A DNA stretch of 64,000 nucleotides from an uncultured Treponema sp. GTDB taxonomy: Bacteria > Spirochaetota > Spirochaetia > Treponematales > Treponemataceae. The position numbers and the translations under genes are program-made. Every line of letters begins with the position of its first letter. The stretch's first letter is position 1. Shown here one piece after another: positions 1 through 64,000 of this stretch. The notes beneath the pieces were generated by a model. The model did no database searches. It worked only from the letters and a program-made list of their open reading frames with translations, and was not told where the DNA came from. The DNA lies in NCBI GenBank assembly GCA_964541735.1, contig CAZIQK010000003.1, forward strand, positions 5,484 to 69,483, written 5' to 3'.

Positions 1-443
1 TCAATTGCTTCGCTTGTTCCAACTGGAGAAATTTTTTCTCCAGTTTTTGCTTTAACAAACACTTGTTCACTTTTTACGCCAAGAACTTTTGCAATATTTT
101 CTATAACTTCTTGCCGATACGGAATGAATTTTGGTTTTTCGAGTTTTACAACACAATCTAAATTTTCTATTTTCCAGCCATTTTTATAAACATCTTGTAA
201 AACTGCTTTTAGTAGATATGCAGAATCTGCATTTTTCCATTTTTCATCTTCGCTCGGAAAGTAAGAGCCAATATCACCTAAACCACTAGCTCCTAAAATT
301 GCATCTGTGATTGCATGAAAAAGGACATCTCCATCAGAATGACCATATTCACCTTTTTCGAAAGGAATTTTTATTCCACCTAAAATTAAAGTTCGTCCTT
401 CTATCAATCTATGTAAATCGTACCCAAAACCGACTCGAATCAT
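1..443 (-). CDS. ispF: 2-C-methyl-D-erythritol 2,4-cyclodiphosphate synthase (C-terminus cut by window edge)
   Basis: My own minus-strand translation from ATG 441-443 gives MIRVGFGYDLHRLIEGRTLILGGIKIPFEKGEYGHSDGDVLFHAITDAILGA..., carrying the IspF signature (DxH, HSDGDV, HAxxDAxLGA). ATGA overlap with the ispD stop. Confidence 0.85.
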   Translation of the reverse strand, partial: MIRVGFGYDLHRLIEGRTLILGGIKIPFEKGEYGHSDGDVLFHAITDAILGASGLGDIGSYFPSEDEKWKNADSAYLLKAVLQDVYKNGWKIENLDCVVKLEKPKFIPYRQEVIENIAKVLGVKSEQVFVKAKTGEKISPVGTSEAI

Positions 444-1165
444 CATTTTTCACCATTCTCTAAAATATTTAAATCTTGCAGATAAGTTATTTTTATATTT
501 TTTGAATCACCAGCAAAAACTTTTACAGGAAAATCTTTATAAAATTCTCCCCAAATTGCTGTGTCATCTGTAAATTCTAAATTTTGACTGATTGCCTTTT
601 TGTGAGCTAAATAAAGTTTTTTAAAATTAAAACATTGAGGAGTTTGCACAGCAACTAAAGAATTTCGGTCAAGATGTTCAATAATAAAACCATTTCTGTC
701 AATGCGTTTTTGAGTGTCGGTCGGAGAAATTCCAGGGACAGACGCTTGATATAAAAATGCATTTTCTATTCCATCCAAAATAATTTTTTCTGTTACAAAA
801 GGTCTTGCTCCATCGTGAATTAAAACAATTTCTGGAGAATTTTTGATTGCACATAAAGCGTTAAAAACTGATTTTTGTCTTGAATTTCCACCTTCTACAA
901 TAGAAATCTTATTTTTTTGTAAGAGAAGTTCTTTGTCTAAAAAAAGTGCTTTTTCACATTCTGATTTTTTATTTTGCGGGCAAGTTATTATAAAATCTGT
1001 AATTTCGAAACTTTTACAACTTTCTAAAAAAAATTTAGCACAGTTCGATAAAACTGTGCCATTTTTATAATGTAAATATTCTTTTTTTACGCCACCCATT
1101 CTTGAAGATGAACCAGCGGCTGTAATTATAATTGCGATTTTAGAATTCTTCGTTTTCAAAATCAT
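443..1165 (-). CDS. ispD: 2-C-methyl-D-erythritol 4-phosphate cytidylyltransferase
   Basis: 240-aa ORF. N-terminal IIITAAGSSSRMGGVKKEY nucleotide-binding loop and VLIHDGARPF motif are typical of IspD. Coupled to ispF. Confidence 0.9.
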   Translation of the reverse strand: MILKTKNSKIAIIITAAGSSSRMGGVKKEYLHYKNGTVLSNCAKFFLESCKSFEITDFIITCPQNKKSECEKALFLDKELLLQKNKISIVEGGNSRQKSVFNALCAIKNSPEIVLIHDGARPFVTEKIILDGIENAFLYQASVPGISPTDTQKRIDRNGFIIEHLDRNSLVAVQTPQCFNFKKLYLAHKKAISQNLEFTDDTAIWGEFYKDFPVKVFAGDSKNIKITYLQDLNILENGEK

Positions 1166-1802
1166 CGTCTTCGTTTAATTCTTCATCAGAAGAATCATCT
1201 TCGGAATCGTCGTCAGAATCTTCTTTTTCGCTTTTTTCGTTAACATCGTCCATCAAATCATCATCTTCATCATCATCAAGAATTATTGGATGTTTGATTT
1301 TTTGAGCAGCTCCAGGCGGTTCAAGTTTTACGTGAATTTCGTTTTCAACTTCTTTTTCAGGTCTGTCCATTGCGATAGAAACTTCATCTTCCAAAAGTTT
1401 TTTTGCAGAATCGTAAAGTTTTCTTTCCAAAATAGGAAGTTCTTTTACTTTGCTTCGGTTATAAAGACAACGAACAATAGTTGCAATATCTTTTATAGTT
1501 CCTTTTTTTAGAAGATCCAAATTCATTTGATAGCGTAGTTTCCAATCAGAAGTAATTGGTTCAAAATCATCAGAAAGTAAATCTAAAGCAGCTTGTGCTT
1601 CTTCTTTAGAAACAATTTGGCGAATTCCCAAATCGCTTGCTTTTTCGACAGGAACCATAACAATCATGTCGGATGCTTCAATATAAATTTTGTAATACTC
1701 TGTTGGAGTTCCATGAAAATCTTTTTCAAAAATTTCAACAATTTTTCCAACACCTTGACTTGGATAAACAACCTTTTGGTCTACATTAAATTTAGCACTC
1801 AT
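1140..1802 (-). CDS. CarD/CdnL-family RNA-polymerase-binding regulator with long acidic C-terminal tail
   Basis: N-terminus FNVDQKVVYPSQGVGKIVEI... matches the CarD_CdnL_TRCF RID pattern. The last ~60 aa are almost entirely D/E/S. Confidence 0.8.
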   Translation of the reverse strand: MSAKFNVDQKVVYPSQGVGKIVEIFEKDFHGTPTEYYKIYIEASDMIVMVPVEKASDLGIRQIVSKEEAQAALDLLSDDFEPITSDWKLRYQMNLDLLKKGTIKDIATIVRCLYNRSKVKELPILERKLYDSAKKLLEDEVSIAMDRPEKEVENEIHVKLEPPGAAQKIKHPIILDDDEDDDLMDDVNEKSEKEDSDDDSEDDSSDEELNEDDDFENEEF

Positions 1803-1919
1803 ATAGTTATAATTATATCATAAAAAAACATAAAATTCAATTTTACTGTGCTTAGATTTAACATGATTTAATGCTACATCCAAATTTACAAATTCTTTTT
1901 CTCTCACTATAATACTTTT

Positions 1920-2867
1920 ATGACAAAAATTTTTATTGATGGAAAAGAAGGAACAACCGGTTTAAAAATCTACGAAAGGTTCGCAAACCGAAACGATATA
2001 GAACTTCTTTCTCTTAGCGAAGAAAATCGAAAAAATCCAGAAAAACGTGCAGAAATGATAAACGCTTCTGATTTTACTTTTTTATGCCTTCCAGATATTG
2101 CTGCAATTGAATCTGCAGAACTTTGTACAAATCCTAAAACTGTAATAATTGATGCTTCCACCGCTCACAGAACGAATCCTGAATGGGCGTACGGATTTCC
2201 GGAATTAGATGATGATTTTCGTAAAAAAATTCAAACATCAAACAGAATCGCAGTTCCCGGTTGTTATGCCTCTGGTTCAATCGCAATTTTGTATCCGCTT
2301 GTAAAATCTGAAATTTTACCAAAAGATTATCCTGTTGTGATTCACGCAGTTAGCGGATATTCGGGCGCTGGAAAAAAAGCAATTTCTTTGTATGAAAATC
2401 AAAATCGAAATCCAGAATTCGACTCACCGCGTTTGTATGCACTTTCTCAACATCACAAACATCTTCCTGAAATACAAAAAATTTCCGGTTTAGATTTTGA
2501 ACCAATTTTTAATCCTTATGTTTGCGATTATTTTCAAGGAATGACAGTTTCTATTGGTTTGCACACAAGACTTTTGCAAAAAAAAGTAACCCCTAGTGAT
2601 GTTTTGGAAATGTTTAAAAATCATTATAAAAAAACAAATTTTATTCAAATTGCAGAAAATTTAAATGGTGAAGATATTTTAACAGAACCATTTATTCCTG
2701 CAAATTCACTTGCGAACACAAATCAAATGCAGATTTTTGTTTGTGGAAATGATGAAAGAATCGTTATTACAACTCGTTTTGATAATCTTGGAAAAGGTGC
2801 TTCCGGAGCAGCTGTTCAATGTTTAAATATCAGAATGGGAATTGATGAAAAAGAAGGTTTAAAATGA
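1920..2867 (+). CDS. argC: N-acetyl-gamma-glutamyl-phosphate reductase (short form)
   Basis: 315 aa, GKEGTTG Rossmann loop and active-site PGCYASG. Lies in an arg cluster. Confidence 0.9.
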   Translation: MTKIFIDGKEGTTGLKIYERFANRNDIELLSLSEENRKNPEKRAEMINASDFTFLCLPDIAAIESAELCTNPKTVIIDASTAHRTNPEWAYGFPELDDDFRKKIQTSNRIAVPGCYASGSIAILYPLVKSEILPKDYPVVIHAVSGYSGAGKKAISLYENQNRNPEFDSPRLYALSQHHKHLPEIQKISGLDFEPIFNPYVCDYFQGMTVSIGLHTRLLQKKVTPSDVLEMFKNHYKKTNFIQIAENLNGEDILTEPFIPANSLANTNQMQIFVCGNDERIVITTRFDNLGKGASGAAVQCLNIRMGIDEKEGLK

Positions 2868-3487
2868 AAAAATATATTTGTTTAAGTTTTGATGATGGTC
2901 CAAATCTTGGGAATGACAGCACAATGAATGATATGCTTGACATTTTGGAAAAATATAAAGTTCCTGCATCGTTTTTTTTAATTGGAAATAAAATCACAAA
3001 AGAAAATTCAAAAGTGATTGAACGTGCATTTAAAATGGGTTGCGATATTCAAAATCATTCTTGGACACATCCTTCAATGCCAAATTTAACTTTTGAACAA
3101 ATAAAAGAAGAATATCAAAAAACTGATGATGCAATTATCAAAATTACAGGAAAACGTCCAGAATTTTTCCGACCTCCTTACATTGCTGTTGATGATAAAA
3201 TGTATGATGCAATAAAAACGCCTTTTATTTGTGGTTATGGTTGCGAAGATTGGCTAGAAAATGTTTCTGCAGAAGAAAGATATCGCAGACTTTTAGATGG
3301 AGCAAAAGATGGATTGATTTTTCTTCTTCACGTAATGGAAGGAAATGTCGCAACTCTTGAAGCAGTTGATAAAATCATTCCAATTTTGAAATCTCAAGAT
3401 TATGAATTTGTGAATCTTCCTGAATTGTTTAAAATAAAAGGAATAAATCCAAATCAGGAAAAATCACTTTGGACTTATGTAAATTAG
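2864..3487 (+). CDS. polysaccharide deacetylase (NodB/CE4) family protein
   Basis: LSFDDGP and HSWTHP motifs of the NodB homology domain. ATGA overlap with the argC stop. Confidence 0.75.
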   Translation: MKKYICLSFDDGPNLGNDSTMNDMLDILEKYKVPASFFLIGNKITKENSKVIERAFKMGCDIQNHSWTHPSMPNLTFEQIKEEYQKTDDAIIKITGKRPEFFRPPYIAVDDKMYDAIKTPFICGYGCEDWLENVSAEERYRRLLDGAKDGLIFLLHVMEGNVATLEAVDKIIPILKSQDYEFVNLPELFKIKGINPNQEKSLWTYVN

Positions 3488-3491
3488 ATAT

Positions 3492-3525
3492 TGTATAAAT
3501 ATGCATAAAAATGTATAAATATGCA
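3492..3525. promoter_or_regulatory. tandem ARG-box-like sites upstream of argJ
   Basis: tgtataaatatgca at 3492-3505 and again at 3512-3525 (20-nt period). The pattern TGTATA-WW-TATRCA is also found at argR and the ABC transporter. Confidence 0.5.
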
Positions 3526-3542
3526 ATAAAGGAAACTATTTT

Positions 3543-4820
3543 ATGAGCAATATAAAATTTATTGATGGTGGAGTTTGTGCTCCAATCGGTTTTACTGCAA
3601 ATGGAATTAGAGTTGGAATTAAAGAAAGTCGTAAAATTAATGATTTTGCATTAGTTTTTTCTGAAGTTCCATGCAATGCAGCAGGTGTGTTTACTCAAAA
3701 CAAAGTAAAATCTGAAAGCGTAAAACTTGCACAAAAACATCTTGCAAATGGAAAGGCTCAAGCGGCTGTTGAAATTAGTGGAAATGCAAACACTTGTACA
3801 GGTTCTCAAGGTGCGGAAAATGCACTTCGTATGGCAAAAGCTGCTGCAAAATCACTTGGAATAAAAACTGAAGATGTAATAACTTATTCAACAGGCGTAA
3901 TTGGTTCTCAATTTGATATTTCAAAAGTTGAAAAAAATATCGATAAATTAAAAAACGGACTTTCTAAAGAAGGTCACAAGGAAGCTCGAATTGCAATTAT
4001 GACAACTGATACTCACTACAAAGAATGTGCTGTTCAGTTTGAAATTGATGGAAAAATCTGCAAAATGGGAACGATGTGCAAAGGTTCTGGAATGATTCAT
4101 ATCAATATGGGAACAATGCTCAGTTTTATTACAACAGATTGTGCAATATCCTCACAAATGCTGGAAAAAGCACTAAAATCATCAATTTTGGGAACTTATA
4201 ATTGCGTAAGTATTGATGGCGATACTTCTACAAATGATACATTAACAATTTTGGCGAATGGAATGGCAAAAAATAAAGAAATTTGTAGTGAAGGTGAAGA
4301 TTTTGATATTTTTTTAGAAGCACTAAATACAATCAACACTGTTATGGCAAAAAAAATCGCAGCAGATGGAGAAGGCGCAACAAGACTTGTTGAATGCAAT
4401 GTAAATGGAGCAAAAAATGTAGAAACTGCTCGTGCACTTGCAAAAGAAATTATCTGTTCAAGTTTAGTAAAAGCGGCAATGTTTGGTGCAGATGCGAATT
4501 TTGGAAGAATTCTTTGTGCAATGGGTTACAGTGGAATAGATTTTAATCCCGACAAAACAAGTATTTGGTTCACTTCCAATGAAAATTCAAATCGCTATTT
4601 CGAAAATTATGAAGATTTTGAAGTTCACGGAGAAAATATCATTCAAGTTTATAAAGATGGTGTTCCTCTTAAGTTTGATGAAGATTTAGCAAAAAAGATT
4701 ATGAGCGAACAAGCAGTTGAAATTTTAGTTCAATGTGGCGAAGGAAATGCTAGCGGAACTGCTTGGGGTTGCGATTTAACTTACGACTATGTAAAAATTA
4801 ATGGAGATTATAGAACTTAG
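3543..4820 (+). CDS. argJ: bifunctional ornithine acetyltransferase / N-acetylglutamate synthase
   Basis: 425 aa. Autoprocessing-site context INMGTMLSFITTD and C-terminal DLTYDYVKINGDYRT are typical of ArgJ. Confidence 0.92.
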   Translation: MSNIKFIDGGVCAPIGFTANGIRVGIKESRKINDFALVFSEVPCNAAGVFTQNKVKSESVKLAQKHLANGKAQAAVEISGNANTCTGSQGAENALRMAKAAAKSLGIKTEDVITYSTGVIGSQFDISKVEKNIDKLKNGLSKEGHKEARIAIMTTDTHYKECAVQFEIDGKICKMGTMCKGSGMIHINMGTMLSFITTDCAISSQMLEKALKSSILGTYNCVSIDGDTSTNDTLTILANGMAKNKEICSEGEDFDIFLEALNTINTVMAKKIAADGEGATRLVECNVNGAKNVETARALAKEIICSSLVKAAMFGADANFGRILCAMGYSGIDFNPDKTSIWFTSNENSNRYFENYEDFEVHGENIIQVYKDGVPLKFDEDLAKKIMSEQAVEILVQCGEGNASGTAWGCDLTYDYVKINGDYRT

Positions 4821-4872
4821 ATTTATTTATAAACCACGGGAATCTAAGATGAATTTGGAGTAATTAAATAAA

Positions 4873-5760
4873 ATGGAAAATTCAAATAAAAATTTAGGCA
4901 CAGAAAATCTTTCTACAGAGCAATGGTCTTCAGTTTTAACAGAAGCCCTTCCCTATTTTAAAAAATGGTGCGGAAAAGTTGTCGTTGTAAAATATGGCGG
5001 AAATGCAATGTTAAACGATGAACTCAAACATGCCGTTATGGACGATATTGTTTTGCTCAACACAATCGGAATAAAAGTTGTTTTGGTTCACGGTGGCGGA
5101 CCTGAAATAAATAAAATGCTAGAAAAAGTTGGAAAAGAATCAAAATTTGTGGATGGTCTTCGTTATACTGATGAAGAAACAATGGAAATTGTGCAAATGG
5201 TTCTTACTGGAAAATTAAACAAACAAATTGTCGGAATGATTTTACAACGAGGCGGAAATGCAGTTGGAATTTCCGGTGTTGATTCTGGACTTTTACGTGC
5301 AGAAAAAACAAAAAAAGACTTAGGATTTGTGGGCGAAGTAACTCAAGTTAATCCAAATATTTTAACAACACTTTTAGATAAAAATTTTATTCCTGTAGTT
5401 TCAACCGTAGCTTTAGGAGAAACTGGAGATAACTCAAACTACAACATCAATGCAGACACCGCAGCCGCAAAAATAGCAGTTGCCTTGCACGCAGAAAAAT
5501 TTGTTCAACTTACAAACGTTGCAGGAGTTTTACGAAAATTAGACGATTCATCAACTCTGATAAAACGAATAGAAAGAACCGCAATCGGCTCACTAAAAGC
5601 AACAGGTATAATTGCTGGCGGAATGATTCCTAAAATTGACTGTTGCCTTACAGCACTTGAAGGTGGCGTTCCTAGAACTCACATTATTGATGGACGAGTT
5701 CCACATTCTCTGCTTATAGAAATGTTTAGCGACCGCGGACTTGGCACGATGATTTATTAA
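4873..5760 (+). CDS. argB: acetylglutamate kinase
   Basis: 295 aa. VVKYGGNAM, VHGGGPEI and NINADTAA motifs of the amino-acid kinase family. Confidence 0.92.
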   Translation: MENSNKNLGTENLSTEQWSSVLTEALPYFKKWCGKVVVVKYGGNAMLNDELKHAVMDDIVLLNTIGIKVVLVHGGGPEINKMLEKVGKESKFVDGLRYTDEETMEIVQMVLTGKLNKQIVGMILQRGGNAVGISGVDSGLLRAEKTKKDLGFVGEVTQVNPNILTTLLDKNFIPVVSTVALGETGDNSNYNINADTAAAKIAVALHAEKFVQLTNVAGVLRKLDDSSTLIKRIERTAIGSLKATGIIAGGMIPKIDCCLTALEGGVPRTHIIDGRVPHSLLIEMFSDRGLGTMIY

Positions 5761-5811
5761 ACTTTAGTCATTTAGAATCTTAAAAATAATAAGATTATTC
5801 TTTCAAAAAAT

Positions 5812-6942
5812 TTATTTTTCAATCGTTGGCGAAATTTCTAACTTTTCTATAAGTTTTTTGGAAGAATCCGACAAATCTTTTTTGTTTGTATTTTTTATCG
5901 CACGAATTAAAATATTTTTTGGAGTATGTTCCATATCTATAAATTCTAACATTTGAACTTTGTAACCTTGCGACTCAAGCCATTCTCCGCGTAAAGAATC
6001 AGTCACAAGCGAAGCAAATCTTTCCTTTATAATTCCCCATTTTAAAAGCGGTTCAAATTCATCTTCCCTGAAAAAGCGTTTATTAAGTTGTGAATTTATT
6101 TCGTGCTGACAACAAGGAACCGACAAAATAACTTTTGCATTTTTAGAAACTGCATATTTTAAGGCAAAATCCGTTGCAGTATCACAAGCGTGGAGCGTAA
6201 TCACCAAATCAGGTGCGTGTTTTCCTTCATAAGATGCAATATTTCCAATGTGAAAATTGATATTTTGCAAATTTATTTTTTTTACAACATCATTGCAAAA
6301 ATCAATCACATCTTGTTTTAAGTCCAATCCTTCAATTTTACAAGGAATATGTTTTATTTCGGTAAGAAAATAATGCACGGCAAAAGTTAAATATGATTTT
6401 CCACAACCAAAATCCGCAATATAAATTGGAGAAGTTTTAATTTCAGAAATCACATCGTCAATAAATTCCAAAAATCTATTTATTTGACGAAATTTATCAT
6501 ATTTTGATTTTATAACTTTTCCTTTATCATTCATAATTCCTAAAAAAACTAAAAACGGAATTGGCGTTCCTTCTTCCAAAATATAATTTTTCTTTTTTTG
6601 AGGAAGAATTTTTAATTTTGATTCAATTTCTGATTGTTCATTTTTTATAGATTTTTTTAAAACTGTAATTTTGCCTTTTTTATTTGCAAGCGTTGTGATT
6701 TCTTGATTTTCATTTTTTTTTATACAATTTTTAAAAGTTATACCTTCATTTTTTGCCAAAAAATCTAACAATTCATCTTCTGAAAAATGCTTATGAAAAA
6801 CTTGAGTTTTAGTAAACATTTGAGCAAAATATGAAATCTCACCATTTGCGTTTTCAATATTTATTTTTATTTTTTCGTAAGGTTTGCCCAAAACGTTTTC
6901 TATGTTTGAAGTCGGCTTCGATAATACAACAGAAAAAATCAT
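5812..6942 (-). CDS. class I SAM-dependent methyltransferase
   Basis: 376 aa. SAM-binding motif I IADFGCGKSYL with a downstream acidic loop (EGLDL). Substrate unknown. Confidence 0.65.
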   Translation of the reverse strand: MIFSVVLSKPTSNIENVLGKPYEKIKINIENANGEISYFAQMFTKTQVFHKHFSEDELLDFLAKNEGITFKNCIKKNENQEITTLANKKGKITVLKKSIKNEQSEIESKLKILPQKKKNYILEEGTPIPFLVFLGIMNDKGKVIKSKYDKFRQINRFLEFIDDVISEIKTSPIYIADFGCGKSYLTFAVHYFLTEIKHIPCKIEGLDLKQDVIDFCNDVVKKINLQNINFHIGNIASYEGKHAPDLVITLHACDTATDFALKYAVSKNAKVILSVPCCQHEINSQLNKRFFREDEFEPLLKWGIIKERFASLVTDSLRGEWLESQGYKVQMLEFIDMEHTPKNILIRAIKNTNKKDLSDSSKKLIEKLEISPTIEK

Positions 6943-7074
6943 ATTTTCCTCACTGTTTTTCTTCAGAAGTATTTTTTTTTAGTTTGCATATTGAAAATCA
7001 AAAAAAAACACAAGTAGAAAGGTTTGCATTTTTAATAGTATACTATTTTTTAAAAAATTGATATATTTTTACTT

Positions 7075-7830
7075 ATGGGAAAGTGCATAGTTTTTGTAAA
7101 TCAAAAAGGCGGAGTTGGAAAAACAACTTCTGCAATAAATATCGGAGCTTACATCGCATTAGCAGGGAAAAAAGTTTTACTCGTTGATTTTGACTCACAA
7201 GGTAATATGTCTTCTGGAGTCGGTGTTTCAAAAGATAAACCTACAGTTTACGAATTAATTGCCGGACTTGCAGACGCAGAAAAAGTCATAAAACATACTC
7301 CGGTAGAAAATCTTGACGCAATAAGTGCTTCCATCGATTTATCTGGTGCAGCAATTGAACTTGTAGACCAAGATAATCGCGAATTTTATTTAAAAAATGC
7401 ATTAGAACCATTAAAACCACAATATGATTATATATTGATTGATTGTCCTCCATCACTTGGAATTTTAACTTTAAATGGGCTTGCAGCAGCAGATTCAGTT
7501 TTAGTTCCAATGCAATGTGAATATTTTGCTTTGGAAGGAATCACACTTTTACTTCAAACTGTTCAAAAAGTTCAAAATACAATAAATCCTGATTTAACAA
7601 TTGGTGGAATATTTTTTACAATGTACGATTCAAGAACTAGACTCGCACAAGATGTCGTACTCCAAGTAAAAACATATTTTAAAGACGTAGTTTTTAACAC
7701 AATCATTCCACGAAACGTAAGACTTTCTGAAGCACCATCGCACGGACTTCCAATTTGTAAATACGATCCTGACTGTGCAGGTGCAAAAAGTTACGAAAAA
7801 TTAGCAGAAGAGGTGATTCGTCGTGGCTAA
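7075..7830 (+). CDS. parA: chromosome partitioning ATPase ParA/Soj
   Basis: Deviant Walker A NQKGGVGKTT. 251 aa. Overlaps parB. Confidence 0.9.
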   Translation: MGKCIVFVNQKGGVGKTTSAINIGAYIALAGKKVLLVDFDSQGNMSSGVGVSKDKPTVYELIAGLADAEKVIKHTPVENLDAISASIDLSGAAIELVDQDNREFYLKNALEPLKPQYDYILIDCPPSLGILTLNGLAAADSVLVPMQCEYFALEGITLLLQTVQKVQNTINPDLTIGGIFFTMYDSRTRLAQDVVLQVKTYFKDVVFNTIIPRNVRLSEAPSHGLPICKYDPDCAGAKSYEKLAEEVIRRG

Positions 7831-8773
7831 AAATACAGGTTTAGGAAAAGGTCTTGGAGCACTTTTAAACGAAAATAAGGCTGCAGCACAAGAAGTTGCA
7901 CTTTCTACAGGGGAACTTAATACAACTGCAATCAAAAAAAATTCAAAATTGCCTTCTTGCATTGAAGTTGATGAAAATGGCGGTTTGTGGATTGACCCAA
8001 ATCTTTTAAAACCAAATCCAAAACAACCGCGACTTGAATTTGACCCAAAAAAGATGGAAGAATTAGCCGCTTCCATCAAAGAAAATGGAATTTTACAACC
8101 AATCATCATAGAACAAATTTCTTCTAACGAATTTTATATTATTGCTGGAGAACGACGAACTAGAGCAGCAAAAATTGCAGGATTAACAAAAGTTCCAATT
8201 CAGATTCGCAAATTTGATGAACAACAAAAATTGGAGATGGCATTAATTGAGAATATTCAACGTGCCGACTTAAATCCAATAGAAGAAGCAACAGCATATT
8301 ACAATCTTATTCAAATGGGAGACCTTTCCCAAGATGAAGTTGCAAAAAAAGTCGGAAAAAATCGTTCTACAGTTGCAAACTCAATTCGCCTTTTAAAACT
8401 TCCAGAAGATATAAAACGTGCTTTAGCAAATGGAGAAATTAGTTCCGGTCATGCAAGAGCACTTCTTATGGTAAAAAACGATGCCGATATGCACGTTATG
8501 TACGGAAAAATCATTGGAAGCGGAATGTCTGTAAGAGAAGCCGAAGCAATGGCTGAACAACTAAACAACGGTGGACGAGCAGCAAAAAAATCGCCAAAAA
8601 AAACAACTCGAAAAGATCCCGATATTGCAATTTTTGAACAAAATTTAAAAAATGTTTTTGGTGTTAGAGATGTCAATTTTAAAGGAACTACCGATAAAGG
8701 AACTATTGAAATTGGTTTTTCTTCCAAAAAAGATTTTGAACGAATTTGTAAAATACTTAATATTGAAGAATAA
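7823..8773 (+). CDS. parB: chromosome partitioning protein ParB/Spo0J
   Basis: GLGKGLGALL N-terminus, ParB box IIAGERRTRAAK, and HTH region. Confidence 0.9.
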   Translation: MAKNTGLGKGLGALLNENKAAAQEVALSTGELNTTAIKKNSKLPSCIEVDENGGLWIDPNLLKPNPKQPRLEFDPKKMEELAASIKENGILQPIIIEQISSNEFYIIAGERRTRAAKIAGLTKVPIQIRKFDEQQKLEMALIENIQRADLNPIEEATAYYNLIQMGDLSQDEVAKKVGKNRSTVANSIRLLKLPEDIKRALANGEISSGHARALLMVKNDADMHVMYGKIIGSGMSVREAEAMAEQLNNGGRAAKKSPKKTTRKDPDIAIFEQNLKNVFGVRDVNFKGTTDKGTIEIGFSSKKDFERICKILNIEE

Positions 8774-8774
8774 T

Positions 8775-8868
8775 GAGGGGAAAAGCCTTTCCCCTAGGTT
8801 CAACCGCAAAGCGTTTTCACCGTACCCCATTCTGCGGGGACGTTTCTTACAAAGCCCCGCAACGCCCC
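8775..8868. repeat. GC-rich hairpin element (family member) filling the parB / aminopeptidase convergent spacer
   Basis: 94 bp with 54 G+C by my count (57 %). Hairpin aggggaaa-agcc-tttcccct. Ends gaggggaaa... and ...ccccgcaacgcccc are homologous to the element at 40395-40484. Confidence 0.7.
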
Positions 8869-8869
8869 A

Positions 8870-10255
8870 TTATTCAATCTGTAGAAAAGCTTTTAAACCA
8901 TTATAAATCTGTTTTATATCTTCTTTACTTGTAATTTCCCAAGGAGCATGCATACTTAAAACAGCAACACCTGCATCCAAAACATTCATTCCATACTTTG
9001 CCGCATGATATGCAATTGTTCCTCCGCCACCCTGATCAACTTTTCCAAGTTCTGTCATTTGGTAAGAAACATTTGCATCATCCATTGTTTTTCTAATTTT
9101 TGCAATAAATTCAGGATTTGCATCGCTTGCACCAGATTTTCCACGACTTCCCGTATATTTTTGAAAAGCGATTCCTCCACCAAGCAAACTTGCATTTTCT
9201 TTATCAAAAAGATTTGCATTCATTGGATCGTAAGCGGCATTTACATCGCTAGAAAGCATATTTGAATTTGCCAAAGCTCTTCTAAGAATTAATTCACTAT
9301 ACTGAGGTTCTGTTTTTGCAATAATCTCGCTAACCATATTTTCAAAAAGATTACTTGCCATTCCAGTTGCACCAACGCTTCCAATTTCCTCTTTATCAAC
9401 ACAAAGGCAACAAGTTGTTCTGTTTTTTGCATTTGTATCTAACATTGCTTGCATTGAAGTATAAGCACAAGATTTATCATCTTGACCATAAGCCAAAATC
9501 AAGGAACGATCTAATCCTAAATCTCGAGCTTTTCCACTTGGAACAATTTCTAATTCTGCAGAGATAAAATCATCTTCTTCAATATCATATTTTTCTTTAA
9601 GTAACTTTAAGACTGCTTTTTTTGCTGCATCTTTGCATTTCTTTTCATCTTTTGAATCTTTGTTTTGAGATAGATTTGTACTTCCAACAATCAAATCTAA
9701 ATCTTCACCTTTGATAAAATCACTTGCTTTATCTTTCATCTGTTCTTGTGCAAGATGCGGAAGAATATCAGAAATACAAAAAACAGGATCGTTTTCTTCT
9801 TCGCCAATTACAATTTTTACAGTTGAACCATCTTTTTTACATACAACTCCGTGAATTGCCAAAGGTAAAGTCGTCCATTGATATTTTTTTATTCCGCCAT
9901 AATAATGAGTATTTAAATAGACGATTGAATCTTTTTCATAGAGAGGATTCTGTTTTGCATCCAAACGAGGTGAATCAATATGTGCTCCAAGAATATTCAT
10001 TCCGTTTTCAATTTTATCTTTTCCAATTTCAAAAAGAGCAACAGCTTTATTCATTTTTGTGATATAAACTTTATCGCCAGTTTTTAGTTTTTCAAACTCA
10101 TCAATAGATTTATACCCTTTAGCTTTTGCGGCTTTAACAATTTGAGAAACACATTCTCGCTCAGTTTTGCCATTGTTTAAAAATTCTTTGTAGCCATTTA
10201 TTAACTCATCACTCATCATAAAATCCTTATTTTCTAGAGGTTTTGATAACCTCAC
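8870..10255 (-). CDS. M18-family aminopeptidase
   Basis: 461 aa. GAHIDSPRLD and VDKEEIGS metal-ligand motifs are characteristic of M18/M42-type aminopeptidases. Confidence 0.75.
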   Translation of the reverse strand: MRLSKPLENKDFMMSDELINGYKEFLNNGKTERECVSQIVKAAKAKGYKSIDEFEKLKTGDKVYITKMNKAVALFEIGKDKIENGMNILGAHIDSPRLDAKQNPLYEKDSIVYLNTHYYGGIKKYQWTTLPLAIHGVVCKKDGSTVKIVIGEEENDPVFCISDILPHLAQEQMKDKASDFIKGEDLDLIVGSTNLSQNKDSKDEKKCKDAAKKAVLKLLKEKYDIEEDDFISAELEIVPSGKARDLGLDRSLILAYGQDDKSCAYTSMQAMLDTNAKNRTTCCLCVDKEEIGSVGATGMASNLFENMVSEIIAKTEPQYSELILRRALANSNMLSSDVNAAYDPMNANLFDKENASLLGGGIAFQKYTGSRGKSGASDANPEFIAKIRKTMDDANVSYQMTELGKVDQGGGGTIAYHAAKYGMNVLDAGVAVLSMHAPWEITSKEDIKQIYNGLKAFLQIE

Positions 10256-10282
10256 CCATCAATTTCTTTAATAAATTTATTT

Positions 10283-11122
10283 TTATGCAACGTATGATTC
10301 AAGACGTCTTGCTCGTGTTGGATGTTGAAGTCTTACTAAAGCATGTTTTTCAATTTGACGAATTCTTTCTTTTGTAAGATTGCAAGTTTCGCCGACTTCT
10401 TTCAAAGACATTGGTTTTACACCATTTAGACCATAACGCATTCGAATAACTTTTTCTTCATTTGGTCGTAAAGTTTTTAAAACTTTATCAATATCTTTGC
10501 TCATTGCTTGATTGATTGCACTTTCTTCTGGACGAGAATAAAGTGTATCTTCCTGGAAATCACCAAAACTTGTATGACTGTTATCACTATTGTTCACTTC
10601 AGCGTCAAGACTTACCATTTCTTTGCTGATATTTACCATATCGCGAACATGAGATGGAGTCATATTCAACATTTTTGCAATTTCTTCAAATTCTTGTTGT
10701 TCAGATTTTTTATTTCCAACAACTTTTTTAGCATGTTCAATTTGAACCAACTCATTTGCACGATTAAGTGGTAAACGAATTGCACGGCTCTTTTCGCAGA
10801 TTGCTTTTAAAATACTTTGTCGAATCCACCAAACTGCATAAGAAATAAAGTGATAACCTTTTGAAACATCAAATTTTTCTACCGCAGTTAAAAGACCTAA
10901 ATTTCCTTCGCTTATTAAATCAATTAAATCAAGCCCATGATTTTGATATTTTTTCGAAACATTTACTACAAATCGTAAATTTGATTTTACTAATTTATTT
11001 TTTGCTTGCTCATCACCTTTTTGAGCTTTTTTTGCTAACTCAACTTCTTCTTCATGTGTCAAAAGTGGAATATTTTTAATGTCTTTTAAGTATAGGGCTA
11101 AAACTTCATCATCGTGTTTCAT
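10283..11122 (-). CDS. sigma-70 family RNA polymerase sigma factor (group 2/RpoS-like size)
   Basis: 279 aa. Region 2 (NLRFVVNVSKKY, LISEGNLGLLTAVEKFD, ISYAVWWIRQ) and region 4 (LKEVGETCNLTKERIRQIE). Confidence 0.85.
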   Translation of the reverse strand: MKHDDEVLALYLKDIKNIPLLTHEEEVELAKKAQKGDEQAKNKLVKSNLRFVVNVSKKYQNHGLDLIDLISEGNLGLLTAVEKFDVSKGYHFISYAVWWIRQSILKAICEKSRAIRLPLNRANELVQIEHAKKVVGNKKSEQQEFEEIAKMLNMTPSHVRDMVNISKEMVSLDAEVNNSDNSHTSFGDFQEDTLYSRPEESAINQAMSKDIDKVLKTLRPNEEKVIRMRYGLNGVKPMSLKEVGETCNLTKERIRQIEKHALVRLQHPTRARRLESYVA

Positions 11123-11735
11123 AATTGACCTCTTTATTTCTTTAAAGTATTCACTTAATATATAGCAATTTCCGTGCCAACTTTTAGATTTTTAGTAAAA
11201 TTCTTTAAAAATAATAAAAAATTATATCTTTTTAGAAAAATTTTACTCAAATTTGCGTAAACAATTCGCATTATTACGCATCTTGCTCGTCGTCAGACAA
11301 ATAATACAATAATCTTTTTTCTATGCTAAAAAAAAGTGCCACTTTAATAAATTTTCTTTTAAAAGGCAACAAAAATCGTAATTTTTATGAGAAATTTTGA
11401 CACATTCAGTTTTTTTATGCTTTTTAGTGTGTAATTTTGACACAATTTACTCTCATCAAGGAAAAATTTATAACACGGATTCGATTTCGCTAACAGAAAT
11501 CACTAAAATTTATCTGCGTAAATTTGCGTGATTCATAAATTTCGGACACATCCACCGACGACGAAGTCGGAACTAAGGTATGCGCGTATAATGTCTAATA
11601 GACGAAGGATTGTATCGAAATTCTTTCATTTGAGGGAAATTAATCTCTAAAAACTAGCGTCATACTGAACTTGTTTCAGGCTCTACACTAAATACAGAGT
11701 TATAGATTCCTAGATTCGCTTTTATAAAACTATAA

Positions 11736-13937
11736 TTACTTTTTTAATGCGGAGAACGCATCTACACGAGAAGACAAAAGTAGATTTCTGTCGCGAGAAA
11801 TATCTGCAATTTTAAAAACAAGATCGCCAGATTGCAATGTTCCATTTATTTCGCCGGGTCCGCGAGTTTTTAAATCTTGTTCTGCAATATAAAAACCATC
11901 TGTACTTTGGCGAAGAGCTTTCATTCGTTCTATTCCGGTTTCAGAAATATTTTTGCTATAAATCATAAAACAATAAGATTGCAAATCACTTCGTCCAACA
12001 CGCCCACGAAGTTGATGAAGTTGAGCCATTCCAAAATAATCTGCTTGTTCAATTACCATGCAAGTTGCATTTGGAACATCAACTCCAACTTCAATCACAG
12101 TTGTTGCAACTAAAATTTGAATTTTATTATCACGAAAATCACGCAAAATGATTGATTGTTGTTCTTCATCAACTTTTGAATGAACTAATCCACATTTATA
12201 CTGTGGAAATATTTTTTTTGATAAAAACTCAAAATTTTTCTCTGCAGATTTAAAATTTCGCCCGGAATCGCCACTGTTATCAAATAAAGAATTTTCTGAA
12301 TCTATTGCAGGATAAACAAAATAACATTGATGACCTTTTTCAAGTTCTTTTCGTACCGCTTCGTAGGCATTTATTTCGTTTCCTTCTTTTACAAGATATG
12401 TGATTATAGGCTTTCGTCCTTTTGGCATAGTTTTTATTGTAGAAACATCTAAATCACCAAAAATTGTAAGTGCTAAAGTTTGCGGAATTGGAGTTGCACT
12501 CATCATTAAAAGATGAGGTTCAAAAGTAAGTCCATTTTCCGACTGTCGCCCTTTTTCAATAATTGCTTGTCGTTGCAAAACTCCAAAACGATGTTGTTCA
12601 TCAATCACTACAAGTTGCAAATCTTTATAAACAACTTGCGAAGAAAACAAAGCGTGAGTTCCAATCACAATATCTATTTCGCCATCTCTTAAAGCTTTTA
12701 AAAGTTGAACTCTTCCGGTTGATTTTACATTTCCACTCAAAAATGCAACACGAATTCCTAAAAAATCCAAAAGACGACTAGCATTTTGAGCATGTTGCTT
12801 TGCAAGAAGTTCCGTTGGAGCCATAAGAGCACATTGCCCTTTCCAATTTATAATTCTTAAACAAGCAAAGAGCGAAACTAACGTTTTTCCAGAACCGACA
12901 TCGCCTTGTAAAAGACGTGCCATACTAAAAGCCGTTTTTTTGGGAAGAGGAATTCCTCTATCTGCTTGATTTAAAAGTCTTGCTCTTTCTTCGTAACCGC
13001 GGTCAATATCTAAATCCATTTGATGAATAACTTTTTTTTGGTCAAAAGTTAAATCATAAGGCAACTTTTCAAGAAACTGTTTTTGCAATGGAGAAAGTGA
13101 ATTAAAAAAATCATCTTCATTAAAATGTGCCTCTGATTGATTTTCTTCATCAATAAAACTTCCATCAGAGTTTAATTTTATTTCGCTCGGCAAAGAACCT
13201 TTATGTTTTAATGCTCGCAGAGCAATCACAGTTTGAAAATGATATAATTCTTCATAAGAAAGTGTTGTTCTTGCGTCTAAAGCTTCTTGTAAAGTTTTAG
13301 GATGATGAATTTGAATTAACGCCTGCTTTTTAGAAATCAAATTTCGTTTTTGCATAATTTCGCTAGGAATTTCATCTTCAATTCCGTATGCATATTGTTG
13401 CAATGCCGAAGAAATTGCCTTAGAAAGCGTTTTTTGAGTAAGACCTTCTGTTAAAGAATAAATTGGAACAATTCCTGTATTCAAAGGATTTAGTTTTTGA
13501 AAATTTTGTATTTGGTCGTCAGAAAGATTATTCATTTTTTGAATTTCAAAAGATGAACTCTGCAACATGTTATATTTTACATAAAATTTTCCGGTTACAG
13601 TGATTATAGTTCCCGGAGTTAAAACTTTCTCTAAAAAAGCACGATTAAAACACAAAAGTTCAGCAGTTTGAGTTGAATCAGAAATTATAACTTTTAAAGT
13701 CCGCATTTTTCCATAACCAAACCATTCTTGAGACAAAACTTGTGCAACTGTATGAATTTTTGAATTTTGATTATAATTTTTTAGAGGATTTTTTTTAGTA
13801 AGATCTTCATAATCGCGCGGATAATATTGTAACAAATCTCCAACAGTAAAAACATTTATTTTTGAGAGAATTTTTGTAAGTTGAGGACCAACGCCCGTAA
13901 TTGAACTTACAGGCATTTTTATATCACTGACTTTCAT
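11736..13937 (-). CDS. recG: ATP-dependent DNA helicase RecG
   Basis: 733 aa. Wedge-domain N-terminus, Walker A GDVGSGKT, DEQH box VVIDEQHRFG, QLHQLRGRVGR. Confidence 0.9.
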   Translation of the reverse strand: MKVSDIKMPVSSITGVGPQLTKILSKINVFTVGDLLQYYPRDYEDLTKKNPLKNYNQNSKIHTVAQVLSQEWFGYGKMRTLKVIISDSTQTAELLCFNRAFLEKVLTPGTIITVTGKFYVKYNMLQSSSFEIQKMNNLSDDQIQNFQKLNPLNTGIVPIYSLTEGLTQKTLSKAISSALQQYAYGIEDEIPSEIMQKRNLISKKQALIQIHHPKTLQEALDARTTLSYEELYHFQTVIALRALKHKGSLPSEIKLNSDGSFIDEENQSEAHFNEDDFFNSLSPLQKQFLEKLPYDLTFDQKKVIHQMDLDIDRGYEERARLLNQADRGIPLPKKTAFSMARLLQGDVGSGKTLVSLFACLRIINWKGQCALMAPTELLAKQHAQNASRLLDFLGIRVAFLSGNVKSTGRVQLLKALRDGEIDIVIGTHALFSSQVVYKDLQLVVIDEQHRFGVLQRQAIIEKGRQSENGLTFEPHLLMMSATPIPQTLALTIFGDLDVSTIKTMPKGRKPIITYLVKEGNEINAYEAVRKELEKGHQCYFVYPAIDSENSLFDNSGDSGRNFKSAEKNFEFLSKKIFPQYKCGLVHSKVDEEQQSIILRDFRDNKIQILVATTVIEVGVDVPNATCMVIEQADYFGMAQLHQLRGRVGRSDLQSYCFMIYSKNISETGIERMKALRQSTDGFYIAEQDLKTRGPGEINGTLQSGDLVFKIADISRDRNLLLSSRVDAFSALKK

Positions 13938-13946
13938 TTTTAAATT

Positions 13947-14543
13947 TTAAAACGGAATTTGATAACAAAGTGGAACTAAAAATCCATTTATCAAAATATT
14001 TCCTAAAATTAAAACTACTAAAAAAGTAATCCAAGTGGTAAGAAGCGTTGTTTGATAATTTATTGGCTTTTTTACAAATGTTTTTGCAATTTTGTAAGAA
14101 AATTTATTAATAAACATATCAAGTTGATTCCAAGCGGAATTAAAATCTGTTTGTCCATGATGAGCAAGCAAAACAATCCATCTTACTAAAACGAGCAAAA
14201 ATAAAATTGAAATTAACGAATTACAAACGCTCCAAAGCATAGAAATAATCGTTGCAAGAATTCCTCCAAAGAAAACTCTTCCGGTTTGATTAATGCCACT
14301 TAAAATTGAAGATGCAAGCGACAAAACTCCTATAGACAAAATTGGCGAAAAATCAAAGTTTCCAAGACGGAGCCAGCCGCGTTTACCAAAAAAATCCAAG
14401 TAGGGGTCGCAAATTGTTGAAATAAATTTGCCAAAGGAAGTAAATTTTGCACCCGGAATCCAAGTCAAAATAATATCAATAAGACACAAAATTGTATAAA
14501 TTGTAATTGCAAAAGATAAAAATCTAAAAATCCAACTAATCAT
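13947..14543 (-). CDS. YggT-family integral membrane protein
   Basis: 198 aa, multiple TM helices. ICDPYLDFFGK...FDFSPIL pattern of YggT repeats. Confidence 0.6.
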   Translation of the reverse strand: MISWIFRFLSFAITIYTILCLIDIILTWIPGAKFTSFGKFISTICDPYLDFFGKRGWLRLGNFDFSPILSIGVLSLASSILSGINQTGRVFFGGILATIISMLWSVCNSLISILFLLVLVRWIVLLAHHGQTDFNSAWNQLDMFINKFSYKIAKTFVKKPINYQTTLLTTWITFLVVLILGNILINGFLVPLCYQIPF

Positions 14544-14559
14544 TCTAATTCCTTATAAA

Positions 14560-17500
14560 TTATTCTGTCCAAACTTCTTTTACTAAATCAACATCTTTTA
14601 AGTCTTTTAAAACTTCTGGTGTTGCAGAAATTGAAATTTGGCTATTTGATTTTACTACGAAAGGAAAATTTCCTACGCTTATATGAAAATATACTGAACA
14701 ATTACCCGGTTTGCCAAATAAAAAATCTTTTAATTTCAAAAGAGATTCTTGGGTTTTAAAATCCGATTCAAGCATTATGTGAACAGATTGAACAGAATGA
14801 TTTTCTAAATCTTTTGCATTTTCTATAGACTCAACTTGCAATGATGGAGAATCTCTGCCACTATCAACGCGACCTTTTAGTGCATAAACGCCACCTTCAA
14901 CAATTTGAGATTTTAAGATTTGCCATATTTTTGGGAAAAATGTTAAATCAAACTGCCCTTCCGTATCACTTAATTTTGCAAAAGCCATAAAATCGCCTTT
15001 TTTTGTGCGAATTTCGTGAATTGAATTTACAGTTCCTAATGCGGTATAAAGTTTTCCTGCATTGCGGATTTCATAATATTTTGCCCCGCTTGCTTCCATA
15101 GATTTTTTCATTGTACTTTCTTCAGCAGCAATTCTTTGTATATTTCCAGATTTTACGGTTACCGCTCGCTCAATAGCTTTTCTATAATCATCTAAAGGAT
15201 GTCCACTTACATAACAACCGATGCATTCTTTTTCCATATTCAAAAGTTCCATTTTTGGAACATCATCAAGAATTTTAAACTGATAATCGGTGGGATTTGA
15301 ATCTTCATCGTCTAACGCACCAAACAAATCACCTTGCCCAAGCTTTTCTTCTTCGACGATTTTTGCTACATACCCCATAACAGCTTCCATATTTGCAAGA
15401 AGAGTCGGACGATTCAATGTGACTCCGTTTTTTTCTTTAAGGTTATCAAATGCACCTGTTTTTATTAAAACTTCTATTGCTTTTTTATTTATGATTGTTT
15501 TTTCGCGTCCATCATCGTCTTTTTCAGAAAGAGAGCCAATTCTTAACATAAAATCCATAAATGATTTATAAGGACCATTTTCTTCTCGTTCTTTTACAAT
15601 CGCTTGAGAAGCTGCATCTCCCATTCCTTTTATGCCTTTTAATCCAAAAACAATTCGTCCATCAACAACATCAAAAATTGTGTCAGAACGATTTACGTCT
15701 GGAGGATCGACAGGAATTCCCATAGAACGAGCTTCTTCAATATACTCTGGAAGTTTATCTGTAGAAGTGATTTCGTTTGTTAAGTTCGCTGCCATAAATT
15801 CGGCAGGATAATGAGTTTTTAGCCAACCAGTTCTGTAAGCTAAAACAGAATATGCAGCCGCATGAGATTTATTAAATCCGTAACCGGCAAATGGAACCAT
15901 AATTTCAAAAATATCATCTGCATGCTTTTCTGTAAAACCTTGTTTTACGGCACCCTCTATAAATTCCTTTTTTTTACCCATAAGAACTTCTGGCTTTTTC
16001 TTTCCCATCGCACGGCGAAGCATATCGGCAGCACCAAGCGAAAATCCTGCGATTTTTTGGGAAACTTGCATTACTTGTTCCTGATAAACCATAACGCCAT
16101 AAGTTTCTTTTAAGATTCCTTCCAAACACGGATCTGGATAATGAATTGTTTCTGGTTTCCATTTTCCTTCGATATATTGAGGAATATAATCCATTGGACC
16201 TGGACGATACAACGCATTCAACGCAACAAGTTCTTCCAAACGACGAGGTTGTGCATCTCGTAAGATTTTTTGCATTCCAGGAGATTCAAACTGAAAAATT
16301 GCAACAGAATCACCTTTACAGAATAAATCAAAAGTTTGTTCATCAGTTTCTGAAACATCTTCACAATGAAATTCTGGTTCACCTGTTTTTTTATGTTTAT
16401 TTATAATATTTTCTGCATAACGAATTAAAGAAAGCGTTTTTAATCCTAAATAGTCAAATTTTACAAGTCCGCATGGTTCAATAATATCCATTGTGTATTG
16501 AACAGCAACTTCACCAGTTTTAGCATCTTTAAAAACAGGAGCCCAATTTGGAAGTTTTGTTAAACCGATAACCATTCCAGAAGCGTGAAGTCCTGTATTT
16601 CTTTTTACACCTTCAAGTTTAAATGCAAGTTCAAAAAGTTCTTTATATCGAGGATCATCTTTATACGGAATTAACTGTCCACCATCAGGAAATTTTTCTG
16701 TCGGTTCAGAAAATGCATCTTTTAATTTTGCTTTTGGACTATCAGGAATGCATTTTTTTAACATATTAACTTCAGAAAGAGGAATTCCCAAAACGCGTCC
16801 AACATCAGCAATACAGTTTTTTGGTTTTAAAGTTCCAAAAGTTACAATATGACCAACGTTATCATCTCCATACAAATCTCGCGTATGCTGGATGATTTCT
16901 TGCCTAAAATCGAAATCCATATCAACGTCGAAATCTGGCATAGAAACACGTTCAGGGTTTAAAAATCGTTCAAAAATTAAATTAAATCTAAAAGGGTCAA
17001 TATCAGTGATTGTCATTGCATACGCAACTAACGACCCAGCTCCAGAACCTCGCCCCGGACCAATCGGAATATAATGTTTTTTACATTTGTGAACCGGATC
17101 ATACAGCGATTTTGCCCAATTTATAAATTCCCAAACAATTAAAAAATATCCAGAAAATCCCATCGAAAAAATTGTATTCATTTCGTAGTCTGCCCGTTTT
17201 CGAATTTCCGGAGTGATTTCCTTATAACGTTTTTTCAAACCTTCTTCTACAATATATTTTACATAATCATTTTGGTTTGCTTGATAATCATCACCATGCG
17301 TACAAAACTCTTTTGGAAGTTCAAAACGAGGTAAACATTCTTTTAATTGAGGAGTTGTATATTGCTTAATTGTAAGATTGCACATATTGGCAATTTTAAT
17401 TGTATTATCATAAGCTTCTGGACATTGCGGAAAAAGTTGTCGCATTTCGGCTTCGGTTTTAAAATACCAGTTGTCTAAATTTAAATCTCCACTCATTTTT

Positions 17501-18288
17501 TGATGTTTTTCGTGCAGAAGATTTTTAAATCCAATACAACGCAATGCATCTTGAGCTTTTGCATCTTCTTTTTCTACATAATGAATATCGTTCGTAACAA
17601 CTAGAGGAATATCTAATTTGTGAGCTAAATTGATTAATTTTTCGGCAACAATTCTTTGCTCTGGAATTCCATGATCTTGCAATTCAATATAATAATGGTC
17701 TGGGCCAAAAAGATTTTTATATTTTAATGCAAGTTCTTCCGCCTCTTTTTCCATTCCAGCAAGCAAAAGTTGAGGAAGTTCACCTTGAATACACGCAGAA
17801 CAACAAATCAGTCCTTCATGATATTCTTCCAAAAGTTCAAAATCTATACGAGGTTTTCCATAATACAATGCATTTTCATCGCAAAAGGAACGACTTGTAA
17901 GCCAACACATATTTTCGTAGCCTTTTTGATTTTCGCAAAGCAAAATTAAGTGAAAATAATGTGCGTGACGCTCTCCATCTTCGCCTTTGTGACTATAAGG
18001 AACATCATTTTTTTCATAATGACTTCCGTAAGCGACGTAAAATTCTTCTCCAACAATAGGATTTATTCCGTTTACATGGCAAAGTTTTTCAAAGTTTAAA
18101 GCTCCAAACATATTTCCGTGATCGGTTAATGCAAGAGCTGGCATATTTAACTCTTTTGCCTTTGCTACAAGTTTATCTAAAGTTGCACAAGAATCTAAAA
18201 GTGAATAATCTGAGTGAACATGTAAATGCACAAAATTTGCTTTTGGAGTTCCTTCTGGTGCATCGGGAAAAACGTGATAATCTGCCAT
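14560..18288 (-). CDS. dnaE: DNA polymerase III alpha subunit
   Basis: 1242 aa. PHP domain FVHLHVHSDYSLLDS, palm PDFDVDMDF, fingers GYGFNKSHAAAYS. Confidence 0.95.
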   Translation of the reverse strand: MADYHVFPDAPEGTPKANFVHLHVHSDYSLLDSCATLDKLVAKAKELNMPALALTDHGNMFGALNFEKLCHVNGINPIVGEEFYVAYGSHYEKNDVPYSHKGEDGERHAHYFHLILLCENQKGYENMCWLTSRSFCDENALYYGKPRIDFELLEEYHEGLICCSACIQGELPQLLLAGMEKEAEELALKYKNLFGPDHYYIELQDHGIPEQRIVAEKLINLAHKLDIPLVVTNDIHYVEKEDAKAQDALRCIGFKNLLHEKHQKMSGDLNLDNWYFKTEAEMRQLFPQCPEAYDNTIKIANMCNLTIKQYTTPQLKECLPRFELPKEFCTHGDDYQANQNDYVKYIVEEGLKKRYKEITPEIRKRADYEMNTIFSMGFSGYFLIVWEFINWAKSLYDPVHKCKKHYIPIGPGRGSGAGSLVAYAMTITDIDPFRFNLIFERFLNPERVSMPDFDVDMDFDFRQEIIQHTRDLYGDDNVGHIVTFGTLKPKNCIADVGRVLGIPLSEVNMLKKCIPDSPKAKLKDAFSEPTEKFPDGGQLIPYKDDPRYKELFELAFKLEGVKRNTGLHASGMVIGLTKLPNWAPVFKDAKTGEVAVQYTMDIIEPCGLVKFDYLGLKTLSLIRYAENIINKHKKTGEPEFHCEDVSETDEQTFDLFCKGDSVAIFQFESPGMQKILRDAQPRRLEELVALNALYRPGPMDYIPQYIEGKWKPETIHYPDPCLEGILKETYGVMVYQEQVMQVSQKIAGFSLGAADMLRRAMGKKKPEVLMGKKKEFIEGAVKQGFTEKHADDIFEIMVPFAGYGFNKSHAAAYSVLAYRTGWLKTHYPAEFMAANLTNEITSTDKLPEYIEEARSMGIPVDPPDVNRSDTIFDVVDGRIVFGLKGIKGMGDAASQAIVKEREENGPYKSFMDFMLRIGSLSEKDDDGREKTIINKKAIEVLIKTGAFDNLKEKNGVTLNRPTLLANMEAVMGYVAKIVEEEKLGQGDLFGALDDEDSNPTDYQFKILDDVPKMELLNMEKECIGCYVSGHPLDDYRKAIERAVTVKSGNIQRIAAEESTMKKSMEASGAKYYEIRNAGKLYTALGTVNSIHEIRTKKGDFMAFAKLSDTEGQFDLTFFPKIWQILKSQIVEGGVYALKGRVDSGRDSPSLQVESIENAKDLENHSVQSVHIMLESDFKTQESLLKLKDFLFGKPGNCSVYFHISVGNFPFVVKSNSQISISATPEVLKDLKDVDLVKEVWTE

Positions 18289-18312
18289 TTATAAAAACCT
18301 CAAAAAAAAATT

Positions 18313-18382
18313 GTGGAGGCTTCGACAACCTATCTGCCGACCAGCCTGCCGTTTATCAGAGCGGCAAAGACTCAACCTCCAC
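18313..18382. repeat. GC-rich element with terminal inverted repeat gtggagg / cctccac
   Basis: Lies between the dnaE start and the MCP stop. Contains the ccagcctgc motif shared with 34774 and 40447 (rc). Confidence 0.45.
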
Positions 18383-18404
18383 TATGAAATAAACATAATC
18401 TGTA

Positions 18405-20276
18405 TTAAAGTTTAAATTCATCAATCTTACTTTGAACGTTTTCAAGACCTTTTTTTGTAGTTTCTGTCGAAGTTGTTGTAATTGTTACAGCATCATTAAT
18501 TTGTTGTGAGTAAGATGAAATTTCAGACATACTATCAGTGATGCTTCGCGTGATTTCTTGAAGTCTTTGCATTTCTTTTACAATTTGTTCTCCACCGGAA
18601 AGCATTTCTTCTGAACCATTTTTTACAGATTCTGTAGAATCATTAATGCCTTTCATTGCTTCAAGAATTTGCTTATTTCCAACATTTTGCTCGTCCATCG
18701 CACTAGCAATAACACTTTCCTGACTTTTTACTTTTTGAGTTAAATCAAAAATTGTAGAGAATGCATCTTGGACAAGTCTTATTTCTGTTGTGATATTAGT
18801 AATTGCTTCAGACAAAGATTTTAAGTTTGCATCAATTTGTTTACTTTGTGATGTTGATTGTTCGGCAAGTTTTCGAATTTCTTCTGCAACAACAGCAAAT
18901 CCTTTTCCGGCTTCGCCAGCGTGAGCCGACTCAATTGCAGCATTCATTGCCAAAAGATTTGTTCTAGTTGCAATGTTTGAAATAATTGCCAACGCTTGCA
19001 TAATTCCTTCTGACTGTTGCATAACTCTGTCAGCATCATTTACGGTTTGCGAGATTCGTTTTTGACCTTCATCAGAAGCAACTCCAAGTTTGTTTACAAG
19101 TTCGCTATTTTTATTAAGAATTTGAGTTACACTGGAAATATTTCCAACCATTTGCTCAACAGCTGCAGAAGATTCTGTTACATTTGCTGCTTGACTTTCA
19201 ATTGCTTGGTTCAAACTCTTAATATTTGCCATAATTTGTTCTGCAGAAGCATTTGACTCTTGAACTCCAGCCGCTTGCTCTGACATTTCATCTTTTACAG
19301 TTGTAATTGCTGTAGAAATTTTTCCAACATTCTCTTTTGTAAAATTCATGTTAGAAACTAAATCACTAGATTGTTTTACAGTTGCATTTGTTGAATTACT
19401 GATATCTTTCAAAATTTCAGACATTTCTGTTTTTAAAAGATTCATATCTTGCATAATTACGCCAAGTTCACTTCGATTAGTTGGTTTTAAATCTTCACTA
19501 ATATAATTTTTATCTTTTAAGTCACTAGCAACTTCACTTATTCCCAAAATACAATGCTTTACATCTGAAACTAAAAGATATTCAACAAAGATAATATAAA
19601 AAATTCCATAAATTGTAATCGGTAGAAGTGTCTTTATCAAATTCACAGTACCTTTATTAAGATTTTCGGGAGTTAAGACTATTGCAAAAAAAGTAAAAAT
19701 TATTCCTAAAATAGCAAATACAACAGTAAGAAGATTTCGTTGTGTAATACTAAGTGATAATTCATCTTTGTTATAAGGAATAAAATAAAACTTTTCTTCC
19801 ATTTGACGAATATGAATTACATAAAAAACAAGAGCAAAATCAAAAACAACGCCCACAGAAAATAGAAAAATTACAGGCGTAGGATTTGTTCCTTGAAGAC
19901 TCGAAAAAGTTGTAATGCCACTTGTTAAAAAATAATTTATAAGAAAAACTTTTAGAACAGCAAAAACATTTGGCATTACAATATTAAACAAGTCAATATA
20001 GTGAAGTTTTTTATTTACCTTTTCTTTAGTGATTTTTCCGCTAACGTAATCTAAACCAATTTTTCTCTCTGTATAGCAAGCAAAAATAATTACAACAATA
20101 ACTAAAACAACAAAAATAATATTTGCTGGATGAAATAAAATCGGTCGATATTCTTCAAATGTAAATATTTTTGAAACAACGCCCAATAAAACATAAAAAA
20201 TAATTGGACTTGCATAAGTTAAAACCAAAGTGATAAAAAAATACCATGGATAAGAAACTTGTTTTTTATCAGCCAT
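18405..20276 (-). CDS. methyl-accepting chemotaxis protein with polytopic membrane N-terminus
   Basis: Signalling hairpin [38 protein letters not shown] place the start at ATG 20276 (GGAG-type RBS 8-11 nt upstream) rather than the track start 20333. Confidence 0.88.
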
Positions 20277-20409
20277 AACTTTTCTCCTTTTTATAAATGA
20301 AAAACTAAAAATTCTCCTTATATTATTACTCAATTATAACAATATAATTGTAAAATTTATAGTGAGAACCTTATAATAGTTTGTAAATTTATTAAAAATA
20401 ATAAGATTT

Positions 20410-20889
20410 TTATCGTTCTACATTTGGAATATGTTTCTTTAAGGCTTTCATAAATTCTTCGCCTGAAACACCTTCTTTTAAACATGCAAACATACAATTA
20501 TCACCAGCAACGGTTCCTAAAACTTCATCAAGATTTAGATTGTCTAGTGCATTACAAACAGAGTTTGCATGTCCGGAAAAAGTTTTTATAACAACGATAT
20601 TTCCGCTCCAATCAATACTTACGTAACCGCGCAAAAAATCTTGTACATAAATTCCTTCTCGCTCAACTTCTTCATCATCAGGAAGTGCATACATATAACT
20701 AGATTTTCCATCCGGAACTTTTCCGACTTTTAAGAGTTTTAAATCACGGCTAAGAGTTGCTTGAGTAAGTTCAAATCCTGCTTTTTCCAGCAAATTTAAT
20801 AATTCATCCTGACTTTCGATTGTGTTATTTTTTATTAAATTTTTAATTACTTTTAAGCGAGATTGGCGTTCTTTCATCTTATTTTCCAC
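20410..20889 (-). CDS. argR: arginine repressor
   Basis: Winged-helix QATLSRDLKLL plus C-terminal oligomerisation/arginine-binding domain (GTVAGDN). Alternative ATG start at 20877. Confidence 0.85.
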   Translation of the reverse strand: MENKMKERQSRLKVIKNLIKNNTIESQDELLNLLEKAGFELTQATLSRDLKLLKVGKVPDGKSSYMYALPDDEEVEREGIYVQDFLRGYVSIDWSGNIVVIKTFSGHANSVCNALDNLNLDEVLGTVAGDNCMFACLKEGVSGEEFMKALKKHIPNVER

Positions 20890-20897
20890 AAAAAAAA

Positions 20898-20926
20898 ACT
20901 GTATATTTATACAAAAAATATACAGT
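20898..20926. promoter_or_regulatory. ARG-box-like palindrome just upstream of argR (possible autoregulation)
   Basis: tgtatatttataca at 20900-20913, nested in the inverted repeat actgtata...tatacagt (20898-20926). Confidence 0.5.
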
Positions 20927-20999
20927 TTTTATGCAAAAAATTCAACATAAATGAATTTTCAAGCATTGTGTTATTTGAATTTAGAGAAATTTATGTTTT

Positions 21000-22583
21000 T
21001 TATTTTATTAAAAGAGAAGAATATCCTTTTAATGCTCCGTCCATATTTCCGCTCAATACAGTTTTTGCAAGTTTTTTTCCTAACTGAACGCCTTCTTGAT
21101 CAAAAGAATTTACATTCCATATAAATCCTTGGAACATAACTTTATTTTCATAATGAGCAAGTAATGCACCCAAAGTTTTAGGATTTACTTGATTTCCGTA
21201 AATTAAACTTGATGGTCGATTTCCTTCAAAAGATTTATTTGGATTATCATCTTTTTTTCCGCATGCAAAAGCAACAATTTGAGCAATAACGTTTGCACAA
21301 AGTTTTTTCTGACTTGTAGAATTTTCTATTACAACATCATCACCAGTTTGATTTTCGCTAAAAGCAATAAATTGAAGAGGAATAATATCAGTTCCTTGGT
21401 GTAAAAGTTGATAAAATGAATGTTGTCCATTTGTACCCGGCTCACCAAAAATAACCGGACCTGTTACATAATCAATTTTTTCTCCAAATCGATTTACAGA
21501 TTTTCCATTTGATTCCATATCAAGTTGTTGAAGATGTGCAGGGAAACGAGAAAGAGCTTGTGAATAAGGAAGAATTGCTGTTGAAGGATAATTTTGAACA
21601 TTTCTTTCGTAAACGCCAATCAAAGCATCCATTAGTGCTGCATTTTTTGTAATATCTTTATTTAAAGAAAGTTTATCTTCCTCTGCCGCTCCGTCTAAAA
21701 AATCTTGGAAAACTTTTGCACCAAATGCAAGTGATAAAATTGCTCCACCAACTCCAGAAGTTGAAGAATATCTTCCACCAATATAGTCGTCCATATAAAA
21801 TGCTTGCATATAAGCAGGATTATTTGCTAAAGGAGAAGTTTCTGAAGTTACTGCAATCATATGTTTTGAAGCATCACATCCAGCTTTTTTAATATATTCT
21901 TTTACAAAAGATTCATTTGTTAAAGTTTCAAGAGTTGTTCCGGATTTTGAAACTAAAATAAAAATTGTTTTTGAAATATCAAGCGATTTCATCACACTTG
22001 CAGCATCATCAGGATCAACATTTGAAATAAAATGTGCATCCATTTTGAAAGTATTGTTTTTCTTTGCCCAATTTTCCAAAGCTAAATACATTGCTCGAGG
22101 ACCTAAATCTGAACCGCCAATTCCAATTTGGCAAACTGTTGTATATTTTTCGCCTTTTTCATTTAAAATTTTTCCAGAATGAACATTTTCTGCAAATTCC
22201 GCAATTCGTTTTACTTCGTTTAAATAAAATTCTCTTTTGTTTACACCATCAGCAATAACATCATTTCCAAGTTGTCCACGTAAAAGATGATGTAAAACCA
22301 TTCGATTTTCGCCAGTGTTTATTACAGAACCATTTAACAAATCTTGATATTTTTCAATCAACTGTTGCTCTTCTGCAAGTTCTTCAAAAGTTTTTAAGAT
22401 TTGTTCATTAACTTGTTTAGCTGCATAGTTATAAACAAGATTTGCTCCCATAGGAATAGAATATTCTGAAATTCTTTTTGATGCATTTTCGCCAGAAAGT
22501 TCATCTTTTACAGAAACCATTCCTTTCAAAGACATTAATTTTTTCCAAGAAGTCAATTTATCAGCATTTGTCCAATTAATCAT
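21000..22583 (-). CDS. pgi: glucose-6-phosphate isomerase
   Basis: 527 aa. IGIGGSDLGP, SKSGTTLET and GxPGTNGQHSFYQ motifs. Confidence 0.92.
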   Translation of the reverse strand: MINWTNADKLTSWKKLMSLKGMVSVKDELSGENASKRISEYSIPMGANLVYNYAAKQVNEQILKTFEELAEEQQLIEKYQDLLNGSVINTGENRMVLHHLLRGQLGNDVIADGVNKREFYLNEVKRIAEFAENVHSGKILNEKGEKYTTVCQIGIGGSDLGPRAMYLALENWAKKNNTFKMDAHFISNVDPDDAASVMKSLDISKTIFILVSKSGTTLETLTNESFVKEYIKKAGCDASKHMIAVTSETSPLANNPAYMQAFYMDDYIGGRYSSTSGVGGAILSLAFGAKVFQDFLDGAAEEDKLSLNKDITKNAALMDALIGVYERNVQNYPSTAILPYSQALSRFPAHLQQLDMESNGKSVNRFGEKIDYVTGPVIFGEPGTNGQHSFYQLLHQGTDIIPLQFIAFSENQTGDDVVIENSTSQKKLCANVIAQIVAFACGKKDDNPNKSFEGNRPSSLIYGNQVNPKTLGALLAHYENKVMFQGFIWNVNSFDQEGVQLGKKLAKTVLSGNMDGALKGYSSLLIK

Positions 22584-22625
22584 ATATTACCTCAAAAAAT
22601 TCAATTTGAAAAAGTATAATGATTT

Positions 22626-22891
22626 TAGAAATTGCTTGCAATGTGTGCATTAAGAAACGCAAGCAGGTGCGTAGCGTTTCATTACTGTGTTAAATAATAA
22701 ACTTAAAATGTGAAACATTTTATGCTAATTTTACGAAGTAAAATTAGAGTGCAGGTTGGAGTTTTTTACATTTTAATCACGTTTCTAACCTGCACAGTGT
22801 TAAATAATAAACTTAAACTGTGAAACATTTTAAGTTTCCACTTGTGCATTAAGAAACGCAAGCAGGTGCGTAGCAACGAAGCAATTTTCTA
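22626..22891. repeat. complex repeat cluster in the pgi-leuS divergent spacer
   Basis: 31-nt direct repeat at 22645-22675 and 22844-22874. 36-nt direct repeat at 22687-22722 and 22797-22832. 10-bp hairpin at 22725-22747. Inverted repeat gtgcaggtt / aacctgcac at 22749-22795. Imperfect terminal inverted repeats tagaaattgcttgc / cgaagcaattttcta. Confidence 0.8.
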
Positions 22892-23050
22892 TAATTATTC
22901 TGAAATTGATTTAACACTTTGTAAATTTTTTATTATAGGGGTCTGTCCCCTATACCTCCGTTTTGATTGCTTATCGTCGCTTAATTGTAATAACATTGAA
23001 TTTTCATTATAATCTTTATTAAATTCATTTTTTATGGGAGAAAATTCAAA

Positions 23051-25603
23051 ATGTCTAAATATCCTTTTGAATCTATTGAACCTAAATGGCAAAAATATTG
23101 GGAAGAAAATAAAACGTTTAAGGTTTCAGAAGATGAAAACTTCCCAAAAGAAAAACGCCAATACGTTTTGGATATGTTTCCTTATCCTTCTGCTGCGGGA
23201 CTTCACGTAGGTCATCCTGAAGGTTATACAGCAACCGATATTTATTGTCGTTATCTTAGAATGAATGGATACAACGTTCTCCATCCTATGGGATTTGACT
23301 CTTTTGGTCTTCCGGCAGAAAATTATGCAATCAAAACAGGAACTCATCCAAAAGTAACAACTCATGCAAATATCGAAAAATTTACACAACAAATAAAATC
23401 TCTTGGTTTTAGTTATGATTGGGACCGATGTATTTCAACTTGTGAACCAGAATATTATAAATGGACACAATGGATTTTCCTTCAACTTTACAAAAAAGGA
23501 CTTGCTTATGAAGCTCAAACACCAATCAACTGGTGTCCATCTTGTTTAACAGGACTTGCAAATGAAGAAGTCAAAGAAGGTCGTTGCGAACGTTGTGGAA
23601 CTCAAGTAACTCATAAAACAATCAGACAATGGATTTTAAAAATTACAGATTATGCAGACAGACTTGATAAAGATTTAGAATCTCTTGACTGGCCGGAAAG
23701 TGTAAAACTTATGCAACATAACTGGATTGGAAAATCAACCGGAGCAGAAGTCATTTTTACAGTTGCAGATAAAGATGGAAATCCTACAGATAAAAAACTC
23801 ACTGTATACACAACAAGATGTGATACTTTATTTGGTGCAACTTATATGGTTGTTTCTCCAGAACATAAAATTATTTCTGAAATTACAACCGCTGAACAAG
23901 AAAAACTTGTAAAAGAATATCAAGAATCTGCGGCAAAAAAATCTGATCTTGAACGTACAGATTTAGCAAAAGACAAAACCGGAGTTTTCTCTGGAAGTTA
24001 TGCAATAAATCCTGTAAATGGAAAATTAATTCCAATTTGGATTGCTGATTATGTTTTAATTTCTTACGGAACCGGTGCAATTATGGCTGTTCCTGCACAT
24101 GATGAACGTGACTGGGATTTTGCTAAAAAATTTAACCTTCCAATCATTGAAGTTTTGAAAAGTGAAGTTGATGTTCAAGAAAAAGCTTGGACTCAAGATG
24201 GAATTCATGTAAATTCTGATTTTTTAAACGGATTAAATAAAAAAGATGCAATTGAAAAAATGCTTGAATTCCTTGAAGAAAAGAAAATTGGTAGAAAAGC
24301 AATCAATTATAAACTTAGAGATTGGGTTTACAGTCGTCAGCGTTATTGGGGAGAACCAATACCTTTAATTCATTGTCAAAATTGTGGAACAGTTCCTGTG
24401 CCAGAAGAAGATCTTCCTGTAAAATTACCAGAAGTAAAATCTTATCAACCAACCGGAACTGGAGAAAGTCCTCTTGCCGCAATAGATTCTTGGGTAAATT
24501 GTAAATGTCCAAAATGTGGTGGAAATGCAAAACGAGAAACTAATACAATGCCTCAGTGGGGAGGTTCTTGTTGGTATTATCTTCGTTATATCGACCCTAA
24601 AAATGACAACAAATTCTGTGCACCGGAAAAAGAAAAATATTGGATGCCGGTTGACCTTTACATTGGTGGAGCTGAACATGCAGTTTTACATCTTTTATAT
24701 GCACGTTTTTGGCATAAAGTTCTTTATGATTTAGGAGTCGTTTCTACAAAAGAACCTTTCCAACGATTGATAAATCAAGGAATGATTACATCTTTTGCAT
24801 TCCAACGAAAAAATAAAACTCTTGTACCAACAGATGAAGTTGAACAGCGTGAAGATGGAAAATATTATGAGCAAAAAACAGGCGAAGAACTTGAACAAAT
24901 CGTTGCAAAAATGTCTAAATCGCTAAAAAATGTTGTAAATCCTGATGATGAAATAAAAGCTTATGGAGCAGACTCTGTGAGAATGTATGAAATGTTTATG
25001 GGACCTCTCACAATGTCAAAACCTTGGTCTACACAAGGAATTGTTGGAATTCATAGATTTTTGGAAAAAGTTTGGGCAATTTCTGAAAAACCAATGACAG
25101 ATTTGGATATTACAACTCATTTAACTGATAAAGCATTAATTTCTGCAAGAAAAACATTTGCTCAAACTGTAAAAAAAGTTACAAATGATACAAATTCTTT
25201 GAATTTTAATACCGCAATTAGCCAGATGATGATTTTTGTAAATGAAATTTCAAAATTACCAGAAATACCGCGAGCAATGTGGTCAGATTTTGTCAAACTT
25301 TTATCACCTTATGCACCTCATCTTGGAGAAGAACTTTGGCAAAAACTTGGACATGATAAAACAATTGCTTATGAAAAATGGCCAACAATCAGCGAAGATT
25401 TTGGAAAAGATGATGTAAAAACAATTGTAGTAATGATTAATGGCAAAAAAAGAGATACTTTTGAAGTAGCTCCGGGAACTTCTGATGATGTTTTAAAAGA
25501 AACAGCTTTTAATCGTGAAATTACTAAAAAATTTACAGACGGTCATGAAATTGCAAAATGTATTGTTGTAAAAGATAAACTTGTAAATATTGTTGTAAAA
25601 TAA
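23051..25603 (+). CDS. leuS: leucine--tRNA ligase
   Basis: 850 aa. HVGH (HIGH) motif, KMSKS motif (AKMSKSLKN), CP1 editing domain. Confidence 0.97.
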
Positions 25604-25670
25604 ACAATTACACAAGATTTATTGTAGAACTTTGATTGAATTTTTCAAAATAAGTTCGGTAAATAAAAAA

Positions 25671-25709
25671 ATCCAATGTTTCAAATACAGAAACATTGGA
25701 TTTTTTTTA
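25671..25709. terminator. bidirectional intrinsic terminator between leuS and the STAS gene
   Basis: atccaatgtttc-N7-gaaacattggat, a 12-bp perfect stem, flanked by an A-run and a T8 run. Confidence 0.85.
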
Positions 25710-25727
25710 CCAAAATTAATCTAAAAA

Positions 25728-26054
25728 TTATTTTACTTCTGTTACTGAAGTAATAATATTAAACTCAGATTTAAAACCTGTAGAATTTATCACTTGTGAA
25801 GATTCATTTGATAAAGCCATAAAATATAAAGTATGACCGGATTCTTCAGCATCATTAAAAGCAGCCATCAAACATCCCATTCCTGACATATCAAGTTCTA
25901 TTAATTCTGACATATCCAAAACGACATTATATTTTAAAACATCTGTATAAAGTTTTGTTTGAAATTCACCTAGAGTATAGGCATTCAACGCACCTTGCAA
26001 AACATAAAGTCTGTAGTTTGCACCTTCTTTTTCTATAATAGTTAATTGTTCCAT
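25728..26054 (-). CDS. STAS-domain anti-sigma-factor antagonist (SpoIIAA/RsbV-like)
   Basis: 108 aa. Conserved phospho-serine context LDMSGMGCL. Confidence 0.8.
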   Translation of the reverse strand: MEQLTIIEKEGANYRLYVLQGALNAYTLGEFQTKLYTDVLKYNVVLDMSELIELDMSGMGCLMAAFNDAEESGHTLYFMALSNESSQVINSTGFKSEFNIITSVTEVK

Positions 26055-26078
26055 ATTTTATTGACCTCTTTTTACAAA

Positions 26079-28622
26079 TTAAAGTCCAGCTTCCTTTAAT
26101 AAATCATCTAAATCACTCAAATCAGGAATTTCTTCATCTGAATTTTGAGAATTTTCCGAAGATTGATTTTCTGATGAAGGATTTTCTTCAGAAATTTCAG
26201 AATTTATTTCTTCTGCAAAATTTTCCTGTGAAAATTCACCATCAATAGTATTTTCTGACGAATCAAAAATATCTTCTTTTGGCATATCATCAAGATTTTC
26301 TGGTAAATCAACTTTATATTCTTCTTTTATTGTTTCTGAAGGTTCTTCTATTACTTCGCTAATTTTATTTTCATCTTCAACTTCCGGAACAACAATTTCT
26401 TCAGGAAGTTCATCATTTCCATTATTTTGAACTTCTGCAAATTCTTCTCTTTTAATTTTAGATTCATATTTCAAAACTAAAATAGAAACATCATCTTCCA
26501 TTTCTTTTGACATAAATTTAACTAAATCATCAAAAGTAAATTGTGCCATTCGCTGAGCGTTATAAGTTGAATTATCTAGAATTGCTTGCTGAATTCGTTC
26601 TTTTCCATATTGTTCGCCACGAAGTGAGTGAGATTGAACTAATCCATCGGTACAAGCAAGAATAATATCTCCATGATTTAATTTTGTAGTTTTTACAGAA
26701 ATATAAGGAGAAATGTCTTTTACAAATCCTAAAACGTGTCCCGAACCTTGAATTTCGATTACGTTATTATAAACTTGTGTATACATCATTAATGCAGGAA
26801 TTCCGCAGTTTATGTAATACATTGTATCAGTTTCAAAATCAATAAGAGCAAAAAGTCCCGCAAAAATTGTACCTTTTCGTAAAGAATCGCGAACAAATGT
26901 ATTTGTTTTTACAACTAATTCCTTAAAATCATGAGTTTCCGCCAAGAAAGTTCGAATAATAGATTTTAAGATGACCATATTCATAGAAGCGGCAATTCCT
27001 TTTCCAGACAAGTCGCCAACTACAAACAAATGCCTTGTCGCTGTAAGACGAATCATATCAATAAATTCACCACCAATATTATGAGATGGAACCATCAAAT
27101 ATCCAGTGTCGATTTTTTCGTTGGTTACATGGTCAATATTTTCCTGAATAGATGTAATAATCTGAGAAGACATCCTAATTTCTCGATTTACAATACCAAT
27201 AACTTCTTTATTAGAAATATTACGCATATAGTAGCCGTAAACGAAAAAGTGAGAATAAAGTTTATCAAAAACTTCATAGTCATAATCTTTAAAATGGTCA
27301 CCATTTGATTTTTTACCGAGAGTTATAACTCCAAAAATATTATGACCTTCGTTCAAAAGAAAAAGTACATCAGAATTTGTTTTATCAAAAAACGCTTGAA
27401 TATCATTTCGCACATCAGCTAAATCATGTTCTTTTTCCAATTGACTTTGCAAAACAACGCTACGATTTATGTTCAAAAGAGCATCAAAACCCGGAGTATT
27501 TATAGGAAATTTTGCTATATAATTATTTGAAGTGTAAGCAGTTTCCAGTTCTCCTTGATTGTTCAAAATATAAACGCACATTGATGAAGTTTCTGTATTA
27601 CGTTTTAAGATTTCAAACATTCGGTTTGCAATATAATCCATTTCGCCAGTTGCATAATCTATTGAAGCCAAATCTCTTTCCAAAGAAGCACCATAATCTG
27701 CCGTGTAAAATTTTGTTGATTTTGCAAAAAGCTCAGAAATCCAATATGCATAAATTACACAAATGATGATTGTAGTAAAAAGTAAAAAGAAATAAACGCC
27801 ATCATTATTTGAATACAAAGGTTGAGCAAACATTGCAACCGCTCCAACGGCTGCAGCAGGCAAGAAATACGAAATCAAAACTCTTATAATTGTGATAAAT
27901 AAAACTTTGCCAGTTGGAACCGTTTCTTGTTTTAATGCAGAATAAATAACCATATACATAAAAAGATATGCATACATATAAAGTGCCGAAAAAAGCGGAA
28001 TATCTTTTGAAATATAACTAATGATAAACCTGCAAAACCACATTAAAACAAGTGCAAAAAATGATAAAAGTGCTTGCGATTTTTCTAGTTGGGTTGCTTG
28101 AGTCTCTTTTTTAATTGCCATTATTAAAATTCCAACTAATGGCAAAATATAACGAAAACTAAATGTATAAACAGTTACCCAAGTCCAAGGAAAAAACTTT
28201 CTAGCAGTTTCTGAGAATAAATATTCAGATTGAATAATAATTCCTTTATCATTGCTTACATCAATTTGAGAAAAGCGAGTAAACACTAAAACACAAACTA
28301 AAACACAAAGTACAACTTGAATAAGTCGTGGAAAGAATTTTTTAGTATTTAATGAGATTGATAAAAATCCATAAGTTAAAAATACAAACATAATTCCGTC
28401 TAAACAGAATGCAATTCGCATAAATTGAGTGGTTAAAGAATCCATCCAATAATTTCTAAAAATCATTGTTGCTAAAAGGAGAATAGATTCGCCACACGCA
28501 AAAAGAAGCGAAACAGAAAAAGAACTCACTTCAACCGAGTTGTTTTTTATTCTGCTATCTAAAAGGCGGGTAAAATAAATAAGTGCAAAAACCACTACGG
28601 CATTCAATACAATATAAATCAT
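26079..28622 (-). CDS. polytopic membrane PP2C/SpoIIE-family serine phosphatase with acidic low-complexity tail
   Basis: 847 aa. About 9 predicted TM helices, then a GAF-like spacer, then PP2C motifs (VVGDLSGKGIAASM, ILACTDGL). The last ~130 aa are an E/D/S/N-rich repeat (SENxSSENQSSENSQNS). Confidence 0.8.
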   Translation of the reverse strand: MIYIVLNAVVVFALIYFTRLLDSRIKNNSVEVSSFSVSLLFACGESILLLATMIFRNYWMDSLTTQFMRIAFCLDGIMFVFLTYGFLSISLNTKKFFPRLIQVVLCVLVCVLVFTRFSQIDVSNDKGIIIQSEYLFSETARKFFPWTWVTVYTFSFRYILPLVGILIMAIKKETQATQLEKSQALLSFFALVLMWFCRFIISYISKDIPLFSALYMYAYLFMYMVIYSALKQETVPTGKVLFITIIRVLISYFLPAAAVGAVAMFAQPLYSNNDGVYFFLLFTTIIICVIYAYWISELFAKSTKFYTADYGASLERDLASIDYATGEMDYIANRMFEILKRNTETSSMCVYILNNQGELETAYTSNNYIAKFPINTPGFDALLNINRSVVLQSQLEKEHDLADVRNDIQAFFDKTNSDVLFLLNEGHNIFGVITLGKKSNGDHFKDYDYEVFDKLYSHFFVYGYYMRNISNKEVIGIVNREIRMSSQIITSIQENIDHVTNEKIDTGYLMVPSHNIGGEFIDMIRLTATRHLFVVGDLSGKGIAASMNMVILKSIIRTFLAETHDFKELVVKTNTFVRDSLRKGTIFAGLFALIDFETDTMYYINCGIPALMMYTQVYNNVIEIQGSGHVLGFVKDISPYISVKTTKLNHGDIILACTDGLVQSHSLRGEQYGKERIQQAILDNSTYNAQRMAQFTFDDLVKFMSKEMEDDVSILVLKYESKIKREEFAEVQNNGNDELPEEIVVPEVEDENKISEVIEEPSETIKEEYKVDLPENLDDMPKEDIFDSSENTIDGEFSQENFAEEINSEISEENPSSENQSSENSQNSDEEIPDLSDLDDLLKEAGL

Positions 28623-28623
28623 T

Positions 28624-30018
28624 CTAGTAACCTACCTTTGCAATCATCATTGTAACATCATCATGCAATTTTTTATCACCATTGTATTTCCAAATAAGAT
28701 CTACAATATCATTAACAAATTCTTGAGGAGTTTTTGAAGCCCCTGCAACCAAAGTTTTTTTATAAATATCAGTATCACCAAGTTCAACGCCATCATCATC
28801 CATAACTTCAGAAACACCGTCTGTTGCCATAAGAATTGTGTCGCCTCGGAAAAGTCGTTTTTCTTGAACAGTTACATCACCAACATCCAAAATTCCGACC
28901 AAAGATGCATTTGAAGTTAAAGGCTTTATTCTATAACCATTTGGTGAAGGAGAAAGTATGAGAGGATCCGACATAGAAGCATTTATATACCGAATTTTCA
29001 TTTTTTCTGTATCAATAATGCTAAGGAACAAAACAGTATATTTATCTTGAAGATGCATACTTTTAATAGCTTTATCTATTGAGTGGAGAACGCTAACCAA
29101 ATCTTCTTTATCTTCAATAATTTTTACAGTGTTCATTACCAACCCCATAATAAGTGCGGCAGGAAGACCTTTTCCGGAAACGTCACCTAACATTAAAAGA
29201 GTTTTGTTTTGATCAATTGGAAGGATTGAATAATAGTCTCCAGAAACATTTACCAAAGGACGATAATAAGTTGCTATTTTTAACTTTGGAATATTTGGAA
29301 TTTTTTGAGGCAAGAATGATTGCTGAGTATCTGCAAGTTGTTCCCATTCTTTTGTTGTCGCAGAAATTTCAGAAAGAGTTGTAATTGTTTTTGTTCTGGA
29401 AATAAAACGTTTATATTCTTCGTAAAGATGTTGATAAACATTAAGATCAAAAAGCCTTGTATAACGACAAAAAACAAAAAAATGTTGTTGTTCAAAACAC
29501 AAAAAGAAACCACGAGCTTTTTTATAACTTGAAGTTACGCCAAAATGTCGGTCGAAAAAGAAAAATCCATCTCGCCAACTGTCAGCAAAATGTTGTTCGA
29601 GTTTTTCGCGAACATCTTCAGAAATTGTAATTCGGTTTGGACTATTATAAAGGATATAGTTTTTTGTTCTATCAATAAAAAGAGCAGAACAATCACCTTG
29701 TTTTTCCAGAATATCAGAAACTGTAGTATAAAAATCTTCCAAAGAATAAGAAGAACGAATTGAATTGATAAACTCATTTAATAAAACTGTTTCACCGGAC
29801 TCTAGAGTTTGTTTTCTAATTTTATTAAGAAAAAATCCTTTAATTTTGCTTCCCCAAAAGAAAATGGAAAGAAAAATTACAGCCGCGACAATTCCTGTAT
29901 AAATAGAAAGTGCCGATGATTTTCGCGTCGGAAGAAGAAATATTGTTACAAAAATTACTGCCGCTATAGAAAAAATATTAATTAATATAAGTGCGACTCT
30001 TTTTCTAGATTTATACAT
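28624..30018 (-). CDS. membrane-anchored PP2C/SpoIIE-family serine phosphatase
   Basis: 464 aa. 2 N-terminal TM helices. PP2C motifs SGDYYS, MLGDVSGKGLPAALIMG, ILMATDGV, DDVTMM. Confidence 0.8.
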   Translation of the reverse strand: MYKSRKRVALILINIFSIAAVIFVTIFLLPTRKSSALSIYTGIVAAVIFLSIFFWGSKIKGFFLNKIRKQTLESGETVLLNEFINSIRSSYSLEDFYTTVSDILEKQGDCSALFIDRTKNYILYNSPNRITISEDVREKLEQHFADSWRDGFFFFDRHFGVTSSYKKARGFFLCFEQQHFFVFCRYTRLFDLNVYQHLYEEYKRFISRTKTITTLSEISATTKEWEQLADTQQSFLPQKIPNIPKLKIATYYRPLVNVSGDYYSILPIDQNKTLLMLGDVSGKGLPAALIMGLVMNTVKIIEDKEDLVSVLHSIDKAIKSMHLQDKYTVLFLSIIDTEKMKIRYINASMSDPLILSPSPNGYRIKPLTSNASLVGILDVGDVTVQEKRLFRGDTILMATDGVSEVMDDDGVELGDTDIYKKTLVAGASKTPQEFVNDIVDLIWKYNGDKKLHDDVTMMIAKVGY

Positions 30019-30127
30019 TTTTACCCCTAAAACAGAAAAATAAACTATATTACTATTCTACCATATAATCGGCAAAATCGTAAAAAAATGTAACAAATTT
30101 TCTGTTTTTAAGAGTAAAAAATAATTT

Positions 30128-31264
30128 TTAACGACCTAAAACATTAAGTTTTGGTTCTGTTGTCGGTCTTTCAATTTCCATAAATTGGCGAAGCAAATCT
30201 TTTTGTTTTTGAGAAAGCCTTATTGGAGTTTGAACAGAAATTTCAACATATAAATCGCCTTTTCTGTTTGAACCGGAAACAGGAACGCCCTCGCCTTTAA
30301 CACGAAGCATTTTTCCGTTTGTAGTTCCTTCAGGAATTTTTATTGTAAGAAGTTTTCCGTCCAATGCAGAAATCGTAACTTCGCAACCTAAAGCTGCTTG
30401 AGTCATTGAAATAGGAATCGAACAAAATAAATCATTTTCTTGACGTTGGAAATTTTGATGCTCTGAAACATGAAGAACTATTACTAAATCTCCACTAGAG
30501 CCACCGTTTTCGCCAGCATCACCTTGACCACGAATAATAATTCTTCTTCCACTATCAACGCCAGCTGGAATTTTTAAAGTCATTTCCTTATTTTTAGTCT
30601 GAAGTCCAGTTCCTCTACAATTTGAACAAGGTTTATCTATTGTAGTACCTTTTCCGTGACAAGTCGGACAAGTTTGTTGAATTGTAAAAAATCCATTTCC
30701 TTGTCGGATTTGCCCCATTCCGTTACAAGTTGGACAAGTTTTTTTACTTGAACCAGCAGAACCTCCAGTTCCATTACAAACTTCACATTTTTCTTTGTGT
30801 TGAAAATGAATATCTACAGAAGTTCCGTAAACGGCATCCTTAAAAGAAATATTTAAATCGTAGCGTAGGTTTGCACCAGATGACGAACCTCTAGAACTTC
30901 GTGATGAACTTCCGCCAAATCCGCTTCCAAAAATGCTTTCAAAAATATCTCCCATTCCGCCGCCCATTCCGCCGAAAAGGTCAGAAAAATCGTGGAATGC
31001 GTGAGAATATCCTCCGCCACCTGCACCGCCAGCCATTCCATCAAGACCGGCAAAACCATATTGGTCGTAAATAGGACGTTTTTTCTCATCAGAAAGAACT
31101 TCGTACGCTTCAGTTGCTTCCTTAAATTTTTCTTCTGCTTCTTTGTCGCCAGGATTTCTATCTGGATGATATTTTACTGCAAGTTTTCTGTACGCTTTTT
31201 TTATCGTATCTTGATCAGCAGACTTATCAACACCTAAAACTTCATAATAATCACGTTTTGCCAT
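30128..31264 (-). CDS. dnaJ: molecular chaperone DnaJ
   Basis: J domain (HPDRNP), G/F region, four CxxCxGxG zinc motifs. Start placed at ATG 31264 ([12 protein letters not shown]); the track start 31276 is TTG. Confidence 0.95.
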
Positions 31265-31408
31265 AATATTTCCCAATAAAACTAACTAACTTTTAATATA
31301 CTAAAAAATCAAATAAAAGAATAGGACGAAACAAACAATAAATTCTGCTTGCTTCGCCCTACTTTATCGATTAATAAAATATCTCACTAAAAAATCGTAG
31401 AGATTTTA

Positions 31409-33367
31409 TTATTTTTTATCATCATGAACTTCATATTCAACATCATCAGCGTTACCTTTGTCAAAACCGGATTTATTTTCTGTTGAATCTGAACCTGAAT
31501 TTGCATTATCGGTTGAAGTAGAATCACCTGCATTTGGATTTTGTCCTTGTGCACCTTGTTGTTTATAAAGTTCTTCTGCAATTTTGTAAGAAGATTGTTT
31601 TAAAGCTTCTGTTTTTGATTTTATATCTTCAACATTATCGCTTTCCATTGCTTTTTTCAAATCTGCAATTGCTGATTCAACCTTTTGTTTTTCTGCAGAA
31701 TCAACTTTATCTCCAAGGTCTTTCAGAGATTTTTCTGTAGCATAAATCAAACTATCTGCTTCATTTTTTGCATCAACACCTTCGCGTTTTGCTTTATCAG
31801 CAGCAGCATTAGCTTCAGCATCTTTTACCATCTTGTTGATTTCATCTTCAGAAAGGCCAGATGATGATGTAATTTGAATATGTTGCTCTTTTCCAGTACC
31901 TAAATCTTTTGCAGAAACGTGAACAATTCCGTTTGCATCAATATCAAAAGTAACTTCAATCTGAGGAACTCCACGTGGAGCAGCAGGAATACCAACCAAA
32001 TCAAATCTTCCTAAAGTTCTGTTTTGCTCTGCCATTTCGCGTTCTCCTTGAAGTACGTGAATTGAAACAGCTGTTTGTCCATCTGCAGCAGTTGAGAATA
32101 TTTGACTCTTCTTTGTAGGAATTGTTGTATTTCGAGGAATAAGTTTTGTCATTACTCCGCCCATTGTTTCAATTCCCAAAGAAAGTGGAGTTACATCAAG
32201 CAAAAGAACATCTTTTACATCACCGCCAAGAACGCCACCCTGAATTGCTGCACCAATAGCAACCGCTTCGTCAGGATTTACTCCACGAGAACCTTCTTTT
32301 CCGAAAATCTGTTTTACAATTTCCTGAACTTTTGGCATACGGCTTGAACCACCAACTAATAAAACTTCATCAATTTTATCAGCTGAAATTCCAGCATCTG
32401 CAAGAGCTTTTCTACAAGGTTCCTTTGTTCTTTCAAACAAGCCATCTGTCATTTGTTCAAACTGAGCACGAGTCAAAGATTTTTGTAAATGTTTTGGACC
32501 TGTAGCATCTGCTGTAATAAATGGCAAATTAATATCAGTTGTAGTTTGACTTGAAAGTGCAATTTTTGCATTTTCTGCAGCTTCTCGAAGTCGTTGCATA
32601 GCCATTGGATCACCAGAAAGATCAATTCCAGAATCCTTTTTAAATTCAGCAATAAGCCAGTTGATAATAACACGATCCCAGTCATCACCACCAAGATGAG
32701 TATCACCATTTGTAGATTTTACTTCAAAAACTCCATCACCGAGTTCCAAAATAGAAATATCAAATGTACCACCACCAAGGTCGTAAACTGCAATTGTTTT
32801 TTCTTTATTTTGATCTTTATTAAAACCAAATGCCAAAGAAGCAGCTGTTGGTTCATTGATGATTCGTTTTACATCAAGACCAGCGATTTTTCCGGCATCT
32901 TTTGTTGCTTGACGTTGAGCATCATTAAAATATGCAGGAACAGTAATTACCGCTTCTGTAACTTCTTGTCCAAGATAGTCTTCCGCAGTTTTCTTCATTT
33001 TTTGAAGAATAAAAGCAGAAATTTCCTGTGGAGAATATTGCTTTGGTTGTCCATTTTGCTCAATTTCAATTCTTACATCTTGACCATTATCTACAACTTT
33101 GTAAGGAAGTTTTGTTGCTTCCCCCTTAAGTTCGCCAAATCTGTGTCCAATAAGACGTTTTACAGAATAAACTGTGTTTTTTGGATTTGTAACCATCTGA
33201 TTTTTTGCAGGAGCGCCAACGATTCTGTCTCCGCTAGATTTAAAACCAACAATTGACGGAGTTGTTCTTCCCCCTTCAGAATTCTGAATTACAACTGGTT
33301 CTCCATTTTCCATTACAGCGACACAAGAATTCGTAGTTCCTAAGTCAATACCAATAATCTTTCCCAT
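31409..33367 (-). CDS. dnaK: molecular chaperone DnaK
   Basis: 652 aa, with [22 protein letters not shown] and [11 protein letters not shown] signatures. Confidence 0.98.
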
Positions 33368-33474
33368 ATATTTTCTCCTTTTAGTTTAAAACTGTCATTA
33401 TCGGACTTACCCGATAATCTTTTTTAAATCTAAGTGACTGATTGCCATGAAAAACACGACAATGACACTTCTTT

Positions 33475-34176
33475 TTAATTTCCATTTTTTGGAACAGACA
33501 CCATAACTTTTGCATGTCTGATTACTTTATCTTTAAGTTTATAACCTTTTAAGTAAACTTGTTTTAAAGTTTCTTTTTCAACACCTTCTTCTTCTGTACG
33601 ACCAATAGCTTCGTGTTCTTCGGGATTAAATTCATCACCAACTTCACCATAGCATTTTAAGCCGTATTTTTCTTCCAACATCTTAACCAAACTGTTGTTT
33701 ATCATTTTTATTCCATCGGCAATAGATTTTACATCAGTTGCAGTTGATGATGCTTCAACAGTTCTGTCAAAATTATCAAGACTATCTAACAAATCACCAA
33801 GAAGATTTGCGTTTGCATATTCCGCAGTTTCTGCTTTTTCTTTAATCATTCTTTTGCGATAATTATCAAAATCAGCAGCACGGCGAAGAAGTTGATCTTT
33901 CAAGTCCGCATTTTCTTTTTTTAATGCTTCGTATTTTTCTTCCAAAGTTGGTTCGTTTTTCTCTTCCTTTGGAGATTCAGTTTCTTCTTTCGTCTCTTCC
34001 GTAGAATTTTTATCAGTTTCTTTTTTTTCAGAATCCGATTTTTTATCAGAAGAGGCATTTTCTTTTTTTTCTTCTTCTTTCAAATTTTCAGATTGGTTTT
34101 CTTCTTTTTCTGATTTTGTACTTTGGTTTTTCTCTGCCATTTCCTTTTCCTTTTTCATTTTATTTATCTCTAACAC
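33475..34176 (-). CDS. grpE: nucleotide exchange factor GrpE
   Basis: K/E-rich N-terminus, then the GrpE core (LRRAADFDNYRKR ... HEAIG ... RHAKV). Alternative starts at 34158 and 34140 (AAGGA-type RBS). Confidence 0.9.
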   Translation of the reverse strand: MLEINKMKKEKEMAEKNQSTKSEKEENQSENLKEEEKKENASSDKKSDSEKKETDKNSTEETKEETESPKEEKNEPTLEEKYEALKKENADLKDQLLRRAADFDNYRKRMIKEKAETAEYANANLLGDLLDSLDNFDRTVEASSTATDVKSIADGIKMINNSLVKMLEEKYGLKCYGEVGDEFNPEEHEAIGRTEEEGVEKETLKQVYLKGYKLKDKVIRHAKVMVSVPKNGN

Positions 34177-34718
34177 TTTTAAAATAATAATTTGAATCGT
34201 AAATCGTCAATAAAAATAATTAAAATTTTATAATTTTGATAATATAAGATTTTATTTTTTCGTTTTTTATACTCTATCATTTATAAGAAATTTTTATGAT
34301 AAAATCAATTTCAATTGAAAAATCTCATCTTTTACCGGGATTTTTTTTTAGAACGAGAAAACACAAATCGTTCGTACCTTTAAAAATCAGATTCACAATG
34401 CCTTTTACAAAATTATTATTGGAAAGCAGGAATATAATTCCGTGACTTCAAGTAATTGATGAACCTTCAAAACATTCGTTGGTGGTGAAAAGCCCCCTAT
34501 TTCCAACTTAAAGGAATTTTTAATCCATTGAAATTTCGCAGCATCATTTTTAATTGCACAAAAAGATGCCTCAAAATTAAAATATTACAACGCCTCGTCT
34601 GTTTTCGCTGATTCAAACTCAGAAGAAAATAATCGCTGACAATTAAAATTTTCTGTAAATGCAGAAAAACACTTTACACTTTGCGTACAAATTCCTTCTT
34701 AGACAAAAATAAAAGATT

Positions 34719-34849
34719 GGGCGGTACTTACCGACTTGTCGCTAGCCAAGTCGGTAAGTCGGGTGTTCCAGCCTTCGCTAACGCTCATTCCTACGTTTCA
34801 CTTCGGGCTTCCATACCCTACCGCTAATAAGAGAGGGGACAGACCCCTA
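34719..34849. repeat. GC-rich composite hairpin element
   Basis: 12-bp perfect stem cttaccgacttg / caagtcggtaag (34727-34758). Its right part (ccagccttcgc ... cttccataccct ... gaggggacagacccct) aligns with the rc of 40395-40484. Confidence 0.6.
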
Positions 34850-34904
34850 ATATATTATTGAACAACTATTTTCTAATTCTTCTTTTCTATATTATAATAA
34901 CCGT

Positions 34905-35786
34905 ATGTTTTTTCCAACGGAAATAATTTTCTCTGCAACAACATTATGCAATCTTCATTGTTCTCATTGTTTTGTAAATCGAATTTCACAAAAACTGGAA
35001 ATTTCTGACGCAAAAAAATTTATTCAATCTTGTATTGATTATGATTTAAAAACTTTAGAAAGCGAGAAACTTGGAAGAATTGAAAAGATTGGTTTTTCAG
35101 GTGGAGAACCGTTTTTATATTTAGATTTTCTTTGTCAAATTTCAAAATTTTGTGTAGAAAAAGATTTAATGTTTGACCAAATCATAACGAATGGCGATTG
35201 GTGGGAAGACGAAGATGATTTATCACAAAAACTAAAAATTTTGTACAATTCTGGTTATGATGGAAAAATTTCTGTAAGTTACGATATTTTTCATGCTCAA
35301 AAAAAAGAACGAATCGAAAAATTTATAAAAATTACACAAAATTTTTTTGGAGAAGATTCTGTAAATATTCAAACTGTAAAATCATCTTTTCCACTGGAAA
35401 ATTTAAACGTAAATGTAAAAACATTTTATCTTCAGCAAACGTTTCCGAGTGAAAATCAAAATGCTTGGAAATCAAAACATTGGTTTAAAGATGATTTTTG
35501 CGAAGGCCCTGGACAAATTCTATTTATCCATCCAAACGGAAATATTGCTCCTTGTTGCGGATTTGCAAACGAAAATCAAAAACTTTTTATTGGAAACATA
35601 AAACAATCGTTTGAACAAGTGATTAAAAATGCAGAGAAGAACAAACTGTTAGACATCGCTTATAACATTGGATTTGCAAAATATCGAAAAAAAATCAAAA
35701 AAAATAAAATAATTTTTCCCGGAAAAACGGATGATATTTGTACTTTTTGTGATTTTGTATGCAAAAACAATTTAGAAAACTACTAA
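34905..35786 (+). CDS. radical SAM protein (with C-terminal Cys-rich auxiliary-cluster-like region)
   Basis: CNLHCSHC (CxxxCxxC) at aa 15-22, GGEPFL SAM-binding motif. C-terminal APCCGFAN ... CTFCDFVC. Confidence 0.72.
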   Translation: MFFPTEIIFSATTLCNLHCSHCFVNRISQKLEISDAKKFIQSCIDYDLKTLESEKLGRIEKIGFSGGEPFLYLDFLCQISKFCVEKDLMFDQIITNGDWWEDEDDLSQKLKILYNSGYDGKISVSYDIFHAQKKERIEKFIKITQNFFGEDSVNIQTVKSSFPLENLNVNVKTFYLQQTFPSENQNAWKSKHWFKDDFCEGPGQILFIHPNGNIAPCCGFANENQKLFIGNIKQSFEQVIKNAEKNKLLDIAYNIGFAKYRKKIKKNKIIFPGKTDDICTFCDFVCKNNLENY

Positions 35787-35803
35787 AAATGCGAGGAAAA
35801 AAA

Positions 35804-36562
35804 ATGGCTCATATTAGATTTATTTATAGCGTTGTAAGAGGATTTTTTAAACAATTTTTTCATTACATTCCAAAAGCAGAATACGAACTTCATCATTTAG
35901 AAAAATATGATACGCAACAACGATTTGAACTTGCTGAAAAAATCTTAAAATTAGAAAAAAAATATGCAAAAACAAAAACCGATGTTTATGGTTTGGAAAA
36001 TTTACCAAAAAAAGATGGATACATTATGTATTCAAATCATCAAGGAAAATACGATGCTTTGGGAATTTTAAGTGCACATGATTTTAGACCAGTTTCTGTT
36101 TTGTGGGATAAACGTTCTGCAAAACAACTTTTAGCTTCTCAAGTGAGTAGACTTTTGGAATGTCAGATTATCGATTTAAAAAATCCATCAACTTTTATGC
36201 CAGCAATAAAAAATGTTACAGAGGCTGTAAAAAACGGAAAACCTTATTTAATTTTTCCAGAAGGCGGATACAAAGATAATAAAAATACTCTACAAGAATT
36301 TCAAACCGGTTGTTTTATGACATCAATTCAATCAAAAACGCCAGTTATTCCTATTGTGATTTATGATTCCTGGAAATCTATGAATACAAACAATATTTTT
36401 TCTCACGTAAAAACTCAAGTTCACTTTTTAAAACAAATTCCCTATGAAGAATATCAATATTTAAATAGAAAGCAACTTTGTGAACTTGTAAAACAAAGAA
36501 TTCAGCAAAAATTAGATGAAATTAAATCGAACCAAAAAGAAATACCAGATAAAACTGTCTAA
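35804..36562 (+). CDS. lysophospholipid (PlsC-type) acyltransferase
   Basis: HX4D motif NHQGKYD and FPEGG motif. Start placed at ATG 35804 behind a GAGGAAAA RBS; the track ORF begins at 35759 inside the previous gene. Confidence 0.72.
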   Translation: MAHIRFIYSVVRGFFKQFFHYIPKAEYELHHLEKYDTQQRFELAEKILKLEKKYAKTKTDVYGLENLPKKDGYIMYSNHQGKYDALGILSAHDFRPVSVLWDKRSAKQLLASQVSRLLECQIIDLKNPSTFMPAIKNVTEAVKNGKPYLIFPEGGYKDNKNTLQEFQTGCFMTSIQSKTPVIPIVIYDSWKSMNTNNIFSHVKTQVHFLKQIPYEEYQYLNRKQLCELVKQRIQQKLDEIKSNQKEIPDKTV

Positions 36563-36653
36563 TTTTTTGATTTGTGATTTTTTTTCTTTTCTTACGATAA
36601 AAATTGTTTTATTTTTAAAGTATATTTCTAGATAATTCGTAGGAGTTTTTTTT

Positions 36654-36962
36654 ATGGCAGAATTAACAATTACAAAAGATAATTTTCAAAAAGAAGTTTT
36701 AGAATCAGATAAACCTGTTTTGATTGATTTTTGGGCAAGTTGGTGTGGACCTTGCAGAATGTTAGGTCCTGTTATTTCTGAAATTGCAGAAGAAAATCCA
36801 GACATAAAAGTTGGAAAAATTAATGTTGATGAACAACCGGATTTGGCAACTCAATTTAACGTAATGAGTATTCCTTTTATTGCAGTTTTTAAGGATGGAA
36901 AATTATATAAAAGTTCTGTGGGCGTTCAACCTAAAGAAAACCTTTTAGAATTAGTAAAATAG
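36654..36962 (+). CDS. trxA: thioredoxin
   Basis: 102 aa, with active site WASWCGPCR. Confidence 0.95.
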   Translation: MAELTITKDNFQKEVLESDKPVLIDFWASWCGPCRMLGPVISEIAEENPDIKVGKINVDEQPDLATQFNVMSIPFIAVFKDGKLYKSSVGVQPKENLLELVK

Positions 36963-37080
36963 AGTTTATCTTTTCATTTCTCTAATTATTATCAATAGTT
37001 GTATAAACAGTTATAACAACTGTACAGAACGATTTTTGATAGAAAAATCTAGACAATAAAACATAAATAAAAATAAAAAA

Positions 37081-37111
37081 GGCATCTCACTGTCTGCAAG
37101 ATGCCTTTTTT
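37081..37111 (+). terminator. trxA intrinsic terminator (bidirectional)
   Basis: ggcatct-N11-agatgcc followed by T6 and preceded by an A-run. An exact second copy is at 37571-37600. Confidence 0.75.
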
Positions 37112-37570
37112 GTTTAGAAAACTAAATTAGCAGTTTTCAAAGAAGTATTTGATTGTTCTAACCAGAGCGAAAAATTGCGAGCAGTGGCGCAGCAATTTGA
37201 GCGTCTTAATCGAAAGAACAATCAAATACAAAAAAAACGCCTTGCAAAAACAAGACGCTTTTATCTTCAAGAAACTACGCTAATAATTAGCAGTTTTCGC
37301 TGAAGTATTTGATTGTTCTAACCAGAGCGAAAAAAAACTGAGCAGTGGCGCAGCAATTTGAACGTCTTAATCGAAAGAACAAGCAAATACAAAAAAAAGC
37401 GCCTTGCAAAAACAAGACGCTTTTATCTTCAAGAAACTACGCTAATAAATTACCAGTTTTCAGAGAAGTATTTAATTGTTGTAACCAGAGCGAAAAAAAA
37501 CTGAGCAGTGGCGCAAGATTTTTGAGCGTCTTAATCGAAAGAACAATCAAATACGTTTAAAAATAAAAAA

Positions 37571-37600
37571 GGCATCTCACTGTCTGCAAGATGCCTTTTT
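37571..37600 (+). terminator. duplicated copy of the trxA-type terminator inside the repeat array
   Basis: Same hairpin, ggcatctcactgtctgcaagatgcc, plus a T-run. It marks a higher-order duplication of about 490 bp (37064-37553 versus 37554 onward). Confidence 0.6.
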
Positions 37601-37879
37601 GTTTAGAAAACTAAATTAGCAGTTTTCGCTGAAGTATTTGATTGTCTAACCAGAGCGAAAAATTGCGAGCAGTGGCGCAGCAATTTGAGCGTCTTAATCG
37701 AAAGAACAATCAAATACAAAAAAAACGCCTTGCAAAAACAAGACGCTTTTATCTTCAAGAAACTACGCTAATAATTAGCAGTTTTCGCTGAAGTATTTGA
37801 TTGTTCTAACCAGAGCGAAAAAAAACTGAGCAGTGGCGCAAGATTTTTGAGCGTCTTAATCGAAAGAACAATCAAATAC

Positions 37880-37918
37880 AAAAAAAAGCGCCTTGCAAAA
37901 ACAAGACGCTTTTTTTTT
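37880..37918 (-). terminator. gap intrinsic terminator
   Basis: agcgccttg-caaaaa-caagacgct (one G-U on the gap-sense strand), flanked by an A7 run and a T9 run. Lies 20 nt downstream of the gap stop and is repeated in units 1, 2, 4 and 5. Confidence 0.75.
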
Positions 37919-37937
37919 CAAGAAACTACACTAATAA

Positions 37938-38981
37938 TTAGCAGTTTTCAGAGAAGTATTTGATTGTTCTAACCATCTGTGAAGTATAAGAGTTTTCGTT
38001 GTCGTACCAAGAAACAACTTCTACTTGATAAAGGTCATCACCAATTTTAGAAACCATTGTCTGTGTTGCATCGAAAAGTGAACCATATTTCATACCAATG
38101 ATGTCTGAAGAAACGATTTGATCTTCGTTGTATCCGAAAGATTCTGTTGCTTCTGCTTTCATAGCAGCGTTAATAGCTTCTTTTGTAACTTCTTTGTCTG
38201 TTTTGATTACAGCAAATAACATTGTTGTAGAACCTGTTGGAGTTGGAACACGTTGAGCAGCACCAATCAATTTTCCGTTCAATTCAGGAATTACAAGACC
38301 GATAGCCTTTGCAGCTCCTGTTGAGTTAGGAACGATGTTTGCAGCACCTGCACGAGCACGGCGAAGATCACCTTTGCGGTGTGGGCCATCAAGAATCATC
38401 TGGTCACCAGTATAAGCGTGGATTGTAGACATAATTCCACTCTGGATTGGAGCGAAATCATTTAATGCTTTAGCCATAGGAGCCAAGCAGTTTGTTGTAC
38501 AAGAAGCAGCAGAAATGATGTTGTCTTCTTTTGTAAGAGTTTTGTGGTTTACATTGTAAACGATTGTTGGAAGGTCGTTTCCTGCAGGAGCAGAAATTAC
38601 AACTTTTCTAGCACCAGCTGTAATGTGAGCTTGTGCCTTATCTTTTGATGTATAGAAACCTGTACATTCAAGAACAACGTCTACTTTAAGTTCGCCCCAA
38701 GGACAATTTGCAGCATCTTTTTCAGCGTAGATTTTAAGAACTTTTCCATCTACAGTGATTGTACCTGCTTCATCATCAGCAGAAACTGTGTGTGTGTTTT
38801 CACCAATTTTTCCACAATAACCGCCCTGTGCTGTATCATATTTAAGAAGATGAGCAAGCATAGAAGGTTTTGTTAAATCGTTGATTGCAACAATTTCATA
38901 TCCTTTTGCGCCAAACATCTGACGGAAAGCCAATCGACCAATACGGCCGAAACCATTGATAGCAACTTTTACATCTGCCAT
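37938..38981 (-). CDS. gap: glyceraldehyde-3-phosphate dehydrogenase
   Basis: 347 aa. INGFGRIGR Rossmann loop and catalytic [12 protein letters not shown]. Confidence 0.97.
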
Positions 38982-39563
38982 TTTGTATATCTCCTAAAAA
39001 AAGTTTTGAGCAAATATCAATTTGCGAAATAACTTTTTAGCATTTCTGCAACAAAGTGAAGAAATGCCGTTTTATAAAGCAAGTTTCCAACGGAAACTTG
39101 AAAATATAAAAACTGACACTATTTTGGCAGTTTTTATATTATCGCCCATAAAAACTCCGCGTTAGCGGTCGTGCAAGAAGGCTCGAGATACAAGTTGCAA
39201 CGCAACTTGCGTGATAAAAATTGAATGGATGCAATTTTTATCACTCCTTCTAAAAAAATAGATTTAGATTTAAATCTTATACATATAAAATAATGAATTT
39301 TGGCAAAATAGTCTATAATATTTAAACTAGGACTCACAGATTCTGCAATATAACCAATTTTGATTAAAAATTTGTAAGTAGATAGACCTTCTCATCTGCA
39401 TTAGTTTTTATAGATTTTTGTTCTTTCGAATCTGTACACTCGAAAATTCATTTATGAGTTTTAAGTTTTTTTATTTTTCCAAAATATGCAGATATTCTAC
39501 TGTTGAATCGGCAAAAGAGACTCAACAGTTATATCGGATTTTTTCAGTCGGTTTTGTCGTTTA

Positions 39564-40883
39564 TCATTTATATGTTTCGCTTCGTTTTAAAAGTTCCATA
39601 CAAGTTCTTCCATTATGATAACTAGTTTTCCAATTGCCACCTTTATCTTCCCGTAAAATAGGATTTCCATTTTCGTCTAAGGCTGACCACCAATCACCAT
39701 TTTTTTTGTCTACTTGGTGATTTAAAATCCAATTCCACTGTTTTTCTGTGGCCTCTTCATATTTTTTTTGATTTGTCATTTGCCAAGCATTGTAAAAACC
39801 GTTTATGCTTTCTGCTTGATTCCACCAAACGCGAGTTTTATCTTTTGTTGTTCCGCCATTTATTGCAAAATTTTCAAGACAACCATTTTTTGAATCAAAC
39901 CCTTCGTTTAGGGCAACTTCTGCAACTTTTATAACTGTATCGTGAATTTCTGATTTTAATTCGTCATCATTAAGTTCGCACGCTGCTTCCCAAAGTAACC
40001 AAGACGCTTCTATATCGTGTCCATAAGAAATTTCATCTTTTAAAAGATTCCATTGCATATCAAAAAACATTCCAAGATGAGCATTTGGCTGTAAAATTTT
40101 ATTGACAGTTATGCGAACTAACTCACTTAGGCTTTCACCAACTTCTGCACGAACTGATTTTGCATCTGAAAAAACGACTGGCAATGTTCTGTAAAGATTT
40201 GTGTACGCTTCCATAACATGAAGATTTGTGTTCATTGATTTTGGACAATTCATATCTTTTGGAGAAAGAATCATATCGTCGGTTTTTGTCCAATCTTTTG
40301 CACAAGCTTCAATGTATCCTCCAAATTCTTGATCGTATGCATATTTTTCCAGAAGATTGTAAATGTCTAATGCGTGATTCATTGCTTCTTCGGAAAGAGG
40401 GGGCGTTACGGGGTTCTCCCCGTTAGAAAGGGTAGCGGAAGACTGCGAAGCAGGCTGGAGTGAGGGGAATACTTTCCCCTCCTTTAATTCTCTTACTGCT
40501 GCTGCGTATTCTGAAAGTCCGTAGCAACAAAATGCCTCGCCATAAATTTGTTTTTTGTCTACTTTGGGAGTTCCATCTGGCATTACAGACCAATAAACGC
40601 CATCGTTTTCTTTATCAAAATATTTATTTATAATGACAGAGTAAGCAAAATCTGCCATTTTCAGATAATCCGGATTTTTGGTCATTCTTGCAACGGCACT
40701 AAAAGTCCACAAAAAGCGAGATGTCATTACGATTGAACGTTCACAATTTTTGTTTGGAAGATTTTCGTTGTCGATTTTTCCATAAAAACCTTCAAACCCA
40801 TTGCGTGTATCTTTTGAGTATTTTTCCCAATATGGAAGAATGTTGTTAAAAAGTTCATTTTTTACTGATTGATAATCTATCAT
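39564..40883 (-). CDS. N-acylglucosamine 2-epimerase (AGE) superfamily protein carrying an in-frame GC-rich insert
   Basis: 439 aa. Alpha6/alpha6-barrel family pattern (YWEKY, RFLWTFS, GEAFCCYGLSEY, GGYIEA, YGHDIEASWLL, WWNQAE, WKTSYHNGR). Confidence 0.78.
   Translation of the reverse strand: MIDYQSVKNELFNNILPYWEKYSKDTRNGFEGFYGKIDNENLPNKNCERSIVMTSRFLWTFSAVARMTKNPDYLKMADFAYSVIINKYFDKENDGVYWSVMPDGTPKVDKKQIYGEAFCCYGLSEYAAAVRELKEGKVFPSLQPASQSSATLSNGENPVTPPLSEEAMNHALDIYNLLEKYAYDQEFGGYIEACAKDWTKTDDMILSPKDMNCPKSMNTNLHVMEAYTNLYRTLPVVFSDAKSVRAEVGESLSELVRITVNKILQPNAHLGMFFDMQWNLLKDEISYGHDIEASWLLWEAACELNDDELKSEIHDTVIKVAEVALNEGFDSKNGCLENFAINGGTTKDKTRVWWNQAESINGFYNAWQMTNQKKYEEATEKQWNWILNHQVDKKNGDWWSALDENGNPILREDKGGNWKTSYHNGRTCMELLKRSETYK
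40395..40484. repeat. GC-rich hairpin element inserted in frame inside the AGE-family gene
   Basis: About 85-90 nt of GC-rich sequence, homologous end to end with 8775-8868 (rc). It encodes KEGKVFPSLQPASQSSATLSNGENPVTPPL in an otherwise AT-rich gene. Confidence 0.7.
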
Positions 40884-40957
40884 TTTGACCTCGCTAAACG
40901 TTGAGTAAATTTGTAGTTTTTAAATTAAAGACAATTTATTGTCATAAAAAAAATTGT

Positions 40958-42052
40958 TTAGTCTTCAAATAAAACTTTTTCTTGTTGAGTTTCTGCTTGA
41001 CCTTCTGCATACGCTACTCTACCAATTTTGTATGCCTTCATATCCGGACAATAATCTTTATGATATTTTGAAGCATTTTGATTGAACATTTCTAAAATAG
41101 CATCTGCATCTTTTAAATTTACCGCAAGAACAAAACCTATTCCCATATTAAATGTATTATAGATTGAATTTAAATCTGCACCACGACGAATAAGTTCTCC
41201 GAAAATTGGAGGAATATCCCAAGAGTCACGTTTGATGATAGAAATTAATTGTTTTTTACCTTCTTTTGCTTTTGGAAACATACGAGGAATATTTTCATAG
41301 AATCCACCACCGGTAACATGAACCATTCCGTGAACAGATTTTCTATATTTAGAAAGAACTTCCATAACTGGTTTTACATAAATTCTTGTTGGAGTTAATA
41401 AAACTTCACCAATTTTTTTGCCTGTATCTTTTCCGTCAATTATAAATGCATCGTTAAAATCCGGAACCAATTTTCTAACCAAACTAAAACCGTTAGAATG
41501 AACACCTGTTGAAGAAAGCCCGATTAAAACATCACCTTCTTTGATTTCTTCACCGGTAATCATTTCTTTTTTTTCACCAACGCCAACACCAAAACCGGCT
41601 AAATCATATTTTCCATCATCATAAAAATCAGGCATTTCAGCAGTTTCGCCACCAAGCAAAGCACAACCAGTGTCTACACAACCATCAGCTACACCTTTTA
41701 CAAGTTCACTAGCAACATTTGCATCAAGTTTTCCGCATGCAACATAATCTAAAAAGAATGAAGTTTGAACGCCGGAACAAAGAATATCATTTACACTCAT
41801 TGCAACACAGTCAATTCCAACAGTGTCATATTTGTTCATTTTAAAAGCAACATCTAGTTTAGTTCCAACCCCATCAGTTCCACTTACAATTACAGGATTT
41901 TTATATCCTTTAGGAACTTCAAACATTCCGTTAAAACTACCAAGACCAGTTAAAAGTCCGGGAATTGCTGTTCGTTTTGCATGCTCTTTATATTTATTTA
42001 CCGCACGATAACCTTCTTCAACATCAACACCAGATTCTTTATAAGATGCCAT
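40958..42052 (-). CDS. purM: phosphoribosylformylglycinamidine cyclo-ligase
   Basis: 364 aa, with SGTDGVGTK and GLLGGETAEMP motifs. Confidence 0.95.
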   Translation of the reverse strand: MASYKESGVDVEEGYRAVNKYKEHAKRTAIPGLLTGLGSFNGMFEVPKGYKNPVIVSGTDGVGTKLDVAFKMNKYDTVGIDCVAMSVNDILCSGVQTSFFLDYVACGKLDANVASELVKGVADGCVDTGCALLGGETAEMPDFYDDGKYDLAGFGVGVGEKKEMITGEEIKEGDVLIGLSSTGVHSNGFSLVRKLVPDFNDAFIIDGKDTGKKIGEVLLTPTRIYVKPVMEVLSKYRKSVHGMVHVTGGGFYENIPRMFPKAKEGKKQLISIIKRDSWDIPPIFGELIRRGADLNSIYNTFNMGIGFVLAVNLKDADAILEMFNQNASKYHKDYCPDMKAYKIGRVAYAEGQAETQQEKVLFED

Positions 42053-42202
42053 AAAAAACTCCTTTTATTTAGAAAACTTTGCATATAGATAAAGTTATTA
42101 TAGAGAAAAACTCTCTATTTGGAAAGACAGAAGATTTTTATTCCATTGTACGAATACGTCTCTGAACTCCATTTTCTGTAAGGAAATTATTTATTTTTAT
42201 GC

Positions 42203-42238
42203 CTACGGTATTGGGCGAATCATTTTTTCGATGAATGA
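42203..42238 (-). repeat. remnant copy D of the methyltransferase gene 3' end
   Basis: The minus strand encodes SFIEKMIRPIP-stop. It shares the core atcattttttcgatgaatg with the real gene end at 44338-44405. Confidence 0.75.
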
Positions 42239-42285
42239 AGAAGCTTAGTCTTGAAGTGGAAAACGTAAGCAAATATCGAGGATTC

Positions 42286-42669
42286 CTATCTTACGTCAAA
42301 AATTTGAAGTTTTGGGAGAACAACTTGCATCATCTTAAAATGATTATCGTTTGTCCAGATTGAACAGTTATATTTTATACCAAGATATGCAATCATCGCG
42401 TCTTGAAACGGAACAGTAAGTCCATTTCTTCTGAACTCAATAAATAGCTCTGCAAGTTTAATCCAATCAGATTCTTCAAAAAGCAAATAAGAAAAATCAT
42501 TTAAAGCTTCGTTGAATTCTGTGAATTGCTTTTCAGAACGAGCTCCTCTCAAGAGTTCAGTTTTTATAACACCGCAAGTGGCGATGTCATTGTCCGCAAA
42601 AATGTGTCTTGCTTTTTCAGTGGGATTGTTCCAAAAGTCGATTATGATATTCGTATCGGCAATAATCAT
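42286..42669 (-). CDS. PIN-domain toxin (VapC-like)
   Basis: 127 aa. MIIADTNIIIDF with the conserved first Asp, and later acidic residues (E at ELLRG, D at WTNDNHF). 4-nt overlap with the upstream small ORF. Confidence 0.8.
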   Translation of the reverse strand: MIIADTNIIIDFWNNPTEKARHIFADNDIATCGVIKTELLRGARSEKQFTEFNEALNDFSYLLFEESDWIKLAELFIEFRRNGLTVPFQDAMIAYLGIKYNCSIWTNDNHFKMMQVVLPKLQIFDVR

Positions 42670-42881
42670 ACAAGGCTTGCCTCGCGCAATTCTGTAACTT
42701 CGTTTGGGTCAAGGTGAACTTTTCCAGCAAGAGCAAAAAATGAGTTTTTGCTTTTTGTGCCATTATGAACAACAGGATGTTCTTCTTGTTCATTTTTCAA
42801 CAACTTTATAAAAGCCGAAACAGAGCTTAAAAGAGGCTCCGGGAGAGTTTTTACTTGTTCTATAACCATTTCATAACTCAT
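42666..42881 (-). CDS. putative antitoxin of the PIN toxin
   Basis: 71-aa ORF overlapping the toxin start (ATGA). GGAGG RBS 7 nt upstream. Assigned by position only. Confidence 0.5.
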   Translation of the reverse strand: MSYEMVIEQVKTLPEPLLSSVSAFIKLLKNEQEEHPVVHNGTKSKNSFFALAGKVHLDPNEVTELREASLV

Positions 42882-42883
42882 TT

Positions 42884-43000
42884 TTTACCTCCAATCTAAA
42901 TATATCATATTCCGGCGGAATCTTCCATAAAAGGATTACGGCATCGCTCGAATCATTTTTTCGATGAATGATGTTTCGTCGGTGGAAAGATTGTATTTTA
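42884..43000 (-). repeat. remnant copy C of the methyltransferase 3' end plus shared TA promoter/RBS leader
   Basis: 42936-43000 encodes KYNLSTDETSFIEKMIRAMP-stop (real gene: KKYNLSADETAFIEKMIKPMM-stop). 42884-42935 is near-identical to 43580-43634. Confidence 0.8.
42898..42906 (-). promoter_or_regulatory. extended -10 (TGaTATATT) of the VapBC-like cassette
   Basis: Minus strand reads TGATATATT about 20 nt upstream of the antitoxin ATG. An identical element lies at 43598-43606. Confidence 0.4.
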
Positions 43001-43336
43001 TAAATCCAATAAATCCGAAAGAGCTTTGGAAATAACAAGCATGATTGATGGCGGAAGTTTTGAAGCTTTTTCTACAAGACAAGATTTGTCAATTATTCCA
43101 ACCTGTGGCGTAATGGCGACAGAATCTTTTGAAAGTTTTGTAATATCCTTGCTTAAAAATACATTGTCTTTATAGTCGGCAAGATTAGTATTTGTTGTGA
43201 GAGGAACGACTACTGTAGTCATAATGCGACTTGCATTGAAATTATCATTCTGGACAATCACCGCAGGTCTTCTTCCTTGAGGAGTACTTCCATAGGCAAG
43301 ACCGAAATCAACCCACCAGATTTCACCACGTGTCAT
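42998..43336 (-). CDS. MazF/PemK-family endoribonuclease toxin
   Basis: 112 aa. MTRGEIWWVDFG...GRRPAVIVQND...VVPLTT pattern of PemK/MazF. Confidence 0.85.
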   Translation of the reverse strand: MTRGEIWWVDFGLAYGSTPQGRRPAVIVQNDNFNASRIMTTVVVPLTTNTNLADYKDNVFLSKDITKLSKDSVAITPQVGIIDKSCLVEKASKLPPSIMLVISKALSDLLDL

Positions 43337-43577
43337 TTTTTAGAACCTCCCACATTGTCCGCATTGATGATTTTGCGGCCGCAATCTGTTCTTCAGCGGG
43401 GATTTTATCATACACAGCGTTTATGCGCTCGACTTCTGCTTCGTCAATATTGGAATCGTTTTGAGAGGCCCTTTTCTTTGCAAGCAAGACCTGAACTTTT
43501 TCATATATTTCTTCAAGCGATGGAATGTCAAGCTTGTCAAGTTCTGAATTAAAATAAGCATACGCAAAATCTGACAT
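43323..43577 (-). CDS. putative antitoxin of the MazF-like toxin
   Basis: 84-aa ORF overlapping the toxin start by 14 nt. GGAGG RBS upstream. Assigned by position only. Confidence 0.5.
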   Translation of the reverse strand: MSDFAYAYFNSELDKLDIPSLEEIYEKVQVLLAKKRASQNDSNIDEAEVERINAVYDKIPAEEQIAAAKSSMRTMWEVLKNDTW

Positions 43578-43579
43578 AC

Positions 43580-43679
43580 TTTTTTACCTCCGAACTAAAT
43601 ATATCACATTTTAGCGGAATTTTCCATAAAAGGACTACGGCATTGGACGAATCATTTTTTCGATAAATGATGTTTCGTT
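43580..43679 (-). repeat. remnant copy B of the methyltransferase 3' end plus shared TA promoter/RBS leader
   Basis: 43635-43679 encodes ETSFIEKMIRPMP-stop. toxN terminates inside it in another frame. The leader is homologous to 42884-42935. Confidence 0.8.
43598..43606 (-). promoter_or_regulatory. extended -10 (TGaTATATT) of the MazEF-like cassette
   Basis: Same 9-mer, in the same position relative to the GGAGG RBS, as at 42898-42906. Confidence 0.4.
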
Positions 43680-44158
43680 TGCCATTCTGCACATTTTGTT
43701 TCTAAAAGTAAAAAATCGTTACAGCGTTTTGAAAGTCCTGTTTTATTGCCATTCAATTTTTTGTGAATGTAGACAGTTTTTGCATTTTTTATGATTTTTT
43801 CTTCAATAGTTTTTATAAAACGATATTCATTACGCAGAAGATTCTGATAATTTTTATCTGCTACTGAATTTATATCTAGGAATTTACAATCATTGCTTGA
43901 AGCAGGAAACATATTGTTTATGTTCAAAACAGCAAAATCTTTGATTTTTATAAAATCCACAGTTTCTCTCATATTTTTATGTTTTTCTTTAAAAGACGAG
44001 AGAGGAACAAAATAATCTAGGCTATTTACAGAAAGCACAATACCGATATATTTCCGACTATTCTTCTGAGATGCTTTTTTGTTTTTAAACAGATGAGGAG
44101 CAAAAAGCGAAAGGAAATCAATATAATCTAGATTTATTTCGTAGAATTTCAATGACAC
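43652..44158 (-). CDS. toxN: type III toxin-antitoxin toxin, ToxN/AbiQ-family endoribonuclease
   Basis: 168 aa. KFYEINLDYIDFL ... KYIGIVLSVNSLDYFVPLSSFKEKH ... LNINNMFP ... YRFIKTIEEKI ... CNDFLLLE is collinear with the ToxN/AbiQ sequences I recall (MKFYTISSKYIEYL ... FIGIVLEI..YLAPLTSPK ... CNFSLLEE). GTG start behind AGGAG. Preceded by repeats plus a terminator, as in ToxIN loci. Confidence 0.85.
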   Translation of the reverse strand: MSLKFYEINLDYIDFLSLFAPHLFKNKKASQKNSRKYIGIVLSVNSLDYFVPLSSFKEKHKNMRETVDFIKIKDFAVLNINNMFPASSNDCKFLDINSVADKNYQNLLRNEYRFIKTIEEKIIKNAKTVYIHKKLNGNKTGLSKRCNDFLLLETKCAEWQTKHHLSKK

Positions 44159-44172
44159 TAAAACTTTCTCCT

Positions 44173-44206
44173 ACAAAAAAAACGGAGGCAGTTTTCTACC
44201 TCCGTT
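44173..44206 (-). terminator. intrinsic terminator/attenuator between repeat RNA and toxN
   Basis: aacggagg-N10-cctccgtt 8-bp GC-rich stem (44181-44206), followed on the minus strand by a U-run (A-run 44173-44180 on +). Same position as the ToxI-toxN terminator. Confidence 0.7.
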
Positions 44207-44283
44207 CTGTTAACATTCTCATTTATAAGGCCGAGATATGCCTACTGCTAAAGTTCTCGCTTATAGAGCCGAGATACACTCAC
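44200..44283 (-). ncRNA. ToxI/antiQ-like repeat RNA antitoxin (about 2.3 x 38-nt direct repeats)
   Basis: On the + strand, ttataaggccgagatatgc (44223-44241) and ttatagagccgagatacac (44261-44279) recur with a 38-nt period. About 27/38 positions are identical over full units. Sits between a TTGACA-17-TATATT promoter and an intrinsic terminator, directly upstream of toxN. Confidence 0.7.
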
Positions 44284-44290
44284 TTTTTTT

Positions 44291-44319
44291 AATATAACCA
44301 TTGCATAGAGAGTTGTCAA
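44291..44319 (-). promoter_or_regulatory. sigma-70 promoter of the toxIN locus
   Basis: Minus strand reads TTGACA (44319-44314), a 17-nt spacer, then TATATT (44296-44291). Confidence 0.65.
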
Positions 44320-44337
44320 GTTTTTGATTCTGCTATG

Positions 44338-47300
44338 TTACATCATCGGCTTTATCATTTTTTCGATGAACGCGGTTTCGTCGGCGGAAAGATTGTATTT
44401 TTTGTAAAGCTGCGCGTCAATTTCGGGGACGGATTTGCTCCAGTCGATGTCGCTTTCGGAAGTGAAGTCTTGGAGCGGAACGAACTGATAAACGGCTGCT
44501 GGAGCGTGTTGAGTATTCTTAATTAGCAATACCATAAACCTAAAATATTTTGTTTTAATATAAGAAATTACATTCTTTGTTTCTTGTTCTGTACTAAATG
44601 GACCAATCACCATATAAGTTTCTGTGCAACAAGAATTTTTTTCTCCAAATATTGGTTTGTTTAGAATTTGATGTGGAAATCCTTCTCCAGCACCATAGGC
44701 AGCAGTTATGTAAACTTTATATTTGTTTATCCAATCTTTATGCGTCAAAATTTCTGATTCAGAAATAAAACCTATTTTTTTGTTTTCATAAAGTTTTACT
44801 GAATTTTCAAAAGGTTCATTTTTCCCATGAACATAAGTTCTTAACCCAAACGGTTTTTGAGAACTGACTAAACTCATAAAGGATTTCTGATTTAATATTC
44901 TAGTTTTTCGTAATATAGAAACGCCTTCATTATAACGGATAAAGATTGAACAATCTTTTTCAAGTAAAGGTCGTTTCATTGCAGATATTTCTGATGAAAC
45001 AGTTGTAACGATTGTTTCTCCGTGATAGTTCTTATCCCAAAGGAAAAAGCAAATGCCTCCTTTTATTTCAACATTCGGAAAACAATCTTTAGCATCCAAG
45101 AAATCATAAATGCAGCGAATTGATTTATCGTTAAGAATTTTATCTCTGAAATTATCTAATCCACGTCCGCCGCTAAACCAGCGGGATGGCATTATCATTG
45201 AAACAAAATTAGGTTTTATTTTTTCTGCTGTAATTACAAATTTATCATAAACAGGAACAGCACTAGCCATTCCGCCTCCGTCCATTTCCTGATACGGCGG
45301 ATTTCCCACGATTGCGTCAAAGTCCATTTTTCCGTCTCCTTTTCCCCAGTAGCTTTTGCTTGTCACTTTGCTGATGAAGCTGTCGCTCTTGTTCTTGAGC
45401 TGGTTCACCAAGTCTTCAAAGTAGTGCGCGTTGATTTTTACGCCGCCGTAGCCGCTCAGCGTGCGCTGCGTGATTGCCTTCGCCATCGGCGTTTTGCAGA
45501 TTACAAAAATGTTCTCGCTGATTGTCTCGTTCCAAAGCTGTGCGTCGGTGGTTTCGACAGGCTCAACCACCACACTTTTTTGCTTGGCTTTCTTCTCGCG
45601 GAAAATCGAGTAGGCGCAATAAAGCGGATAAAGTCCGGTCTTGCTGTTGATTTCAAGAATTTTTGCGTCAGCGTTGCCGAGCGTTTTGCCGGTTACATTG
45701 TCAATCTGGATAAAATGCGGCTCCTCGTTTTCGGCGAGAGGCTTTTCATAGTCAGCGTCAAAGAACGAATATCCGCCAAGGCAGTCGCCCAGGTGCATGT
45801 TCACAACGCGCCAGGGAGTCAAAACTGTTTCCTTGTCAGGATTTTTGAAGTACGAGAAAATCTCCGCGATTTTCCGCACGCGCTCCTTCACTTCCAAATT
45901 GTCAGCGTTTTTCACAAGGTTTCTAATCCGCTTTCCCGCCGCGATAAAAACATCCTCGTCGTAATATTTTGTGAACTCCTTGAACTTTTCCTTTGTGATT
46001 CCGCGCGGCATGAACTCCTGCCATGAAGTTTCGTCGACCATCTCCACGAACTTTTCAAGGCTGATTTCTTCGTTCACGTCAACGTCCGCGCCGTAAATCA
46101 AAAGCGGCATTCTGATTGAGATTCCGCGCAGAACGCTGATTGCAGTCTGCCGCATCTTTTTTGCTTCCTGGAGCTTTTTCTTCGCTTCTTCCTCTTCGGG
46201 AGTCAGCTCGCGTTTTTCTTTCTGCGGCTTCGGGTTTTCAAGTTTTTTGTATTCTTCCTCAGTCAAGCCTGTGGAGTTCACGTCGATTTTTCCGCCGGAG
46301 TTGTTCGCCTTTGTCTCGCCGATAATCTCCTGGAGCTTCTTGAACTGATTTAGTTCTACCGAAGTGAGCTTTAGAAGCTCGTCGTTGTATAGATTCGCGT
46401 CGTCAAAGCCTTTTGTAACGGCACGCTCAGCGTAGGAAGATTTGAGTTGTTGGAGAAGACCGTTCACTTGGTAAGACTTCATCGTGCTGCCTTCAATCCC
46501 AATCACCGGGCAGTAGTTCAGAAACTCTCCGAGGCGGATTTTGTCATCGATTTTTGTTTTTCCTGCCTTTGAAGAAAGCGCGACTGAATCGGCGACCATT
46601 TTCAAGGTTCTGTCGGGCGCGAAGTCAAAGACGTAGGCGCGTGTTTTTGACTTTCCGTATTTGCTGCACGGAGTCTGTACGCGGAAAATTGTCTGAAGAT
46701 AGCCGCTTGCCTTTGTTGTGTAGCTTCCCGAAAGCATAAAGACCGCGCTCCATTCAGGAACAGAAACGCCGGTTGTGAGCTTTCCGCAGCTCAAAGTAAT
46801 TGTGTAGCCGTCTTCGCCAGCGTCGCTGATTGCTTTTTTCACGGCTTCCAGAGCCTCGCCGGTCGGGTCTTCAGGATCTCCGTCGCCCGCAACATTCACT
46901 ATATTAAAAGTCTGGAAAACCGGATGGCTTTGCATAAGACGCTGCAATGCAAGAGCCTCTTTTACGCCCGGAACCATCCATAGAGTGTGATGAAAAAGAT
47001 TTCTGTATTCATCCGAGCTGAACGGATACAAACTTTCATCGCTTTCTTTTGTGAGCAGATTCAAAAATGAGTTCACATCATCTTCGTGGACAAATGTTCC
47101 TGCACCGTTTGTCTTGAAGAACTCCGAGAAGTTGAACGACTTGTCCTGAATGTCCTCGTATTTTTCGCGGAGAAGCCTGCCCAGGTCGTAAGTGAACATC
47201 CGCATTTCAGGCAAATCGGAATACGGATTCGAGTCGCCGAAGTGTTTTTTCTCCCATTCGTGCTTTGCATGTTGCTCCATCACGTAGTCCCAAGTGTAGA

Positions 47301-48312
47301 CAGAGTTGTCGTCATCGTAGTTTTCAAGAATGTTGAACGGTGTTCCCGAAAGCTCCAAAAGTTTTGTACCTTCCTTTTCCTTGAACAGAAGCGACTTCAC
47401 TTCGTCACCGAGCTTTGTTGTTGTTCCTTCGTGTGCCTCGTCGATAATAACCAAGTCCCACTTTACGCCGAAAACATCATCGTTCTTGTCGAATTTTCCG
47501 CCCGCTTCCTTGGAGCCGCGCAAGTCCTGGATTGAGGCGAAGTAAATGTAGTTCTTGCCTGATTTTTCAAGTGCGCTTATTGTTGCGTCATTTTTCTTTG
47601 AGCCATAAACGTAGTTGTCTTCTTTTGTAAAAATCTTGGAAAAATCCTCGTGCCAACCTTCGTCAACAACGGGGCGATGAGTAATCAGAATTGTCTTTTT
47701 GAACTTGCATTCTTTTACAACTTCGAGTGCGGAAAGAGTTTTTCCGAATCTCATCTTCGCGTTCCAGAGCATTCGCGAGCCTTTTTTGAAGTGCGCCACG
47801 GTTTTCATTATCGCATCTTTCTGCTCAGGGCGGAACACAACCGGCACGTACTCGGACGAAGATTTTGTTCCGTCAAGTCTTGTCATCTGCTTTTTAACTG
47901 CACTGATTGCCTCTTTCGCAGTGTTAATGCCGATTTCAAACCATTCCGCACCGGTAGACTGTTCAAACCTCTTCTTTTTGATTCCTGAGTTTTCAAGCAC
48001 GCGGTGGACTTTTTTATCGCGGAAACTTTCTGTGATGAACTTTCCGTTTTCCTGCCTTGTTGAAAGCGCAAGCTCCGTGTGCAGAAGCTTGACTGGGACC
48101 GCCGCAGTGTTCGTGTACTCGCGGATTCTTTTGAGCGCGGCCTGGTTCAAGGCGTTGCAGTTCGGCGAAAGAAAGTCCGGCTGCAAATCCGTGTCGAGCG
48201 TTGTGTCGCCGATTTTGAGGCAGCCTGAGTGCGTGTCGTCTGGAATTGTGAAAATGTAAATCAGTTTGTATGAAAATGTATTCTTAAAAACCTGAGATTT
48301 TTCTTCCGCCAT
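44338..48312 (-). CDS. fused T5orf172 (GIY-YIG-like) / SF2 ResIII-type helicase / Eco57I-type N6-adenine DNA methyltransferase
   Basis: 1324 aa. N-terminus LKIGDT...KKVHRVLE...GAEWFEI. Helicase motifs FRPEQKDAI, AKMRFGKTL, VIIDEAHEG, LSGTPF, TTGVSVPEW, QTIFRVQT. MTase motifs TPWRVVNMHL, ILEINSKTGLYPL, IVGNPPYQ. Conserved tail KKYNLSADETAFIEKMI. AAGGAG RBS 7 nt upstream. Confidence 0.8.
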   Translation of the reverse strand: MAEEKSQVFKNTFSYKLIYIFTIPDDTHSGCLKIGDTTLDTDLQPDFLSPNCNALNQAALKRIREYTNTAAVPVKLLHTELALSTRQENGKFITESFRDKKVHRVLENSGIKKKRFEQSTGAEWFEIGINTAKEAISAVKKQMTRLDGTKSSSEYVPVVFRPEQKDAIMKTVAHFKKGSRMLWNAKMRFGKTLSALEVVKECKFKKTILITHRPVVDEGWHEDFSKIFTKEDNYVYGSKKNDATISALEKSGKNYIYFASIQDLRGSKEAGGKFDKNDDVFGVKWDLVIIDEAHEGTTTKLGDEVKSLLFKEKEGTKLLELSGTPFNILENYDDDNSVYTWDYVMEQHAKHEWEKKHFGDSNPYSDLPEMRMFTYDLGRLLREKYEDIQDKSFNFSEFFKTNGAGTFVHEDDVNSFLNLLTKESDESLYPFSSDEYRNLFHHTLWMVPGVKEALALQRLMQSHPVFQTFNIVNVAGDGDPEDPTGEALEAVKKAISDAGEDGYTITLSCGKLTTGVSVPEWSAVFMLSGSYTTKASGYLQTIFRVQTPCSKYGKSKTRAYVFDFAPDRTLKMVADSVALSSKAGKTKIDDKIRLGEFLNYCPVIGIEGSTMKSYQVNGLLQQLKSSYAERAVTKGFDDANLYNDELLKLTSVELNQFKKLQEIIGETKANNSGGKIDVNSTGLTEEEYKKLENPKPQKEKRELTPEEEEAKKKLQEAKKMRQTAISVLRGISIRMPLLIYGADVDVNEEISLEKFVEMVDETSWQEFMPRGITKEKFKEFTKYYDEDVFIAAGKRIRNLVKNADNLEVKERVRKIAEIFSYFKNPDKETVLTPWRVVNMHLGDCLGGYSFFDADYEKPLAENEEPHFIQIDNVTGKTLGNADAKILEINSKTGLYPLYCAYSIFREKKAKQKSVVVEPVETTDAQLWNETISENIFVICKTPMAKAITQRTLSGYGGVKINAHYFEDLVNQLKNKSDSFISKVTSKSYWGKGDGKMDFDAIVGNPPYQEMDGGGMASAVPVYDKFVITAEKIKPNFVSMIMPSRWFSGGRGLDNFRDKILNDKSIRCIYDFLDAKDCFPNVEIKGGICFFLWDKNYHGETIVTTVSSEISAMKRPLLEKDCSIFIRYNEGVSILRKTRILNQKSFMSLVSSQKPFGLRTYVHGKNEPFENSVKLYENKKIGFISESEILTHKDWINKYKVYITAAYGAGEGFPHQILNKPIFGEKNSCCTETYMVIGPFSTEQETKNVISYIKTKYFRFMVLLIKNTQHAPAAVYQFVPLQDFTSESDIDWSKSVPEIDAQLYKKYNLSADETAFIEKMIKPMM

Positions 48313-49248
48313 TTATTTGCTCCTTTTTCTTAAAAGCGATTTGTATAAAACGACTTTGTTTTCTTTCCAGTCCTTGATTTTGCAAGGATGATTTTCTACA
48401 GCATTCATTTCTTCAAAAAGAAAATCTTGACCGCTGTCGTCGCTAGAGGAGAACGGAGTTGAAAAAGTCAGTCCGTCCATCTGCCACAAGTTCCAGGAAA
48501 TGATTTGTGCAATTTCCATCTGCTCGTTTTCAGTCGCCTTGCGTCTCAAAAAATGCTTTGTGTATTCATCAAATGAAAGAAGAAGGTTCGCACGCGCCAG
48601 AACCAGATTGTCGCCCTGAAGCTCAAATCCGTAGCAGTTTTCAAACGCGGTTTTTGTCCACAAAAAATATTCTTCCTCGTTAGCCGCGTTCTCGCATACA
48701 ACCCGCATTTTTCTGTCCAGCAGCCCGATTCTGTTCATCAAGCTGATTTTCCTTCCCGAAACCATGTCGTATCGGCTTGCAAGATAAGGTGCTTCGCCGC
48801 AAGCGATTTCAAGCCGCGAAAGCTTAACGTAGTCCTGCCATGTTTTGCCGCTCTCAATGTCGGTTGAGAAGTCGATTTTTTCTTTTGATGATTTCCATGT
48901 TTTTCCTGTCTGCGTGTTGAAGACGTTTTTGCGAGCAAACCAGGCTTCGTCAATCAGATTGTTTTGTGCGTTGCAAATCCAACTCGGAGTAAAAACTTCC
49001 GCCTTTCCACGAGTACGCTTGATTTGTGCATCTTTTTGTTTTTCAACTCTCGAAATTATCCGTCCAGAATTTTTCCCTGTAATCTGCTCAATCTTAATTT
49101 GTGATTCTGCAGTAATCGGAAAATAATCATCCGTTGCCCAAAGAATGTTTTTTCCGGTTGTGCGGTCAAGAAGAAGAACAGAAAGAATTTCTTTAGAAAA
49201 AGTAAAATCGAAGTGCATTTGAGTTTTATTCACGCTTTTACAGTCCAA
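48313..49248 (-). CDS. methyltransferase-fold-like protein lacking the (D/N)PP(Y/F) tetrad, partner of the fused enzyme
   Basis: 311 aa (TTG start; alternative ATG at 49218). KAEVFTPSWICN (motif X-like), LEIACGEAPYL (motif I-like), CYGFELQGDNLVLARANLLL, and SWNLWQMDG where the big protein has GNPPYQEMDG. Stop abuts the next ATG. Confidence 0.55.
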   Translation of the reverse strand: MDCKSVNKTQMHFDFTFSKEILSVLLLDRTTGKNILWATDDYFPITAESQIKIEQITGKNSGRIISRVEKQKDAQIKRTRGKAEVFTPSWICNAQNNLIDEAWFARKNVFNTQTGKTWKSSKEKIDFSTDIESGKTWQDYVKLSRLEIACGEAPYLASRYDMVSGRKISLMNRIGLLDRKMRVVCENAANEEEYFLWTKTAFENCYGFELQGDNLVLARANLLLSFDEYTKHFLRRKATENEQMEIAQIISWNLWQMDGLTFSTPFSSSDDSGQDFLFEEMNAVENHPCKIKDWKENKVVLYKSLLRKRSK

Positions 49249-49310
49249 ATGGATTATTAAAACCTATTATAAATCCATTCACACTGAACAATCAAGATAA
49301 AAAATCCATT
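49248..49310. promoter_or_regulatory. candidate XRE operator: 8-mer aatggatt / aatccatt x2 in the divergent promoter region
   Basis: aatggatt at 49248-49255 and its reverse complement aatccatt at 49272-49279 and 49303-49310, all within the 80-bp spacer between the divergent genes. Confidence 0.4.
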
Positions 49311-49327
49311 TGCATTATTCTGTAGAC

Positions 49328-49663
49328 ATGTTAGATTTTTGGAATCATGTAAAAGAAGAACTTGAATACAAAGGAATGTCTCAAAAAGAATTGGCGTTCA
49401 TTACAAAAATCAGTTACAACACATTCCAATCTTGGATGACAAAAGACAGACTCCCCGATGCTGCCGATTCTGTAAAAATAGCAAAAGTTCTTGGAGTTAG
49501 CGTGGAATATCTTGTTACCGGTACAGAAAACGTTCAAATCAAACAAACAAATAGTGAAATAGATTCTTTTTTCCGTGACATCAAACATCTTTCATCTGAT
49601 GACTTAAAAATTGCAAAAACGATTGTTCACAGATTGAGCAAAACATCAACAACAACTTTTTAG
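49328..49663 (+). CDS. XRE-family helix-turn-helix transcriptional regulator
   Basis: MSQKELAFITKISYNTFQSWMTKDRLPDAADSVKIAKVLGVSVEYLV is a canonical HTH_XRE. Start placed at ATG 49328 (track start 49310 is TTG). Divergent from the R-M-like operon. Confidence 0.8.
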   Translation: MLDFWNHVKEELEYKGMSQKELAFITKISYNTFQSWMTKDRLPDAADSVKIAKVLGVSVEYLVTGTENVQIKQTNSEIDSFFRDIKHLSSDDLKIAKTIVHRLSKTSTTTF

Positions 49664-49726
49664 ATAATATACAAAAAGATTGATAAAAGCATTGTTTCAC
49701 GAAAATTCTCCAAATCGAAAATCTAT

Positions 49727-49755
49727 TTGTAAATCACTTATATTTTCTTTATAAT
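49727..49755 (+). promoter_or_regulatory. sigma-70 promoter of the FAD-oxidoreductase gene
   Basis: TTGTAA (49727-49732), a 17-nt spacer, then TATAAT (49750-49755). The ATG is only 10 nt downstream and has no Shine-Dalgarno. Confidence 0.5.
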
Positions 49756-49765
49756 TTTTTTTGTT

Positions 49766-51379
49766 ATGATTAAAGAAATCACTGTTACTGTAAAACCTGA
49801 AGATGAAAAAAAATCTGATTTTATCCATTCTCTAATTTTAAAAGAACTAAAACACCAAAATATAAAATCTTCTCAAAATAATATAAATTTTATTTTTGAA
49901 AAAAAATCTATTGATGCGCGACATGGGCAAATAAAAATTCATTTGCGTTATAAGGTTTTTATTGATGAATCTCCGAATTCTCTTATGCAATCAAACGAAA
50001 ATGAACTTCCTAAATGGAAAAAAGTTGATGGAAAACATTCTGTAATTATTATCGGTTTTGGTCCGGCAGGAATGTTTGGTGCATTAAAACTCTTGGAAGA
50101 AGGAATCAAACCAATCATTTTGGAACGTGGTGAAAAAACTCTCGAACGAAAAAAAGATATTGCTTTGATTAGTACAAAAAATTTTGTAAATGAAGATAGT
50201 AATTATTGTTTTGGTGAAGGCGGTGCCGGAACTTTTTCTGACGGAAAACTTTATACTCGAAGTAACAAACGTGGAAATATCAATAAAATTCTTCAAATTT
50301 TAGTTCATTTTGGTGCCGATAAAAAAATCCTAACCGATTCCCATCCTCACATTGGAACAAATAAACTTCCAAAAATCATCAACAATATTCGTGATAAAAT
50401 TATTGAACTTGGTGGAGAAATTCATTTTAATACGCGAGTTATTTCGTTTATCACAGATGAAAAAAATTGTCTTATCGGTGTAAAAGCTAAGAATGTTCAT
50501 TCTGACGAAGAAAAAATTTTTTCGGGAAATGCATTTATGCTTTCTACCGGACATTCCGCTTCTGATATTTATAAATCACTTGCAAAAATTTCTCCTTCAA
50601 GTTTGGAAGCAAAAACTTTTGCAGTTGGAGTTAGAGTTGAACATCCACGAGAACTTATTGATAAAATTCAATATAAAAAGAATGATAAAATTTTAGGTGC
50701 AGCAGAATATCGCGTTGTAACTCAAGTTCAAAACAGAGGTGTTTATTCTTTTTGTATGTGTCCAGGAGGATTTGTTGTTCCGTCTTCAAGTGGACAAGAT
50801 GAAATTGTTGTAAATGGAATGAGTACAGCAGAAAGAAATTCAAAATGGTCAAACGCAGCGATTGTTGTAGAAACTAAACCTGAAGATATTCCTCAGAAAT
50901 TTGTTGAAAAAGCAAAAAAAGAAAATTGTATAGCACTTGCAGGATTATTTTATCGTGAAGAACTTGAACATCTTGCAAAGAAAAATGGAAACGGACAATC
51001 TGCTCCTGCTCAAAAATTACCTGATTTTTTAGAAAATAGAATTTCTTCAAATTTTCAAAAAACAAGTTTTACTCCAGGAATTACAAGTTCAAATTTAAAT
51101 GATTGGCTTCCTCCAGATTTATGCCAAAAACTGAAAGAAGGATTTTATCAAATCAATCAAAAAATGAAAGGTTTTATTTGTGAAGATGCAATAATGATTG
51201 CGATTGAAACAAGAACAAGTACACCAGTTAGAATTTTAAGAAATAAAGAAACTTTTGAATGTGAAGGAATAAAATCGCTTTTTCCGTCGGGAGAAGGTTC
51301 TGGTTATTCTGGCGGAATTGTGTCTAGTGCGATGGATGGTGAAAATGTTTGCAAAAGCATAATTTCTAAAATACAGTAA
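49766..51379 (+). CDS. FAD-dependent oxidoreductase (COG2509-like)
   Basis: 537 aa, with dinucleotide-binding IIIGFGPAGMFGA...ILERG and a C-terminal GEGSGYSGGIVSSAMDG motif. Confidence 0.72.
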   Translation: MIKEITVTVKPEDEKKSDFIHSLILKELKHQNIKSSQNNINFIFEKKSIDARHGQIKIHLRYKVFIDESPNSLMQSNENELPKWKKVDGKHSVIIIGFGPAGMFGALKLLEEGIKPIILERGEKTLERKKDIALISTKNFVNEDSNYCFGEGGAGTFSDGKLYTRSNKRGNINKILQILVHFGADKKILTDSHPHIGTNKLPKIINNIRDKIIELGGEIHFNTRVISFITDEKNCLIGVKAKNVHSDEEKIFSGNAFMLSTGHSASDIYKSLAKISPSSLEAKTFAVGVRVEHPRELIDKIQYKKNDKILGAAEYRVVTQVQNRGVYSFCMCPGGFVVPSSSGQDEIVVNGMSTAERNSKWSNAAIVVETKPEDIPQKFVEKAKKENCIALAGLFYREELEHLAKKNGNGQSAPAQKLPDFLENRISSNFQKTSFTPGITSSNLNDWLPPDLCQKLKEGFYQINQKMKGFICEDAIMIAIETRTSTPVRILRNKETFECEGIKSLFPSGEGSGYSGGIVSSAMDGENVCKSIISKIQ

Positions 51380-51670
51380 AAGATTATGAAAAAAAATGGA
51401 TAACAATAGAGAGAGTTGTTGCAATTTTTGCTTGTATCTTTTTAATTTTATCTATTATTTCTTTGCATTTTAGTGATACCATGCGTTCTGCAATACCTCA
51501 TTCAAGTACAATTTTATTAGTAGTTCACACCTTAAGTTTTTTCTTAGCATTATACTGTGTTTTTAAACCAAATTTTTCATATGAAATTGATTTTTAAAAT
51601 AAAAAAAGCCCACAAAAAGATGTAGGCTCTTAAATGACAAAAACATTTGGCAGACTTTTTTAAATTACCA

Positions 51671-51714
51671 AAAAAAAAGACAACTTAAATCTAAACTTAC
51701 AGTTGTCTTTTTTA
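51671..51714. terminator. bidirectional intrinsic terminator
   Basis: agacaact-N15-agttgtct flanked by A8 and T6 runs. Lies between convergent genes. Confidence 0.6.
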
Positions 51715-51902
51715 TTTGGTATAAAAACTCCCCAAAATGCCCAATCATAAAACCGTATATAAATAAAGAAGGAACAATTACTTTTTAAACTAATTTTAGA
51801 ATAGAGTTTTTTTGAAAAAAAATAAAGATTTTAGCATAAAAAAATAAAAAAATAACTAAACTTACGCTCTATAACACAATTTTATGCTGCTTTTTTATAA
51901 TT

Positions 51903-52625
51903 TTATAAAACTGCTTTTAAAAATTGTTTAAGTCTTTCGCTTTTTGGATGTTGAAAAATATCTTCAGGAGTACCTTCTTCCGTAATATATCCATCATCCA
52001 TAAAAATCACACGGTCTGCAACTTCTTTTGCAAAGCCCATTTCATGAGTAACAACGACCATCGTCATTCCTTCTGTTGCAAGTTGTTTTATAACAGCAAG
52101 GACTTCTCCAACCATTTCCGGGTCTAAAGCAGAAGTTGGTTCATCAAACAAAATCACATCAGGATTCATAGCAAGAGTCCTAACAATTGCAATTCTTTGT
52201 TTTTGTCCACCACTTAAAGTTGCAGGATAAACATTTGCTTTTTCCTGTAAACCAATTCTTTCCAAAAGTTTTATTGCTTGAGTTTCAGCTTCTTCTTTTG
52301 TTTTTAATTTTAAAGTGATTGGAGCAAGTGTTATATTTTCTAAAACTGTAAGATGAGGAAAAAGATTAAAATGCTGAAAAACCATTCCCATTTTTTGGCG
52401 ACATAAATCAAGATTTGTTTTTGGATTTGCCATATCTACACCTTGAAAGTAAATATGTCCGGAATCCGGAGTTTCAAGACGATTTAAGCATCTTAAAAAA
52501 GTACTTTTTCCAGAACCGGAAGGTCCAATCACAACAATTTTTTCACCTTTTTTTATATTTATAGAAAGGTCCTTTATAACGTGTAAATCACCAAAACTAA
52601 TTTTAAGATTTTTTACTTCTATCAC
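51903..52625 (-). CDS. amino-acid ABC transporter ATP-binding protein
   Basis: Walker [10 protein letters not shown], signature LSGGQKQR, Walker [12 protein letters not shown]. Start placed at GTG 52625 ([12 protein letters not shown]); the track TTG start is 52646. Confidence 0.9.
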
Positions 52626-53292
52626 TTTTTGCCAACCTTTTTTCAAATATTCCGAAAATTTTTGTAAGACCTACAGTCAAAATTAAATAAATTGCAGCAC
52701 AAGTCAAAAGAGGAATCCAAGCATTATAAGTTGAATTTCTAATCATATCACCTGCTTTTGTTAAATCCATAACAGCAATAAAACTTGCAACAGATGTTTC
52801 TTTGATTAAAACAATAAATTCGCTTGTATAAGTTGGAAGAACTGCTTTTACCGCTTGTGGAAGAACAATTTTAAAAAGAGTCTGCCATTTATTTAATCCT
52901 AAAGAGCGACCGGCTTCTGTTTGCCCTGAATCAATTCCTTGAATTCCGGCTCTAAAAATTTCTGTACAATATGCACCGGAATTAAATCCATAAGCTAAAA
53001 TTGCAACTAAAAGTCGAGGCATATGTAAAGGTGCAAAAATAACAAAATAAAAAATCATCAATTGAGTTGCTAATGGTAAACCACGTAAAATTGTGGTGTA
53101 AAGATTTGCGATGAATTTTGCAACTTTATTATCAGAAATTTTCATAAGGGCAAAAATACATCCTAAAACGGTTCCAATTAAAATTGCACAAAAAGCAATC
53201 AAAAGTGTGACGCCTAATCCTTGGAAAATTAGAACATATCTATCACCTTTTATCATTGTGTCATAAAACATTTGGAATAAATTGCGATTCAT
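52603..53292 (-). CDS. amino-acid ABC transporter permease (His/Glu/Gln/Arg/opine family)
   Basis: 229 aa, 5 TM, with EAA-loop-like [23 protein letters not shown]. Confidence 0.9.
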
Positions 53293-53341
53293 GAAAATTC
53301 CTTGTTAGTGATAATTAAGAGAATCTGTTTCAAAAGTTTCA

Positions 53342-53415
53342 AAATACGTCGAGTCAAGGCACGCTCCGCTTAAAGCCTTGACTCGACGTATTTAAGGTTT
53401 TTATTAAACCTTAAA
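53342..53415 (-). other. two very stable intercistronic hairpins between the binding-protein and permease genes
   Basis: 19-bp perfect stem aaatacgtcgagtcaaggc / gccttgactcgacgtattt (53342-53393), and 10-bp stem tttaaggttt / aaaccttaaa (53391-53415). Confidence 0.8.
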
Positions 53416-53479
53416 TGACTGTATTGATTTCAGCAACACACGAATTTTGTTCGCAAACATCGCAAGTCTTGAATGGCAG

Positions 53480-53502
53480 ATTATCGGGTCAAGCCCGATA
53501 AT
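53480..53502 (-). other. hairpin attatcggg-N5-cccgataat (a related copy in the grpE-dnaK spacer)
   Basis: 9-bp stem. A near-identical hairpin, attatcgg-acttac-ccgataat, lies at 33397-33418. Confidence 0.6.
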
Positions 53503-53533
53503 GATTCAATAAACCTTTGAAACAGTTTAAAAA

Positions 53534-54313
53534 TTATTTTCTTACGATAATTACTTGTTCAGAAGCATAATAAGGGTCAGAAAAATCTACATTCTTTTTG
53601 CGTTCTTCTGTAACCGACATTCCTGCAGCAATAAAATCAATTGTTCCTGATTGTAAAGCCGGAATTAAAGAATCAAATGCCATATCTACAATTTCCAGTT
53701 TTGCATTGCAAGTATCTGCAATTCTTTCTCCCATAGAAATATCAAAACCAACAATATTTTTACCTTCAACATATTCAAAAGGTGGGAAAGATGCATTTGT
53801 TCCAAGTTTTACAGTAGAACCATTTTTTGCCGATTTAAAAGTTGGAATTTTTATATTTCCATCTGCCGGCATAAATGCATTTACAAGTTCTTCATATTGT
53901 CCATTATCTTTCATTGCACCAATAGTTGCATTAATTTCTTGAAGAAGAGTTTTATTTCCTTTTTTTACAGCAATTGCATATTCTTCTTTGTTTTGTGCAA
54001 AATATGGATCACGAATAATTTTTAAATCTGCATTTTTACTAACAATTTCAATTGCCGGAAGTTCATCAAGAATAACTGCATCAATTGCACCATTTTTCAA
54101 ATCTAAAGCAGCATCTATTCCAGATTTAAAACCTGCAACAGAAGCGGCTTTTGAAGATTCTTGAGCCCAAGCATCACCTGTTGTTCCTGATTGAACGCCA
54201 ATTTTTTTGCCTTGTAAATCAGCAATTCCATTAATTACAATATTTTTCTTAGTACAGCCAACCAAAGCCAAACTAATCACAAAAATGCTTAAAATAAAAT
54301 TACATTTTTTCAT
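53534..54313 (-). CDS. amino-acid ABC transporter substrate-binding lipoprotein
   Basis: Lipobox LALVGC. Two SBP_bac_3-like lobes. Start at ATG 54313 behind AAGAGG (track start 54337). Confidence 0.85.
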   Translation of the reverse strand: MKKCNFILSIFVISLALVGCTKKNIVINGIADLQGKKIGVQSGTTGDAWAQESSKAASVAGFKSGIDAALDLKNGAIDAVILDELPAIEIVSKNADLKIIRDPYFAQNKEEYAIAVKKGNKTLLQEINATIGAMKDNGQYEELVNAFMPADGNIKIPTFKSAKNGSTVKLGTNASFPPFEYVEGKNIVGFDISMGERIADTCNAKLEIVDMAFDSLIPALQSGTIDFIAAGMSVTEERKKNVDFSDPYYASEQVIIVRK

Positions 54314-54332
54314 AATAACCTCTTTATAAAAC

Positions 54333-54367
54333 TGCATAAATATTAATTAATTTTGTATATTTATGCA
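54333..54367. promoter_or_regulatory. tandem ARG-box-like sites upstream of the ABC transporter binding-protein gene
   Basis: tgcataaatattaa (54333-54346) and tgtatatttatgca (54354-54367), 21 nt centre to centre, 20-55 nt upstream of the ATG at 54313. Confidence 0.5.
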
Positions 54368-54380
54368 ATCTTTTTAAAAA

Positions 54381-56828
54381 TTATTTTACAATTACTTTGT
54401 TCAAATGCCAAATATCTCTTACGTAATCTTCAATTGTTCTATCTGAAGAGAATTTTCCGGAATTAGCAATATTTTTAAGAGCCATTTTTGCCCATTTTTG
54501 TTTATCTTGATAAGCTAAAGCAATTTTTTCTCTTGCTTGAGTATAAGATTCAAAATCAGCAAGAACGTAATAAACATCTGGACGCTGACCTTCAACTCCA
54601 TAAATTAAAGAATCATGAAGTTCTTTGAAAAGTTGATGAGTTGGATCATAAGTTCCGTCTACAAGTTGAGAAACGACTTTCGCAAGAGCAGGATTACAAT
54701 CAAGATATTTTTGAGGATTGTAAGAATGTTCGGCTTCCATTTTTTTGATTTCTTGTGTTTCAAGACCAAAAACAAAACCATTTTCTTTTCCAGCTTCTTC
54801 AAAAATTTCTATATTTGCTCCATCCATTGTTCCCAAAGTTAAAGCACCATTCAACATAAATTTCATATTTGAAGTTCCAGATGCTTCTAATCCCGCTGTT
54901 GAAATTTGTTCAGAAACATCAGCTGCAGGGAAAATCTTTTCTGCAACAGAAACTCTATAATTTTCTACAAAAACAACTCTAAGTTTTCCACGAACTCTAC
55001 GGTCATTATTAACTCTATCTGCAACTGTATTGATTAATTTTATGATTGATTTTGCTCTTCGATAACCGGAAGCGGCTTTTGCACCAAAAATAAAAGTTCT
55101 TGCAGGAGGATTGTAACTTGGATCTTCAACAATTTTATTATAAAGATACATTACATTCAAAATGTTCAAAAGTTGGCGTTTATATTCATGAAGACGTTTT
55201 ACTTGAACATCAAAAATAGATTCCGGATCAAGGAATTCATTTTGAGTATGTTTTAAATAATCTGCAAGAATTTGTTTATTTTCTTGCTTGATTTGAATAA
55301 GTTGATTGATAGATTCTTCATCATCAATGAATTTTTCCAATCCTTTTAATTTTGTCAAATCTTTTTCCCAACCATGACCAATTCTTTCTGTTATGAATTG
55401 AGCAAGTTTTGGGTTTGCATTTAAACACCATCTTCTTTGTGTAATTCCATTTGTTTTATTATTAAATTTCTGAGGATAAAGTGCATACCAATCTTTTAAT
55501 TCGACAGTTTTTAAAAGTTCTGTATGAAGAGCGGCAACTCCATTTACACTAAAACAAGAATGAATTGCAAGCCAAGCCATGTAAACCATATTATTATGAA
55601 TGATTGCCATATGTTCGTGTTTGTAATAATCATTAGGGAATTTTTCTCTAAGTTCAATTACAAGACGACGATTTATTTCTTCTACAATTTGATAAACGCG
55701 TGGTAAAAGCCCCTGGAAAATTGAAATTGGCCATTTTTCCAATGCTTCTGCCAAAATTGTATGATTTGTATATGCAAAAGTATGAGTAACAACATCCCAA
55801 GCAGCGTCCCAACCAACATTATATTCGTCCATAAGAATTCGCATAAGTTCCGGAATTGCGACAACAGGATGAGTATCATTCAACTGAATTACATATAATT
55901 CTGAAAATTTAGAAAAATCTGTTCCATAATCAGCAACATAATGACGAACTAAATCTTGTAAAGATGCAGAACTGAAAAAATATTGTTGTTTTAATCTTAA
56001 TGCTTTTCCTGAAGGACCATTATCATTTGGATAAAGAACACGACTGATATTTTCTGCACTATTTTGACGTTCTACAGCACGATTATATTCCATATTATTG
56101 AAAAGTTGTAAATCAAATCCGTCTGGAGATGATGCTTGCCATAAACGTAAAGTGTTTACAGTTTTTGTATCATAACCGATGATTGGCATATCAAAAGGTG
56201 TTGCAGTAACTTCTTCTGCGTTTTCAATGTGGAAAGTTGTTCCTCCATCTGGAGATTTTCCATAAGCAATATTTCCACCAAATTTTACAGTAACAGCTAA
56301 ATCTGAACGTTTTGTTTCCCAAGGATCACGATGTTTTAACCAATTATCAGGATATTCAACTTGATAACCATCTTCAATTTTTTGTTCAAACATTCCGTAT
56401 TCATAACGAATTCCATAACCATGTCCTGGATAATCTAAAGTTGCAAGAGAATCTAAGAAACAAGCGGCAAGTCTTCCAAGTCCACCATTTCCCAAACCGG
56501 CATCAGGCTCTTCATCTTCTATCATATTGAAGTCGATATTCATTTCTTGTAAAACTTCTTTTACAGAATCTTTTATTCCAGCATTGATAAGATTGTTACT
56601 CAATGCACGACCCATTAAAAATTCTGCAGAAAGATAAAAGAGTTGTTTTGTTGGCTTTTTTTCATATTCTTCACGAGTTGCCATCCAATTTGGCATAATA
56701 ATTTCCATTGCAGAAGCAGAAACTGCATCAAACAAATCGTGTTTATTTGCTTGCGAAATGTCTTTTCCATACTGACGACGTAAACGTGCCGATAAATTTT
56801 CTTTAAATTCTTCTTTGTTGAATTCCAT
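54381..56828 (-). CDS. glgP: glycogen/maltodextrin phosphorylase
   Basis: 815 aa, with PLP-lysine context EASGTSNMKFMLNGALTLGTMDGANIE. Confidence 0.95.
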   Translation of the reverse strand: MEFNKEEFKENLSARLRRQYGKDISQANKHDLFDAVSASAMEIIMPNWMATREEYEKKPTKQLFYLSAEFLMGRALSNNLINAGIKDSVKEVLQEMNIDFNMIEDEEPDAGLGNGGLGRLAACFLDSLATLDYPGHGYGIRYEYGMFEQKIEDGYQVEYPDNWLKHRDPWETKRSDLAVTVKFGGNIAYGKSPDGGTTFHIENAEEVTATPFDMPIIGYDTKTVNTLRLWQASSPDGFDLQLFNNMEYNRAVERQNSAENISRVLYPNDNGPSGKALRLKQQYFFSSASLQDLVRHYVADYGTDFSKFSELYVIQLNDTHPVVAIPELMRILMDEYNVGWDAAWDVVTHTFAYTNHTILAEALEKWPISIFQGLLPRVYQIVEEINRRLVIELREKFPNDYYKHEHMAIIHNNMVYMAWLAIHSCFSVNGVAALHTELLKTVELKDWYALYPQKFNNKTNGITQRRWCLNANPKLAQFITERIGHGWEKDLTKLKGLEKFIDDEESINQLIQIKQENKQILADYLKHTQNEFLDPESIFDVQVKRLHEYKRQLLNILNVMYLYNKIVEDPSYNPPARTFIFGAKAASGYRRAKSIIKLINTVADRVNNDRRVRGKLRVVFVENYRVSVAEKIFPAADVSEQISTAGLEASGTSNMKFMLNGALTLGTMDGANIEIFEEAGKENGFVFGLETQEIKKMEAEHSYNPQKYLDCNPALAKVVSQLVDGTYDPTHQLFKELHDSLIYGVEGQRPDVYYVLADFESYTQAREKIALAYQDKQKWAKMALKNIANSGKFSSDRTIEDYVRDIWHLNKVIVK

Positions 56829-56846
56829 TAAAATCCTCCAATGTGA

Positions 56847-58973
56847 TTACTTTCCTATTAATACAACAGTTGAATCTGCTATTAAAACATAGCGCCGTTG
56901 TTCTTCAAGAAATTCTTCTTTTCCATTTTCTAAAATATCTATAGGGCTTTCAAAAGAACTATCTGCAACTCGATACCACTTTTTATTTCCCGACAGTGCC
57001 GGTAATGTAATTGTTAAATCATAACGATCCATATTTGTTGCAATATAAAAATCATTATCATTTATTAAAGAACCGTTTAGTTTAAAACCTAAAAAACGTT
57101 TCATTTTATTCCAATCAGGAACTTTTGCATTTATATCAAACCAAGAAATTTCTGTGATTCCATTTTTTGCACCAAAAAATTCTTGCATTCTAAAGATTGA
57201 ATGATTTTTTCTCAATTTGATTAAACTTGAAACAAAATTTATCAATCCTTCATTTTTTTGTGCAAGCGTCCAATCAAAATAACTGAGTTCATTATCTTGA
57301 CAGTATGCATTATTATTTCCGTTTTGTGTACGACGCATTTCATCTCCGCCAAGAATCATTGGAACACCTTGAGAAAGAAGCAAATAGATAAAGAAATTTT
57401 TGATTTTTTTCAATCTTAAAGTTTCAATCTTTGGATTTATACAATTTCCTTCAAATCCGTGATTATAACTTAAATTATCATCAGAACCATCTCGATTATT
57501 TTCACCATTTTCATCGTTATGTTTTCCGTTATAACTTACTAAATCATTTAAAGTAAATCCATCATGAGCAGTTATAAAGTTGATAGATGATTGAGGTTTT
57601 CTTCCATCGTGATTGTAACAATCTGAACTTGCACAAATACGCGTTGCAGCTGCCGTTACCGCTCCATCATCACCACGTAAAAATCTTCTCATATCATCAC
57701 GAAATTTTCCATTCCATTCTGCCCAACGATTATTTTTTCCACCGGGAAATCCACCAAGTTGATAAAGTCCCGCACAATCCCAAGGTTCTGCAATAATTTT
57801 TGTTTTTGAAAGAATTGGATCTGAATTTATAAAACTTGTCAAAGAAGGCATTTCGTTAGAAATTGGAGAACCATTTTCTGCACGAGTTAAGATTGATGCT
57901 AAATCAAAACGAAAACCATCAACGTGCATATTCAAAACCCAATAACGCAAACTATCTAAAATAAAATTCATTACAACAGGATGATTACAATTCAAACTAT
58001 TTCCACATCCTGAATAATTCATATAATATTGCAAATCATTTTGTGGTAAAGAATAATAAACATTATTTTGAATTCCTCTAAATTCAAAAGTGTATCCATG
58101 TTCATTTCCTTCCGCAGTATGATTAAAAACTACATCCAAAATAACTTCAATTCCATTTTTATGAAGTTCTTTCACCATTTTTTTAAATTCATTTACAGGC
58201 CCAAGAGGAGTTTTATCAGCGGCATAAGAAGTTTTTGGAGCAAAAAATCCGATTGTAGAATATCCCCAATAATTTACAAGATTTTCTCCGGTTCGAGGAT
58301 TTATATTTGCATTTTCATTTTCATCAAACTCAAAAATTGGTAAAAATTCTACAGAAGTAATGCCAAGTTTTTTTAGATAATCAATTTTTTTTGTAAAACC
58401 TGCATAAGTTCCTGCAATTTCTGATGAAAGTGCTGAAGTTTTAGAAGCAGTAAACCCTTTTAGATGAGTTTCGTAAATAATTGTTTTTTCTAAAGGATAA
58501 TTTAGGGGTCTGTCCCCTTCCCAATCAAAATTATCATTTACAACAACATTTTTTGGAAAATTAGATAAATCTTTTATTTCTCCACCTTCATTTACAGAAA
58601 ATCCTTGATTATGAAGATTGTTGTAACATTTAAAAACTGAACCTTGAGTGAATGCTTTTGCATAAGGGTCAAAAATATATTTATGCTTATTAAAGCGAAA
58701 GCCTTTTGTTGGTTCGTAAGGACCTTCAATTTTATAAAGATATAACGTTCCTTCTTTTGCACCACAAACTAAAATGTGCCAAATATCACCAGTTTTATTT
58801 TTTAAAGAATCTAATTCAATTACATTTGAAGGCTGCGATGATTTTTCGTTATCAAACAAACAAAGAAAAACTTTTTGAGCATCACGACTATAAATAGAAA
58901 AATTAACGCCTTCCGATGTTATTGTTGCACCTAACGGCATTGGCAGTCCGTTTTTTGATGTTACATTCGCCAT
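56847..58973 (-). CDS. glgX: glycogen debranching enzyme (GH13, GlgX-type)
   Basis: GH13 regions DVVFNHT, GFRFDLA, EPWD, FITAHDGF. Start ambiguous (ATG 58973 or TTG 58997). Confidence 0.88.
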   Translation of the reverse strand: MANVTSKNGLPMPLGATITSEGVNFSIYSRDAQKVFLCLFDNEKSSQPSNVIELDSLKNKTGDIWHILVCGAKEGTLYLYKIEGPYEPTKGFRFNKHKYIFDPYAKAFTQGSVFKCYNNLHNQGFSVNEGGEIKDLSNFPKNVVVNDNFDWEGDRPLNYPLEKTIIYETHLKGFTASKTSALSSEIAGTYAGFTKKIDYLKKLGITSVEFLPIFEFDENENANINPRTGENLVNYWGYSTIGFFAPKTSYAADKTPLGPVNEFKKMVKELHKNGIEVILDVVFNHTAEGNEHGYTFEFRGIQNNVYYSLPQNDLQYYMNYSGCGNSLNCNHPVVMNFILDSLRYWVLNMHVDGFRFDLASILTRAENGSPISNEMPSLTSFINSDPILSKTKIIAEPWDCAGLYQLGGFPGGKNNRWAEWNGKFRDDMRRFLRGDDGAVTAAATRICASSDCYNHDGRKPQSSINFITAHDGFTLNDLVSYNGKHNDENGENNRDGSDDNLSYNHGFEGNCINPKIETLRLKKIKNFFIYLLLSQGVPMILGGDEMRRTQNGNNNAYCQDNELSYFDWTLAQKNEGLINFVSSLIKLRKNHSIFRMQEFFGAKNGITEISWFDINAKVPDWNKMKRFLGFKLNGSLINDNDFYIATNMDRYDLTITLPALSGNKKWYRVADSSFESPIDILENGKEEFLEEQRRYVLIADSTVVLIGK

Positions 58974-59087
58974 AAAGTGAATATTACCACAGTACAAAAG
59001 AAAATTCTATAAAAAATTAATGCTGCTGAGAGGTCGTTGAATTTCTATCAATTCTTCTATAAGATAGACTAACAAATAGGAAAAATT

Positions 59088-59960
59088 ATGGAAAAATTAA
59101 AGATTTTACTTGCAAAAGGAAGAATTTACGAGTCTGTTTATGAACTTTTAAGTGATGTTGGTATTTCAATTCATCTTCCCGACCGTCAATATTTTCCAAC
59201 TACAAATCAAGAAGATTTAGCATTTCAAGTTGTAAAACCTCAAATTACAAGTTTTCTTTTAGCAAACAACAAAGCGGATTTAGGATTTAGCGGAAAAGAT
59301 TGGGTTTATGAAAATCAAGTGGAAAATGATGTAGTTGAAATTATGGATTTAGGATTTGATCCTGTAAGAATTGTTGCTGCAATTCCAGAAGCACGCGATT
59401 ATGAAAAACTTTTACAAAATCCAGTTACAATTGCAACAGAATATCAAACTCTTAGTAAAAAATGGGTTGAAAATAAAAAAATTGATGGAACAATTTTTAG
59501 AACCTGGGGAACTTCTGAAGGTTTTGTTCAAGATAATGAAAATTCAATTGCTCAAATTTTAATTGATAATACTTCAACAGGCTCATCATTAAAAGCAAAT
59601 CGTTTAAAAATTGTTGATACTTTGATGGAAAGTTCTACAAGAATGTATGCCTCTAAAGAAGCAATGAATAATCCTCAAAAAAAGAGAAAAATTCTTGAAT
59701 TAAAAATGCTTTTTGAAACAGTTTTAAACGCTCGTGATAGAGTTATGCTTGAAATGAATGTTTTAGAAAAGGATTTTGATGCTCTTATAAAAGGCATTCC
59801 AAGTATGAAAAGTCCAACAGTTTCTCCATTGTTTGGTGGAAATGGTTATGCTGTAAAAATTGCTGTAAAAAAATCTGAAGTTCCAACTTTATTGCCAAAA
59901 TTACAAAATCTCGGTGCATCTGATATTGTTGAGTATGAACTCAGAAAAGTTATGTTATAA
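59088..59960 (+). CDS. hisG: ATP phosphoribosyltransferase (long form)
   Basis: 290 aa. LAKGRIYE N-terminus, PRPP loop NTSTGSSLKAN, and a C-terminal regulatory domain. Confidence 0.85.
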   Translation: MEKLKILLAKGRIYESVYELLSDVGISIHLPDRQYFPTTNQEDLAFQVVKPQITSFLLANNKADLGFSGKDWVYENQVENDVVEIMDLGFDPVRIVAAIPEARDYEKLLQNPVTIATEYQTLSKKWVENKKIDGTIFRTWGTSEGFVQDNENSIAQILIDNTSTGSSLKANRLKIVDTLMESSTRMYASKEAMNNPQKKRKILELKMLFETVLNARDRVMLEMNVLEKDFDALIKGIPSMKSPTVSPLFGGNGYAVKIAVKKSEVPTLLPKLQNLGASDIVEYELRKVML

Positions 59961-59981
59961 AAATCTTTTTTGGAGATGATG

Positions 59982-60599
59982 ATGAACAGAATTGCAACTG
60001 TAAAACGTGTTACTGGAGAAACTCAGATTGAATTAACTTTAAATCTTGATGGAACCGGAAAATATGATGTTGAAAATCCAATCGGATTTTTTGAGCACAT
60101 GTTAAAATCTTTTTGTAAACATGGACTTTTTGATTTGTCCGGTTATATAAAAGGTGATTTGAATGTAGACCAACATCATACAATAGAAGATACAGGTATT
60201 GTTTTGGGACAATGTTTTAAAACTGCTTTAGGTGATTGTGCTGGAATCTTTAGAAGTGGATTTTTTATTTATCCAATGGACGAAACTTTAGCACAAGCTT
60301 CTGTAGATTTTGGTGGACGACCTTTTCTTGTTTGCAATTCTAATCTTTCCGGAATGCCTTTAATCTCTGTAAGTGGAAAAAATCAAGCTTCTTTTCAAAC
60401 TGATTGTTTTGAAGATTTTTGGCAAGGTTTTACTGCAAATGCATTATGTAATCTTCATATAGATGTAATTCGTGGTAGAAGTGATCATCACAAAATTGAA
60501 GCGTGTTTTAAAGCTGTTTCAAGAGCAATTCGAAATGCTGTAGAAATTGATGAACGCAGAAAAGGAACAATTCCAAGTACAAAAGGTGTTTTAGTTTAA
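59982..60599 (+). CDS. hisB: imidazoleglycerol-phosphate dehydratase
   Basis: RVTGETQIEL, DQHHTIEDTGIVLG and SDHHKIEACFKA motifs. Start ATG 59982 behind GGAG (the track TTG start is at 59970). Confidence 0.9.
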   Translation: MNRIATVKRVTGETQIELTLNLDGTGKYDVENPIGFFEHMLKSFCKHGLFDLSGYIKGDLNVDQHHTIEDTGIVLGQCFKTALGDCAGIFRSGFFIYPMDETLAQASVDFGGRPFLVCNSNLSGMPLISVSGKNQASFQTDCFEDFWQGFTANALCNLHIDVIRGRSDHHKIEACFKAVSRAIRNAVEIDERRKGTIPSTKGVLV

Positions 60600-61048
60600 T
60601 GGAAAAAATTGTAGTTTACACAGATGGTGGATGTCATGGAAATCCAGGTCCTGGAGGTTGGGGAATTGTTATAATTGCTGATGGAATTGCAAAACAACTT
60701 TCTGGTGGCGAAAAACAAACTACAAACAACAGAATGGAATTAATGGCAGCAATCAATGCATTAAAAATCATTCATAATACGCCGAATTTTGCTCAATCAG
60801 AAATAATTGTAAATATAGACAGTCAATACGTAAAAAATGGAATTACAACTTGGATAAAAAATTGGAAAGCAAAAGGTTGGAAAACCGCAGATAAAAAACC
60901 TGTAAAAAATCAAGATTTATGGATTTTGCTAGATTCATTAAATGAAGGATTAAATATCACTTGGAATTGGGTAAAAGGGCACGCAGGAATCAAATATAAC
61001 GAAATTTGCGACCAACTTTGCCAAGATGAAATTGCAAAATTTGAATAA
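60599..61048 (+). CDS. rnhA: ribonuclease HI
   Basis: 149 aa. YTDGGCHGNPGPGGWG, TNNRMEL, DSQYV, WVKGHAG motifs. 1-nt overlap with the hisB stop. Confidence 0.92.
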   Translation: MEKIVVYTDGGCHGNPGPGGWGIVIIADGIAKQLSGGEKQTTNNRMELMAAINALKIIHNTPNFAQSEIIVNIDSQYVKNGITTWIKNWKAKGWKTADKKPVKNQDLWILLDSLNEGLNITWNWVKGHAGIKYNEICDQLCQDEIAKFE

Positions 61049-61114
61049 AATTTCTTGCAGATTATTAGAATTAGAAATTACAAATTTTTTTACTTAAAAC
61101 AAAAATGCATTCTA

Positions 61115-61148
61115 CAACAAGCAAACAAATCCGCTTGTTGTTTTTTTA
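61115..61148 (+). terminator. rnhA operon intrinsic terminator
   Basis: caacaagc-N10-gcttgttg followed by T8. Confidence 0.75.
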
Positions 61149-61201
61149 TTTTTTTTTCAAATTCTTTGCCGAAAATGCTAAAAAAAATCCATTATATAAG
61201 T

Positions 61202-62059
61202 ATGAGAAAAAATATTTTTATAATGAATTTTGTTTTTTTTGCAAATCTATTTTTTTCGTGTTCATTTTTTGAAGAAAAAGAAGGAATTACTTTTTATTTA
61301 CCAGATTTTTCTACAGAAATCACAACGCTTTGCAAAAAGGAATTTTCGCATTGGCAAATAAAAATTCAAAATTCGGAAGAAACTTTTTTTTACGAGACAA
61401 GCGAAAGCAAAATCACAATTAAAGCAAAAAAAAATGAACCTTTATCTGTGCTGGCGTTTCCTATTACAAAACTTTCAGACGAAAATTTGTGTCAATTTTT
61501 TAAACCTTGCGGAACAATTTATCCTTACGATTTTAATTATAATGATTCAAGTCAAACGCTCACTTGGGAAAATGGATTTTGTGCAACAATAATCAATCAT
61601 CTTTTTGAAAGCCAAAAAGAAAGTGATTTTTCATCATCACAAATAAATGAATTTATAAAAAGTTTTAATTGGCAAAAAATGATGCAAACAATTTCAGAAA
61701 AAATCGCAGAAAATTCACAAGAAATTAAAACGTCTCAATCACAAATTTTTTTTAATCCATGGCAAATTGATATTTCAAATCTTCTAGAAAATCTTTCTAC
61801 CAAAAATTTTAGTTCCTCTTTAATCAAAACAAGTTACATTTACACTTTTTTTAAAGAAGATTTAGGATTTTCACAAAGTGATACAATTTTATCATCTTAT
61901 GTACCAGAAAATGCATTTATAAACGAATATTCAATTTTGAATTTCAAAAAAAATAATCCGACACTTTTTTTATACAATAACTTTTATGGAATTTTAATAA
62001 CCGCAACTTCTGCAAAAAAAACATCAGAGCAATGGATTTATATGCCGATAGTAAATTAA
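61202..62059 (+). CDS. hypothetical lipoprotein
   Basis: Start moved to ATG 61202 because an intrinsic terminator lies inside the track ORF's first 100 nt. Signal/lipobox-like NLFFSC. No recognisable domain. Confidence 0.5.
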   Translation: MRKNIFIMNFVFFANLFFSCSFFEEKEGITFYLPDFSTEITTLCKKEFSHWQIKIQNSEETFFYETSESKITIKAKKNEPLSVLAFPITKLSDENLCQFFKPCGTIYPYDFNYNDSSQTLTWENGFCATIINHLFESQKESDFSSSQINEFIKSFNWQKMMQTISEKIAENSQEIKTSQSQIFFNPWQIDISNLLENLSTKNFSSSLIKTSYIYTFFKEDLGFSQSDTILSSYVPENAFINEYSILNFKKNNPTLFLYNNFYGILITATSAKKTSEQWIYMPIVN

Positions 62060-62061
62060 GT

Positions 62062-63234
62062 ATGAAAAAAACTTTTTTTGTAATTTTTGCACTTTCGCTT
62101 TTTTGTGTGATTGGATGTTCTAAAAATCAAAATAAAACAGAAAATTCGGAAAACACAATTTCTTTAGAAATAAAAAATCAAAATCACACTTGGTACGCTT
62201 TTACTCAATCTGGATTTGAAAAAATTTCAAAACCGCAAAATGCATTGCAAACGCCTTTTACACCTTGGACAGAAGCAAAAAGAATTTCTTGCTCAAACAC
62301 AACTGCAAATCAAACCGAAAATGCAAAAGCGTACGCAATTGTAAATCGACTGGGAATTTTGGAATTTAATAATGATAAAATTTTTTTTACTAAGGATGTA
62401 AGTCTTTTTAGCGATAGAACTGCTGGAAATCTTGTTTTTTTAAATGATGTTCCAATTTTTTCAGTTTATAAATCCGCTTTTTTTAATGATACAATTACAG
62501 ATTCTTCTTACAAAATGAATAACGAAAATCATCTTTTTTTAATTCAATACGACCAAAATGCAAAAATTTGCTATCCAATCATAAATTGTAATAATCTTAC
62601 AAAAGAAATTAATTCTGAAGTTACAGATTTTTTTTGGGACGGATTAAATTGGATTTGTAGCATAAAAAACATTTCTGATGTAAAAAATTCTTTTTTATAC
62701 ATAAATTGGAAACCAACAATTTCTCTTTTAAATCTTTCTCCAACAACAGCAAAATCTAATATTGTGATTACAGAAAGTTCGCAAGATGAATTTCGAGATT
62801 CAAAAAAACAAATTTCTTACGAAAATGCACCAGAACGCGTAAAAAAGTTGCTTGCAAGTTTTGATAAATCTAAAAATTTTTTAATTGAAATAAAATCTGC
62901 TGGTGGAACTTCTTCAAAAATTTATTCAAATCAAGTTTCAAGTAATAATGAAGTTTTAAACGCAAAAGCAATAATCTCCCAAAGTTGGAGTGCCGCACTT
63001 TTTGAAGATGGAACTTTATTTTTAGAAGGTGCGTTGCCGGGAAAACACATTTTGAGAGAAGGAAATCCTATCGCCATTCGACTTCCAAAACTTCCCGCTG
63101 GGTATATGTACACAGATTTTGTAATTTCTCAATCAACTTTATATGCAGCTTGGGAAGAAACCAGTTTTTACAAAACCGCTCGCAGTGGATTTTTACAAGT
63201 TGATTTTAATAAAACTTTGTATGAAAAATTATAA
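62062..63234 (+). CDS. hypothetical lipoprotein
   Basis: MKKTFFVIFALSLFCVIGCSKN signal peptide with lipobox. Start at ATG 62062, 2 nt after the previous stop. Confidence 0.55.
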   Translation: MKKTFFVIFALSLFCVIGCSKNQNKTENSENTISLEIKNQNHTWYAFTQSGFEKISKPQNALQTPFTPWTEAKRISCSNTTANQTENAKAYAIVNRLGILEFNNDKIFFTKDVSLFSDRTAGNLVFLNDVPIFSVYKSAFFNDTITDSSYKMNNENHLFLIQYDQNAKICYPIINCNNLTKEINSEVTDFFWDGLNWICSIKNISDVKNSFLYINWKPTISLLNLSPTTAKSNIVITESSQDEFRDSKKQISYENAPERVKKLLASFDKSKNFLIEIKSAGGTSSKIYSNQVSSNNEVLNAKAIISQSWSAALFEDGTLFLEGALPGKHILREGNPIAIRLPKLPAGYMYTDFVISQSTLYAAWEETSFYKTARSGFLQVDFNKTLYEKL

Positions 63235-63362
63235 ATTTGCAAAATTTTCACTTTGGTTTACAGAAAAATAACGTAAATTAAAAAAAAATCTTGTCAAGTT
63301 CAAAAAATACTGTATACTCACACAGATAGAAACACTATTACATCTTATTAAAAGGACAATTT

Positions 63363-64000
63363 ATGAAATTAAAGAAAATCTTTATTGCTTTAATAACAAC
63401 AAGTCTAGTTTTAGTTGCAGTTAATGCTGAAAATTCTAATTATTGGGATTTTTCTGTAACAACAGATTTTACTTATAGTCCAAATTCAAAAATGATTATA
63501 AATAATTCATCAACACACTTTGCTCCAATTACCGGCATTTTTAGCGGAGTTGAAGGACGAGTGACAGGAAATGCAAATTATGTAATTGCAACTCCACTTG
63601 GTAAAAATTGGCTTTTAAATTCTGCAAATGTCGTTTTGGGAACAAGCATTGAATTAACTCCTGTTTCAATAAAACCGGGAGTTTCAGTTACATTCACACC
63701 ACTTCCGTTTTTAGTTTTTAGTGCTGGAGCACAAAGTGGAACTGGTTGGACAATTGCAAGTTTAAAAGGAATTGCAAGTTATGATGTTTTTAACGATGAA
63801 TACAATTCTCTTTCTATTTTCAAAAATTATTTTTTAAAGTGGTGGGCTCAAGGAACTTTTCAATTTGATACAGGAGCAATTTTTCCAGGCGATTGGACTC
63901 ACGTTGTAATGCAATATTCTTATCAAGTTTATTATGAAGGACTTTCCGGAATGAACAATCAAGATATTTGGATGTGGCAAACTTCCGGAAACAAAGTAAA
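63363..64000 (+). CDS. secreted/outer-membrane hypothetical protein (3' end beyond window)
   Basis: My own translation from ATG 63363: MKLKKIFIALITTSLVLVAVNAENSNYWDF... (signal peptide with AxA cleavage site). The frame stays open to the window end. Not in the ORF track because it has no stop. Confidence 0.5.
   Translation, partial: MKLKKIFIALITTSLVLVAVNAENSNYWDFSVTTDFTYSPNSKMIINNSSTHFAPITGIFSGVEGRVTGNANYVIATPLGKNWLLNSANVVLGTSIELTPVSIKPGVSVTFTPLPFLVFSAGAQSGTGWTIASLKGIASYDVFNDEYNSLSIFKNYFLKWWAQGTFQFDTGAIFPGDWTHVVMQYSYQVYYEGLSGMNNQDIWMWQTSGNKV

Follow-up and report, generated by a model that had tools for sequence, protein, structure and literature searches.

How does a restriction-modification (R-M) gene come to be followed by a row of toxin-antitoxin cassettes, each bracketed by copies of that gene's own 3' end? 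This question is raised by a 64,000-nt stretch of DNA (the window) from an uncultured Treponema sp. The region concerned is a small defence island, in which toxin-antitoxin/abortive-infection cassettes form an array behind a type IIG-like R-M operon.

The anchor gene and the copies of its 3' end

The first gene of the operon encodes a type II methyltransferase of 311 aa (48313..49248, minus strand; PADLOC MTase_II, 3e-100; no match in a Pfam search) and is followed by the anchor gene (44338..48312, minus strand). The 1324-aa product of the latter is a fused, type IIG-like R-M enzyme, in which a ResIII helicase (Pfam, 3.2e-16) is combined with an Eco57I-type methylase (Pfam, 2.4e-28); PADLOC assigns it to REase_MTase_IIG (type IIG REase-MTase, 4.7e-74), and a weak Pfam match to T5orf172 (0.0029) lies below the curated cut-off. 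An earlier, sequence-only reading had called this gene a methyltransferase and had overlooked that it is a fusion. A divergent CI-like HTH regulator gene (49310..49663, plus strand; Pfam Phage_CI_repr/HTH_3) accompanies the R-M genes, as judged by synteny, in orthologous loci with the upstream region on the contig. Orthologues of the anchor gene come mostly from named Treponema; nucleotide conservation among them is high over the last 45 codons, whereas the gene body is only 55-85% identical.

Four copies of the R-M 3' end, all on the minus strand, lie where the sequence-only reading had placed them. Copy A (44338..44405) is the functional end (...KKYNLSADETAFIEKMIKPMM-stop), with a conserved homology segment that reaches ~44510. 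Copies B (43635..43679; ETSFIEKMIRPMP-stop) and C (42936..43000; KYNLSTDETSFIEKMIRAMP-stop) are relics, to which toxN is joined ~45 nt and the mazF stop ~65 nt before the relic stop, respectively, and copy D (42203..42285) ends with the core and the tail SFIEKMIRPIP-stop. The start-to-start spacing of the four is 733, 699 and 703 nt. When up to 3 mismatches are allowed, the 20-nt core TTCATCGAAAAAATGATTCG has four matches in the window, all of them copies A-D, against 0.05 expected in dinucleotide shuffles (0 of 100 shuffles reach four), and low-complexity chance matches, against which the reading had cautioned, can thus be set aside. The same array has been independently assembled in at least six public contigs and is therefore no assembly artefact. 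The core is A-rich, and the array spacing is regular, at ~700 nt.

The extent of the repeats, on the other hand, had been drawn too narrowly. Copies B and C are parts of a 99-nt repeat (D2; 88% identical) that runs past the stop codon, through a shared leader, to the antitoxin ribosome binding site (RBS), and copy D, although present at 42203-42238 as proposed, begins ~50 nt further upstream, near 42285. Nor are the peptide differences mostly conservative, as had been thought: the tails RPMP, RAMP, RPIP and KPMM are not especially so.

The rule of N cassettes and N+1 copies holds in seven arrays, i.e., the window and L011 (three cassettes and four copies each) and L048, L049, L051, L053 and L063 (one cassette and two copies each), whereas 20 homologous loci without such cassettes have a single copy and none extra. 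Because the copies bound cassettes in the seven arrays and are absent as extras from the 20 loci, the refutation that the reading had itself envisaged, namely that the motif is not tied to cassette boundaries in other genomes, fails.

Cassettes, leaders and the right flank

In the toxIN cassette, a promoter-like site read from the sequence (TTGACA-17-TATATT; 44291..44319, minus strand) starts 18 nt past the R-M stop, and L051 has the same arrangement. It is followed by a ToxI-like antitoxin RNA (44207..44276, minus strand), with two direct repeats spaced 38 nt (family D3 of the repeat search) and no Rfam match at E<=1. Between these repeats and toxN, a terminator-like hairpin with a T-run can be read (44175..44206, minus strand), which is typical of type III toxin-antitoxin loci. 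The toxN gene (43652..44158, minus strand; 168 aa) matches Pfam ToxN_toxin over the whole model (6.7e-46) and PADLOC AbiQ (5e-36). Copy B, in another frame, supplies its last ~8 codons and stop (TGA at 43652-43654), as had been noticed, and the toxN/copy B junction is identical in L051.

Leader B (43578..43634, minus strand), part of repeat D2, comprises a promoter-like sequence (TGGAAA-17-TGaTATATT), a degenerate palindrome and an RBS; it is 88% identical to leader C, and the same leader also occurs in L011, L048, L049, L053 and L063. It precedes a mazE-like antitoxin gene (43323..43577, minus strand; 84 aa), an ORF that overlaps the mazF start and has no family match, and of which a homologue is present in the L011 cassette. 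The mazF-like toxin gene (42998..43336, minus strand; 112 aa; Pfam PemK_toxin, 1.2e-22) abuts copy C, in agreement with the earlier description, its TAA (42998-43000) overlapping the first bases of the copy; this junction has TTTATAA microhomology and recurs in L011 copy 4. Leader C (42882..42935, minus strand), with a promoter-like sequence, the palindrome ATTCCGcCGGAAT (42909-42921) and an RBS, precedes a vapB-like antitoxin gene (42666..42881, minus strand; 71 aa; NCBIfam TA_VapB, 5.4e-4, weak and below cut-off), which overlaps the start of a vapC-like PIN toxin gene (42286..42669, minus strand; 127 aa; Pfam PIN, 6.5e-12; NCBIfam TA_toxin_VapC, 5.9e-19, below the curated cut-off). The latter is 94-95% identical at the nucleotide level to the L011 and L053 cassettes. 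Pfam agrees with the cassette identities originally proposed (ToxN, PemK/MazF and PIN).

At copy D, the vapC 3' flank is joined to an R-M fragment at ~-175, followed by an internal deletion and then by the core and tail; apart from the deletion, the vapC junction is shared with the aligned relatives L011_2, L049_2 and L053_2. The 63 nt behind the copy D stop (42140..42202, minus strand) are a relic of sequence natively downstream of IRPMP-type R-M alleles (40/63 matches to L064 and 39/63 to L029; 0 of 2000 shuffles score as well), which marks the right part of copy D as the end of a former resident R-M gene. The right flank proper (40958..42139, minus strand) comprises the purM promoter region and the core gene purM, which is 96-97% identical to L051. 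The terminal copies of L051 (toxIN) and L063 (PIN2) have a common tail, ctcaattgagtaa, and the purM promoter, although their cassettes and live R-M gene ends differ, and terminal relics are locus-specific across the arrays. Both the foreign allele's downstream sequence behind copy D and the terminal relics common to strains with different cassettes and current gene ends support the earlier view that the copies stem from the ends of different R-M alleles and not from simple duplication of the present gene. On the right-hand side, homology at the purM locus ends precisely with the stop codon.

Turnover of cassettes at the R-M gene end

Cassette turnover is observed in near-identical strains: L049 and L051, whose flanks are 98-100% identical, carry vapBC and toxIN, respectively, at the same site, which amounts to a clean swap. 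The order of cassettes also differs (toxIN-mazEF-vapBC in the window, vapBC-PIN2-mazE(F) in L011), and the vapBC cassette is 94-95% identical between genomes with R-M genes that are ~77% identical. L063 contains a hybrid antitoxin gene, in which the leader and first 22 nt are identical to L011 unit 1 and the remainder to L011 unit 2, with the crossover in a shared GTTATA ~130 nt from the core; its relic is a mosaic of L011 copies. The cassette-fragment junctions, of which five different positions were seen, are each conserved across genomes, have short microhomology and are specific to the cassette. Like the shared leader, these cassette-specific junctions had escaped the sequence-only reading.

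We consider it rather probable that the array is built, maintained and reshuffled without a dedicated recombinase, by homologous recombination between the repeated R-M ends and leaders. Each cassette bears a distal fragment of the conserved R-M 3' end, 45 to ~175 nt long and with a cassette-specific junction, and type II cassettes additionally bear the shared promoter/RBS leader on the proximal side, so that every unit is flanked by direct repeats of 45 to ~285 nt. Recombination between these repeats, presumably RecA-dependent, could delete, swap or stack cassettes, and the exchange might be in or out of register, either within one chromosome or with DNA acquired from a related strain. The conserved R-M end may act as a portable right-hand homology arm, with which a cassette could insert into any genome in which the R-M gene is present, irrespective of the downstream sequence. 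As for the N+1 copies, incoming DNA would bring a new functional gene end, and the resident end would be displaced downstream as the terminal relic. The junction between a given cassette and its fragment probably arose a single time, through microhomology-mediated illegitimate joining, and was disseminated afterwards.

Homologous exchange appears to be supported by the N+1 rule, the L049/L051 turnover, the differing order and the resident tails, and likewise by crossovers away from the core, cassette-specific junctions and the lack of a recombinase signal in the ORFs scanned. Several observations count against it. Some arms are short (45-65 nt at ~85-90% identity), which comes close to the minimum required for efficient RecA-type recombination. 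Of the 18 copies listed, 14 have a perfect core, while the bases on either side vary, and a recombinase site would show the same pattern. Two independent cassettes (mazF and L048 vapC) are both joined at -65. In addition, the similarity between leaders of unrelated cargos breaks off within ~2 nt of the start codon, a precision that random illegitimate joining does not predict. Nor was an empty site observed, which would presumably have the purM promoter immediately behind the R-M stop.

Rival readings and related systems

It seems rather unlikely that insertion with long target duplication brought in every cassette independently, with homologous recombination secondary and later. DNA would be joined to two staggered target points, and the stretch between them (the R-M 3' end, alone or together with the leader) would be duplicated. 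Inserts of this class (Nobusato et al. 2000; Furuta, Abe & Kobayashi 2010, PMC2853133) have no mobility gene, have long target repeats of variable length (>30 bp to ~400 bp), often overlap a gene 3' end and were found by genome comparison (PMC2853133). The present arrays resemble them (PMC2853133) in having mobility-gene-free inserts between direct target repeats of >30 bp and variable length, in the ~285-nt duplication of R-M end, spacer and leader that encloses vapBC in L053, and in the five junction positions. However, the relics match other alleles and do not duplicate the current gene end, i.e., the repeats do not derive from the recipient alone, and a junction is inherited with its cassette across genomes instead of being re-made at each insertion. 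Moreover, the R-M system is the cargo of single insertions in long target duplication, whereas here the R-M gene is the target, the toxin-antitoxin cassettes are the cargo, and repeated insertion at one target yields an array. Since no mechanism has been defined for this class, a distinction from out-of-register homologous recombination is difficult to draw.

It is quite improbable that the R-M end, particularly the core TTCATCGAAAAAATGATTCG, is an attachment site for a site-specific recombinase whose gene lies elsewhere in the genome or on a helper element. The cassettes would be integrase-less, cis-mobilisable units accreting in tandem, in parallel with CIMEs beside ICEs, IMEXs at dif and pdif modules. 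Tandem site-specific accretion has as its signature N units with N+1 sites: CIME/ICE elements at fda of Streptococcus thermophilus, tRNA-linked islands and Xer-dependent IMEXs/pdif comprise N elements and N+1 attachment copies at a gene 3' end, and in such accretion the incoming element restores the gene end. The arrays likewise have N units and N+1 copies overlapping a gene 3' end; the perfect core between variable flanks, the common L051/L063 tails, which put crossovers at or just left of the core, and the exact homology edge at the purM locus point in the same direction.

However, such accretion needs a tyrosine recombinase and a defined core, neither of which was found here. As the sequence-only reading had stated, no integrase, transposase or attC-like site is evident: a scan of 38 window ORFs, each at least 150 aa long, revealed no integrase, transposase or Xer-like domain (three further large ORFs, 14560-18288, 26079-28622 and 56847-58997, lying outside the scan, and two of the 38 having no family match), the genes called in the neighbourhood of the arrays encode no recombinase domain, and folding of the repeats yields nothing like attC (z-scores 0.0 to -2.6). 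Dyad symmetry in the core does not exceed 4 bp, and no copies were found on phage or viral contigs. The synonymous sites of the core are no more conserved than those of neighbouring codons in live genes; since the whole terminal 45 codons are conserved there, the core cannot be shown to stand out. Crossovers occur at more than one site, at least one event having occurred within an antitoxin ORF, and relics are internally mosaic. Integrons, including the toxin-antitoxin-rich chromosomal ones of Treponema, similarly form one-directional arrays of small, often toxin-antitoxin cassettes with a repeated separator on a fixed platform; unlike them, the arrays have no IntI among the scanned ORFs and lack both attI/attC and a repeat that forms hairpins, the repeat being a coding 3' end plus promoter, and the type II cassettes are each equipped with a promoter and RBS of their own. 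Of the two models offered earlier, homologous exchange fits better, given the crossover outside the core and the mosaic copies, and site-specific insertion is weakened. Chance or low-complexity similarity, an artefact of assembly and in-situ tandem duplication with later divergence, to which the A-rich core and regular spacing might point, are refuted as explanations of the copies by the core statistics, the independent contigs, the unrelated families of the three cargos and the other order of the same units in other genomes.

For homologous exchange, the minimal mobile elements (MMEs) of Neisseria offer a precedent, in which alternative cassettes between conserved sequences are exchanged without mobility genes. 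As in the MMEs of Neisseria and the Streptococcus suis defence loci (PMC5398294), alternative cassettes occupy one site and homologous recombination would act without mobility genes; those loci, however, undergo one-for-one replacement between two different flanking genes, whereas here both homology arms are copies of one sequence, and out-of-register exchange would therefore stack cassettes and leave N+1 relics. With no dedicated mobility enzyme in sight, related Treponema genomes thus appear to swap, stack and lose defence cassettes at the copies of an R-M gene end.

The restriction-modification gene and the copies of its 3' end

The gene from whose 3' end the repeats derive lies on the minus strand and had been taken, in the sequence-only reading, for a plain methyltransferase. 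It instead encodes a 1324-aa protein in which a ResIII helicase is fused to an Eco57I methylase (Pfam). The C-terminal third of the protein matches the PADLOC model for type IIG REase-MTase proteins; its match to the T5orf172 nuclease-like family is weak and sub-threshold (0.0029, Pfam), and it is a putative type IIG enzyme. Directly upstream of this restriction-modification (R-M) gene lies a gene for a type II methylase of 311 aa (48313-49248), and a CI-like HTH gene (49310-49663) is divergent from the R-M genes. Full-length orthologues are found mostly in named Treponema; they were collected with the full-length query in place of the C-terminal 300 aa, with which the search was swamped by stand-alone methylases of ~505 aa. 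The R-M genes (44338-49248) are hypervariable, especially at ~44600-45000, their nucleotide identity being 55-85% in strains that share 95-97% identity across the flanking core genes, a pattern which suggests that restriction specificity is replaced allelically at a fixed locus. The last 45 codons are conserved throughout in the live R-M genes. Because this conservation covers the whole terminal segment, a comparison of synonymous sites between neighbouring codons and the 20-nt core shared by the copies did not single out the core, and the idea that the core is under a special DNA-level constraint was dropped.

Four minus-strand copies of the R-M end lie exactly where they had been placed: copy A (44338-44405), which is the real end of the 1324-aa ORF, copy B (43635-43679), copy C (42936-43000), and copy D (core and tail, 42203-42238), with start-to-start spacings of 733, 699, and 703 nt. 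With up to three mismatches allowed, the core TTCATCGAAAAAATGATTCG occurs four times in the 64 kb, each time in one of these copies, compared with 0.05 occurrences expected from dinucleotide shuffles (0 of 100 shuffles reached four), so chance or low-complexity matching does not account for them. The extents of the copies required correction: copies B and C are parts of a repeat of 99 nt (88% identity) which extends beyond the stop codon into a leader, and copy D, when aligned with its relatives, begins near 42285, with the same junction between vapC and the R-M fragment as in the relatives and with an internal deletion. The 63 nt 3' of the copy D stop (42140-42202) are homologous to the native downstream sequence of IRPMP-type R-M alleles in two other genomes, with 40 of 63 positions matching at L064 and 39 of 63 at L029 (loci homologous to the R-M gene in other genomes carry the prefix L); none of 2000 shuffles scored as high. 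The proposal that the copies are ends of other R-M alleles is supported, since these relics, i.e., non-functional copies, match other alleles and copy D retains the downstream sequence of one. The array has been found in at least six public contigs, each assembled independently, and is therefore not an artefact. Exact-protein look-ups with VapC, MazF, and PurM returned only this same array and revealed no within-strain polymorphism. The four-copy arrangement is genuine, it recurs, and it has biological meaning.

The inserts between the copies contain toxin-antitoxin (TA) genes alone and lack a transposase, an integrase, or any further mobile element; all the toxins are encoded on the minus strand. 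The first cassette encodes ToxN (43652-44158; Pfam 6.7e-46; PADLOC AbiQ 5e-36), preceded by two tandem antitoxin-RNA-like repeats spaced 38 nt apart (44207-44276, minus strand) and by a terminator-like hairpin with a T-run; together, these features correspond to a type III system of the ToxIN/AbiQ kind, with no Rfam match for a toxI-like antitoxin RNA. The second and third cassettes encode a PemK/MazF toxin (42998-43336; Pfam PemK 1.2e-22) and a PIN/VapC toxin (42286-42669; Pfam PIN 6.5e-12), each overlapped by an upstream ORF (84 aa, mazE-like, and 71 aa, vapB-like, respectively), as in type II systems; the family matches of these antitoxins are weak. As had been noticed, toxN terminates inside copy B in another frame. 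The stop codon of mazF and the start of copy C overlap. The final ~8 residues and stop codon of ToxN are read from the R-M relic in a shifted frame, both here (43652-43679) and at L051 (9040-9066), which makes the C-terminus of the toxin chimeric; its Pfam domain is nonetheless complete. All three toxins are intact in the window, whereas among the relatives vapC is frameshifted at L048 (5591-5976) and L053 (~4623-5005), and mazF is truncated at L011 (13134-13286).

The leader that follows the stop of copies B and C carries a promoter-like sequence (TGGAAA-17-TGaTATATT), whose -35/-10 spacer contains the palindrome ATTCCGnCGGAAT, and reaches the antitoxin RBS. The palindrome is perfect at 42909-42921 in the window and at 11286-11298 and 12118-12130 in L011, and degenerate at 43608-43620 in the window. 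Its leader is common to vapB- and mazE-type cassettes, and it is probably an operator. It is absent from the R-M/HTH promoter region, and a binding site common to the R-M promoter was thus rejected.

Arrays in related Treponema and their turnover

The closest GTDB relative (L011) is a Treponema MAG; over the best aligned segment, its identity with the query protein is 70%. Its R-M end is followed by a leader, vapBC (94.5% identical to that of the window), a relic, a leader, a second VapB/PIN pair (PIN2), a relic, a leader, mazE with a truncated mazF, a relic, and an empty leader, and the right neighbour of the array is a convergent pseudouridine-synthase gene. Shorter arrays follow the R-M gene elsewhere: vapBC, relic, and purM (L049/L050); toxIN, relic, and purM (L051/L052); a hybrid vapB/PIN2, relic, and purM (L063); a frameshifted vapBC, relic, and empty leader (L053); and a frameshifted vapBC with a decayed relic (L048). 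The rule that N cassettes are accompanied by N+1 copies holds in seven of seven arrays, and a second copy is absent at 20 homologous loci, namely 16 in distant lineages and four in Treponema without these cassettes (L054, L055, L059, and L064). The sequence-only reading had made its case depend on the motif being tied to cassette boundaries in other genomes, and these counts favour it. An empty site at the purM locus itself, i.e., an R-M end without cassettes, was not seen.

Comparison of close strains indicates that the cassettes turn over. Loci L049 and L051 have flanks that are 98-100% identical on both sides and R-M genes that are mostly 95-99% identical, with a few patches at 77-85%, and the two differ by a clean exchange, with vapBC in L049 and toxIN in L051. 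Between the window and L051, the flanks are 95-97% identical and toxIN 97%, the window having two extra cassettes; the R-M genes reach only 55-85% identity, with the region of the recognition domain effectively unalignable. Such divergence between conserved flanks implies that the R-M genes are replaced as alleles in a conserved neighbourhood. In both pairs, different cassettes occupy one site between conserved flanks in close strains without mobility genes, which is the pattern that defines minimal mobile elements (MMEs) and flank exchange. The R-M gene and its array move as a unit: their right-hand neighbours vary by genome (purM, the convergent pseudouridine-synthase gene, or an HD-domain gene).

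Several further arrangements were observed around these loci. A complete leader (promoter-like sequence and RBS) without a gene ends the arrays on the pseudouridine-synthase side (L011 13393-13445; L053 5181-5235); at L053, a mutation has turned the start codon of this leader into ATA. A GlcNAc 2-epimerase-family gene (39564-40883) lies downstream of purM in the window, in contrast to purN in L049 (16045-16659) and L051 (10277-10900). At L059-L062 (e.g., L059 8899-11814) and L048 (7771-10409), the R-M orthologue is followed by HTH and DUF4417 genes with a single gene-end copy; an ImmA/IrrE-type M78 peptidase gene is present in this insert at L059-L062 only, not at L048. This is a different type of insert at the same flank. 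Approximately 6 kb downstream of the L048 R-M orthologue, an opposite-strand run of small TA genes (MazE/PrlF, PIN, RelE, and MqsA-like; 11642-15252) may be a separate cassette array or an integron. In the Treponema saccharophilum plasmid pTS1 (L066), an orphan R-M 3'-end fragment of ~125 nt (6949-7083), annotated as a 44-aa hypothetical protein, follows an HTH gene and adjoins the opposite-strand gene of an unrelated type ISP enzyme; this relic has no gene to go with it and is the only occurrence of core or leader found on plasmids. Neither was found on viral contigs or in phage records. A metagenome scan for the exact 20-nt core returned 20 loci, mostly unrelated proteins containing FIEKMIR; only three (L022, L029, and L033) are R-M ends, with one copy each, and are uninformative for arrays.

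Cassette junctions, crossovers, and a proposed mechanism of assembly

All 18 copies of the R-M end were tabulated and aligned. The junction with the R-M fragment is characteristic of the cassette type and is kept across genomes: measured from the stop, the distal junction lies at ~-175 nt for vapBC (window, L011, L049, and L053), ~-165 nt for PIN2 (L011 and L063), -65 nt for mazF (window and L011), -65 nt for vapC of L048, and -45 nt for toxN (window and L051). The junctions show short microhomology, e.g., TTTATAA at mazF. Apparently, each was formed once and then passed on with its cassette. In each terminal relic, the part lying right of the core is specific to the locus and not to the cassette: L051 (toxIN) and L063 (PIN2) share the tail ctcaattgagtaa and the purM promoter, and their live gene ends are cccgatggaataa and agcgatggaataa, respectively. 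Since the terminal tails belong to the locus, incoming DNA would supply the new functional end and displace the old resident end downstream. The L063 hybrid is identical to unit 1 of L011 in its leader and over the first 22 nt of its antitoxin ORF, and to unit 2 thereafter, the crossover falling in a shared GTTATA ~130 nt from the core; the L063 relic is likewise a mosaic of L011 copies.

The reading with the most support, and a reasonably probable one, is that the locus is a recombinase-free cassette array maintained by homologous recombination. The repeat on both sides of every cassette consists of the conserved final 135-175 nt of the R-M gene and, in some units, a leader of ~110 nt. Recombination between the repeats, in or out of register, within the chromosome or with imported DNA, would delete, swap, or stack cassettes. 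A fragment consisting of R-M end, cassette, and R-M fragment could enter any genome that has the R-M gene, whatever lies downstream, because its two arms are copies of one sequence; such independence would explain why the same cassettes occur at both the purM and the pseudouridine-synthase locations. The first junctions between cassettes and fragments most likely arose through microhomology-mediated illegitimate joining. Four features fit this scheme poorly, namely the short arms (45-65 nt) of some copies, the perfect core in 14 of the 18 copies, the two independent junctions at -65, and the leader likeness, which in unrelated cargos, as well as in the "empty" terminal leaders, stops no more than ~2 nt from the start codon. 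They leave room for two alternatives.

The first, which we consider unlikely as a distinct process and which overlaps with homologous exchange, is insertion with long target duplication, the closest described class. Such insertions are flanked by direct repeats of target sequence exceeding 30 bp, lack mobility genes, and often overlap gene 3' ends (PMC2853133, Furuta et al. 2010). The flanking repeats here measure 45 to ~285 nt and are single copy at cassette-free orthologous loci, and the inserts contain no mobility gene, all of which agrees with that class. However, the relics match other R-M alleles, and thus the two copies do not both come from the recipient's own target. Moreover, the roles are reversed, the R-M gene being the target and the TA systems the cargo, and the insertions are iterated into an array.

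The second alternative, a trans-acting site-specific system acting on R-M ends, is somewhat less likely again. Of the two models put forward in the sequence-only reading, homologous exchange is favoured by the crossover ~130 nt from the core and by the mosaic relics, whereas the attachment-site model is weakened by the same evidence and by a core dyad symmetry of no more than 4 bp. No cognate recombinase was found in the 38 window ORFs scanned or in the flanks of related arrays. The Pfam scan took in 38 of the window's 41 distinct ORFs with 150 aa or more, i.e., all but those at 14560-18288, 26079-28622, and 56847-58997 (a further three ORFs, nested antisense within larger genes, do not enter the count), and revealed no integrase or transposase domain in these 38, most of which are housekeeping genes and two of which lack any match; no recombinase domain is present among the called genes beside the arrays of L011, L048, L049, L051, L053, and L063. 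The earlier failure to see attC-like sites also stands: on both DNA strands, the three inter-cassette units gave no attC-like fold (minimum free energy -11 to -14 kcal/mol; z -0.02 to -2.6), and no GTTRRRY core was seen by eye.

More doubtful still is a reading in which the R-M end and leader together serve as the platform for a cassette system, so far unrecognised, that resembles an integron without attC and where a dedicated factor, either a trans-encoded recombinase or the R-M nuclease/helicase cutting its own locus, would capture ORFs precisely at their start codons and attach them to the end of the gene. If this is true, defence cassettes would sit in a programmable rack. An integron proper is rejected because no IntI is encoded by the ORFs scanned and the attC test failed, and a transposon or prophage because no such gene is among those ORFs.

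Relation to known systems and significance

Maintained by homologous exchange, the array would resemble minimal mobile elements and variable defence loci, except that here the identical arms permit stacking. The definitions of CIME, IMEX, and pdif accretion do not apply, because no recombinase was found in the window ORFs scanned or beside the arrays and the crossovers are not fixed. No earlier description of a TA array built on relic ends behind an R-M gene was found in the literature searched.

Defence genes group in islands, and the arrival of small systems that lack mobility genes is poorly understood. The locus offers a clear, testable case in which such small defence modules are gathered beside an R-M system. 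A short conserved gene end that travels with each cassette would act as a portable homology arm, giving ordinary recombination the means to add, stack, reorder, or remove cassettes beside the R-M gene of any genome that has one. The same conserved end appears to permit replacement of the hypervariable R-M gene itself; if it serves both purposes, turnover of restriction specificity would be coupled to turnover of abortive-infection modules. If the principle is general, "relic gene ends" could mark recombinase-free cassette arrays in other genomes.

Follow-up and report, generated by a model that had tools for sequence, protein, structure and literature searches.

The locus and its genes

The window, a 64,000-nt stretch of a contig from an uncultured Treponema sp., carries two same-strand genes and a divergent regulator gene, with the following features:

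44338-48312, minus strand: large subunit gene, a 1324-aa ORF with full-length homologues at 55-77% identity, also in 80 genomes
48313-49218, minus strand: partner gene, likely 301 aa (the ORF reaches 49248, 311 aa from TTG)
49247-49310, no strand assigned: putative divergent promoter/operator region (sequence and consensus promoter scan)
49328-49663, plus strand: divergent XRE gene, 111 aa from the likely ATG at 49328 (ORF 49310-49663)

For the partner, M11 is the likely start because identical database copies are called from this residue. Its TAA abuts the ATG of the large gene and an AAGGAG lies 7 nt upstream, which bears out the translational coupling proposed in the first-pass annotation of this DNA. 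The neighbourhood described there was also confirmed, with ToxN/AbiQ, MazF and PIN toxins, purM and a FAD-dependent oxidoreductase all lying near the module. The GC content of the module is 46% against 32% in the rest of the window, in agreement with the contrast that had been read as a sign of acquisition, and the module was gained by horizontal transfer.

The divergent gene encodes an XRE/CI-type HTH regulator (Pfam HTH_3 and Phage_CI_repr). Upstream of the partner operon, the consensus scan placed a promoter-like site on the minus strand (-35 at 49295-49290, -10 at 49271-49266). The arms of an inverted repeat, AATGGATT / AATCCATT, occupy 49249-49256 and 49272-49279, a third copy occupies 49303-49310, and together these may form a working operator. 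Both the sister strain and Treponema L001 have the regulator gene, Caloramator lacks it, and 4 of 65 loci have a homologue close by. While the divergent gene had been correctly recognised, it is a lineage-specific accessory outside the core module to which it had been assigned.

Domain organisation of the large subunit

All the motif strings previously quoted for the 1324-aa ORF were found in the sequence, and the domain order read from them (a nuclease-like head, an SF2 motor, a linker, a gamma-class N6-adenine methylase and a variable domain) is real. On the minus strand, the segments are:

47869-48312, minus strand: T5orf172 (GIY-YIG-clan) nuclease-like head, aa 1-148 (Pfam, Foldseek BFVD, invariant residues)
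46393-47856, minus strand: SF2 helicase-like ATPase, aa 153-640 (Pfam ResIII, invariant motifs)
45853-46392, minus strand: K/E-rich linker or coupler, aa 641-820 (read from sequence)
45328-45852, minus strand: non-canonical methylase N-terminal half, here N-half B, aa 821-995 (invariant columns, alignments)
45013-45327, minus strand: catalytic methylase half (C-half), motifs IV to VIII, aa 996-1100 (Pfam Eco57I, PADLOC)
44563-45012, minus strand: variable, target-recognition-like domain, aa ~1101-1250 (identity drop among homologues)
44494-45272, minus strand: exchanged cassette, aa ~1013-1273 (31% GC within a 46% GC gene)
44341-44562, minus strand: conserved C-terminal tail, aa 1251-1324, the right-hand recombination anchor

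The head is a T5orf172 domain, as had been suggested. The Pfam profile scored 18.5 bits in the whole protein, below threshold; a scan of aa 1-150 alone reached 26.2 bits, past the cut-off of 20 (profile positions 3-100 of 101), and the profile matched 19 of 20 homologues. With an AF2 model of the head (pLDDT 86.5), the top Foldseek matches in BFVD were nearly all T5orf172 proteins (probability ~1, E from 4e-3); the PDB fold search gave no significant match, GIY-YIG nucleases included. Residues Y19, K33, G35, R62, Y66, E80, R98, D99, E123 and W124 of the head are invariant.

The motor matches Pfam ResIII over aa 159-326 (E about 1.5e-16 to 3.2e-16), has no matching PADLOC model, and contains the invariant motifs Walker A GKT (190-192), DEAH (291-294), SGTP (322-325) and motif VI Q540/R544. 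No Pfam or PADLOC match was obtained for the coupler, which is kept in the homologues from lactic acid bacteria. Across 45 homologues of at least 57% identity, GKT, DEAH, SGTP, the motif VI Q/R, NPPY and the T5orf172 residues Y19/K33/G35/R62/E123 are all invariant.

N-half B has motif X (TPWRVVN), a motif I-like stretch lacking GxG (EINSKTGLYPL), a beta-2 without its acidic residue (VICKTP) and a motif III-like KINAHYFEDL; no member examined, plasmid homologues included, has a GxG loop or an acidic residue following beta-2. The catalytic half carries the invariant motif IV FDAIVGNPPYQ and has homologues in the C-half of stand-alone methylases of ~650 aa and in gp277 of phage PTm1. Pfam Eco57I matched aa 933-1078 (E 2.4e-28), and the C-terminal part of the protein matched the PADLOC models MTase_II PDLC03375 and REase_MTase_IIG PDLC03626.

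The variable region and conserved tail noted at first pass stood up when identities were computed per window: the mean falls to 46% over aa 1051-1100 and to 26-30% over aa 1101-1250, with the other 50-aa windows at 50-83%. A cassette swap between sister strains is demonstrated by strain L084, which is 98% identical over window positions 51599-45273 and 100% identical over 44493-44354, with zero nucleotide similarity between 45273 and 44493, where it carries an unrelated cassette of ~780 nt. Since the partner is 98-100% identical across this swap, it does not set specificity. The 31% GC patch at 44494-45272, in the post-NPPY/specificity region, had been overlooked at first pass, and a 48-nt relic copy of the conserved tail lies at 42952-42999.

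The partner and the split methylase halves

The partner had been described as a degenerate methylase, a description that we rejected: it is the N-terminal SAM-binding half (N-half A) of a genuine methylase family, with motifs X (AEVFTPSW), I (LEIACGEAPYL), II (YGFE) and III (SWNLWQMDG). It ends just short of motif IV and has neither motifs IV-VIII nor a specificity domain. In lactic acid bacteria the partners carry canonical motifs I (LEPAAGDGNFL), II (GIE) and III (NIVRGNTL), and likewise stop before motif IV. No Pfam or NCBIfam family matched the Treponema partner, PADLOC MTase_II PDLC03390 matched it over its full length (3e-100), and NCBI names it 'restriction endonuclease subunit M'. Its AF2 model (pLDDT 84) found PglX/BrxX as the best PDB matches, at E 0.36-1.2, and an hhalign comparison of the partner with N-half B gave nothing significant.

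About 52 of the best 150 representatives are proteins of ~650 aa in which the partner domain is followed by a C-half homologous to aa 996-1324 of the large subunit, and the junction coincides with both the partner C-terminus and M996. Hundreds of complete methylases fuse the C-half to a partner-type half in this way, and one of the ~650-aa proteins adjoins a small unknown gene in a Type II-like arrangement. The halves are also naturally split into separate genes in the jumbo phages PTm1 and PTm5, where one gene specifies only the C-half (gp277) and another only N-half A (gp279), with neither motor nor nuclease. In a permuted sister system, the M subunit consists of N-half A, the C-half and the specificity domain, and the R subunit of T5orf172, motor, coupler and N-half B, without NPPY; the catalytic half and specificity domain thus sit on the partner there, whereas both sit on the motor protein in Treponema. 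N-half B can be aligned to the C-terminal end of the sister R subunit (hhalign E 9.6e-6, 229 columns), which ends exactly where the N-half B region ends.

Wherever upstream DNA is available among the 80 genome loci, the partner immediately precedes the large gene in the same orientation, and the two genes are adjacent in every scorable locus, across about nine phyla. On plasmids, the partner is upstream of the large gene in E. faecium and L. lactis and downstream in L. brevis. This gene pairing is obligate and the partner is an obligate second subunit; therefore the enzyme, although built around a multidomain large chain as first described, is not truly single-chain.

Full-length homologues occur in at least 552 species-level genomes, and plasmids of E. 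faecium, L. lactis and L. brevis ATCC 367 carry them too. The family is widespread, with members in gut Treponema, in Enterococcus and on plasmids of dairy bacteria; some of the plasmids that carry it are conjugative, and it also occurs at the end of a prophage. NCBI annotates them generically, and REBASE-derived PADLOC models flag the partner and the C-terminal third of the large subunit as restriction-modification (RM) components. The module had been called undescribed, which is accurate in that no published characterisation (methylome, ATPase or cleavage) of any member, or of a T5orf172-headed single-chain enzyme, was found in a search outside REBASE; it is not, however, unknown to databases.

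The genetic association of its parts is also known: the three-gene dnmA-yeeB-yeeC cluster encodes a methylase, a helicase and a T5orf172 protein, reportedly adds to phage resistance in Vibrio, and gave no restriction, phage-defence or transformation phenotype in B. subtilis (PMC9973331). T5orf172-domain nucleases are reported from phage ICP1 and from its satellite (PMC8263062, PMC10448857), and some such domains are reported to be domesticated and not active nucleases, a phage-satellite protein being described as a domesticated endonuclease (PMC8096241).

A proposed two-subunit restriction-modification enzyme

The earlier suggestion of an ATP-dependent RM or defence enzyme is supported. Its Type ISP-like character holds for the layout, which resembles those of Type ISP and Type I, but not for a relationship with LlaGI/LlaBIII: the nuclease differs, there is an extra subunit, and no sequence similarity to these enzymes or to other solved structures was detectable. 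Membership of that family was rejected on these grounds.

Our preferred reading, of slightly better than even probability, is a two-subunit, ATP-dependent, m6A-based RM enzyme that would fall between Types I and ISP in function. The large subunit combines a specificity domain with the NPPY-bearing, catalytic half of a gamma-class adenine methylase, with a motor of the SF2 DEAH kind and with an N-terminal T5orf172 domain as its nuclease. The partner most likely docks on it to supply or complete the SAM site, the methylase probably being completed in trans, so that host methylation, and probably SAM-dependent licensing, would need both proteins. Methylated sites would be the self mark; an unmethylated site bound by the specificity domain would turn on the motor, which would then move along the DNA by ATP-driven translocation until the T5orf172 head cuts at a distance from the recognition site. 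Specificity changes when recombination replaces the cassette that lies between the NPPY region and the conserved tail, and the XRE repressor probably controls the operon in this Treponema lineage.

Alternatively, N-half B and the C-half could form an active methylase in cis, which would make the large subunit a self-sufficient, Type ISP-like enzyme. The partner would then be an accessory with no catalytic role, and might for instance sense SAM allosterically, help in assembly or docking, or restrain the nuclease and motor. We consider this alternative unlikely, yet a serious possibility. In the large subunit, motif X, the I-, II- and III-like stretches and motif IV form an unbroken, invariant series with normal spacing (~43 aa between III and IV, near the ~50 aa of the 650-aa methylases), which counts against the two-subunit reading in that the large subunit may be a complete methylase alone and the partner may have another role; the match to the Eco57I profile, moreover, starts with profile position 1 at aa 933, ahead of NPPY. 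The motor subunit of the sister system ends in N-half B, placed as a docking domain would be, so orphan halves may act as interfaces. However, it is N-half B that lacks the GxG loop and acidic residue throughout, while the partner retains these motifs, in textbook form in lactic acid bacteria; hundreds of complete methylases have the C-half joined to a half of the partner type, and in the two related jumbo phages halves A and C stay together.

Two further explanations concern cleavage itself. That the T5orf172 head binds DNA and does not cut it, with defence through BREX-like blocking, another effector or host toxicity, would agree with the many database entries named 'T5 Orf172 DNA-binding', with the domesticated satellite protein and with the PDB fold search. 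We regard it as very improbable given the invariant GIY-YIG-type constellation (the strand 1 Tyr, K-I-G of strand 2, the helix 1 Arg and the Glu of EWF), the PGAP name 'GIY-YIG nuclease family protein' for the sister motor subunits, and a conserved module that encodes no second nuclease. Scarcely more probable is an epigenetic system that only methylates, or a relic in decay that has ceased to restrict, as proposed for the B. subtilis cluster, whose lack of a phage or transformation phenotype favours it, as does the absence from the window of any direct sign of cleavage. Against it, both ORFs are intact, the motifs of nuclease, motor and methylase do not vary from phylum to phylum, the cassette was recently exchanged between strains otherwise 98% identical, and the module has been transferred horizontally again and again and is found on plasmids and a prophage, all of which argues for ongoing selection on the whole enzyme.

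Layout of the module and domains of the large subunit

The module lies on the minus strand, with an XRE gene diverging from it, and the ORF table gives the following genes:

Genes of the module
44338-48312, minus strand: large gene, ORF of 1324 aa
48313-49248, minus strand: partner ORF, directly upstream of the large gene
48313-49218, minus strand: partner gene as called, 301 aa; identical database copies start at the 11th codon
49310-49663, plus strand, divergent: XRE ORF; the gene call from the ATG at 49328 gives 111 aa

The partner TAA abuts the ATG of the large gene and, as read from the sequence, AAGGAG lies 7 nt before this ATG, in agreement with the three-gene layout and the coupling described in the first-pass annotation. 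The raised GC content noted there was also found, with 46% over 45273-49248 versus 32% in the remainder of the window. Since the named relatives of purM, 86-88% identical, occur in Treponema and Spirochaetia MAGs, the host is an uncultured low-GC Treponema.

The domain order proposed for the large subunit (nuclease-like head, motor, linker, methylase, variable C-terminal domain) was borne out by Pfam matches to ResIII (aa 159-326, 3.2e-16) and Eco57I (PF07669; aa 933-1078, 2.4e-28, 99.8 bits against a threshold of 25.3), by invariant motifs and by a variable, exchangeable C-terminal domain. Specifically, the SF2 motor spans ~490 aa with invariant ATPase motifs, and motif IV of the methylase is an invariant GNPPY (1003-1007). 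For the head, T5orf172 (Pfam PF10544, GIY-YIG clan) scored 18.5 bits, below threshold, when all 1324 aa were scanned, but aa 1-150 scanned alone gave 26.2 bits against the gathering threshold of 20, covering profile positions 3-100 of 101, so that a nuclease-like N-terminal domain finds profile support; 19 of 20 homologues matched the same profile. Among 45 homologues with identities as low as 57%, no variation was seen in the ATPase motifs, in NPPY or at the T5orf172 Tyr, Lys-Gly, Arg and Glu positions. The AF2 model of the head (pLDDT 86.5) found T5orf172 proteins as nearly all of its top matches in the viral structure library BFVD, with modest scores (E 4e-3 to 0.1, TM 0.36-0.5), while a Foldseek search of the PDB returned nothing significant, Hpy188I ranking 29th at E 1.2. 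The head, which keeps the invariant Tyr, Arg and Glu constellation, is predicted to be nuclease-like, and Pfam gave no match to any Mrr or PD-(D/E)xK family in the large subunit.

Existing models cover little of this protein. PADLOC recognises the C-terminal third only, as REase_MTase_IIG or MTase_II, with the IIG model spanning aa 967-1323, and none of its models covers the head, motor or coupler; NCBIfam has no family for either the large subunit or the partner. Against all PDB chains, phmmer with the large subunit and hmmsearch with the family profile gave no match at E <= 0.01, and sequence or profile searches with the whole large protein, motor, methylase part, head and partner gave nothing meaningful. 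There is therefore no detectable kinship to LlaGI/LlaBIII, EcoP15I, HsdR, MmeI, DrdV or PglX, a result that presumes the structures of those proteins, including LlaBIII and LlaGI, to be among the PDB chains searched.

The partner as half of a methylase and its permuted relatives

The partner matches no Pfam family, even at E <= 1, but the REBASE-derived PADLOC model 'MTase_II' matches it over its full length (3e-100), and NCBI names it 'restriction endonuclease subunit M'. Its conserved blocks correspond to motif X (AEVFTPSW), motif I (LEIxCGEAPYL, which we take to be close to EPACAHGPFL of M.TaqI), motif II (YGFE) and motif III (SWNLWQMDG). After motif III and a hairpin the protein stops, without motifs IV-VIII or a specificity domain. 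Its AF2 model (pLDDT 84) gave weak, non-significant PDB fold matches, the best being the Eco57I-type methylases PglX/BrxX and DrdV, and hhalign of the partner against the large protein produced just a 26-column match (E 0.52).

A profile search of 1.84 billion representatives recovered 2166 partner relatives. Among the top 150 of these, ~95 consist of the partner domain only and ~52 are proteins of ~650 aa that join the partner domain to a C-half, which continues with MxFDxxxGNPPYQ and is homologous to aa 996-1324 of the large subunit. The junction in these proteins, ...KRNK|MNFDVVVGNPPYQ..., corresponds to the C-terminus of the partner joined to M996 of the large subunit. Since the partner domain is fused to this C-half, the partner belongs to a true gamma-class methylase family as its SAM-binding N-terminal half, ending before motif IV, and is not the degenerate methylase-like protein that it had earlier been taken for.

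Rare in-frame fusions were also seen, namely P0297 (1125 aa), in which the partner is joined to the large subunit inside the T5orf172 head, P0282 (933 aa), in which the coupler and methylase part is attached to the N-terminal ~247 aa of the partner, and P0364 (592 aa); these may be real deletion derivatives or assembly artefacts. At another locus (L087, 9948-10655) the gene after a stand-alone, complete methylase of the partner family (631 aa) encodes a protein of 235 aa, for which no Pfam family is recorded and which has a possible PD-(D/E)xK-like motif (DIDLEI...CEIKT); this protein may be an unrecognised Type II endonuclease.

Several of the complete ~650-aa methylases directly precede a protein of 1106-1120 aa that has a T5orf172 head, the same motor (HMM 1e-105), a long linker and, at its C-terminus, the same segment that precedes the catalytic half in the window's protein (N-half B, aa 821-995), with no NPPY half. 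By hhalign, the last ~255 residues of this sister motor protein match aa 712-986 of the large subunit (E 9.6e-6), and it ends just short of where the window's catalytic half starts. Writing A for the partner half, B for N-half B, C for the catalytic half from aa 996, R for head plus motor and TRD for the specificity domain, the two arrangements are:

Two connectivities of the module
Window form: first gene A; second gene R-B-C-TRD
Sister form: first gene A-C-TRD; second gene R-B

The number of halves is the same in both forms, two of SAM type and one catalytic. The PGAP names for the motor subunits of plasmid-borne sister forms are 'GIY-YIG nuclease family protein' or 'DEAD/DEAH box helicase', and an Eco57I-domain methylase adjoins them. 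Sister-form systems also occur at a prophage end, after tail genes and a resolvase (L092/L094, 9001-19000), beside AAA_15/AAA_21, DUF2290 and UvrD_C_2 genes in what looks like another defence cluster; at L093 a remnant of 128 aa stands in place of the motor gene.

The halves are also encoded separately by Tenacibaculum jumbo phage PTm1 (L097, NC_049340.1; 4013-6445), where gp277 (344 aa, starting MKFDIIVGNPPYQ) is the C-half with the specificity half and gp279 is the A half; the two genes flank a small HTH gene, and neither a motor nor a nuclease accompanies them. Phage PTm5, which matches the same C-half, likewise encodes the C-half and the A half apart. These phage genes suggest that the halves can function as separate polypeptides, and the PTm1 pair is possibly a split anti-restriction methylase.

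Pairing, specificity exchange and the XRE gene

At least 552 relatives were recovered when one genome per species was scanned, and carriers of the family include Alistipes putredinis DSM 17216, Pseudoflavonifractor capillosus ATCC 29799 and Maribacter stanieri DSM 19891. The best 80 relatives are all full-length, include cultured strains and fall, as read from record titles, into nine phylum-level groups (Spirochaetota, Bacillota, Bacteroidota, Planctomycetota, Verrucomicrobiota, Fibrobacterota, Ignavibacteriota, Cloacimonadota and Mycoplasmatota). In every one of these 80 genome loci with upstream DNA the partner is upstream on the same strand, and it is directly adjacent in all but three (L008, L070 and L071), where ~1 kb intervenes instead of the usual overlap or abutment.

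Full-length homologues with 41-47% identity were found on 33 plasmid records. On conjugative megaplasmids of E. faecium an HTH gene accompanies a partner of 282 aa and a large gene of 1412 aa; on L. lactis pCV56A a 230-aa 'N-6 DNA methylase' is upstream of the large gene, and in L. brevis ATCC 367 (plasmid 2) one of 236 aa is downstream of it. Partners from lactic acid bacteria show textbook motifs (GEVFTPxW, LEPAAGDGNFL, YGIE, NIVRGNTL) and still end before motif IV. The family is carried by conjugative megaplasmids (Enterococcus faecium), by plasmids of dairy and food lactic acid bacteria and at prophage ends. On E. faecium plasmid p16-164_1 (L098, 3464-13879) the small HTH gene is co-oriented and DUF262 and McrC-family genes follow, forming a defence cluster; the large protein there has an N-terminal extension of ~110 aa ahead of T5orf172, and lactic acid bacteria versions one of ~140-160 aa.

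Against 117 full-length homologues, mean identity of the large subunit was 26-30% over aa 1101-1250 and 46% over aa 1051-1100, versus 50-83% in the 50-aa windows outside aa 1051-1250. A metagenomic sister strain (L084) shares 98% nucleotide identity over the flank, the XRE gene, the partner and the first ~1010 codons of the large gene, and the last 140 nt of this gene are 100% identical, but between these segments (45272-44494) no nucleotide similarity remains, and this cassette has 31% GC within a gene of 46%. The pattern is the signature expected of specificity switching by recombination between conserved flanks. The partner does not determine specificity, as it did not change from one strain to the other. 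Phase variation was considered and dropped: the module has neither silent cassettes for specificity nor copies in inverted orientation, and simple repeats and long homopolymers are absent from it.

The partner and XRE ORFs are 61 nt apart, and this gap contains a promoter-like site for the partner operon, whose -10 element is overlapped by inverted AATGGATT / AATCCATT arms, with a third copy at the XRE start; from this arrangement we infer that XRE probably controls the operon through a putative operator. An XRE homologue lies near the partner in just 4 of 65 loci, so XRE is an accessory gene, and it is rejected as the core third gene of the cassette envisaged in the first-pass annotation; small HTH genes are nonetheless found beside the systems of E. 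faecium and phage PTm1. The 9-mer AATGGATTT of the putative operator occurs 10 times in the window versus 3.4 expected, a number reached in 0 of 100 shuffles, with further copies at 13012, 13980, 23469, 23628, 30689, 61185, 61571 and 62031.

Interpretation, known systems and the toxin-antitoxin neighbourhood

The reading that we favour, with moderate confidence, is a two-subunit, ATP-dependent, m6A-based RM enzyme with a T5orf172 nuclease and an exchangeable specificity cassette, whose methylase is probably completed in trans by the partner. In the large subunit, N-half B (TPWRVVN, EINSKTGLYPL, VI[AC]KTP) is strongly conserved and canonical in no member: the motif I-like EINSKTGLYPL with VICKTP has neither the canonical GxG loop nor the acidic residue after beta-2 in any of them, and the canonical versions of both sit on the partner and not on the large subunit. 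The main alternative, an RM enzyme whose partner is regulatory or serves for docking, would leave the canonical motifs of the partner and its fusion to the catalytic half in the ~650-aa relatives aside, and we consider it less likely. A more specific version of the two-subunit reading, which we put forward tentatively, is an adenine-methylase site built in trans, with motifs X and I-III from the partner, IV-VIII and specificity from the motor protein, and N-half B as the docking element. If so, a single three-module complex would exist in two connectivities, A with R-B-C and A-C with R-B, methylation of self DNA and the building of the restriction complex would be physically coupled, and the module would represent a new organisational principle for RM enzymes and, to our knowledge, the first adenine methylase split between motifs III and IV.

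As an observation the module stood as first described; its assignment as Type ISP-like stood in part. The one-chain order after the head (SF2 motor, coupler, gamma N6-adenine methylase, C-terminal specificity domain) follows an N-terminal nuclease as in Type ISP enzymes, both are plasmid-borne and mobile, and a model of translocation-coupled cleavage would be plausible for the module too, which would then work like Type ISP or Type I. Type ISP enzymes translocate by means of ATP, cleave upon head-on collision and hemimethylate an asymmetric site. Membership of Type ISP fails, however, on the head, sequence homology and the second gene: the module has a predicted T5orf172/GIY-YIG-clan nuclease and Type ISP an Mrr PD-(D/E)xK one; the family profile detects no similarity among all PDB chains, assuming that LlaBIII/LlaGI structures are included; and whereas a single polypeptide suffices there, here an orphan methylase half is adjacent in all scorable loci and on plasmids, and a split sister form exists.

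By analogy, Type I (HsdR + HsdM + HsdS) and Type III (Mod2Res) enzymes share the predicted ATP dependence and SAM cofactor of the module and its exchangeable specificity, HsdR has a nuclease followed by a motor, and methylase and motor-nuclease are on separate subunits as in the sister form. Unlike these, the module has no separate S subunit, places its specificity domain after the methylase core and has a different nuclease fold, and the window form fuses the catalytic methylase half to the motor protein, leaving just the SAM-binding half separate. Eco57I-type/Type IIG enzymes resemble it in the Eco57I Pfam core, single-chain RM-S logic, an accompanying methylase-like gene and the REase_MTase_IIG match to the C-terminal third, but have a PD-(D/E)xK head, no ATPase motor and a companion that is a complete methylase, not a half.

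DNA methylases are known in permuted alpha, beta and gamma motif orders and as two polypeptides (M.AquI, M.EcoHK31I), and their SAM-binding and catalytic sub-domains behave as separable modules that can be reordered or divided. The split examples known to us are C5-cytosine methylases without a motor or nuclease; here the split would lie between motifs III and IV of an adenine methylase that is tied to a motor-nuclease and found in two alternative connectivities.

The dnmA(yeeA)-yeeB-yeeC genes combine the three activities predicted for the module (T5orf172/GIY-YIG protein, SF2 helicase, gamma adenine methylase) in defence-island contexts, but as three separate genes, with a complete MmeI-family methylase and no orphan half; neither the large subunit nor the partner matched an MmeI-type family, the sole methylase match being Pfam Eco57I, with none in NCBIfam. 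In B. subtilis no restriction was seen for dnmA-yeeB-yeeC, while Vibrio homologues affected phage sensitivity (PMC9973331). Morgan et al. (PMC2731913) described nuclease-less MmeI-like methylases flanked by a helicase gene and a GIY-YIG gene, as well as uncharacterised large single-chain nuclease-helicase-methylase proteins. MANTIS (Gao_RL) is a methylation-based defence in which the methylase needs accessory proteins, with a helicase-nuclease downstream (bioRxiv 10.64898/2026.09.23.753747). The module would share this general scheme with MANTIS and BREX, and the partner's weak best fold matches are PglX/BrxX, but MANTIS has four genes and different proteins (AAA+ MtsA, MtsB, a PLD nuclease in MtsD). 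MANTIS/Gao_RL, BREX, DISARM and Hma were rejected, as no PADLOC model matches except for marginal HmaA and ZacC touches on the motor.

Our literature search found no paper on a T5orf172-headed fused enzyme or a half-methylase partner, although a motif-assigned entry may exist in REBASE, and the passages searched of a 2025 restriction-modification review do not mention such an enzyme. T5orf172-domain nucleases are described from phage ICP1, with a domesticated one in its satellite (PMC8263062, PMC8096241, PMC10448857). Four 'I SP' systems are reported as active in a study of lactococcal methylomes and may or may not be of the T5orf172-headed type. The mechanism of the family appears unstudied, and defence-finding tools detect its methylase end only. 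If the proposed mechanism is right, a GIY-YIG-clan nuclease joins the motor-driven restriction enzymes, an adenine methylase has been naturally split and permuted between cofactor and catalytic halves, and a compact enzyme with a swappable specificity domain becomes of engineering interest. In Treponema, enterococci and starter cultures the module probably hinders transformation as well as infection by phages, and it is worth considering when their methylomes are interpreted.

Finally, the three toxin-antitoxin systems reported near the module were all recovered, downstream of it, with the ToxN/AbiQ gene having its own promoter and terminator:

Toxin-antitoxin features downstream of the module
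43652-44320, minus strand: ToxN/AbiQ unit, which looks like a type III toxin-antitoxin; toxin Pfam match 6.7e-46
44319-44291, minus strand: strong promoter-like site of toxN (promoter scan)
~44228-44300, minus strand: two imperfect ~37-nt repeats, TATCTCGGCynTATAArnGAGAA, before toxN
44208-44179, minus strand: strong terminator before toxN
42998-43336: MazF/PemK toxin with an 84-aa gene upstream; second pair, within 42286-43577
42286-42669: PIN-domain toxin overlapping a 71-aa upstream gene; third pair, also within 42286-43577

The ~37-nt repeats are candidates for the antitoxin RNA; neither an Rfam scan of 42000-50000 nor Tandem Repeats Finder, applied around the toxN leader, returned anything. 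The sole find of the phase-variation search was a 48-nt relic of the 3' end of the large gene directly after the mazF stop (42936-42999 versus 44341-44401, 92% identical), which encodes ...KYNLSTDETSFIEKMIRAMP* and whose ending resembles the gene end in sister strain L084. Since the relic lies beyond mazF, the block of toxIN and mazEF has a copy of the RM-gene tail on either side, both in direct orientation, as if the toxin-antitoxin genes had been inserted by recombination within this tail.
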